Positions 1-42,299 of a DNA stretch of 42,299 nt are shown piece after piece (within the stretch, counting starts at the first letter, position 1; every line of letters begins with the position of its first letter). The position numbers were made by a program, and so were the translations under genes. This DNA comes from Chiloscyllium plagiosum. Lineage: Eukaryota. Location of the stretch: NCBI RefSeq assembly GCF_004010195.1, contig NC_057755.1, forward strand, positions 11,738,580 to 11,780,878, given 5' to 3'. The notes below the pieces were generated by a model that was not told the DNA's origin, did not search any database, and saw only the letters and a list, made by a program, of their open reading frames with translations.

Positions 1-430
1 CATCATTGAGGACATGGTAGGAGGTGGTATTGGCGAGTTGGCATCTGGCCTCAGTGATGTAGAGATCAGTTTGCGCTCCCCTTCTCAGTGGGTTTAATAG
101 TGAGGTTGGGGTTGGAGTGGAGGGTTGCGCGTTCCGATGAGGAGAGGTTGGCATAAGTGCCAGGGGTGGAGTGATCCACGTGATTGATGTTGTAGCGGCA
201 GTTTAAGATGAAGTCGTCGATGGAGGGTAGGAGGCTGGGATTTGCCAGAGGCGGGAGAAGGGAACGTTAGAGGATGGGTTGGATTCCTGCTCGAGGAAAT
301 ATGCGGATATGTGGAGGTGGTGGAAAAAGAGCATAACATCATAACATGAGTGGAATTCGTTCACATGTGGGTGTTGGGGAATGAAGGTGAGCCCTTTGCT
401 GAGGACTGACCATTGTTGATTATCAGAAAA
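1..430 (-). mobile_element. Penelope-like element ORF fragment (N-terminal region), degraded, runs off the window edge
   Basis: Minus-strand SVLSKGLTFIPQHPHVNEF matches the LSKGLxFxP motif upstream of PLE RT (compare VLSRGLNFCP at about 38790). Confidence 0.7.
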
Positions 431-439
431 ACTTATCCA

Positions 440-570
440 GATCACTAATATCCTTTAGGGAAGGAAATTGCCATCCTTACCTGGTATGACTTACATGTGA
501 CTGAAATGTGGTTGACTCTTTAACAGTTAGGTGGGCAATAAATGCTGGCCTAACGAGTGACTCTTCTTGT
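440..570 (+). mobile_element. 3' fragment of a tRNA-derived SINE (same family as 13533-13890)
   Basis: cactaatatcctttagggaaggaaattgccatccttacctgg...gggcaataaatgctggcc aligns by eye with 13705-13860. Confidence 0.7.
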
Positions 571-736
571 CTGTGAATTAATTTTAAAAAATCTGAAATT
601 CCCTGTCTTAGTGGAGGCAAATTCAGTCATGGTATTCAGAAAAGAATTTGGATTGTTCCCTGAAATTGAAGTATCGGGAACAAGTAATTGGGTCTCACAA
701 GATGAATTGCTTCTTCAGAGAGACCATGAGAGGCTT

Positions 737-1045
737 ATTAGATTACATTACAATGTGGAAACAGGCCCTTCGGCCCAACAAGTCCACACCGACCCGCTGA
801 AGCGCAGCCCACCCATATCCCTACATTTACCCCTTACCTAACACTACAGGCAATTTAGCATGGCCAATTCACCTGACCTGCACATCTTTGGACTGTGGGA
901 GGAAACCGGAGCACCCGGAGGAAACCCACGCAGACACGGGGAGAACGTGCAAACTCCACACAGTCAGTCGCCTGAGGCGGGAATTGAACCCGAGTCTCTG
1001 GCACTGTGAGCCAGCAGTGCTAACCACTGTGCCACCATGCCGCCC
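737..1045 (-). mobile_element. HE1-type V-SINE, near full length
   Basis: Reverse complement has a tRNA-like head with A box (GGTGGCACAGTGG) and B box (GGTTCAATTCCC), a V-domain (GGGTTTCCTCCGGGTGCTCCGGTTTCCTCCCACAGTCCAAAG) and a CR1-derived tail ending TGTAATCTAAT. Confidence 0.9.
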
Positions 1046-1967
1046 AACCATCTGCTGCAACCATCCTGTTTTGTGGAATTAGGTCAAAGATCCGCCACAA
1101 TCTCATTGGCAGAACAGCACAAGGGACCAACTGGCTGCCTATTTAATTTTTTCTTGAAAGACATGATGCACCATTTAATAACTGTATGTTTTCATAAACT
1201 AGCAAAAGTTACTTTAAATATTAAAAGGTGCATAATTTACACTTTTTCCAGTTTTTGTATAAAAACATTTGTTATTCCCAAAATAGTTGTTCAACTGAAT
1301 TTGGTTCTTAAATAGAGATTAAGAAATGTGGAACAATAGAAGTGGACAGTAGTCTATCAGGAGAAATCTAATAATTCAAATTCATCTGACACTTGGGTTT
1401 ACATCACCTGTAAAATGAAAGAAATCCTCTTCAATTTGTCCATTGAGAGAAAAAAAGTGCCATTGTAACCAAGCTGCTGCTTGCCTATTAAGAATGAATG
1501 CACAGGATGATGTTAATTGCAGATGTGGTTAGTGTCTCTTTTATGAGCTAAAAAGGAGCAGTAATTAACTGTCTAACTTTGCCTTGTAGAATCTTTGAAA
1601 AACAGAAAGAGGGGTAGCTTGTACTTAAACTCAGAAATTGCTTTATCTATGTTGACAAATTCTGAGAGTGCTCATGCTCAGAATGGCAAATCTTTGAAGG
1701 ATCCAGAGAAAAGTAATGGTTAGTGTCCAGAATGTCATGATCGTCCAAGACTTTGAAATAAAAAAGTGAATTATTAGAGGACACTAAAAAGGAAATCTAT
1801 TGATAAATCTATTCATAGTCACTGTGAAATATGCACCAGTTGATTGTTACAGGCAGACTATTTTGGACATTAGAAATTTAAATATTGAGTATAATTTGTA
1901 GAGCATGTAAGTTCAGATTTAACAGCTTACTATTTCTTTTGGATGGGTTCTTAAGATGAATTGGGAT

Positions 1968-2300
1968 TGGCACAGTGGTTCAGTGGTTAGCACTCTTGCC
2001 TCACAGTACTAAGCACCTGGGCTCAATCCCTCGGGTGACTGTTGTGTAGAGTGTGCACATTCTCCCCAAGGGTTTCCTGAGAGTGCTCCAGTTTCCACCC
2101 AGAGTCCAAAGATATGCTGGTTAGGTGGTTTGGCCATGCTGAGTTGCCTACAGTATCCAGGAATGTGCAGACTAGATGGATTAGTCACAGGAAATGCAGG
2201 GTTATAGTATGGGGGATGGATATGGTTTGACTGTGTTTTGGAGAGTCGGTGTGGACGTAATAGGCCGAACAGCCTGCTTCCACACTAGGATTCTGTGATT
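1968..2300 (+). mobile_element. HE1-related V-SINE, diverged
   Basis: cagtggttagcact head, gtccaaagat...ggccatgct core, ggtgtggac...cctgcttccacact tail. Confidence 0.85.
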
Positions 2301-2708
2301 TTTTTGAATCATTGAGGATTGGTTGCTTTTAAATATTATTGGTTTCTTATTGTTCTTCTAGTTGCCTGTCTCATTTTGATCTATACATTCCCTACCTTTG
2401 CAGATCTAATTTGCTGGGGATTTGTCTTCCAGGGAGTCATACTATTTTAGTTAAAATCTGACACAACCATGGAATTGAAAGAAGTCACAACAATAGGAAC
2501 TGCCTGCTATAACTAGGGCTAGAAGTTCTTCCTTGATGGAGGGATTGCAGGTGGTGCTTTATGATGCAGGAATAGACAGCTCTTGATACTAGAATACTCC
2601 AAAAGCAATTGGGCTACAGCATGATATGTGGCTGCCTTGTTAAAATTCTGAAAACTTCTTGAAGTCTATGTTCCTTCATTCATTAGATAATTTTTGTATC
2701 ACATATAG

Positions 2709-2934
2709 CACATCTTGTGACATGATGGAGCTTCGCCGTCGATATCAGAACCTGTACATCCCAAGTGATTTCTTTGATACGCAATTCACGTGGGTCGATG
2801 CATTTCTTCTAAATAGACCATTTCAACTTGGAAATCAGTGCAGTTTTCATATTGTTCATAAAGAGGTGGAGCCCCTGGAGAAGATGGCAGCCATGCTTGA
2901 CCCACCAGATGCAGACCATCTGTACAGTGCAAAG
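2709..2934 (+). CDS. CCAR1: CCAR1 internal coding exon (1st in window), 226 nt
   Basis: atatag|C acceptor, AAG|gtttat donor. Encodes TSCDMMELRRRYQNLYIPSDFFDTQFTWVDAF...LDPPDADHLYSAK, recognised as near-identical to vertebrate CCAR1. Confidence 0.96.
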
Positions 2935-3625
2935 GTTTATATATTCGATTGTACATTTTAGTTTCTCACAACATTCTCAGTTGCTTTCAATGTTTCTGTG
3001 AATACTGAATTTCTTGAAAGAAATACCTTTGCACTTGAGGTGGGAATGTGACAATACGCCTCCTTAGCCTCATACCAGACGCCAGTAGCTCGTTCACTGG
3101 TCTGAATTCGAATCTCTAAGAATAGTTACAGCACAGATAGTCGTCCATTTGTCTTTGCTGGTACTCTGAAGGAGCAACTCATCGTATTGTCACATCCCTA
3201 CTTAAAAATGCAAAGGCTTATATTTTAGATTCTCACAACATTCTCAGTTGCTTTCAATTTTTCTGTGAATACTGAATTTCTTAAGAAGGAAATACTCAGT
3301 TTTTATCATTAAATTGTATTTTTGTGTAAAGAAAGATTTGATCTCATTTACCTGCCGCTGAAGATGATTCTGTCTTTCTGAGATATGCTTATTATGAGAG
3401 CTGTTCATGTTGGAAAACATTTTGAATCCCCAGTCTATTCCATCTCAGCCCACTCTCAGAAAAACACTACCTAATCCAGCGATGCAGCATTTTTCAATTT
3501 CCATCAGACAGCAATGGGATATGGATAAGACTGAGCCTCCTTAACCTCGTATCGGACTCCAGTAGCTCGTTCACTGGTCTGAATTTAAATCTGTAACAAT
3601 ACTTACAGCACAGTCTTTGCTGGCA
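2928..3625 (+). repeat. Old local duplication of the exon/intron junction region
   Basis: About 2928-3026 recurs at about 3209-3296, and about 3058-3160 recurs at about 3535-3623, with scattered mismatches. Confidence 0.85.
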
Positions 3626-4374
3626 TTCTGATTGCAAGGTCATCAATGGGTCACTTAAGACAGTTCGGGGTCACTGAAGACAAGTTGAAAGAGACTTTAT
3701 GATGGATGGGCAAGAACAGAAGCAGATTGCATTTGAAGAGTGCTGCAGTTAGCTGTACAGCTTTGCAGGAAGCTGAATTGCACACATTTTGTGTAGGGAA
3801 CTTGATGAGACAAGTGAAGCTGAATTGGCTCTATGTTGTTAGAATTTGGACTCCTAGGCCTCAGTCTACCCATTCCCAATTGAATGATTTCCTTCAGTGT
3901 TGTGATAGATCTGTAATTCTGAGTTGAGGTAGAACCAGTATTTTAACATTAAAATTCATCATTAAGATTATAGTTTAAAGTTGCAGTTTAATGTGGAATT
4001 CAGGCGAAACACTCTATCCAGGAAATAGATAATACTTTATGACTTGTGACAAATAGCATTTCAAGGAGGCTAAGAGCATGAGAGATTATGGCATAGAAGG
4101 TTATCCTGAAAGGATTTGTTAATGGCATGATAGGAGCCTTCTCTGGAGAAGGAAAACAAACATGGGCCAGACAATTTGACCTCCATGATCTATTTATGCA
4201 TGAACAGTGTAAATTAAATGCTGCACATCCTGCCTTTCATTACAGGAGAGAATTGCATGTAAGATCTAAGTTATAAGGAGCAGAAGTAGAATATAGGTTT
4301 CTTGTTGGGCAGTTTGATTTTAGGTCTGTTATACAATTCTGCTCTTGGTTGAAATTACTGTGTGATTCCATTAG

Positions 4375-4488
4375 GTCATGCTGTTGGCAAGCCCTGGCAT
4401 GGATGAACTCTTCCACAAATCATGTGCTCTTGCTGAAGACTCGCAGGAGATACGGGAAGGATTCCAGCATCCTGCGCGACTCATAAAG
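4375..4488 (+). CDS. CCAR1: CCAR1 internal coding exon (2nd), 114 nt
   Basis: ccattag|GTC acceptor, AAG|gttagt donor. Encodes VMLLASPGMDELFHKSCALAEDSQEIREGFQHPARLIK, phase 0/0. Not in the ORF track. Confidence 0.96.
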
Positions 4489-5165
4489 GTTAGTGGTATA
4501 CTTAACCCTGAACTAGTGATGTAATCAGTGGTATAGTCATAGTTGATAATATAGGTGCCTTCGTTGTCTGGGGTGGGTTATTGGTAATACAATATGCAAT
4601 ACTGCATAATAACACCATCCTCATCCACCGCGACTTGGCTCCATGCTTGATAATTTTTGTGGTCTTCTGAGCACGGAAGCAGGTCAGAGGCTCAGAATCC
4701 AGAAGCAATTAACTCACCTCTTGATTCCTGATCTACAAGATAAAAGTCAGGAGTTTATGAGAATGAAAAAAGGAGCCTCTGAAAATCAAAAAAGTAGCCC
4801 ATAACAAAACATAATTTAGTGTTTTATATTCAATGACTTGCTGCTCTACATGGGCTAGAGTTCCCAGGACTGCTGAGGTACATCTTAATTTAAATTCATA
4901 AGTGTCATTGAAGAATAGGTTTTTGTTATAATGCCCCTTCAAATGCTGCTGTTTTGAATTAACAAGTTAACTTGATGTCATGGATTTTCACAATGTAACA
5001 GAGTTTGTCCAGGCATTCTGTTCTGCCATAGGCGGCTTTCTGCCCTTTCTCATCAGGCAGTTAGCATGAAAGACATTGTGAGCAACATTCCTGACCAATA
5101 GGAGGTTAAGATGGTCTGTGGACTTTCACGCTGATTGTATTTTCTGCAGATTTGAGAAGTCCTTG

Positions 5166-5394
5166 TGAAATAACTTCTCAAAGGCTGGTATTCCATCAGT
5201 AAATCACCCTTTACTTACACATGTGTAGTATATGACATTGACCCAGCTAGCTCGAGCCAGCCCATAGAGTGAACAGAACCCCTAACACTGCTCATATCTG
5301 CCACCTCGAACTCCCTGATTGGACCCGTAGAGTCCTAATCAGGGAACTCATATTCTATGAGGTCCACCTGGCTGACCTCATTACAATCGCTACA
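5166..5394 (-). mobile_element. Solo LTR (Gypsy-type), 229 bp
   Basis: TG...CA termini; reverse complement runs TGTAGCGATTGTAATGAGGTCAGCC...GTTATTTCA. Flanks CTTG/CATG fit a 4-bp TSD with one mismatch. Confidence 0.7.
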
Positions 5395-5499
5395 CATGTT
5401 CCATATATGTAAACAGATTTTTTTTCATGTTGGAGTCACTATTCAATGTTTTGAAGGGCTGCTCCTGACCTTGGATTATATTTCAGCCCAACCAACAGA

Positions 5500-6250
5500 T
5501 CAGTGATCACCCAGTGTTGGAGGAGGAAGGTTGTGGGTCGTCCTCGTCATTCTGCTCATGTGTCTGGCCAAAATGGTCAGTAACACATCCAGACAGCAAG
5601 CAATTGAGGAGTCACTAAACCCAACTGTCTGGTCTCTTCTGTGGTTCCACTCATGTTTAGGTGTCCTTGGAGAGGCATTCATCAGCACTTGAGACCTTCC
5701 ATGACCGGAGGGCACTGCTGGAGCTGGAGATAGCCTTTAACAAAGGGGCTAAAAGGGTAGAGTGGGGACCAGAACATCGGGTCCACTTGGAACTAAAGAC
5801 CACCTTGACACCAGCCCCCACCTTTAGATTGCACAATATGCCCCGATCATTCATGTGCACTACAATGTGTATAGAGACTTCCAAAATGGTGTAGTGTTAC
5901 AAGAGTATGATGGGGACATGAGACCAATAGCTTATTATTCACTCAACGGCTCCCAGTAGCCCAGGGTATGGCAAGATGTGCAGTGCATTAATCTGTGTAA
6001 CATCAATGGTGAAAGTATGTGAGCTAGTAACTATATCAGCGCACATAGCATTGCATGTGACATATGTTGGCAGACCTGCTCAACACCAGGAAATTGAAAT
6101 CTGTCTCGGACAGCAGAACAGTTGCATAGGAAGCAATCCTAATATCTTCAGACAGATCAGTTCAGATAATGAGGGATATCAGAGGTACCAGTATCTGCTG
6201 GAGGTTTATTTGTTTGTTTGGAGGCCACACCAGATAAAGAAACACAAGGG
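5500..6250 (+). mobile_element. Endogenous retrovirus pol relic, 5' part (RT end/tether)
   Basis: Broken frames give VEWGPEH..LKTTLTPAPTF and VLQEYDGDMRPIAYYS..PVAQGMARC, typical of the RT connection/degenerate RNase H. Confidence 0.65.
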
Positions 6251-6254
6251 TCAG

Positions 6255-9200
6255 GATCAAGAAAAAAAAAGACAATCACAACTGTGATTGAAGAACAGAC
6301 AAAGGAAGCACTGAGTGAGGTAAGAGCAGGAGAGAGAGAGTGAGAAAGAAACCTACATTGCTAACTGACAGAGCAGTGAACCTGCGTAGTTACTGCCTTT
6401 GCTGTTCAATTCATGTATCGCTGGACATCGGAGTGCATCTGGGAAAATTAACAAACCGTGAAATTCACAACTGATCTTGGAGGAACCTGTTTGGGAGAGG
6501 ACACAGCACCACTTTAATCAATATCTGGATTACTCCCAGTGCTACGAACTAGTGAGGGCAGGAAAAGGAGGATAGAGCAGATGAATGCATGGCTGAGGAG
6601 TTGGTGTGCAGGAAAAGGATTCATATTTTTGGATTATTGGAAGCTCTTTTGAGGTAGAAGTAACCTGTACAAGAAGAATGGATAGCACTTAAATTGGACT
6701 AATATATTGGCAGGGAGATTTGCTAGAGCTGCACGGGATGATTTAAACTAGTAAGGTGGGAGGATGGGACCCAGGGAGATAGTGAGGAAAGAGATCAGTC
6801 TGAGACTGGTACAGTTGAGAACAAAGACGATTCAAACAGTCAGGGAAAGCAGGGACAAAGCAGAGAACAAAGTAGGACTGATAAATTAAACTGCATTTAT
6901 TTCAATGCAAGAAGCCTAACAGTGAAGGCAGATGAACCCAGGGCATGGTTAGGAACATGGGACTGAGATATCATAGCAATTATACAAACATGACTCAGGG
7001 ATGGGCAGGACTGGCAGCTTAATGTTCCAGCATACAAATGTGACAGGAAAAACAGAAAGGGCAAGAAAGGAGGGGGAGAGGCGTTTTTGATAAGGGATTG
7101 CATTATAGCTGTACTGAGGGAGAATATTCCTGGAAATACATCCAGGTTATTTGGGTGGAACTGAGAAATAAGAAAGGGATGATCACCTTATTGGGATTGT
7201 ATTGTAGACCCCCTAATAGTCAGAGGGAAATTGAGAAACAAATTTGTAAGGAGATCTCTGTTATCTTTAAGAATAGTAGGGTGGTTATGGGAGGGGATTT
7301 TAACTTTCCAAATGTAGACTGGGACTGCCGTAGTATTAAGGTTTTAGATGGAGAGGAATTTGTTAAGTGTGTACAAGAAAATTTTCTGATTCAGTGTGTG
7401 GATGTACCTACTAGAGATGATGCAAAACTTGACCTACTCTTGGGAAATAAGGGCAGGCAGATGACTGAAGTGTCAGTGAGGGAGCACTTTGGAGCTAGCG
7501 ACCATAATTCTGTTTTAAAATAGTGATGGAAAAAGATAGACCAGATCTAAAAATTGAAGTTCTAAATTGGAGAAAGGCTAATTTTTATGGTATTACTCAA
7601 GAACTCTCATAAACTGATTGAGGGCGGATGTTCACAGGTAAAAGGATGGCTGGAAAATGGGAAGCCTTCAGAAATGAGATTACGAGAGTTCAGAGAAAGT
7701 ATATTCCTGTGACAATGAAAGGAAAGGCTGGTAGGTAAAGGGAATGCTGGATGACTAATGAAATTGAGGGTTTGGTTAAAAAAAAAGAAGAAAGTATATG
7801 TCAAGTGTAGACAGGATAGATCGAGTGAATCCTTAGAAGGACTCTACTTAAGGGAGAAATCAGGAGGGCAAAAAGGGGACATGAGATAGCTTTGGCAAAT
7901 AGAGTTAAGGAGAATCCAAAACGTTTTTACAAATACATTAAGGACAAAAGGGTAACTAGGGAGAGAATAGGTCCCCTCAAAGATCAGCAAGGCGGCCTTT
8001 GTGTGGTGCCGCAGGAGATGGGGGAGATACTAAATGAGTATTTTGCACCAGTATTTACTGTGGAAAAGAACATGGAAGATATAGAATATAGAGAAATACA
8101 TGGTGACATCTTGAAAAATGTGCATATTACAGAGAAGGAAGTACTGGATGTCTTGAATCACATAAAAGTGGATAAATCCCCAGGACCTGATCAGATGTAC
8201 CCTAGAACTCTGTGGGAAACTAGGGAAGTAATTGCTGGACCTCTTACTGAGATATTTGTATCATTGATAGTCACTGGTGAGGTGCCGGAAGACTGGAGGT
8301 CGGCTAACATGGTGCCACTGTTTAAGAAAAGTGGTCAGGGCAAGCCAGGGAACTATAGACCGGTGAGCCTGATGTCGGTGGTGGGCAGATTGTTGGAGGG
8401 AATCCTGAGGGACAGGATACACATGTATTTGGAAAAGCAAGGACTGATTTTGTGCGTGGGAAATCATGTCTCACAAACTTGATTGAGTTTTTTGAGAAGT
8501 AACAAACAGGATTAATGAAGGCAGAGCAATAGATGTGATCTATATGGACTTCAGTATGGCATTCGGCAGGGTTATATCTCATGGAATACAGGGAGAACCT
8601 GCCATTTGGATACAGAACTGGATCAAAGGTCGAAAACAGAGGATGGTGGTAGAAGGTTATTTTTCAGACTGGAAGCCACAAGAATCGGTGCTGGGTCCAC
8701 TACTTTCCATCATTTATATAAATGATTTGGATGTGAGCATAAGAGGTATAGTTAGTAAGTTTGCAGATGACACCAAAATTGGAGGTGTACTGGACAGCAA
8801 AGAGGGTTACCTCAGATTGCAACGGGATCTTGATCAGATGAGCCAATGGGCTGAGAAGTGGCAGATGGAGTTTAATTTAGATAAATGTGAGGTGCTGCAT
8901 TTTGGAAAAGTAGATCAGGGCAGGGCTTATAAACTTAATGGTAAGGTACTGGGGAGTGTTGCTGAACAAACAGACCTTGGAGTGCAGGTTCATAGCTCTT
9001 TGAAAGTGAAGTTGCAGGTAGATAGGAAAGTGAAGAAGGCATTTGGTATGCTTTCCTTTATTGGTCAGAGTGTTGAGTACAGGAGTTGAGAGGTCATGTT
9101 GCGACTGTACAGGACGTTGGTTAGGCCACTGTTGGAATATTGTGTGCAGTTCTGGTCTCCTTCCTATTGGAAAGATGTTGTGAAACTTGAAAGGGTTCAG

Positions 9201-9652
9201 AAAATATTTACAAGGATGTTGTCAGAGTTGGAGGATTTGAGCTTTTGGGAGAGGTAGAATAGGCTGGGGTTGTTTTCCCTGGAGCGCGGAGGCTGAGGAG
9301 TGACCTTATAGAGGTTTATAAAATCATGAGGCGCATGGATAGGATAAGTCGGCAAAGTCTTTTTCCTGGGATGGGGGAGTCCAGAACTAGAGGGCATAGG
9401 TTTAGAGTGAGAGGGGAAAGATATAAGAGAGACCTAATGGGCAACTTTTTCACACAGAGGGTGGTACATATATGGAATGAGCTGACAGAGGAAATGGTAG
9501 AGGCTAGTACAATTGCAACATTTAAAAGGCATCTGGATGGGTATATGGGCCAGGTCTGGCAGGTGGGACTAGATTGGGTTGGGATATCTGGTCAGCATGG
9601 ACGAGCTGGACCGAAGGGTCTGTCTCTATGCTGTACATTTCTATGACTCTAC
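6255..9652 (+). mobile_element. CR1 LINE (5'UTR, ORF1 mostly deleted, degraded ORF2 APE+RT, 3' tail)
   Basis: MGGDFNFPNVDW and SDHN endonuclease motifs, KSPGPD, NYRPVSL, SKFADDTK RT motifs, ctatgactcta tail. The 5' part matches 17595-17770. Confidence 0.93.
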
Positions 9653-9654
9653 AC

Positions 9655-10400
9655 TCCAACTAAATGTTTTATATGGATAGAACATGGCAATATACATGTA
9701 TTTCTGGTATAACGTGATGATTGCATTCCTGTGCAACCATGCGCTGTAGAAAATCGCTACACCTGTATAGTAGAAAGTTCGCGCTATCCAAATAAAGTCA
9801 ATCGTTTTATGGCCAGTTTATGTATTGAAGCATTATACCAGAAATCCCTATCCAGATGGACTATCACATACTTGGTGGACAGTGCTAACTAGAGATGGGA
9901 GAGTGGGAACCAAAGAGGAGCTGAAGAAAAATATCTTGGCTCAGGTGGCCAAACTGACTGCTCTTATAGAAGCATTGGAACTGAAGAAAGGGAAAAAAAG
10001 TTGACATCTATGCAGAGATGCTATCTATGATTCTGGGGTACTGCATGATAGCTTTGAAGGCTTGGTAGAGCTCGCCATGGTTAAAATAAAGGCTCATCAG
10101 AGAATGGAAATTGAGGAACACGGGAAATACACTAGCAGATGAGGCAGCTAGACAAGTGGCCGAGAAAGAAACACCAGTCCCAGTTTCCGCTGCAATAAAA
10201 GGACTATGTGAAATGAATATTCCAAAGGTTCAGTATAAAGTTGAAGAACAAGAGCAATGGATGAAGAAATCGCCAAAACCACAGGAGGCACCAGGATAAT
10301 AAAGGATTAGTAATGAAGTGGGGAGGGATGTCTCCAAACACTGTACAATCCTGGAACACCAAAGTGAAATATTCCACCAGCGAAGACCTAAAATCCTATG
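9655..10400 (+). mobile_element. Endogenous retrovirus pol relic, 3' part (retroviral RNase H)
   Basis: Frameshifted motifs AQVAKLTALIEALELKKGKK-VDIY, YDSGVLHD, LAMVKIKAH, GNTLADEAARQVA. Confidence 0.75.
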
Positions 10401-10679
10401 GGAAAACCTGTAAAAATTGTTTTTTGGACCCCTGCTAACAACAAGACAAGAAATACTACTGAGTAGTAACTGACCAACTTAAATGGTGTGTAGAAACATT
10501 TGTCACCCAACACTCTTTTGCTAAGATGGTAGCCCAAATACTGGTATGTGAAATCATTTTCCACAGGGTTCCCAACTGTTGTATTCCAACCCTCTAGAAA
10601 TATTTGATTATTTATTGCCCCTGCATGCTGCTTTCTATGTTTCATATACAGGTGTCTTCAAGTCCTCACTATTAAATTT

Positions 10680-13455
10680 GGTTTCTGGTTCATAGAAACC
10701 CCCAGAATGTTGATTGTGTGACATTCCGTGACAGGAATTCCATTGAAAGTATAGGGATGATGAATAGGTTTGATGTTGTTGGAGATGGTCATTGCCCAGC
10801 ACTTCTGTGGCGCGAATGTTATTTGCCACTGCCAGCCTGAGCCAGGTCCACGTCTTGCTGCAATGGACTGCTTAAATAGCTGAGGAGTTGTGAGTGGTGC
10901 TGAACATTGTGCAATCATCAGCAAACAACCCTCTCTGACCTTATTATGGAGGAAAAGTCTTGAATGCAGTAGTTAAAGATGTTTGGGCCGAGGGAATTAC
11001 CCTGAGGAACTCATGCCAAAATGTCCTGGATTTAAGATGATTGACCTCCAGAAACCGCAAGCATGCACCTTTGTGTTGGATATGGAATTTCCCCCCAAAT
11101 TCCCAAAGAATTTGCTATGGTTGTCTCTGTCAGATGCTACCTCATCACACTTTTGGAGTTCAGATCTTTTGTCCTTACTTGGACCAACTCTGTACAGAGG
11201 TTGGAGCCTGAGCAACCCTGGCAGAACCTCTACTGCGCATCAGTGAACAGCTTATTGTGAAGCAAGTGCTTAAAAGCCCTGTTGATGACTTCTTCCATCG
11301 CTTGACTGATGATTGAGATTAGGCTAATGTGGCGCAAATTTTTTGGGTTGGATTTATCTGCTTTTTATGTACAGCAAATATCTCTACAATTTTTCATGTA
11401 GTTAGGTAGATGCCAGGAGCTGTACCTGAACAGCTTAACTCAGGGTACAGCAAGTTCTCGAGCGCAAGTCTTCAGTGCTATTGTAGGAATGTGGTCAGGA
11501 CCTGTAGCCTTTGCAGAATCCAGTGCCTTCTGTTCAATGCTTGACATTATGCGGAGTTGGCTGAAGACTAGCCTCTGAGATGCTGAGGCTATCAGAAGGA
11601 GACCAAGATGGATTCTCCCACCTAATACTTATGGTTGATGGCTGCAAAAGCTTTATATTTTGCATTAGTGTGCAGGGCTCTCCCTTCATTGAAAATTAGG
11701 ATTTTAGTGAAGCCACTGCCTCCAGTAAGTTGTTTACTTATCCACCACCATTCTCAACTGGATGTGGCAGGACTGCAGAGGTTTGATCTGACCTTTTGTT
11801 TGTGGAATGGTTTAGCCCCGTCTGTCACTTCATATTTTCCTCACCAATAGCTTTACCAGTTTGACACCTCATATTTAAGTATGCCTGGTGCTGCTCCTGG
11901 CAGAATTGATTCTTTGGTTTGATGGTAATGGTAGAGTAGGAAATACGTTGTTGGAGTATGATTCTGCTGCTGGTAATTGCCCACAGTGCATCATTGCTTG
12001 TCTTGATTTACTGGATCTGTTAGGTTTATCCTGTTTAGGATTGTGGTAGTACCAAATTTGATAGTGATGTGTCTTCCTGATACTGTCACGTACGGATGCA
12101 TTGTGACAAGTAGATTAGTGTGGATATTGTCAAGTATGTTTTTCCCTCTTGGTTCCCTCCCCACCTGCTATCTAGCAGCTATGTCCTTTGGGATTTGAAT
12201 AGCTCCGTCAGTAATGATACTGCCAAGCTGGTTCTACATAATCGAGATATACAGCAGGGAAACAGATCCTTCAGTCTAACTCGTCCATGCCGACCAGATA
12301 TCCTAAAGTAATCTAGTCTCATTTGCCAACTATCCATCCTGTTCATATACCCATTCAGATGCCTTTTAAATGTTGTAACTATACCAGCCTCCTCCATTTC
12401 CTCTAGCAGCTCATTCCATACACTCACTACCCTCTGCATAAAACGTTGCTCCTTGGGTCCCTTTTAAATCTTTCCCCTCTCACCTTAAACCTATGCCTTC
12501 TAATTCTGTACTCCCTCACCCCAGGGAAGATAACTTGTCTGTTTACCCTATCCCTTCATGATTTTGTAAACCTGGATAAAGAACACCTTTGCCTCCAACG
12601 TTCCAGGGAAAACAGCCTATTCAGCCTCTCCTATAGCCCAAACTCTCCAACTCTGGCAATGTCCTTGTCAGTCTTTTCTGAACCCTTTCAACTATCACAA
12701 CATCCTTCCTGTAACAGGGAGACCAGACTTTCACGCAATATTCCAACAGTGGCCTAACCAATGTCCTGTGCAGCCGTGACATGACTTCCCAACTCCTATA
12801 CTCAATACGTTGACCAATAAAAGAAAGCATACCAATCACTACCTTCACTATCCAATCTACCTGCGACTCTACTTTCAAGAAACTATGAACGTGCACTCCA
12901 AGGTCTCATTGTTCAGCAACACTCCCCAAAACCTTATCATTAAGTTTATAAGCCCTGCCCTGATTTGCCTTTCCAAAATGCAGCACCTCCCATTTATTAA
13001 AATGAAACTCCATCTGCCCATCTGATCAAGATCCTGTCGTACTCTGAGGTAACCTTTTTTGCTGTCCATTTTTGATGTTATCTGCAAACTTACTAACTGT
13101 GTACCTCCTATATTTACATCCAAATCATGTATATAAAGGGGTGAAAAGCAGTGAACCCAGCACTGATCCTTGTGGCACACCACTGGTTACAGGCCTCCAG
13201 TCAGCAAAGCAACCTTCCACCACCACACTGTCTTCTACCTTAGAGTAAGTTCTGTATCAAAATGGCTAGTTCTCCATGTGATCTAACCTTGCTAACCAAT
13301 TTACCATCAGGAACCTTGTCTGATGCCTTACTGAAGTCCATGTAGATTACGGCCACCGCTCTGCCCTCCTCAATCTTTTGTTACTTCAAAACACTCAATG
13401 AAGTTACTGGTGATGGACATTGAAATTCTCCACTTAGAATGCATTCTGTGCTGGG
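10680..13455 (-). mobile_element. Degraded LINE of a second (CR1/L2-group) family, interrupted by a CR1 copy
   Basis: Minus-strand FADDCTMFST RT motif at about 10900-10926. The sequence breaks at about 12235 and resumes at about 13407 (ggtgatggacattgaa). Confidence 0.75.
12236..13406 (-). mobile_element. 5'-truncated CR1 LINE (RT C-terminus and 3' end)
   Basis: RTLVRPLLEYCVKVWSPCYRKD and QRVVSVWNEL on the minus strand; homologous to 8500-9650. Confidence 0.92.
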
Positions 13456-13532
13456 AACCCCAAGCTAATATTTGAATGAAATTGAATTCCATCTATATAG
13501 AATGAACCTCAATTTATGAAATGATGGACATC

Positions 13533-13890
13533 AAGGGGAGACGGTGTATTGGCAATGCCACTGGACCAGTGTAACCAGTAGACACATGATTGCAGTGGCT
13601 AAAGGTTCAAATCCTACCACGGAAGCTGATGGAATTTCAATTTAGTTCATAAGACTGAAAAGCTTGCCTCAATGAAGTAAAAGTTTCCATTCAAACACAT
13701 CTGGTTCACCAGTGCCTATTAGTTATGGAAATTTGCCACCTTTCCCAGGTCTGGTCCACAATGAAACTCCAATGGGGTTGATTCTTAACTACCTTCTGAA
13801 ATGGTCTGGCCAAGCCCTCAATTTAGGGGAAGTTAGGTGTGGTAGCAAATGCTGGCCATACAGGTGATGCCCACATAACATGAAAGAACA
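13533..13890 (+). mobile_element. tRNA-derived SINE (non-HE1), diverged, full length
   Basis: ggggagacggtg head, B box ggttcaaatcc, body matches 440-570, tail aaatgctggcc...gatgcccacat. Confidence 0.7.
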
Positions 13891-13956
13891 AAGTACAATT
13901 AACATTGCGCTCAGAAACAATATTCCCCTGGTGGGGTTTCTCGAACTAGGACATAC

Positions 13957-14564
13957 TGTTACAGACCAGACAACCTCCAAATATTTTAAGAAGATAGCCT
14001 GGACCCTAGTTTTTTCCTGTTTTTAAAGGAAATGTGAAGTGTGTGTTCTAGACACAGTGCAACTAGTCAGACTACTCAATGTTAAGTAAAACACAATTCA
14101 TTTAAATACCTGCAGTTAATGTGCAGCCAATGAAAGAGAAGTTTAGAATAACTTAACGGAATAATAGATACAGTAACTAATACTAATTGGCTGTTCCAAT
14201 ATCGTAACATCCCGCAAACACACCCCTTGGCAAAATGGAAAATTCAGAGTCAGATTCTCACATGCAGTTCTCCAGTCTAGAAGGAAACAACATCATGAAA
14301 ATTCAGAGAGTAGCAGTTAGGAGGCATTCACTGAAGCTACCAAGTCTGTTGAGACCCCAATTATTTCATTTAAAGCTAAACTTAAAAACTCAGACATCTT
14401 GATCACTGAGAGCTGATCACAACCATTCAGGCTGTTTCAAAAAAGTCCCAACTCCTCCCAAGTTGTTTCCACTTGTGGTTCTGGTAGATTGCTTGGCCTG
14501 TATGCCTTACAATATTTCTTCAAAATAAAGGACAAAACAACTTCAAGTCAGACCAAAAATCACA
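13957..14564 (-). mobile_element. Solo LTR of the Gmr1-type family, inserted in an old CR1 3' fragment (about 13920-14830)
   Basis: TG...CA ends; TSD ATAC/ATAG. The reverse complement of 14170-14235 matches 23213-23270 (tttgccaagggtgtgttt...tattggaacag). Confidence 0.8.
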
Positions 14565-14777
14565 ATAGCCTCAATAAAGAGTGGATGATTTAGGACTGAA
14601 GATAAGGGAAATAGCCTAATCCTATTAATTGCTTTACTGAGGGTGGTGAGTATTTCGAATTTTCCACTCCAAAGAGGTGTGGGAACTCTGAGATTAAGTA
14701 GGTTCAAGACAGAAGTACGTTGATTTCTAGATATTCATGAGATTAAGAGGCGTAGAGATAGCTTGGTGACTAAATAA

Positions 14778-15046
14778 ACAATGATCTAAAATGGTGAAGC
14801 AGGTCAAGGGCCTGATTGGCCTTTTCCTGATCCAGATTACAATGGGGAGTGAGTGTGATGGTGGGAGATTATCGGTCAGGCCTAGAAAGGTGATTAGACA
14901 GTGGACAATGATCTAAAATGGTGAAGCAGGTCAAGGGCCTGATTGGCCTTTTCCTGATCCAGATTACAATGGGGAGTGAGTGTGATGGTGGGATTTGACT
15001 GGGTGGGAGATTATCGGTCAGGCCTAGAAAGGTGATTAGACAGTGG
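14778..15046 (+). repeat. Tandem duplication, 127 bp + 142 bp
   Basis: 14778-14904 and 14905-15046 are identical by eye except for 15 extra nt (tttgactgggtggga) in copy 2. Confidence 0.95.
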
Positions 15047-16787
15047 CATTTTTTAAAAGAAAGCAGATACCTGATCGTCTACAGAAGAAGAATCTGAGTG
15101 TCTCCCAAAATGTTGCAATCTTAAAAATCAAGTCTTGATGAGGAAATGAAGGGAAATAGGCAGATGTTCCCCAAGTGGTATTGCTGATGGGTTATAGAAG
15201 GGAGGTGCTGCAGTAACACATGAATTACCAGTAGGTGGTTATTTGGGCATAAGGAAAACTCAAGCCAAAATACAAAAACATTGTTGTTGGCTCTACTGCA
15301 TAAGGATGTGGTTGATTTTTGCCAAACGTGTCATAGATGTTAAGTACCTCAGCCAATAGTAAAACCAGCACCCTGAATCCCATTTCTGCATTTGAGGAAC
15401 ATTTTACAAGAATCTTGATTAATTGAATAGGACCCCTCCCTAAAACAAAAAGAAAGATTCAGTATTGTTAACCATAATGGATATGTCTACTAGATTTCCA
15501 GAGGCCATTCCAATACACAGTATCACAGCTAAAAAGATTGTAGGAGAGTTACTCTAATTAAAATGTTCAAGGGAGTTATGGGTATTTCAGAGATAAAACA
15601 ATTGAAATCTGCTGCATAATCTGCAGAATCGCAGGGAGCATTAGAATGGTGGCAACAAACTTTAAAGACCATATTGAGGGCTTATAGTCAAGACTATCCA
15701 GAGGATTGAGATGAAGGAATTTTGTTTGTAGCTATGCAATTAGGGATGAATCTACCAAATTCATGTGAATGTGCTGAAAAGGTATTTTGATAAGGGAAGT
15801 AGAGCAAATGGACACTGTGTTACTGGTGACAACACAAAGTAAAGAACCAAGTTCAGATGATTCTGAATTGGACATTCCTCAAGTTAGACAATGAACAAGT
15901 TCTCAAGAATTGGGATAAATTATTCAGTTACCTTTTCGAAGAAAATCAGAATGACCTGAAAGAGTTATGGAAATCACATGGGGAGATACACGGGAATAAG
16001 TTGGGAAGCACTAACTTGATTATTCATGAAGGTAAGGAAATGCTGTTCCAATTAAGCAACATTCTCATAAACTCAACAGTCTAAAGTTGGCACAGCTTCA
16101 AAAAGAGATTGAATGCATGCTCAAAGACAATTAAGTCAGGCCAAGAAAAATGTTTTTATATTTTGGCTTGAGTTTTCCTTACTCCCAAATAGCGAATGCA
16201 ACTCAACCATAGTAATGGTGCCAAAATCAGATGGTACCCAATGGTTTTGTGTGGACTGTCGCAAAGTTATTGCAGTTACAGTTATTGCATATCCTGTCCT
16301 ACATTTGGAAGACTATATTGAGAAGGTGGACGAGCAACTTACATTTTAAAGTTGGACTTGGACATGCCGAATGGACTGCACCAGTTTAAAGTCATGCCAT
16401 TTGGTATGAAAAATACGCTAGCCACATTTCAAAGACTAACCAGTAAAGTCATTTCAGGATTACCCAATTGTGAGGTGTGCATTGACAATCTGGTGATTTT
16501 TAGTCACCCATAGAAGGAACATTCAGATTATCTATCAGAATTATTCATTCCACTTAGGGAGGTGGGTTTGGTGATAAACCTGGCGAAGAGTGAGTTTGTA
16601 GAGGCCCAGTCACATTTCTGGGACCATGTCATTGGACATGGACAAATGGCCCCGTGAGAGATGAACCAAAAGTTTTCGGGAGTTTTCCATACCATCGAAG
16701 AGGAGTGTTACGATTCCTGAGACTGAGTGGTTTTTGTCAGAAGTTTGTACTGAATTTTAGCAACATGGTTGCTCCACTGACTGACTT

Positions 16788-16981
16788 AGAGTCATAGAAA
16801 TGTACAGCATGGAAACAGACCCTTTGGTCCAACCCGTCCATGCTGACCAGATATCCAAACCCAATCTAGTCCCACCTGCCAGCACCCGGCCCATATCTCT
16901 CCAATCCCTTCCTATTGATATATGCATCCAAATGCCTCTTAAATGTTGCAAAAGCACTAGCCTCCACCACTTCCTCTGGCA
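16788..16981 (-). mobile_element. Short CR1 3' end inserted in the Gmr1 pol
   Basis: agagtcatag tail on the left; GACTT duplicated at 16783-16787 and 16982-16986. Removing the insert restores APLTDLLKK. Confidence 0.9.
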
Positions 16982-19900
16982 GACTTGTTGAAGAAGTGCT
17001 GAAAATTTCAGTGGACAGAGGAATGTCAAGGTTTGGAAATGTGTTAAACATTGCCCCAGAGTTAGCCACACCTAATTGCTCAAAGCCATTCAAGATGGTT
17101 ATTGATGCAACTGATGTAGTTGTCGGTGCTTTCCTTTTGAAAAATGATGCGTAGGTAGAAAGACCTATTGAGTATTTTTCCAGAAAATTGAATGATCGAC
17201 AAAAATATTCACAAGTAAGACCTTTAGCTTGGTGCCGGCATTGCAATGTTTCAAAATTTATATTACCAGTAATCTGGCTAAGACAGTTTTATATACTGAT
17301 CATATCCTCTGAAAGTTTTTGGAAAAACTTAAATAAAGATACTGAACTGTTTAGATAGAGCTACTTATTGCAGCCAATCCATTTGAAAATTTACATAATT
17401 GAATTCTGGGTAATCCAAGATGGAGGACGGAAAAAGTTTCTGGCTGTAAGAACTGCACCTTTTTTTGAGGTATTTTAGGTGCTGCAGGTGATTTCCTCGA
17501 ATTTCAGGAGCAGCAATTACTGTTTCATATGCTGTTGCATTGTTTTGGAACTTTGGGGGAAAAAAAGTCAAAACAACAGCAGTTTTAAAAGGGAGAAGAA
17601 CAGACAAAGGAAGCACATGGTGAGGACAGTGCAGGAGAGAAAGAGAAAACCTGCACAGTTACTGCCTTTGCTGTTTTTGAATTCATGTATTGCTGGACAT
17701 CGGAGTGTGTCTGGGAAAATTAACAAACAGACTTTCACAACTAATCTTGGAGGAACCTGTTTTGGCGAAATTCACAACACAAAATCAGATAATTTAATCG
17801 TTTTAAGTCTGTCCAATAGAAAGGCTGTAGTAGTGAGTACTGTGGGTTCGTTCTTGATTATATGTTTTTGGAGATAAGTCTCTTGATTAAACTTAAAATA
17901 TAAGCCATAACTATTCATTTAACCTGGTGCAGTGTTTTGTAGAGGAATAAGACGGTGCTATTTTCTGGGTCTGTAGATTGTGAAGGAGCAAAAATGGCCT
18001 TTGCAGTGATATGTACTTCTTGTCAGATGTGGGAGTTTAAAGAGAGTTTAAGGGTTACTGCGAATTATATCTGCCATAAATGCTGTTGGATGCGAATCTT
18101 ATCAGATCGAATGGATCGGTTAGAGAGACAGTTAGAAGCGATGAGGAATTTGCAACAGCAACAGTATGTGATGGATGGCAGTTATAGGAAGGGGGGAATG
18201 TCTCAGATACAGTCACAGAGATGGGTTAACTCCAGGAAGGGTAAGAGGGGTAGGCACCTAGGGCAGGAGTCTTTTGTGGATACACCCATTTCAAACAGGT
18301 ATGCTGTTTTGGAAAATGTAGGGGGTGATGGATTCTCGGGAACGTAGCATGAACAGCCAAGTTCCTGGTATTGAGACTGGCTCTAATGCAATGAGGGGTA
18401 CGTCGGCTTCCAAAAGATCAATTGTGTTAGGGGATTCTGTAGTCTGAGGTAAAGACAGACGTTTCTGTGGCCAGCAGAGAAAAAGCAGAATGGTGTGTTG
18501 TTTCCCTGGTGCCTGGATCAAGGATATTCACAACTAATCTTGGAGGACTGTTGGGCGAAGTTCACAGCACAGAATCAGATAAGTTAATTGTTTAAGTCTG
18601 TCCAAGAGAGAGGCTGCAGTAGTGAGTATAGTGGATTCTTTCTTGTTTTTGGAGATAAGTCTCTTGATTAAACTTAAAATATAAGCCATAGCTATTAATT
18701 TAACCTGGGGCAGTGTTTGTAGAGGAATAAGATGGTGTTATTTTCTGGGTCTGTAGATTGTGAAGGAGCAAAAATGGCCTTTGCAGTGATATGTACTACT
18801 TGTCAGATGTGGGAGTTTAAAGAGAGTTTAAGGGTTACTGCGGATTATATCTGCCATAAATGCTGTAGAATGCGAACCTTATGAGATCAAGTGGATCGGT
18901 TGGCGAGACAGATAGAAGCGATGAGGAATTTGCAACAGCAACAGTATGTGATGGATGGCAGTTATAGGAATGGGAGAAAGTCTCAGATAAGTCACATAGA
19001 TAGGTTAACTCCAGGAAGGGTGAGAGAGATTGACACCTAGGGCAGGATTCTTTTGTGGATATACCCATTTCAAACAGGTATGCTGTTTTGGAAAATGTTC
19101 AAACAGGTATGCTGTTTTGGAAAATGTAGGGGGTGATGGATTCTCAGGGAACGTAGCACGAATAGCCAAGTTCCTGGTATTGAGACTGGCTCGAATGCAA
19201 TGAGGGGTACGTCGGCTTCCAAAAGATCAATTGTGTTAGGGGATTCTGTAGTCAGAGGTACAGACAGACGTTTCTGTGGTCAGCAGAGAAAGAGCAGAAT
19301 GGTGTGTTGTTTCCCTGGTGCCAGGATCAAGGATGTCTCAGAGAGGGTGCAGAATGTTCTCACGGGGGAGAGGGGCCAGCAGGAGGTCATTGTCCACATT
19401 GGAACCAACGATATAGGAAGAGAAAAGGTTGAGACTCTGAAGGGAGATTACAGAGAGTTTGGCAGAAATTTAAAAAGGAGGTCCTCAAGGGTAGTAATAT
19501 CTGGATTACTCCCAGTGCCACGAGCTAGTGAGGGCAGGAATAGGAGATAGAGCAGATGAATGCATGGCTGAGGAGCTGGTGTATGGGAGAAGGATTCACA
19601 GTTTTGGATCATTTGAGGTAGAAGTGACCTGAACAAGAAGGACGGATTGCACTTAAATTGGAAGGGGACTAATATACTGGCAGGGAAATCTGCTAGAACT
19701 GCTTGGGAGGATTTAAGGTGGAGGGGGAGGTGGGACCCAGGGAGATAGTGAGGAAAGAGATCAGTGAGACTGGTACAGTTGAGAACAGAAGTGAGTCAAA
19801 CAGTCAGGGCAGGCAGGGCAAGGTAGGACTAATAAATTAAACTGCATTTATTTCAATGCAAGGGGCCTAACAGGGAAGGCAGATGAACTCAGGGCGTGGT

Positions 19901-21068
19901 TAGGAACATGGGACTGGGATATCATAGCAATTACAGAAACACGGCTCAGGGATGGGTAGGACTGGCAGCTTAATGTTCCATGATACATATGCGACAGGAA
20001 GGATGGAAAGGGAGGCAAGAGAGGAGGGGGAGTGGCATTTTTGATAAGGGATAGCACTATTGCTGTGCTGAGGGAGGATATTTACAGAAATACATCCAGG
20101 GAAGTTATTTGGATGGAACTGAGAAATAAGAAAGAGATGATCACCTAGTATGGATTGTATTATAGACCCCCTAATCGTCAGAGGGAAATTGAGAAACAAA
20201 CTTGTCAGGCGATCTCTGCAATCTGTAAGAATAATAGGGTGGTTATGGTAGGGGATTTAAACTTTCCAAACATCGACTGGGACTGCCATAATGTTAAAGG
20301 TTTAGGTGGAGAGGAATTTCTTAAGTGCGTACAAGACAATTTTCTGATTCAGTATGTGGATGTACCTACTAGGGAAGGTGCAAAACTTGACATACAAGTC
20401 ACCTGGGCAGGTGACTGAGGTGTCAGTGGGGGAGCACTTTGGGGCCAGCAACCATAATTCTATTTGTTTTAAATTAGTGATGGAAAAGGATAGACCAGAT
20501 CTAAAAGTTGAAGTTCTAAATTGGAGGAAGGCCAATTTTGATGTATTAGGCAAGAACTTTCGAAAGCTGACTGGAGGCAGATGTTGGCAGGGAAAAGGAC
20601 ATCTGGAAAATGGGAAGCCTTCAGAAATGACATAATAAGAATCCAGAGAAAGTATATTCCTGTCAGGGTGAAAGGGAAGCTGGTAGGTATGGGGAATGCT
20701 GGATGACTAAAGAAATTTAGGGTTTGGTTAAGAAAAAGAAGGAAGCATATGTCAGGTATAGACAAGATAGATCGAGTGAATCCTTCGAAGAGTATATAGG
20801 AAGTAGGAGTATACTTAAGAGGGAAATCAGGAAGGCAAAAGGGGACATGAAATAGGGTTGGCAAATAGAATTAAGGAGAATCCAAAGGGTTTTTACAAAT
20901 ATATTAAGGACAAAAGGGTAACTTGGGAGAGAATAGGGCCCCTCAAAGATCAGCAAGGCGGTCTTTGTGTGGAGTCGCAGAAAATGGGGGAAGACGCTAA
21001 ATGAATATTTTGCATCAGTATTTAATGAGGAAAAGGATATGGAAGATATAGGCAGTAGGGAAATAGAT

Positions 21069-21217
21069 ATGTTGCTGGAAAAGCGCAGCAGGTCAGGCAG
21101 CATTCAAGGAGCAGGAGAATCGACGTTTCGTGCATAAACCCTTCTTTAGGAATCAGTTTCCAGCAACACATTTTTCAAGCACTGATCTCCAGCATCTGCA
21201 GTCCTCACTTTCTCCCT
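21069..21217. mobile_element. Fold-back Penelope-derived mini-element, copy 1
   Basis: 14-bp TSD GTAGGGAAATAGAT at 21055-21068 and 21218-21231; degenerate hammerhead motif on the minus strand at 21118-21153. Confidence 0.85.
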
Positions 21218-21844
21218 GTAGGGAAATAGATGGTGACACCTTACAAAATGTCCAGATTACAGAGGAGGAAGTGCTGGATGTCTTGAAACGGTTAAAAGTG
21301 GATAAATCCCCAGGACCTGATCAGGTGTAACCAGGAACACTCTGGGAAGCTAGAGAAGTGATTGCTGGGCCTCTTGTTGAGATATTTGTATCATCAATAT
21401 TCACAGGTGAAGTGCCGGAAGACTGGAGGTTGGCAAAGGTGGTGCCACCTTTTAAGAAGGGCGGTAAAGACAAACCAGGGAAGTATAGACCGGTGAGCCT
21501 GACCTTGGTGGTGGGCAAGTTGTTGGAGGGAATCCTGAGGGGCAGGATGTACATGTATTTGGAAAGGCAAGGACTGATTCGGGATAGTCAACATGGTTTG
21601 GTACATGGGAACTCATGTCTCACAAACTTGATTGAGTTTTTTGAAGAAGTAACAAAGAAGATTGATGAGGGCAGAGCGGTAGATGTGATCTATATGGATT
21701 TCAGTAAGGCGTTCGACAAGGTTCCCCATGGGAGACTGATTAGCAAGGTTAGATCTCATGGAATAAAGGGAAAACTAACCATTTGGATACAGAACTGGCT
21801 CAAAGGTAGAAGACAGAGGGTGGTGTGGAGGGTTGTTTTTCAGA

Positions 21845-22205
21845 NNNNNNNNNNNNNNNNNNNNNNNNNNNNNNNNNNNNNNNNNNNNNNNNNNNNNNNN
21901 NNNNNNNNNNNNNNNNNNNNNNNNNNNNNNNNNNNNNNNNNNNNNNNNNNNNNNNNNNNNNNNNNNNNNNNNNNNNNNNNNNNNNNNNNNNNNNNNNNNN
22001 NNNNNNNNNNNNNNNNNNNNNNNNNNNNNNNNNNNNNNNNNNNNNNNNNNNNNNNNNNNNNNNNNNNNNNNNNNNNNNNNNNNNNNNNNNNNNNNNNNNN
22101 NNNNNNNNNNNNNNNNNNNNNNNNNNNNNNNNNNNNNNNNNNNNNNNNNNNNNNNNNNNNNNNNNNNNNNNNNNNNNNNNNNNNNNNNNNNNNNNNNNNN
22201 NNNNN
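21845..22205. other. Assembly gap (361 N) inside the CR1 RT
   Basis: Run of n. Confidence 1.
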
Positions 22206-22891
22206 GTTCAGAAAAGATTTACAAGGTTGTTGCCAGGGTTGGAGGATTTGAGCTATAGGGAAAGGCTGAACAGGCTGGGGCTGTTTTCCCTGGAGCGTCG
22301 GAGACTGAGGAGTGACCTTATAGAGGTTTACAAAATTGAGGGACATGAATAGGGTAAATAGGTAAAGGGTCGGGGAGTCCAGAACTAGAGGGCATTGACT
22401 TAGTGTGAGAGGGGAAAGATATAAAGGAGACCTACGGGGCAACTTTTTCACGCAGAGGGTAGAACGTGTGTGGAATGAGCTGCTAGAGGAAATGGTGGAG
22501 GCTGGTACGATTGCAACATTAAAGAGGCATTTGGATGGGTATATGAATAAGAAGGGTTTGGAGGGATATGGGCCGGGTGCTGGCAGGGACTAGACTGGGT
22601 TGGGATATCTGGTCGGCATGGACAGGTTGGACCGTAGGGTCTGTTTCCATGCTGTACATCTCTATGACTCTATTAGTGGCAGGACAAGGGAACCTAATTG
22701 CCGATGCGTTGTCACAACTTCGATGAGGCATTCTATGGCAGGGAAAATGGATTGAAATAAACTGTACTTGTGAATGTTTGCATGAATAGAGTCACTGTAA
22801 CGTGTATGTATTGTAGTCTAATAAGGGAAGGCTAAAGGTTTTTAAAAATGAATCCATACATTGATGGTTCATTCTTTTTAAAGGGTGGAGG

Positions 22892-23487
22892 TAGGACGGT
22901 GCTAGCCTTTATGAAGTGTGTTTTTTCCTTTTTTTATAAAGAAAGGTTAAGACAGAGGTATTAAGCAGTCTGCTTAAAGCCAGTAGACAGCTTATGAGGC
23001 CTTGAGTTTTGTTTTAAAGTTAGAACAATAGAAGCAGCCTGAATGCCTGACTCCCACAGTAAAAGGATTTTTAGTTTTAGCATTTTGCAGTTGCTGGCAT
23101 CTTAAGCTGGATGTGAAAGCCCTTATTCCTTTTTCTATGACAGCTAAATGCTGGAGTTCTCTTCCTGCTGCTAGAATTGCATGTGAGATAATCTATTTTA
23201 CTGAATTTGCCTTTGCCAAGGGTGTGTTTATCGGATATTACTGTATTGGAACAGTTACTATTTAGTAGTTAAATAATCTATTCTTATATTAAATTTTGAG
23301 CTCGTCAGATTATTCTAATTTCCTCTTTCTTTCATTATATTTTAACCATTGTGTATGAATAAAATATGTTTTTCGTCAAGACTGGTAGTTTGACCGATCG
23401 AATTGCATCTAGAACACAATACCTGGCACATGCCTTCAAAATAAGGAAAAATTAAAGAGTAGACTGGGTTTGAGCTCGTTCACAACA
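22892..23487 (+). repeat. 3' LTR of the Gmr1-like element
   Basis: Preceded by the purine tract aaagggtggagg, contains AATAAA at about 23358, ends ACAACA; homologous to the solo LTR at 13957-14564. Confidence 0.72.
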
Positions 23488-23574
23488 GGCTCGCAAACAG
23501 TTTCTGTGCACTACTCTTCAATTCCATGGCTTTAGTTTTACACTTTGATCTCTTATTTGAGACTTTGTTGAAAC

Positions 23575-23740
23575 CTTATAGAGTCATACAGTGTGAAAAT
23601 AAACCAAAGGCTTCAACTCCTCCTTGCTGACCAAATTTCCCAAACTAATTGCCTGCCTTTGGCCCATATCCCTCCAAACCTTTTTTCTTCATGTACCTTT
23701 CCAAATGTCCTCAGGCAGTTCATTCCACATGAATCACTCT
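23575..23740 (-). mobile_element. CR1 3' end fragment
   Basis: tagagtcatac...tggcccatatccctccaaacc...ttcattcca. Confidence 0.75.
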
Positions 23741-24284
23741 GTCCAAATTAACCACATCCACAGGCTCCCCCAATTAATGTTTTAGTTATGTCTTTGAAGA
23801 ATGCTGTATATTTGTGAAGCATGATTTTCCTTTCATAAATAAATTTTAGTAATCATTGACTGTCTGACCCTGCCATTCTTTTCCAAGTACCTCAGCTATT
23901 AATTCTTTTGTAATAGATTTTGACTCCAGAATCCATCTGTGTTAATGTGTGTTTGTTTACACACACGGAATGAAATCTAAATGCAACAATACAGAGTTTT
24001 GTAAATAAATATTACCTCCTGATTTAAACTAACTTCAGTGCCAGCTTCATATTTACTTATGAGGATCGCAACACTCAAAAGCTTTGTTTTGGGTTTCTCC
24101 ATGTGTTCAGTCTCAGCTGCAAGTAGCTTTGGTTTAGGAACTGGAGCAACCTGATTATTTTATGAAATTCATGTTCCTTTGGAAGTGTTCTCAACTTTCT
24201 GATGAATTAGAAGGATCTGCTACCAAACAAGATTTCATACCAAGACAAGCAAGAATCTGGACCAATAACAGAGGGAGAGGTTGG

Positions 24285-24660
24285 GGTTGGGGCTGTTTTC
24301 CCTGGAGCGTCGGAGCTGAGGGGTGACATTATAGAAGTTTATAAAATCATGAGGATTATGCATGGGGTAAATAGATACGGTATTTTTCTCTGCGGTAGGG
24401 GGAGTCCAGAACTAGATTTAGGGTGAGAGGGGAAAGATTTAAAAGGGACCTAAGGGGCAACTTTTTCATGCAGAGGGTGGTGTGTGTGTATGGAGTGAGC
24501 TGCCAGAGGAAGTGGTGGAACTTGGTACAATTACAACATTTAAAAGGCTTTTGGATGGGTATATGAATAGGAAGGGTTTAGCGGGATATGGGCCAAATGC
24601 CGGCAAATGGGATTAGATTCTGGTTGGCATGGACGAGTTGGACCGTTTCTGTGCCATACG
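24285..24660 (+). mobile_element. CR1 3' end fragment
   Basis: ctgttttccctggagcgtcgg...cagagggtggtg...ggcatggacgagttggacc; matches 9270-9620. Confidence 0.9.
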
Positions 24661-25344
24661 TTTATAACTATATCTGAAGCCAAGGCAGTCTTTCTGCTCC
24701 ATGCCAGTTTTTAGTTTTTTTTTGTGCTTTGAGATGAAATTGCAGTGGAAAATGGAAGAGTCTGGTACCTGTGATCCAGTCAGCACCAACAACATATAGG
24801 TAGAACTAAGAAAGTGAATCTGTTGAGAGTATGAGAAGTTAGATGCTAGATTAAAAAGCAGAACCTCAAACATTATAATCTCTAGATTACCATCTGAGCC
24901 ATGTGCAAATTGGCATTGGATGAATAAGATTAGAGAGTGGCTCAAAAACTGCTTGGCGAGAAGTGGATTCTGGTTTGTAGGACACTGATAGCAGGCAGTT
25001 CAAAGCAGGTTTGTGAGGATGACATTTGGAATAAGTGGTTGTCATTTGAGGACAGGTTGGACTGGCTGGGCTTGTTTCTCCTGGAGTTGAGAAAAGTCAG
25101 GGTTGACTTGATTGAAGCATACCAGATCATAAATGGTCTTGACGAGATGGATGCGGAAAGAATGCTTTATCTTGAGAGAGAGAGAGAGAGAGAGACTGGG
25201 GGCACTGCTTTAAAATTAGGGCTCATCCTATAAGGGCAGAGATGAGGGGTTCAAATTCTTGTTACGCAAGTGACTTGATCATCACTGGGGGTAAATGAGA
25301 ATGTATAGTTCAGAATACTGATAAACCATGATATTGAATCATGA

Positions 25345-25399
25345 GGTGTGGACTTGTTGGGCCGAAGGGCCTGTTTCCACACTGTAAAGTAATCTAATC
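25345..25399 (+). mobile_element. 55-bp HE1/CR1-type 3' tail flanked by a 39-bp direct repeat
   Basis: ggtgtggacttgttgggccgaagggcctgtttccacactgtaaagtaatctaatc; 25306-25344 is identical to 25400-25438. Confidence 0.9.
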
Positions 25400-26700
25400 T
25401 AGTTCAGAATACTGATAAACCATGATATTGAATCATGAAGAGTTTTGAAGGCCCAAATGGCTTATGTCTGATAACTTACATGTTAGTATGTTCGGGAGTT
25501 ATCTGATTTTTGGGATATTTGAGCAAGACAGCAGTGAGATGTATGCTGACGATAGGGTGCCCACCATCATGAGGGTTTGAAAGGTTGCCTTGAAAGATTC
25601 TCGTGGAACGATAGCAAAATATCTTATACCTCATAAAATAGCAGGAACACGGAGGAGAATCAAAGTGAATGCCTGAGAGCTGTGGCACACCCTCATTTGG
25701 CCCTAAAAGATATTAAGACAGCCTCAGCTTCTTGTAAAGTAATTATTGGGAGAAAAATAAAAGTAAGCAGACAGTGTCCCAGGGATCTTCCAGCATAAAG
25801 AATGAGCATTTATAAAATGTAGTTTTATAACTTGAACTTGCATTGTTCAGTTCTCAATAAATGTTTCTTCGGCTTAAAACATGAGCCCTTGGAGGGTAGT
25901 TCTTTCTGTTAAATGGAAGTTTAAATTTCTTGTTAAAAGCTCATTGTCTCCTTTGAAATAATAATTATATTCAAATTTTGTCTGCAAGGACTGATTTAAT
26001 TAATCAGTTAAAGGAGGTGTGTTTGGTCAGTTAAAGGTTTTGTATGTTAATAGCTGTTGATGCCGAGCACACACCCAGGCATGAGAGTCACATTGAGAAT
26101 TCGAGCGTGTAACCAGAGTCCATTTTCCAGCTGTTGATAATGTCAGTGTTGGGAGGGAGAGGGGGAGGATGTTCGAGAAACTGGCAGAGGTGAGGAGCAG
26201 TTCAGCAGCAAGTTATTTTGCTTGGAGCAGTAGTGTCCCAGAGAGGTGAAATGGGAATGATGGAATGGGGCTGATAATGTGAGGGATGGAAGGAATCGGT
26301 TAAGGATGGATTGGAAGTGATAGGTTGACATAAAAGAATGGATTGACATGGGATTGGCTAGTTTGCAGGAGTGGGTGAGTTTCATTAGCATGACAATGTT
26401 TTGATCAGGCCTATTCCAAAGGTGTTCTTCGTACAAAAAATGAAGATTAATGAGATTTGAATGAAAAGTTTTCAAAAAGCATTACAATTGTTTGATCCCT
26501 TTTATTTTTGCATAGCTATTCTTTGTGTTATAAATAAAGAATCATGAGATTTGAATGGGAGGATTATCAAAAGGTTGTGAGCTAAATTGAAAGAAAATAG
26601 GTACTCGAATTCTGTCTTCAAGATGGTAGTGTATTTTGTCCAGAGTCCCCACATAAACCACCATGAAAAAGAGCAGTTATATTGTAGCGATAAAATGGGA

Positions 26701-26852
26701 GGAAGTGTGTACTGCAGATGCTGGAGATTAGAGTGAAGATTACTGGAAAAGCAAGTCAGGCAGCATCCAAGGAGCAGGAAAATCAACGTTTCGTGCAAAG
26801 GCCCTTCATCAGGAATTCTGACCTGTGCTTTTCCAGCACCACTCTAATCTTG
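26701..26852. mobile_element. Fold-back Penelope-derived mini-element, copy 2
   Basis: 14-bp TSD GCGATAAAATGGGA at 26687-26700 and 26853-26866. Minus strand 26781-26816 reads CTGATGA-AGGGC-CTTT-GCAC-GAAACGTT. Confidence 0.85.
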
Positions 26853-27329
26853 GCGATAAAATGGGAACCTAGTCATGCGGCTAGTTTAGTTTTTGGAAGT
26901 TATTTTCTAGGATGATAGATTTGAAATTTATAGAAAGCAAATTTTGGGGCATAGTATTTAATCCTTAAATAATTTAGCCTAACCTATGTAAAATGACCTT
27001 TTCAACTCAGGGGAAAATAGTTCTTCTCAAGCAGACTTCCATAGTCTATTATTGTAGACCAAACTCAATGTCAAACTTTCAAAAAAAAAGTGTATTTGTG
27101 TTCCTATACTTGTTTTTTCACATGGGAAGTTGTATGAAGCTTGCTTTAAGTGAGAAGTTTTGATTCTGTTAAAGTTTTTTTGTAAAAGAATAACTGATAC
27201 TGTTTTAATTATTATGCTTAAAGTACTATTTTAATTGCAAATGTTTTTTAACCTGGCTGGTTATAAGCATTGTGTAAATTCTAACAGATATGCTTATGCC
27301 AATGTTATGACATTGTTTTTGTCTTGCAG

Positions 27330-27496
27330 TTTTTGGTTGGAATGAAAGGCAAAGATGAAGCCATGGCCATTGGCGGACACTGGTCTCCCTCTTTGGATGG
27401 ACCTAATCCTGAGACTGACCCTTCAGTATTGATTAGGACTGCTATCCGATGTTGTAAGGCCCTGACGAGCATTGACTTGAGTGGTTGCACACAGTG
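27330..27496 (+). CDS. CCAR1: CCAR1 internal coding exon (3rd), 167 nt, DBC1/Nudix-like domain
   Basis: gtcttgcag|TTT acceptor, TG|gtaagt donor. Encodes FLVGMKGKDEAMAIGGHWSPSLDGPNPETDPSVLIRTAIRCCKALTSIDLSGCTQ(W). Confidence 0.96.
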
Positions 27497-28322
27497 GTAA
27501 GTAATACTTCAGTTACAGGGCAGAGCCTTATAGTATAACACTAAGATTCTGTTTTCTGTTATATTTATGATTCGAGTCTTAACTGTTTGCGCTGTTGTTT
27601 TCTCGCCCAGCAGCCAACCACATTCCAGGTAAAAAATACATGACGTCGTTCTGCTAATTCTACACTTGCGGCAACCCTTATGTGGCAATGCATGTCTCAT
27701 GTAGTGAGAGATGTCATTATTTCATAAGAATGACATTGGAGAGACATAAAGCATTTTAGATATAATTCATTGTTCTGAATGTGTACTTAATATACATGTA
27801 TAAATGCTGTAAATCTGTATTACTATTTCATGCCAATGTGCTATATATGTGGTGTGCCTTGAAGAAAAGTCATGCGTGGAGAGGATGTCGCCACTGGGAT
27901 GAATAATTAGGATGTTCAATTGATAATAGAATTGTTTTCCTTTTTTTGTGTAAATAAACTTTCAGTGATGCCACGCAAGTTCTTCTGAATTGTACAGCCA
28001 GTGTCATTTAACTGCAAGGCATTAAAGCAGTGAGTCAATATACAATTTATTTTAAAAAAAGTTTTTTGTTTTGCTTTTCACTACTAGCATCTACCCAAAT
28101 AGATTTGTTACTATCCAATCTTTGGTAATGATGGAACTTTCATTATTATGACTGAGATGTGTGAATTGTTTATTCACCTGCCTGGTGCCTACAGTTGCAG
28201 TTAAGTGATATTGAACAGTGTATATGACGCATTTCTCTAGCTTGATATCCTGCGAGACATTTAGGGTCTATGTGATGTCTGATAGAATTTTCCTTTCCAA
28301 TACACTTCTTCCCTTGCAACAG

Positions 28323-28533
28323 GTACCGTTTTGCAGAGATCCGTTACCATCGCCCCGAGGAGCACCACAAGGGGCGGACGGTTCCAGCCCATGTGGAGAC
28401 CGTGGTTATATTTCTGCCGGATGTTTGGCATTGCCTTCCCACCCGTTCAGAGTGGGAAGCGCTCTCTCGTGGATACAAGCAGCAGCTGGTTGAGAAGCTC
28501 CAAGCTGAACACAAGGAGGCTGATGGAGAACAG
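28323..28533 (+). CDS. CCAR1: CCAR1 internal coding exon (4th), 211 nt, ends at a non-canonical GC donor
   Basis: ttgcaacag|G acceptor completes the TG|G Trp codon. Encodes YRFAEIRYHRPEEHHKGRTVPAHVETVVIFLPDVWHCLPTRSEWEALSRGYKQQLVEKLQAEHKEADGEQ. The 3' end is placed by homology (EADGEQ then D/EEEEKDDG), which gives CAG|gcactg. Confidence 0.9.
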
Positions 28534-29301
28534 GCACTGAACGCTAATCCTTTTCCATTTCCGCTTCTCACAGGCACAGGGACACCCACAAAAAAAGTGC
28601 ATCACATACATACAGATCAAGTAACGGGCTCTTTTTATGAGCAGTGCACACATTTGAGAAGACATAGATGCAAAGCTACAGTAACTGGTAACATAGCTCC
28701 CAGCTTAGAGTCCGAGCCGACTTCCTTTCATCAATTCGGTCTCTCAGAATGAATGACCTGCAATTTCCTCAAAAGAAATGAACCAAAACCAGTACATTTG
28801 GAATCTAAGCTTTGTTTTCTTCAAATGATAGTTACTTGTATTCAGATTTCGCTCTTTCATACGCAGCAAGAAAATCAATTCCTGCTGGAAGCTTGTCACC
28901 AGTTGTTGAGTTGGGCAGGCATTGTTAGCTGTTTACAGAAATTTCTACTTTCCAAATTTTCCATATCCCCTTTCTCTTGCTTTCTTTTAACTCTAGTATG
29001 TTCCTCTTACCTACACAACCATTGGATATGCACAAACCTTTGAAAGATATTTGATTTGCAGGTCAGTTGGTTGAGCCACAGTTTCGTGCAGTGTGGGGTG
29101 TGTGGAGCAAACTCTTTGATAGCGAATATGTCTGGGGGGCTTGTACCTATTGAGAGGGAATGAGAACACACACTGTTTGGCCGCCAGGGACCATCAGTGT
29201 CTGCAGCCCTTGAATCCTTTTGTTTGATGTCATTGATCACCTTTTTGTGTTCCACAGATCTGGCTTTGATTGGCTGATGAGTGGCATGTGATCAGTTAAA
29301 A

Positions 29302-29324
29302 TGTGTGTGTGTGTGTGTGTGTGT
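29302..29324 (+). repeat. (TG)11 microsatellite
   Basis: Direct reading. Confidence 0.95.
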
Positions 29325-29497
29325 TTACATAGGAATGAACTGTTCTATTCAGTAACATTGAGGAGGAGTCAATCTGAGGGGCTGTTGTGACCTTTGCTAC
29401 TTGCACGGATCGGCAACTCTTGTTTCAAAAAATGAGTGAATACATTTCCAGGCATTCTCCAAATATTGCTGACTATTCCTGTTTTTTATTTGAACAG

Positions 29498-29581
29498 GAA
29501 GAGGAGGAAAAGGATGATGGGGAGAGCAAAGAAATTTCTACACCTACTCACTGGTCGAAGCTAGATCCAAAGACAATGAAA
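29498..29581 (+). CDS. CCAR1: CCAR1 internal coding exon (5th), 84 nt
   Basis: ttgaacag|GAA acceptor, AAA|gtaagc donor. Encodes EEEEKDDGESKEISTPTHWSKLDPKTMK. Confidence 0.96.
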
Positions 29582-29669
29582 GTAAGCAAGTTTTAAAATT
29601 TTGCTAAAGACAAAATTACTTCACTTTTGAAGCAAAAACAAGAAGGCAGATTACTACGTGATTGGCTGT

Positions 29670-30435
29670 AAATTGGAAGAGGAGATTGTGCAGCAGGACA
29701 TGGGTGTCCTGTGCAAGGTAAGCATGCAGGTGAAGCAGACAATAAGGAAGGCAAATGGTATGTTGGCCTTCGTTGCGAGAGGTTTGGAGTACAGGACCAG
29801 GAATGTGGTGTTGCAGTTATGCAGGGCATGGGTGAGGCAGTGTCTGAAATATTGTGTGTAGTTTGGTCTCCTTTTCTGAGGAAGGTTGCTGTTGCTCTCT
29901 AGGGAGTGTAGTGCAGATTTACCAGGCTGATTCAGAGGATGGTGGGACTGATTTACGAGGAGAGGTTGACTAGATTAGGGTTGTTTTTGCTGCAGTTCAG
30001 ATAAATGAGGGGGGATCTCATTTATCACTCAAGAGGGTTTGAGCTATAGGGAGACGCTGAATAAACTGGGCCTATTTTCACTGGAGCATGGGAGGCTGAG
30101 GTGTGACCTAATTGAGGTTTATAAAATCATAAGGGTAAATAGATAAGGTCTTTTCCCTGGAATGGGGGAGTCCAGAGCTCGAGGGCATAGGTTTAGGGTG
30201 AGTGGGGAAAGATTTTAAAGGGACCAGAGGGGGAACTTTTTCGTGCAGAGGGTGGTGCGTGTAAGGAATGACCTGCCAGAGGAAGTGACGGAGGCTGTAA
30301 AGGCATCTGGATAGGTTTTATGAATGGGAAATGTTCATAGTGATATGGGCCAAATGTTGGAAAATGGGACTATATTAATCTAGTTGGCATGGACGAGTTG
30401 GAATGAAGGGTCTGTTCCCATGCTGTACACCTCTA
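29670..30435 (+). mobile_element. Two abutting CR1 ORF2 3' fragments
   Basis: KANGMLAFVARGLEYRT..LKYCV; a second fragment from about 30030 ends at a ccatgctgtacacctcta tail. Confidence 0.85.
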
Positions 30436-30456
30436 AGTACTACTTTTGATTTATAG

Positions 30457-30685
30457 TGTTATGGAACAGACCAGATCCCTCAAAATATATTAAGAAGGTA
30501 GCCTATGCCCTAACATTTTCTTATTTTGAACGTAGATGTCAGGAAATGTGTTCCAAATGCCATTCAATTTGTCAAACTACTCAATTTTATAAAACAATAT
30601 TCAAATGCTACTGTTAAAATACAACAAAAGAAAGAAAAACTTAGAATAACTTAACTCTATTGGAAAACTAAACAATAATAGGATC
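30457..30685 (-). mobile_element. Partial LTR of the Gmr1-type family
   Basis: tgttatggaacagaccaga..aaatatattaagaaggtagcct..ccctaac aligns with 13957-14170. Confidence 0.75.
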
Positions 30686-30890
30686 CTTACAGTATGGAAA
30701 CAGGCCATTTGGCCCAACAAGTCCACACCGACCCTCCAAAGAGTATCCCACCCAGACCCATTTCCCTACCCTATTACTTTATATTTCCCCTGACTATGCA
30801 CCTAATCTACACGTCCCTGATCACAATGGCCAATTCATCTAATCTTTGGTCTGTGGGTTGAAACCGGAGCACCCGGAAGAAACCCATGCA
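30686..30890 (-). mobile_element. HE1-type SINE, 3' half
   Basis: ggaaacaggcc..ggcccaacaagtccacaccgacc..aaaccggagcacccggaagaaaccca. Confidence 0.88.
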
Positions 30891-31639
30891 GCTGTTTCAT
30901 CAGTGGCTTTCCTTCCATCATCAGGTCAGAAATGGAGATCATCCCTGATTACACAGCAATATTCACCATTTATGGCTCATACTCAAGCATCCAGACTTGG
31001 GCTTGTGTGTGGTGTGAATGGTTCTTGAGTGCCAGGCATCCATTTCTAATAAGAGAAAACTAGGCATCTTCCCTTGATGATATGGGCACAGTCACGCTGA
31101 AGTCCGCTGGTAAGGTTGGTCAAACAAATCCACAGCTCCCTGGGTGTTCAAGAGGTAGAAATTATGATAAGGGAGAAAATGTGTGCTTATGACTGATGTC
31201 ATAGAAAACACAATTGAGAACCAGACTGATCAGAGAAGATTTAGTGGGGAGGTTAAAAATAAATAAAAAGAGGAAAGAGAGAATATGCAAAGAGACTGAT
31301 AGCTATTATAAAAATAAATTCTGAGGCCTTCTATATAAATAATGAAAGTCTAGTGAAAGGAGTAATTGGGGCAAATCAGGGACCAAGAAGAGGATTTACA
31401 CTTTGAAGCAGAAGTCTTTACCAAGGACGAAGATACTATTCAGGCCATAATGAAAGAGGAGAAAATTCAGTCACTAAAAGGATTTAACCTTGAAAGGAAG
31501 TGGCATTGGTTTTGTACCTGTCGTTAAAGATAGCAAGACACCAGGACCGGGTAAGATGCATCTGAAGATACTGACCAAAGTGAAAATGGAAATTACAGGG
31601 ACACTGGCAGTGATTTTTCGGTCATCTTTGAATTGGGGT

Positions 31640-32375
31640 GTTGCGACTGTTTGGGTTCTAAGTTTGCTCGCTGAGCTGGCAGGTTTGTTTTCAGATGTTT
31701 CATCGCCATGCTAGGAAACATCATCAGTGAAGCGCTGGTGTTCTATCCCGCTTTCTGTTTGTGTGTCTTGGTCTCTAAAGGTGGGTGCTATCATTTCCAG
31801 TTCTTTTTCTCAGAGGTTGGTAAATGTGGTCCAAATCGATGGAGTTTGGATTTGAATGTCAGGCCTCCAGGAATTCCCCTGCATGTCTCTGTATGGCCTG
31901 TCCTAGGATGGATATGTTGCCCCAGGGGAAGTGCTGTCCTTTGTCTGTATGTAAGGATAATAGTGATAGTGGGTCATGTCTTTTGGTGGCTAGTTGGTGT
32001 TCATGTGTCCTGCTGGCTAGTTTTCTGCCTGTCTGTCCACCGTGTTTGTTACAGTCCTTAGGAGAAAGTGAGGACTGCAGATGCTGGAGATCAAGAGTCG
32101 AAAGATGTGGTGCTGGAAAGGCACAGCCAGTCAGGCAGCATGCGAGGAGCAGGAGAGTACACGTTTCAGCATAAGCTCTTCATCAGGCCTCTCCTACTCT
32201 TCGGATGCTGTCAGACCGGTTGTTCTTTCCAGCACCACACTCTTCGATTTTGTTACAGTCCTTGCATAGTATTTTGTAAATGGCGTTTGTTTTCCTGGTT
32301 GTTGGTATCGGGTCCTTTTAAGGTTTATCAGTAGCTGTTTCAGTGCGTTGGTAGGTTTGTGGGCTACCATGATGT
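31640..32375 (-). mobile_element. Penelope-like element 3' portion: GIY-YIG endonuclease and terminal repeat
   Basis: After removing the insert at 32060-32248, the minus strand reads NAIYKILCKDCNKHGGQTGRKLASRTHEHQLATKRHD. Hammerhead-like CTGATGA..GAAAC at 31692-31729. Confidence 0.88.
32060..32248. mobile_element. Fold-back Penelope-derived mini-element, copy 3
   Basis: 15-bp TSD TTTGTTACAGTCCTT at 32045-32059 and 32249-32263. Minus strand CTGATGAAGAGCTTATGCTGAAACGT. Confidence 0.88.
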
Positions 32376-32714
32376 GACATTATTTGGAAATTGCAAATGT
32401 TACGCTGTTTTAGAAGTTTTCGAGGTGGTCAAGCAACTATCAACCAGTTCATCTTACTTCATTTGTTTGGGGAACATCTAGAAACAGTAATCTAGAACAA
32501 AATTAACAATCACATGGGTACATGTGACTTTATTAAGAAGAGCAAGCACTGGTTTCCAAAAGAAAAACAATGTTCAACTAATCTGCTGGAGTTTTTTGAT
32601 CACTATTATATTGTTAATATGGTACATGAACTTCCAGAAGATAATTCTTATTTGGAAAGTTGATGCAGACACAGTGGGCTGAATGGCTTCCTGTACTGTA
32701 ATAATTCTGTGACT

Positions 32715-32962
32715 GTGCCTTCCAAACTTGAGACTGCTGCTACTTAGAGGGGTAAGAGCAGCAGATACATGGAAACACAAGTACTGCAGGTTCCTCGTCA
32801 ACCCACTCATGAGTTATATCTTTGTTTCTTCACTGTCATGAGATTAAAGTCCGAGAGCTCCCTCATTAATGGCAATGTTGTGCCTGCACATGTTGACTGC
32901 AACAGTTCAAGAATGTGGCTTACCATCATCTTTTTAAGGGCAGTTGGGCATTGGAAATAAAT
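32715..32962 (+). mobile_element. 3' end of a non-HER1 LINE sharing its tail with the SINE at 13533
   Basis: ...actgcaacagttcaagaatgtggcttaccatcatctttttaagggcagttgggcattggaaataaat. Confidence 0.6.
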
Positions 32963-33690
32963 AGAGTCATAGAGATGTACAGCACAGAAAAGACCCTTCG
33001 GTCCAACTTGTCCATGCTAACCAGATATCCTAACCAAATCTAGTCCCACCTGCCAGCATCTGGCCTATATCCCTCCAAACGGCACTGGTTAGCACTGCTG
33101 TCTCACAGTGCAAGAGACCCGGGTTCAATTCCCGCCTCAGGCGACTGACTGTGTGGAGTTTGCACATTCTCTGGGTGCTCCGGTTTCCTCCCACAGTTCA
33201 AAAATGTGCAGGTTAGGTGAATTGGCCATGCTAAATTGCCCGTAGTGTTAGGTGAAGGGATAAATGTAGGGGAATGGGTCTGGGTGGGTTGCGCTTCGGC
33301 GGGTCGGTGTGGACTTGTTGGGCCGAAGGGCCTGCTTCCACATTGTTAATCGAATCTAATCAAACCCTTTCGATTCATATATCCATTCAGGTGCTTTTAA
33401 ATGTTGCAATTATACCAGCCTCCACCACTACTTCTGACAGCTCATTCCATACATGTACTCTGAGTGGAAAAGTTGCCTCTTAGGTCTCTTTTATATCTTT
33501 CCCCTCTCACCTTAAACCTATGCCCTCTATTTCTGGACTCCCCACCCCGGGGAAAAGACTTTGTCTCTTTATCCTATCCATGCCCCTCATGATTTTATAA
33601 ACCTCTATAAGGTCACCCCTCAGCCTCCGATGCTCCAGGGAAAACGGCCCAGCCCATTTAACCTGTCCCTATAGCTCAAATCCTCCAACG
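32962..33690 (-). mobile_element. CR1 3' end, interrupted by an HE1 SINE
   Basis: tagagtcatagagatgtacagc tail; reverse complement of 9230-9650. Confidence 0.9.
33081..33360 (+). mobile_element. HE1-type V-SINE
   Basis: Reverse-complement match to 737-1045; CAAAC duplicated at 33076-33080 and 33361-33365. Confidence 0.92.
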
Positions 33691-34409
33691 CTAGACTAGT
33701 CAATGATGCTCATATACAATGAAATAATTTCAAAAAGTAGATACATGCATAAATCCATTTGCACATATAGTTACGTACAAATGCGCAAACAGACACAGAG
33801 ATACATTGGGACTGACTAACTTCCATTCTGAGTTAGGTTAAAGTCCAGGTTCCAGAGGCGATTCCCTTGCCCATGGCACTGTCCCAATCATAATGCCATA
33901 GAGATCGACAGCACAGAAAAGGCTCTTTGGCCCATGAAGTCTGCACCAGTCAAAAATGAGCGTTTAACTATTTTTATCTTGTTTTCCATCACTTAGCTCA
34001 CAGTCTTATCAGCTTTGGCATCAAGTACCAAGTACGCATCTAAGTACTTCTCAATTATGGCTGTCAGCTTGAGTCAAAAAGTTAAGAATTTAAGACTTTC
34101 TGCAGTTCCTTGAGTGCTTACATAGAGGCTGAGAATCCAGTGCCCAAGCATACACACCAGATTTCTTTTAGTTGTGCTGATCTGGGAGAGTTATCTTCTG
34201 TCATGCACTGCTCAAGCGTTGGTACAAGAGGGACATTTTTTGATTCCTGGGTCACTGGGACCATTTTTGGGGAAGGAGGGACAAATGAGATGGTCTGCAT
34301 CAATATTCTGGCAGATAGTTTTGCTATTGCACTTGTCTGCCAGGTAAGGGGACGCAGAATATCAATGAAACAGAGACCCATCATGCTACAGCACAGGGGT
34401 TCAGCTCTC

Positions 34410-34745
34410 AAACGTAGAATGTTACAGCACAGTACAGGCCCTTCAACCCTCGATGTTGCATCGACCTGTGAAAATAATCTGATGCCCATCTAACCTACAC
34501 TGTTCCATTATTATCCATATATATGTCCAATGCCTTAACTTCAGCGAGTCTACTACTGTTGCAGGCAGACTGTTCCACACCCCTACTACTCAGGGTAGTA
34601 AAGAAACTACCCTGATATCTGTCCTAAATCTAGCATCCCTCAACTTAAAGCTATGTCCCCTTGTGTTAGCCTTCACCATCCGAGGAAAGAGGCTCTCACT
34701 GTCCACCCTACCTAATCCTCTGTTTATCTTGTATGTCTCGATTTG
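34410..34745 (-). mobile_element. CR1 3' end (another subfamily)
   Basis: IETYKINRGLGRVDSESLFPRMVKANTRGHSFKL on the minus strand. Confidence 0.85.
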
Positions 34746-34779
34746 AGTGACAAGTCGATGGTCTTTATTGTTAACAGTG

Positions 34780-37500
34780 TAAAAGTAAGACTGATGAGTT
34801 AATGGTGTGGATTGGCAATGGAAGTATGATTTAGTTGCCATAACAGAAACACAGTTGAGGGAAAGGCTGGACTGACAACTCAGTATTCCAAGGTATAGGA
34901 TCTTAAGGCGACACACAGGTGGGTGTAAAAAGGGTGGTGATGTAGCACTATTAATTAAGGAGTCAATTATTGCATTAAGGAGAGATGATGTATCGGAAGG
35001 GCCCTCAAATGAGGTTTCAGGGTAGATTTTAGGAATATTAAGGGGCCATCTACTTGGAGTGTATTACAGACCCGCAAAGAATCGTGAGCAATAGATGTGC
35101 AAATGTGTAGACAGTTCACAGAGATGTGTAAGAGTAATACAGAAGTAATAATTACCTAGGGGATTTCAGCTTTGCCGACATGGATTTCAAAAGATGACTT
35201 TGCATTGGGAGTAGACAGATTTTATGAAAATGAAGCTGGATCTGGCCCCAGTAGGCTTGAAACAGCTCCTTGCGGGTAAATACAGTAGAGCAATGAGTGG
35301 CATTCAAAAAGGAGCTGGGGAGAGTGCAGGTCCAAAATGTACCTTTTAGAGGAAAATAGCAGCAATAAATTCAGAGAACCCTGCATGTCTGGGACACTTC
35401 AGGTGTGGATAAAGAAAAAGAATAGGGCTTTAAGCAAGTTCAAAGGGAGCAATTCAACTGCAGCCCTGGAGGAATACAGGGCATGCAGGGGGGACTTAAT
35501 AAAGCAATCAGAAGAACAAGAAGGGAAGATGAAGAAGGACTTGTGAACAGCATTAGGAAGAATCATAAGATATTTTATCAATACATTAAAGGGAAGAAGC
35601 TAACCAGACTAAGACTAGGGACCAAGGGCAACCTGTCTGTGAAGCTGCAAGATACTGGAAGGGGTTGAATGAATTCCTCTCTTTGGTCTTTACTCTTGGA
35701 AATGAGTTTAGGTACGGAATTCAGGAAAAGAGACTCTGAGGAACTCGCACAGTTTGACAGGAAATGGGGAGGTATTGGATGCTCTGTTGGGCTTAAAAGG
35801 AGAGAAATCCCTCACCCAGGTGAATTGCATCCTAGGCTGCTGTGGGAGGCGAGGCAGGAAATTGCAGGGCCTGTAAAACAATTTTTTAATTCCTCTCTGG
35901 ACGCAGGAAGTGTCAGAGGACTGGAGGATGGCTAATGTGGTTCCACATTTTAAGAAGGATGGTAGGGATGAGCCAGGAAATTACAGACTGGTGAGTCTCG
36001 CATCAGTGGAAGGGAAACTATTGGAGAAAATTCTGAAATAGTGAATTAATGCCCACTTGGAAAGGCATGGGGAAGTTAGGAATAGTTAGCATGGTTTTGT
36101 CAGAGGGAAGTCACGCCTATCAAATTTGTTAGAATTTTTTGAAAATGGTATCATAGGTTGGATGAGGGAAGTTCAGATTGGTGTAGTTTTTATGAATTAT
36201 AGCAAAGCTTTGACAAGGTCCCACGTGGGAGACTGATTGAAAAGATTAAAGCACACAGAATTGAAGGGAACTTGGTGTAATGGATCAGAAATGGCTTAGT
36301 AATAGGATACAAAAGGTAGTGGTAGAAGGCTGTTTGAGTAACTGGAGGCCAATGTTTAGCGGTCTACGGCAAGGATCTGTTCTGGGGCCCTTATTGTTTG
36401 TTATACATAAATTATATAGATGAAAATGTATGGGAAATGTCAAGCAAATTTGTAGATGAAACCACGATTGGTCGAGTGGTTTATAATGAAGATGATGATT
36501 GTAGGTTATAGGAAGTTATAAATGGATTAGTCAGATTAGTGGCAGATGGAATTAACCCTCATAAATGTGAGATTATACACTTTTGGAAGAAGAAACAAGG
36601 TGAGGAAGTATTTAATGAACACTGGATAGCTTAGAGGAACAGAGGAATACTGGGGTAATTATTCAGAAGTCCATGTGAATGGGATAGTTAAGAGGATGTA
36701 TTGGACACTTGCTTTCATCAGTTGTGGCATGGAGTATAAGAGCAAGAAGTTAATGTTGGAGTTGTACAGAACATTGGCCAGGCCACAACTGTGCAGTTCT
36801 GGTCACCTCACTTCAGAAAGGATGTGATAGCGCTAGAGAGGTTACAAAGGAGGTTCACCAGGATGTTGCCACGGATAGTGAAATTGAGCTAAAGGACAGA
36901 TAGGCTTGGTTGTTTATTTTTAGAGCAGAGAAGACTGAGAGGGGATGATTGAGGTGTGTAAGATTATGGGGGTTGTGGACAAGGTGAATAGACAGCAGAG
37001 TCAAAAAGTATGGCACTGGAAAAGCAAGCCAGTCAGGCAGCATCCAAGGAGCAGGAGGGTTGATGTTTCGAGCATAAGCACTTCATCAGGAATGATGAAT
37101 AAGCTTATGCTGAAAACGTCAATGCTCTTGCTCCTCAGATGCAGCCTGACTGGCTGTGCTTTTCCAGCACCGTACTTTTTGACTCTGATCTCCAGCATCT
37201 GCAGTCCTCACTTTCTCCTGAATACAGAGCAGCTGTTTTAGGGTAAAGGGGAGGAGATTCAGAGAGGATTTAGGGGGTAAGAAAAGTGGGAATCTGGAAT
37301 GCACTGCCTGGGAAGGTAGTGGAGACTGGAAACCTTCCAACCTTTTAAAAAATGTATTTGGATGAGCACTTTGAGTATCGTAACATTTAAAGATGTGGGA
37401 TAAGTGCGGGAAATTGAGATTAGTTTACTTGTAACTGGTACTTTTGTTGGTGCAGACGTGATGAGGCAAAGGGCCTTTTCTACGTTTTATGAATTTATGA
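34780..37500 (+). mobile_element. Old CR1 ORF2 (APE+RT to 3' end), heavily degraded
   Basis: YDLVAITETQL, GVYYRP, FYQYIKGK, HPRLLWEARQEIAGP, ctttgacaaggtcccac, VQFWSPHFRKD. Confidence 0.88.
36999..37218. mobile_element. Fold-back Penelope-derived mini-element, copy 4 (long hairpin)
   Basis: Inverted arms at about 36996-37088 and 37093-37187. TSD TGAATAGACAGCAG/TGAATACAGAGCAG (12/14) at 36985-36998 and 37219-37232. Confidence 0.85.
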
Positions 37501-37807
37501 ATGGGATGTACATGTTGTTAATGTTGTGTAAGGATAAGAAGAAACTTGGTGATAATGGTTGCACTACTTACAAGTATCTGTATATTGAGTTCATCATATA
37601 GCTTGCATATCAAGACGCGTATCTCAGCTTGGTACACCTTCATGAGACTTGTAAAAGAATCCCTCTGTTAGCGTGAATACATACATGTGTACAGACTATT
37701 TTCTGATCTATTCAAGTCCAATCTTAAAGCTCTTTGTTGAGGTATAGCTTGAATTGCTCAGTCAGTAATTGTTCAATGCACACAACAAGAAGACTCTACG
37801 AGGAGAG

Positions 37808-40800
37808 TTAAAAATCACACAACATCAGGCTGTAGTGTTGTGTTTAATTGGAAGCACACTAGCTTTCGGAGCATCGCTCCTTCATCAGGTGGTTGTGGAG
37901 GACACAATTGTAAGACACAGAATTTATAGCAAAAGTTTACAGTGTGATGTAACTGAAATTATACATTGAAAAATACTTGACTGTTGCGTCTTTCATCTGT
38001 TCGAATACCATGATAGTTTCACTTAATTCATGTGTAAATTACAAAACTTTTTTTAAAAAGTTGCATTCTCAGGTTAACTGTAACAATTGGTGTTAACTAG
38101 ACAATATGTTGAAGGTGTTAGCTCCCTGTGGGCTCTGTCTATGCCATAATGTTTAGACTGTTTCTAATCTAAAACGTGAGATAACAGAGTCTTGCATGAA
38201 TTCATGCAGTTTTTGAGCAAAGTACAATGTAACTCTGCAAGTACAAATTCACCCCACAAATGTGTGTGCGTGAGTGTAGAGTGGTCTAGGTCTCTCAGAG
38301 GGGGTGTATGTGTGGGTGTGTATGTGTAGTGCAATGGGTGTTGCAATGTAGTGTGAAATGTCCCAGTTGAGGCCCTCCCTATGGGTACGGAACTTAGCTA
38401 TCAGCCTCTGCTTGGCCACATCGGAAAGATCCCAAAAGGATCACGGATCATGAACCCACTCAAGTCAATCTACAACAGAGACTACGCAGAGAAACTTTGC
38501 CACCGTACCTCTTGCAAGCTTCTCAATCATCTTGTGCACCAAATCCACAGCAGGCACCACAACCTTGAAATTCACATGGAGTCCACACTCTCATCACGAC
38601 CTTGCCAAACAGACAAGGTGACAAAACCACACCACTTACATGCACACCAAGAACAAAAAGCTGGAGAAACTTGGCATTCCTACCAGTAGTAGCAAAGCCC
38701 ATCCTGGCACCACAGTAGATAACATTATCACTGCGGAGAAGTCTATGAACAACTTATCGGACCACGCCCTTCGGCTGGAAGAGATTGAAGTCCTGAGCAG
38801 GGGTCTCAACTTCTGCCCCACCATCAAAATAGACCCATTGGTTTTTGCAGCAGACACTGAGGAGTTCATCAGACGAATGAGACTCTGGGAATTCTTTCAA
38901 GGTGCCAGTAGTGATCCCAACGAGCCCACTGATGAACTGGAACAGTCATCACAGGGATCTGTAGAGAAGCGACCAAAGAAGGTGTCAACTTGGACCCCAC
39001 CGGAGGGCCGCTGCCCTGGGCTTGACATGTATGCTCAAACCGTCAGGAAGTATATAAATGCCAGATTCATCAGCCGTGCCCACAAGATAGAGCAAAACAT
39101 CACATGTTCACAACGCAACTCCATCCAGGCTCTCAAAACTAATCACAACATCGTCATCTAATCAGCAGATAAAGGAGGAGCCATTGTCATTCAGAATAGA
39201 ACAGATTACTGCAAGGAAGTGTACTAGCAACTAAACAACCAGGAACACTACAGGCAACCACCAGCTGATCCGACCAAAGAACACCACCCGTGAATTAAAC
39301 ACATTGATCAGGACTTTGGATCCAGTCCTTCAGAGTTCCCTACGCGTCCTCAAGCCACGTACTTCTCGTGTAGGCGACTTCTACTGCCTTCCAAAGGCAG
39401 TCCCATCGTATCAGGCAATGGGACCCTGTGTGAGAATCTCTCTGGCTATGTTGAAGGCTGGATCCCCAGCTTCTGTCGCAACACTATGGATTTCTTACAG
39501 AAACTCAGCACCCACGGACCAGTCGAACCAGGAACATTCCTCGTCACAATGGATGTTTCAGCACACTTCACCAGCATCCCCCACAATGATGGCATCGTGG
39601 CATCAGCCTCCGTACTCAACACCAACAACTGCCAATCTCCAAACACCGTCCTACAACTTATCCGCTTTATCCTCGATCACAACGTCTTTACCTTTGACAG
39701 CCAGTTCTTCATCCAGACACACAGAACCGCTATGGAGACCAAATTTGCACCCCAATATGCCAACATCTTTATGCACAGGTTCGAACAAGACTTCTTTTCT
39801 ATGCAGGACCTCCATCCAACATTATACACCAGGTACATTGATGACATTTTCTTCCTCTGGATTCATGGCGAGGATAAAACTACATAGTGATATGTAGTTT
39901 TAACTACAAGTTTCATCCTGCCATCAAACTCACCATGGGCTGCTCTCGACTATCTGTCTCATTCTTGGACATATGCATCTCCATCAAGGATGGATACCTC
40001 AGCATCACACTCTACCGCAAACCCACAGGCAACCTCATAACGCTAGACTTCTTCAGCTTCCACCCAAAACATATTAAAACAGCCATCCCCTATGGACAAA
40101 CCCTACGCGTACACCGGATCTGTTCAGATGAGGAGGAACGTGATAGGCACCTGGAAGTACTCAGGGATGCCCTCATAAGAACTGGGTATGATGCTCGGAC
40201 ATGTTCCGACATGCCACAACAAGGAACTGTAATGACCTCCTCGGGAGACAGACACGTGCTGCAACTGACAGGGTACCCTTCGTTGTCCAGTACTTCCCAG
40301 GAGCTGAAAACCTACGCCATGTTCTTCGTGACCTGCAACACATTATCAATGAGGATGAGCACCTCGGCAAAACTACAGGTGACCCATTGCACTACACACA
40401 CACACAGACCCAGTTGCACACATATACATATACGTTTGTGGGGTGAATTTGTACTTGCAGAGTTGCATTGTACTTTGCTCAAAAACTGCATGAATTCATG
40501 CAAGACTCTGTTATCTCACGTTTTAGATTAGAATCAGTCTAAACATTATGGCACAGACAGAGAACACAGGAGACTAACACCTTCATCATATTGTCTAGCT
40601 AACACCAATTGTTAGAGTTAACCTGAGAATGCAACTTTTTTTAAAAAAAGTTTTATACATGAAAGAAATGAAACTATCGTGGTATTCAAACAGATGAAAG
40701 ACTCAACAAACAATCGAGGTATTTTCAATGTATAATTTCATTGTGTCCTCCACAACCACCCGATAAAGGAGCGTGCTCTGAAAGCTAGTGTGCTTCCAAT

Positions 40801-40880
40801 TAAACCTGTTGGACTATAACCTGGTGTTGTGTGATTTTTAACTTTGTACACCAGTCCAACACCGGCATCTCCAAATCATG
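37808..40880 (+). mobile_element. Penelope-like element with inverted pseudo-LTRs and a broken RT ORF
   Basis: VLSRGLNFCP, SADKGGAIVI, LVTMDVSAHFTSIPH, FAPQYANIFM, YTRYIDDIF, LYRKPT, AIPYGQ. 37808-38345 is the reverse complement of about 40380-40840. 38345-38420 on the minus strand encodes the endonuclease C-terminus (QRLIAKFRTHREGLN). Confidence 0.92.
37857..37891 (-). ncRNA. Minimal type I hammerhead ribozyme motif in a PLE terminal repeat
   Basis: Minus strand CAC-CTGATGA-A-GGAGC-GAT-GCTCC-GAAA-GCTA-GTG: stem I CAC/GTG, 5-bp stem II, palindromic AGCT stem III. Confidence 0.75.
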
Positions 40881-41355
40881 AATACTAGGAAAGGAATGGA
40901 CCCTCAGATTAAAAGTTGGATACTCTTGACTGAGTGGTCTGAGCTCAAGTCCAATCTTCAGTAATTTTCCAAAATGATTGACATGTAAATACCCAAGTAG
41001 ACTTCAGGTTCAGCCTCAGGTACATCTCCAGTCAATAGCAAGGAGCTGACTCATTGGATCTAGATTGTACAACAAATATAATTGATTTCTTGACCCCTGC
41101 TACCTTCCCATATTTGGTTCCAGTGCCTGGGCTGTTCAGGGTTATTCCCAGTCTTCCAAAACTAGGGTAGAGAGCGAGGAAAGAAAATTGACTAACATAG
41201 CCAGACATGAAAAATATTCCGTGAGCATAACAGGTAACGGCAGAGATGAGGTGCATGCTGGAAGATAGTTTAGAGGACACCGGAACCGATGGGAACCACT
41301 ATAGGCCACATCCTTAATGAATAGTAAATGAAAACAAAATTCTTCCTTTTCTCAG

Positions 41356-41541
41356 GTTAACGATCTTCGAAAAGAATTGGAAAGTAGGAATCAAAGCTCG
41401 AAGGGGTTGAAATCCCAGTTGATAGCCCGGCTAACAAAACAACTAAAAACTGAGGCGGAGAAAGAAGAGCAGAAGGAATCTGAGAAATCTGAAAGAGAAG
41501 ATGATGACGAGGACGATAAAAGATCTGAAGATGACAAAGAG
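41356..41541 (+). CDS. CCAR1: CCAR1 internal coding exon (6th), 186 nt, SAP domain and acidic stretch
   Basis: cttttctcag|GTT acceptor, GAG|gtacca donor. Encodes VNDLRKELESRNQSSKGLKSQLIARLTKQLKTEAEKEEQKE...DDKE. Confidence 0.96.
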
Positions 41542-41929
41542 GTACCATTTGCAATTTTTCAGTGTTTATGCTTAAAGGTATTGTCCAAAGAGACACTGGC
41601 ACATGGCAAGCTGGGGGCAGGATTGTACCAATTTACTGTGCGTGCTGTGTGAGAGGCCATGCTAGACCTGGATGTGGACCCTCTGAACTGGACGCAGAAG
41701 CTAGCAATCGGAGGGTCTGAAACATTGTAGGTGTGCTGTGTGGGTTTGACCACTGTTGAGGACTGTTTTCTGCTGGATCATCTTCTTCCACCCAATCAAC
41801 TGATAGCTGTGGAAATGTATCCTCAAGCCTATTTCCAGGAATTTCAGTGAATTATGGGCTTCTGGGTTTGAATATGGTTTTGAAAAGTTGTATTCAAAAG
41901 GTGCTGGAGGAACTCAGCAGGTCTGGCAA

Positions 41930-42299
41930 CATAGAACAGTACAGCACAGAACAGGCCCTTCAGCCCACGATGTTTTGCCGACCACTGATCCTCATGTGTG
42001 CACCCTCAAATTTCTGTGACCATATGCATGTCCAGTAGTCTCTTAAATGTCCCCAATGACCTTGCTTCCACAACTGCTGCTGGCAATGCATTCCATGCTC
42101 TCTCAACTCTCTGTGTAAAGAACCCGCCTCTGACATCCCCTCTATACTTTCCTCCAACCAGCTTAAAACTATGACCCCTCGTGTTAGTCATTTCTGCCCT
42201 GGGAAATAGTCTCTGGCTATCGACTCTATCTATGCCTCTCATTATCTTGTATACCTCAATTAGGTCTCCTCTCCTCCTCCTTTTCTCCAATGAAAAAAG
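41930..42299 (-). mobile_element. CR1 3' end, continues past the window edge
   Basis: [49 protein letters not shown] on the minus strand. Confidence 0.92.

What the first reader, a model, noticed from the sequence alone, without database searches (positions are those of the whole stretch)
21055..37232. Family of fold-back, hammerhead-bearing mini-retroelements with uniform 14-15-bp TSDs (4 copies)
Seen: four 149-220-bp non-coding inserts (21069-21217, 26701-26852, 32060-32248, 36999-37218), each with a 14-15-bp TSD. All share one fixed terminus (GGAGAAAGTGAGGACTGCAGATGCTGGAG or its reverse complement, diverged in copy 2) and carry a variably deleted inverted copy of the same unit, so each folds back on itself. 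The inversion point sits right beside a CTGATGA-stem-GAAACGT motif. Known: Penelope-like elements carry minimal hammerheads in their terminal repeats and often have inverted 5' ends. Inference: a non-autonomous, ribozyme-processed retroelement mobilised by a PLE RT/GIY-YIG with a fixed nick stagger of about 14 nt, where ribozyme cleavage or fold-back priming sets the inversion point. It is younger than the CR1s and the PLE it interrupts. It may already be in repeat libraries under a generic name.
Basis: partly seen in the sequence, partly recalled or inferred. Interest (0 to 1): 0.72.

Follow-up and report, generated by a model that had tools for sequence, protein, structure and literature searches.

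The report
Two-ended Penelope retroelement insertion stubs
These four short inserts are real, but they are head-to-head pairs of the end piece of a very common Penelope-type jumping gene in a shark genome, in a layout already described for that class; each was likely built on landing from two DNA copies of the element's RNA and is probably not a self-spreading, ribozyme-cut mini-element.

Summary
The four inserts exist at the stated coordinates. Target duplications are 14, 14 and 15 bp exact, and 12 of 14 in copy 4. Each insert is two arms of one ~125-nt unit joined head to head. The unit begins at a minimal hammerhead motif, and only one arm carries the last ~35-47 nt. That is the published Penelope-like (PLE) layout: inverted pLTR plus one-sided tail. 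An ORF-bearing PLE of another family in the window shows it too.

The turn lies at the motif's 5' edge in all four copies, about 30 nt upstream of the predicted cut; only 1 of 8 arms starts at the cut. All four junctions differ, and copy 1 barely folds. Public reads show tens of thousands of contigs, two outer ends and mostly uncut motifs. So neither a self-amplifying fold-back family nor cleavage setting the inversion is supported as the rule.

Likely mechanism: both nicked strands prime reverse transcription at two starts, and the cDNAs join. No whole genome was held, so genome-wide duplication lengths and the autonomous parent are untested. This scan reported the same structure and model before on other DNA of this genome.

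The parts
21055..21068 (.). copy 1 left target duplication (right copy 21218-21231)
   Evidence: 14/14 exact; present once in the paralogous CR1 near 8090
21069..21153 (-). copy 1 tail-less arm; reaches 4 nt upstream of hammerhead C3 (21149); core damaged
21157..21217 (+). copy 1 tailed arm, only the last ~60 nt of the unit
26687..26700 (.). copy 2 left target duplication (right copy 26853-26866)
   Evidence: 14/14 exact
26701..26816 (-). copy 2 tailed arm; best-kept hammerhead core (C3 at 26812, predicted cut between 26785 and 26784)
26818..26852 (+). copy 2 tail-less arm, 35 nt; starts at a short repeat of the motif's first letters
32045..32059 (.). copy 3 left target duplication (right copy 32249-32263)
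   Evidence: 15/15 exact; duplicates five codons of the host frame
32060..32187 (-). copy 3 tailed arm; ends 1 nt upstream of C3 (32186), followed by one extra base at 32188
32189..32248 (+). copy 3 tail-less arm; starts 0-2 nt after the predicted cut
36985..36998 (.). copy 4 left target duplication (right copy 37219-37232)
   Evidence: 12/14
36999..37095 (-). copy 4 tail-less arm, complete to the motif's 5' edge (C3 at 37089)
37093..37218 (+). copy 4 tailed arm, complete from motif position 4; overlaps the other arm by 3 bases; open 38-codon frame from loop II to the end
37807..40880 (+). control, other family: ORF-bearing PLE with inverted ends, a hammerhead-type motif in each (37888 minus, 40761 plus) and a one-sided ~38-nt tail; no credible duplication found
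31640..32385 (-). host of copy 3: decayed PLE 3' end with a GIY-YIG-like frame (likeness recalled, no Pfam hit) and its own hammerhead-type motif at 31727

Best explanation
Each insert is two arms of one short hammerhead-bearing unit joined head to head between target duplications, with a tail on one arm only, and is likely the end piece (pLTR) of an endonuclease-bearing Penelope-like element written anew at each landing. Inferred steps: (1) the PLE protein nicks both target strands about 14-15 nt apart; (2) each nick primes reverse transcription of the element's RNA, one at the outer start and one about 35-47 nt further in, which makes the one-sided tail; (3) the copies run towards the RNA's 5' end, likely a few nt upstream of the hammerhead core; most templates are likely uncut, a minority may be ribozyme-cut, and some copies stop early; (4) the two cDNA ends are joined, at times through 3-5 nt of microhomology, and gap filling makes the duplication. 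The products are likely dead; their cores have decayed. Confidence: about 0.9 that these are PLE end stubs, about 0.6 for the two-ended route.
For: Tail-less arms stop 37, 38, 38 and 48 alignment columns short of the terminus in 4 of 4 copies. The ORF-bearing PLE in the window has the same layout with a 38-nt tail; its RT frame is 83% identical to a Chiloscyllium punctatum protein and more distant hits carry GIY-YIG. Reads: 43,176 contigs of run X1 lie on the 188-bp copy 3 stretch; loose ends pile at 32058-32061 and at 32106 with flank agreement 0.33-0.42 in the contig runs. Depth collapses after 26816, 4 nt upstream of C3, in 4 of 4 runs. Raw-read depth is 1309 just 3' of the cut and 1140 just 5' of it, so most copies span the cut (X21). 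5 of 8 arms reach within 6 nt of C3. In copy 1 neither arm contains the other. The two arms of one insert share letters that other inserts lack, which fits one template per event. Published: inverted copy plus 30-40-bp tail (PMC8557442, passages); a purified PLE nicks and extends both strands and has two RT starts that define the tail, using mainly uncut RNA (PMC11167929, main text); opposite-strand hammerhead pairs 100-700 bp apart (PMC4209133, results).
Against: The autonomous parent of this family was not found: no protein hit, no DNA hit in three microbial or viral collections, no genome held. Only a short shared continuation upstream of the motif shows in loose ends. No transcript start or cap was observed; an extra G fits copies 1 and 3 only. 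A copy 2-like junction occurs in at least 3 listed contigs that differ from copy 2 by 12-14 letters (table 8), so a junction can recur or be inherited. 2 of 4 listed opposite-strand joints, and copy 3, start at or within 2 nt of the cut. Arms within an insert differ at 28 of 192 positions against 2 of 57 for the duplications (P 0.007; 0.07 without CpG changes), more than one shared template predicts. Deletion of a full palindrome after insertion could also give copies 1-3.
Confidence: 0.6

Rival explanations
1. Self-priming: one cDNA (or an antisense template) folds back and copies itself, and deletions at the palindrome centre follow later.
For: Proposed for PLE palindromes in PMC3846280 (Discussion). 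Copy 4 is a near-complete palindrome; copy 2's jump sits on a 5-nt microhomology; arms share insert-specific letters.
Against: Copy 1 needs a large one-sided deletion that stops at the turn; in copies 1-3 one arm is intact up to the turn. It does not by itself explain why the second arm stops 35-47 nt short of the terminus in 4 of 4 copies.
Confidence: 0.22
2. A separate non-autonomous fold-back element that amplifies from its own master copies, using the PLE enzymes in trans.
For: Very high abundance; a copy 2-like junction recurs in at least 3 other contigs (table 8); pLTR-only mobilisation in trans is published (PMC3846280, passages), and animal retrozymes derive from pLTRs (bioRxiv 10.64898/2026.07.22.740005, abstract).
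Against: Four of four junctions differ; arms of different inserts are 75-88% alike. Listed opposite-strand joints have 1-2 contigs each and depth up to 58, beside summed depths of 10^5-10^6 on the unit (depth is no copy number). At the motif's 5' edge the commonest loose ends run into unrelated DNA (agreement 0.32).
Confidence: 0.1
3. Ribozyme cleavage fixes the inversion point: the copies are made from cut RNA.
For: Copy 3's second arm starts 0-2 nt after the cut; joints 26784/26817 and 26782/26814 do too: 3 of 8 junctions, rough P 0.015, with biased detection. Earlier scan notes report U6 fusions at the cut (not checked here).
Against: Every insert keeps sequence 5' of the cut in at least one arm, which a 3' cleavage product lacks. 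Raw depth falls only 13% across the cut. PAc insertion did not need cleavage in vitro (PMC11167929).
Confidence: 0.08

Closest known systems
Insertion unit of endonuclease-bearing PLEs: inverted 5'-truncated pLTR, 30-40-bp tail at one end, TSD (PMC8557442 passages; PMC3846280 passages and Discussion)
   Same: Head-to-head arms, one-sided tail, target duplication, hammerhead in the repeat
   Different: No ORF between the arms; duplications of 14-15 bp against 8-10 bp in Adineta; the turn sits at the motif's 5' edge
Minimal type I hammerheads in metazoan pLTRs (PMC4209133, parts 1-2 of 4)
   Same: Core boxes, one unpaired base before helix II, palindromic positions 15.2-16.2, pairs on opposite strands 100-700 bp apart, mostly ORF-less copies
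   Different: Helix II 4 bp, helix I weak; cleavage not tested; window copies decayed
Poseidon PAc of Anolis in vitro (PMC11167929, main text)
   Same: Two RT starts that define the tail, 111-118 nt after a start codon in the hammerhead; here the ATG in loop II lies 112 nt from the end in copy 4
   Different: The part I read does not describe head-to-head joining of two cDNAs or duplication lengths; no protein was found that begins with this frame
Non-LTR retrozymes (bioRxiv 10.64898/2026.07.22.740005, parts 1-2 of 5)
   Same: Non-coding, type I hammerhead, pLTR-related
   Different: Retrozymes are head-to-tail tandem arrays; these are single head-to-head pairs
LINE-1 twin priming (recalled, no paper read)
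   Same: Both target strands prime; inverted insert with a duplication
   Different: As recalled, L1 arms cover different parts of one RNA; here they mostly overlap and the second start is fixed

Membership tests
EN+ PLE pLTR stub | minimal hammerhead in the terminal repeat | tested here: met
   Core boxes in the arms; majority letters of reads restore helix II and the GUC triplet in copy 2 (table 3); helix II pair 2 is G-C in copies 1-2 and A-U type in copies 3-4. No Rfam hit.
EN+ PLE pLTR stub | inverted 5'-truncated copy adjacent at the 5' end | tested here: met
   4 of 4
EN+ PLE pLTR stub | 30-40-bp tail at one end only | tested here: met
   37, 38, 38 and 48 columns; second end in reads
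EN+ PLE pLTR stub | target-site duplication | tested here: met
EN+ PLE pLTR stub | the same unit bounds an RT plus GIY-YIG ORF somewhere in the genome | tested here: inconclusive
   No genome; no protein or DNA hit; a short shared upstream continuation in 3 DNA runs. Shown only for a different family in the window.
Minimal hammerhead ribozyme | self-cleavage, as a dimer or with protein help | not testable with these tools
   The ribozyme fold is not the lowest-energy monomer fold in 5 of 5 arms folded; published minimal motifs are inactive as monomers (PMC4209133).
Non-LTR retrozyme | head-to-tail tandem units, each with a hammerhead | tested here: not met
   Single head-to-head pairs in 4 of 4
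Non-LTR retrozyme | circular RNA intermediate | not testable with these tools
   Only poly(A) single-cell raw reads were offered
Independent non-autonomous (SINE-like) family | copies share one master structure, including the internal junction | tested here: not met
   4 different junctions; one junction type recurs in at least 3 contigs, so a small sub-lineage is not excluded

The most novel reading that the evidence does not exclude
These stubs are a very large genomic record of the PLE integration reaction: two-ended target-primed reverse transcription from nicks about 14-15 nt apart and two fixed RNA starts, with each cDNA running off either the uncut transcript start or, less often, the ribozyme-cut end. 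Junction counts would then give the nick stagger, the start site and the share of RNA cut in the germ line, and explain the inverted-plus-tail layout of PLEs.
Probability: 0.45. Interest if true: 0.6.

Novelty: new member of a known kind. Interest (0 to 1): 0.33.

Why it matters
As an element it is ordinary PLE debris in a published layout. Its value is as evidence on an open question. The papers read call the origin of PLE inverted ends and the role of the hammerhead unresolved (PMC8557442, PMC3846280 and PMC11167929, parts seen). These short inserts keep both outer ends, the turn and the duplication within about 200 bp, so a genome-wide table could decide between two-ended priming and self-priming and measure how often cut RNA is the template.

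Tried and rejected
No whole genome was held, so there is no genome-wide table of duplication lengths or junctions. Rfam at E<=1 gave 2 matches in the window, neither a hammerhead; the MIR844 match on copy 3 (30 bits, cut-off 70) only reflects the hairpin. Exact-motif scans found nothing in metagenome contigs, prokaryote genomes or viral contigs. The 38-codon frame of copy 4 found no longer protein (7 candidates, none at E<=0.001; weak evidence), no Pfam family and no match among the 86 other proteins held. No RNA holder was listed for the locus, and run X22 laid no reads; neither bears on expression. Poly(A) single-cell reads showed no pile of starts or ends (table 6); they cannot map a cap or a cut. 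Both lays show only the best-supported rows (382 and 518 loose-end rows hidden), so no fold-back fraction can be given. The opposite-strand joints (5 listed) were left out of the 3-of-8 count because copy 3 is diverged at the cut and alignments stop there. No credible duplication was found around the ORF-bearing control (best score 5-6, common in the null). The empty site of copy 4 could not be shown from CR1 paralogues in the window. A 31-bp match at 41902-41932 is a related fragment without the motif and was not counted. Five literature searches listed no paper on this shark family; 'Penelope + twin priming + inverted' listed 2 papers, seen as listings only and not about PLE integration by title. 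Dfam and Repbase were not available, and most subscription papers and the bioRxiv supplements were not seen.
Full report
Setting. The RT frame at 39294-39884 is 83% identical to a Chiloscyllium punctatum protein, and its named top hits are sharks, so this is a shark genome. No whole genome was held.

Observation. BLAST of the four inserts against the window finds them as the only full members, plus a 31-bp fragment at 41902. Duplications are exact at 14, 14 and 15 bp for copies 1-3 and 12 of 14 for copy 4. Of 600 random positions, 5 scored as well as copy 4 and none as well as the others. Two are confirmed independently: the paralogous CR1 near 8090 carries the copy 1 site once, and the copy 3 duplication repeats five codons of the host frame. 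Boundaries are uncertain by about 2 bp. Copies 2-4 fold back strongly; copy 1 does not (z 0.0; 12-bp overlap).

Anatomy. All eight arms align to one unit of about 125 nt that, on its sense strand, begins at the hammerhead core and ends in the 'fixed terminus'. In each insert the arms are head to head with their 3' ends facing out. One arm has the terminus; the other stops 37, 38, 38 or 48 columns short. This is the layout published for endonuclease-bearing PLEs: an inverted, 5'-truncated copy and a 30-40-bp tail at one end (PMC8557442, passages; PMC3846280, passages). The window holds a control of another family at 37807-40880: a decayed RT frame between inverted ends, a hammerhead-type motif in each, C3-to-end distances of 82 and 120 nt, hence a 38-nt tail. 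Copy 4 gives 91 and 127. In the Anolis element PAc the tail is the stretch between two RT starts 111-118 nt after a start codon in the hammerhead (PMC11167929). In copy 4 an open frame runs from an ATG in loop II to the terminus, 112 nt away, but no protein with this start was found.

Where the turn lies. The predicted cut is 28 nt after C3 (in copy 2, between 26785 and 26784). Five of 8 arms reach within 6 nt of C3, at least one in every insert. One arm (copy 3) starts 0-2 nt after the cut, and two start further down. Junctions: copy 1 has three unexplained bases, the first an extra G; copy 2 jumps across a 5-nt microhomology; copy 3 has one extra G, or starts at the cut with one substitution; copy 4 overlaps by three bases. 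The motif fits the minimal hammerhead of PMC4209133, which also reports opposite-strand pairs 100-700 bp apart. None of the five motif-bearing arms is fully canonical; majority letters in reads restore it.

Public reads. Twenty of 24 listed runs hold part of the locus, in three coded organisms. On copy 3, 43,176 contigs of X1 were laid; loose ends at 32058-32061 and 32106 run into unrelated, AT-rich DNA (agreement 0.33-0.42 in the contig runs), which shows the tailed and tail-less ends across the genome. One X21 row at 32058 has agreement 0.82, probably a single expressed locus. On copy 2, depth collapses after 26816 in all four runs. Loose ends there have agreement 0.32 in the three contig runs (0.41 in X21) yet begin with the same few letters, so most go into unrelated DNA and a minority continue into a shared longer sequence. 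The position 26816 is partly set by the reference, which leaves the family there. Raw-read depth is 1309, 1140 and 749 in the bins 3' of the cut, just 5' of it, and at the core: most copies keep the uncut motif. Four opposite-strand joints are listed, all with one side at 26810-26817; two have the other side at or 2 nt from the cut. With the window's four, that is 3 of 8 (rough P 0.015; detection biased). At least three listed contigs carry a copy 2-like junction at other loci (table 8).

Mechanism. Shown: geometry, duplications, two outer ends, the turn at the 5' edge, different junctions, abundance. Taken from PMC11167929: a PLE protein nicks and extends both strands, starts at two sites and mainly uses uncut RNA. 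Inferred: both nicks prime, the cDNAs run to the RNA's 5' end or stop early, and are joined. Copy 1, whose arms almost tile the unit, fits this without extra steps. The idea that the 5' edge is a capped start came from earlier scan notes; here it has only two extra-G junctions behind it. Against it: arms within an insert differ at 28 of 192 positions, more than the duplications (2 of 57; P 0.007, or 0.07 without CpG changes). This could mean two template molecules, faster decay of hairpins, or bias from defining duplications by exact match. Self-priming with later deletion (PMC3846280) remains the main rival.

Membership and novelty. It works like, and by four of five features is, a PLE pLTR stub; the link to an ORF is untested for this family. 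It is not a retrozyme array. Five searches found no paper on this family; repeat libraries were not available. The scan has reported the same structure and the two-ended model at least eight times on other pieces of this genome; these notes are unchecked and are not support. Papers seen: PMC11167929 parts 1-2 of 4; PMC4209133 parts 1-2 of 4; bioRxiv 10.64898/2026.07.22.740005 parts 1-2 of 5; PMC3846280 passages and Discussion; PMC8557442 and PMC8969392 passages; all others as listings only. Verdict: real, a new member of a known kind, interest 0.33.

Noticed in passing
window 37807-40880: ORF-bearing PLE with inverted ends, hammerhead-type motifs on both strands, a one-sided 38-nt tail and no endonuclease part seen; the inverted arms differ by an internal deletion; no clear target duplication.
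   Followed up: partly
window 31640-32385 (minus): Third PLE family: GIY-YIG-like frame (likeness recalled) followed by a hammerhead-type motif at 31727 with a longer helix II; interrupted by copy 3.
   Followed up: partly
all four inserts: Arms within an insert are as diverged from each other (28 of 192) as from other inserts, while duplications are nearly perfect (2 of 57); possible two-template origin or faster mutation in hairpins.
   Followed up: partly
window 26751-26836 (table 8): A copy 2-like junction occurs in at least three other contigs of two organisms: a recurrent microhomology join or a small sub-lineage.
   Followed up: partly
window 32060-32097 (joints): Several contigs go back 33-38 nt to the terminus, i.e. 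the tail occurs as a tandem duplicate at some loci.
   Followed up: no
window 41902-41932: 31-bp fragment of a related repeat, directly followed by the end of a CR1/L2-type repeat.
   Followed up: no
window 17936-19334: Two copies, about 780-810 bp apart and 92-96% alike, of a LINE 5' region with an esterase-like ORF1 frame (likeness recalled).
   Followed up: no
window 32102-32244 and 36996-37187: Copies 3 and 4 would form long RNA hairpins in an intron on either strand; possible substrates for RNA editing.
   Followed up: no

What the first reader, a model, noticed from the sequence alone, without database searches (positions are those of the whole stretch)
28524..28580. Very weak GC donor of CCAR1 exon 4 abuts a branch point and 3' splice site
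Seen: homology places the exon end at CAG|GCACTG, a GC donor that also departs from the usual GC consensus (AG|GCAAGT) at +4 to +6. Directly after it lie a branch-point match CGCTAAT (28542-28548), a pyrimidine tract and CAG at 28571-28573, with another CAG at 28577-28579. The branch A is about 13 nt from the donor, too close for the two to splice together. Joining exon 3 to 28574 hits TGA at 28638-28640. Inference: a sterically exclusive U1/U2 switch that toggles productive versus NMD CCAR1 mRNA, plausible for a U2-associated splicing factor. From memory, unverified: an ultraconserved element lies in human CCAR1, and some vertebrate isoforms have an ALNANPF... insertion here, which would imply shark-to-mammal conservation.
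Basis: partly seen in the sequence, partly recalled or inferred. Interest (0 to 1): 0.7.

Follow-up and report, generated by a model that had tools for sequence, protein, structure and literature searches.

The report
Ancient weak splice switch in CCAR1
A splicing-factor gene keeps an unusually poor splice signal from sharks and mammals to bees and worms, apparently so that one exon can be dropped and the message destroyed, which would let cells tune how much of the protein they make.

Summary
This shark CCAR1 exon (28323-28533, 211 nt; human exon 13) ends at CAG|GCACTG. A branch-point match, pyrimidine tract and two CAGs follow within 46 nt. Read-through peptides from sturgeon, carp, frogs, birds and mammals match the shark intron in three different frames, so the element is conserved as RNA, not protein.

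The documented decay route is skipping of the whole exon (human PSI 0.78, 0.50 with emetine; also mouse), not use of 28574. None of 264 proteins carried the 28574 junction; 20 carried the skip product. No junction reads were obtained. uc.285 covers this exon but stops 18 nt before the donor.

New here: the GC donor is also called in 20 of 20 invertebrate loci (about 9 lineages; one confirmed by cDNA). MAG|GCA is invariant, +4 is never A and +5 never G, while upstream GT donors have +5 G in 35 of 37. A bee contig encodes the skip product. The 3'-splice-site-like element is not enriched in invertebrates.

Best reading: an ancient skip-to-NMD switch built on a deliberately weak GC donor, to which vertebrates added a U2AF/U2 decoy. 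Decoy action and CCAR1 autoregulation are inferred.

The parts
27330..27496 (+). Upstream exon (human exon 12 orthologue, 167 nt, ends in phase 2, GT donor)
   Evidence: human 167-nt upstream exon
28323..28533 (+). Frame-shifting cassette exon, 211 nt (3n+1), human exon 13 orthologue; human uc.285 covers its acceptor and first 193 nt
28531..28539 (+). Weak GC 5' splice site CAG|GCACTG; MAG|GCA invariant, +4 never A, +5 never G in 21 donors
28534..28554 (+). Conserved intron block 1 (donor plus branch-point match CGCTAAT at 28542-28548, branch A 28547)
   Evidence: ALNANP(F) read-through in sturgeon, cyprinids, frogs, birds, mammals
28549..28581 (+). Pyrimidine tract, CAG 28571-28573 and CAG 28577-28579; conserved block 2 (about 28557-28581), 0-4 nt length variation between blocks
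   Evidence: three-frame peptide match and AG ranking
28574..28623 (+). CA-rich tract after the AG (top 0.3% of 4225 50-nt windows); His/Thr-rich read-through peptides suggest it is loosely kept in vertebrates
28638..28640 (+). TGA reached if 28574 or 28580 were used as acceptor
29498..29581 (+). Downstream exon (human exon 14 orthologue); skipping puts a stop at 29562-29564, upstream of later junctions

Best explanation
The exon is an old expression switch. It is 3n+1 long, so skipping it gives a premature stop and NMD (shown in human and mouse papers; predicted for shark). Its inclusion is kept marginal by a GC donor that has a strong exon side (MAG|GCA) but avoids the consensus at +4 and +5, and this design is shared by vertebrates, arthropods and annelid-like animals (sequence shown; selection for weakness inferred). 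In jawed vertebrates a branch point, pyrimidine tract and AG start inside the donor's own footprint. They most likely act as a binding decoy for SF1/U2AF/U2 that competes with or stalls U1 at the donor, raising skipping and intron retention, rather than as a commonly used acceptor (inferred). CCAR1, a U2AF partner that represses exons, is the likeliest regulator, giving negative feedback (inferred, about 0.45). Odds by step: weak-donor skip-NMD switch 0.9; downstream element functional as RNA 0.9; acts as repressive decoy 0.5.
For: Human exon of identical length is skipped to NMD: PSI 0.78 control, 0.50 emetine, 0.96 rapamycin; mouse Ccar1 skip isoform rises on SMG6 PIN loss. Skip products in mammals and in a halictid-bee Logan contig. 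GC donor called in 20 of 20 distinct invertebrate loci, about 9 lineages; cDNA L001 against genomic L002 shows the GC-AG intron directly. +5 G in 0 of 21 GC donors against 35 of 37 upstream GT donors (counted). Exon length 3n+1 in 19 of 19; a stop follows in the skip frame in 10 of 10 loci with the next exon (one acceptor call, L026, is doubtful). Named read-throughs starting AL at the exon end: annelid, spider, beetle. Transcripts spliced upstream but keeping this intron: pig P0226, goby P0140, L035. CCAR1 co-precipitates with U2AF2 and represses the FANCA poison exon through a 14-nt element just downstream of it.
Against: No junction reads, binding data or mutants. The acceptor-like element is not enriched after invertebrate GC donors: best score against control donors, Mann-Whitney p 0.19; branch-like motif 10 of 21 against 14 of 37. 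So the decoy is not needed for the ancient switch. Invertebrate donors are calls from sequence except L002; three loci (L037, L046, L060) have a rival phase-0 GT. Vertebrate intron conservation comes from peptides, not aligned DNA. Intron-keeping contigs could be ordinary pre-mRNA. No passage on CCAR1 autoregulation was found.
Confidence: 0.55

Rival explanations
1. One reading: 28574/28580 is a used alternative acceptor, mutually exclusive with the GC donor for steric reasons, and gives its own NMD isoform.
For: Best acceptor-like site of 3305 AGs; AG and the bases after it conserved across vertebrates; branch A to AG spacing 26 nt; product has a stop. NMD and lack of a good downstream donor would hide it from protein sets.
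Against: 0 of 264 proteins with that junction against 20 with the skip. Only the skip is listed for CCAR1 in the held parts of two NMD tables (one file cut, one lists skipped exons only). No entry at these human coordinates in a cryptic-exon table. No downstream GT scores above 2 bits until 29062.
Confidence: 0.2
2. The element is an enhancer that rescues the weak donor: the U-rich tract recruits TIA1-type factors or U2AF, and the CA tract hnRNP L, to help U1 (factor roles recalled, not tested).
For: The donor is used in most transcripts despite little U1 match, so help is needed (PSI 0.78); pyrimidine-rich sequence follows many invertebrate GC donors too; CA tract in the top 0.3%.
Against: Does not explain why a spaced branch point, AG and the following bases are conserved.
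Confidence: 0.15
3. Skipping is recursive: joining exon 12 to exon 13 rebuilds a GT donor (TG|GTAY) that competes with the weak GC donor under EJC control.
For: The exon begins AG|GTAY in 19 of 19 loci; the rebuilt site matches U1 at 4-6 of 11 positions, the GC donor at 4-7; competition of this kind is described in PMC6224609. Five copepod-like loci lack the W|Y intron and have a GT donor downstream (position orthology unsure).
Against: GTAY is forced by the Trp-Tyr codons; the rebuilt site lacks +5 G in 19 of 19; CCAR1 is not in that paper's main text. Does not explain the vertebrate element. Compatible with the best explanation.
Confidence: 0.07
4. A hairpin between the purine-rich exon end and the pyrimidine tract hides the donor; block 2 is conserved for pairing.
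For: Predicted stems 28491-28498/28563-28570 and 28522-28530/28551-28559 with pair probabilities mostly above 0.9.
Against: Energy no better than shuffles (z -0.28; z -0.52); no signal in 20 invertebrate loci (z -1.6 to +1.6); no covariation data.
Confidence: 0.05

Closest known systems
CCAR1 exon 13 skipping to NMD (PMC5389481, PMC8361881, PMC12896539)
   Same: Same exon (211 nt, flanked by 167- and 84-nt exons), same frameshift
   Different: In the passages and tables seen it is used as an NMD marker; the GC donor, the adjacent element and conservation beyond mammals are not discussed there
uc.285 (hg19 chr10:70,515,991-70,516,222; PMC3626580 supplement)
   Same: Overlaps the same exon; its published sense primer matches the shark acceptor region 20 of 20
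   Different: Ends 18 nt before the donor; studied as a cancer transcript
UCE-linked AS-NMD autoregulation of splicing factors (SR proteins, SMNDC1, ARGLU1; search listings and abstracts only)
   Same: Splicing factor, highly conserved exon region, NMD isoform
   Different: Here the trigger is skipping of an essential exon with an anti-consensus GC donor; feedback not shown
Decoy splice sites in retained introns (SF3B1 intron 4, PMC6097662; listing and abstract start only)
   Same: A strong-looking 3' splice site inside an intron that may act by binding rather than splicing; intron-keeping transcripts
   Different: Here it begins within 10 nt of the donor, inside the U1 footprint
Sterically exclusive exons (alpha-tropomyosin exons 2/3; recalled)
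   Same: Branch point too near the upstream donor for the two to splice together
   Different: No downstream exon with a usable donor or open frame was found; spacing 14 nt rather than about 40
Ordinary GC-AG introns (PMC3167603, passages)
   Same: GC at +1/+2, about 1% of human introns
   Different: There the rest of the site is on average closer to consensus; here +4 and +5 avoid it in 21 of 21

Membership tests
AS-NMD cassette exon of a splicing factor | Alternative event creates a premature stop upstream of later junctions | tested here: met
   211 nt, stop at 29562 in skip frame, later exon at 41356
AS-NMD cassette exon of a splicing factor | Isoform rises when NMD or translation is blocked | tested here: met
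   From papers, human and mouse only; not tested in shark
AS-NMD cassette exon of a splicing factor | Host protein regulates the event (autoregulation) | not testable with these tools
   No passage found
U2-type GC-AG intron | GC donor joined to an AG acceptor | tested here: met
   Protein junctions; cDNA against genomic for L001/L002
U2-type GC-AG intron | Compensating near-consensus at other donor positions | tested here: not met
   +4 A 0 of 21, +5 G 0 of 21; only -2..+3 invariant
Sterically mutually exclusive exon pair | Branch point too close to upstream donor | tested here: met
   A at +14; the distance limit is recalled
Sterically mutually exclusive exon pair | Second exon that is actually spliced | tested here: inconclusive
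   0 of 264 proteins; no read data
Decoy 3' splice site | Binds U2AF/U2 and lowers splicing at the neighbouring donor | not testable with these tools
   Needs CLIP and minigenes
Ultraconserved element uc.285 | Lies within its coordinates | tested here: not met
   Exon end maps to hg19 70,516,240; uc.285 ends at 70,516,222
Recursive-splicing exon | Strong donor rebuilt at the upstream junction (MaxEnt 5.52 or more) | tested here: inconclusive
   GT present in 19 of 19, 4-6 of 11 U1 matches; MaxEnt not available
Known structured RNA family | Rfam match | tested here: not met
   One chance-level hit, E 0.69, outside the element

The most novel reading that the evidence does not exclude
CCAR1 has controlled its own level since the bilaterian ancestor through a GC donor held away from consensus at +4/+5, and jawed vertebrates added a branch point and 3' splice site inside that donor's footprint, so that CCAR1-stabilised U2AF/U2 binding physically excludes U1 and sends the mRNA to decay: a single-site U1/U2 toggle that senses a U2-associated factor.
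Probability: 0.3. Interest if true: 0.78.

Novelty: new variant of a known kind. Interest (0 to 1): 0.56.

Why it matters
It supplies a cis mechanism for a well-used NMD marker exon and for the conservation around uc.285. A donor that stays GC and avoids +4A/+5G from bees to sharks is a natural test case for how very weak donors are recognised and kept adjustable. It gives a compact minigene for asking how CCAR1 represses exons. CCAR1 sets FANCA splicing and is loss-of-function intolerant, so the donor is a possible handle for raising or lowering its level.

Tried and rejected
No whole genome is held for the window. Sequencing-run search: no RNA holder on record was listed, 24 rows; no read or contig junction data were obtained, so use of 28574 and skip levels in shark stay open. 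Homologue search with the mole-rat read-through region gave only 4 gene predictions, no conserved insertion isoform. Acceptor-like element after invertebrate GC donors: not above control. Hairpin: not above shuffles. Rfam: nothing. A downstream GT as the true exon end: rejected; only gene prediction P0002 uses one (28621). No AATAAA/ATTAAA in the shark intron, so an intronic last exon is not supported. Earlier findings: none. Literature: 0 papers hold CCAR1 and GC-AG; searches showed no account of this donor; the library lacks most subscription papers, and bioRxiv supplements (CCAR1 knockdown junction tables) were not visible and may bear on autoregulation. PMC6547761 supplement had no CCAR1 row. 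Of 80 loci, 20 entered the donor table; set aside were 9 near-duplicates (4 inspected, also GC), 26 in which the exon was not reached, 17 without introns in the region, 8 lacking the W|Y intron (5 with a GT donor further on, 3 with no intron there).

Full report
Setting. The window holds six CCAR1 exons (tblastn). The best protein match, from Chiloscyllium punctatum, is 100% identical over the exon and 29 intron codons, so this is a bamboo shark or close relative.

Observation. Every motif is at the stated place. The GC donor is real: 118 of 139 proteins with this exon end continue directly into the next exon, and 21 read into the intron. The branch A is at +14, the first AG ends at +40, the second at +46. 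Under a simple score of my own this AG outranks four real acceptors and is the only one of 3305 with score, branch match and AG-free zone together (thresholds set on this site).

Vertebrate conservation. No vertebrate DNA other than the window was at hand, so I used read-through proteins (gene predictions, unspliced ORFs, intron-keeping transcripts). Sturgeon, cyprinids, frogs, birds, mole-rat, pig and a monkey all begin ALNANP, then match the shark intron again in frame 0 (FPLLTGTG), frame 1 (FRFSQAQ) or frame 2 (ISASHRHR), with 1-4 nt offsets; none of 400 random intronic windows per peptide gave so long a run. Two nucleotide blocks are thus conserved while the frame is not. A goby read-through stops after ALNR and a coelacanth model diverges after ALN.

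What is known. PMC5389481 (passages and supplement rows) reports skipping of human CCAR1 exon 13 to NMD at hg19 chr10:70515127-70517134, PSI 0.78 control, 0.50 emetine, 0.96 rapamycin. PMC8361881 (one supplement row) gives the exon as hg38 68756273-68756483, 211 nt, with a 167-nt upstream exon, the shark's lengths. PMC12896539 (passages) uses the mouse skip as an NMD marker. uc.285 is hg19 70,515,991-70,516,222 (PMC3626580 supplement row); with the offset between the two tables it covers 39 nt of upstream intron and 193 nt of the exon and ends 18 nt before the donor. CCAR1 binds U2AF2 (PMC12956353 passages) and represses the FANCA poison exon through a short element downstream of it (bioRxiv 2023.09.18.557780 passages). 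PMC11321822 was seen as listing and a term search without hits. GC donors are on average otherwise closer to consensus (PMC3167603 passages). No paper in the library holds both CCAR1 and GC-AG.

Is 28574 used? No read data were obtained. Among 264 stored proteins none joins the upstream exon to the 28574 frame, while 20 carry the skip product. A cryptic-exon table had no entry at the matching human coordinates (PMC11632617 supplement search). These are weak negatives, because NMD products are rarely annotated. Three transcripts have upstream exons spliced and this intron kept: pig P0226, goby P0140 and L035.

A Logan contig clustering with halictid bees encodes the skip product (P0153). Annelid, spider and beetle gene models read through with AL at the exon end. 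A scan of metagenome contigs with the upstream exon gave 80 loci; 20 distinct ones show the end of this exon with the W|Y junction in place, in about 9 lineages on a short, partly resolved tree. All 20 have a phase-0 MAG|GCA at the end of the acidic coding stretch. L001 (cDNA) against L002 (genomic) shows the GC-AG intron directly. Nine loci have no usable phase-0 GT before the read-through stop or near the exon end; three (L037, L046, L060) have a rival GT. Across the 21 donors with shark, -2 to +3 are invariant, +4 varies among C/T/G and +5 among T/C/A, and neither reaches the consensus A or G. The upstream GT donors have +5 G in 35 of 37 (counted). Variation that never lands on consensus points to selection for weakness (inference). 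The exon is 3n+1 in 19 of 19 and the skip frame stops early in 10 of 10.

Against a universal decoy. After invertebrate GC donors the best acceptor-like score is not above control donors (21 against 37, p 0.19; paired p 0.40) and branch-like motifs are not enriched (10 of 21 against 14 of 37). Single loci (L022, L060) resemble the shark layout, but so do some controls. The element is therefore claimed for jawed vertebrates only. A hairpin over the donor is predicted but is no more stable than shuffles.

Mechanism. Shown: weak GC donor, frameshifting exon, NMD of the skip form in mammals, conserved vertebrate element. Inferred: a branch point at +14 cannot serve the donor beside it and its U2 footprint overlaps U1's (distance rule recalled), so SF1/U2AF/U2 binding there should compete with donor use and favour skipping or retention; CCAR1 may stabilise that state and so limit itself. 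Rivals are a used alternative acceptor (0.2), an enhancer (0.15), recursive skipping (0.07; PMC6224609 passages) and a hairpin (0.05).

Verdict. Real, conserved and partly known. The NMD event and the UCE are in print; the anti-consensus GC donor across bilaterians and the donor-abutting vertebrate element were not found in ten searches. New variant of a known kind; interest 0.56.

Noticed in passing
window 27611-27628: Possible 18-nt (or 15-nt, NAGNAG) frame-preserving microexon in the upstream intron: pyrimidine tract and CAG before it, CAG|GTAAAA after it; no stored protein contains it.
   Followed up: partly
window 27497-28322 and 28534-29497: The two flanking introns are short (826 and 964 nt; human 736 and 810) while neighbouring introns are 1.4, 22.8 and 11.8 kb.
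   Followed up: no
window 28530 and 28570: The 8-mer ACAGGCAC occurs only twice on the + strand: across the GC donor and across the first intronic AG, so the AG is followed by a copy of the donor start; tetrapod and sturgeon peptides suggest a third copy.
   Followed up: partly
L019, L025, L027, L041, L080: Copepod-like loci that lack the W|Y intron have GT donors in the linker region; the switch may have been lost there.
   Followed up: partly
L036, L046, L055, L058, L061, L062: Annelid-like loci share a motif (TGTACAAAGTTGCAG...TCCAGTCAACAA-like) 30-90 nt into the GC intron; close kinship may explain it.
   Followed up: no
window 38357-40531: Broken reading frames that look like a Penelope-type retroelement reverse transcriptase (label recalled, not searched).
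   Followed up: no
window 29631-29974 and 35426-36900: Fragments resembling CR1/L2 LINE reverse transcriptase (label recalled, not searched).
   Followed up: no
window 6001-10000, 18001-23000, 36001-37000: Intronic tracts with strong G skew, up to 0.45.
   Followed up: no
P0157-P0211 (sharks and rays): A second, CCAR1-like paralogue is present in chondrichthyans; its donor was not examined.
   Followed up: no
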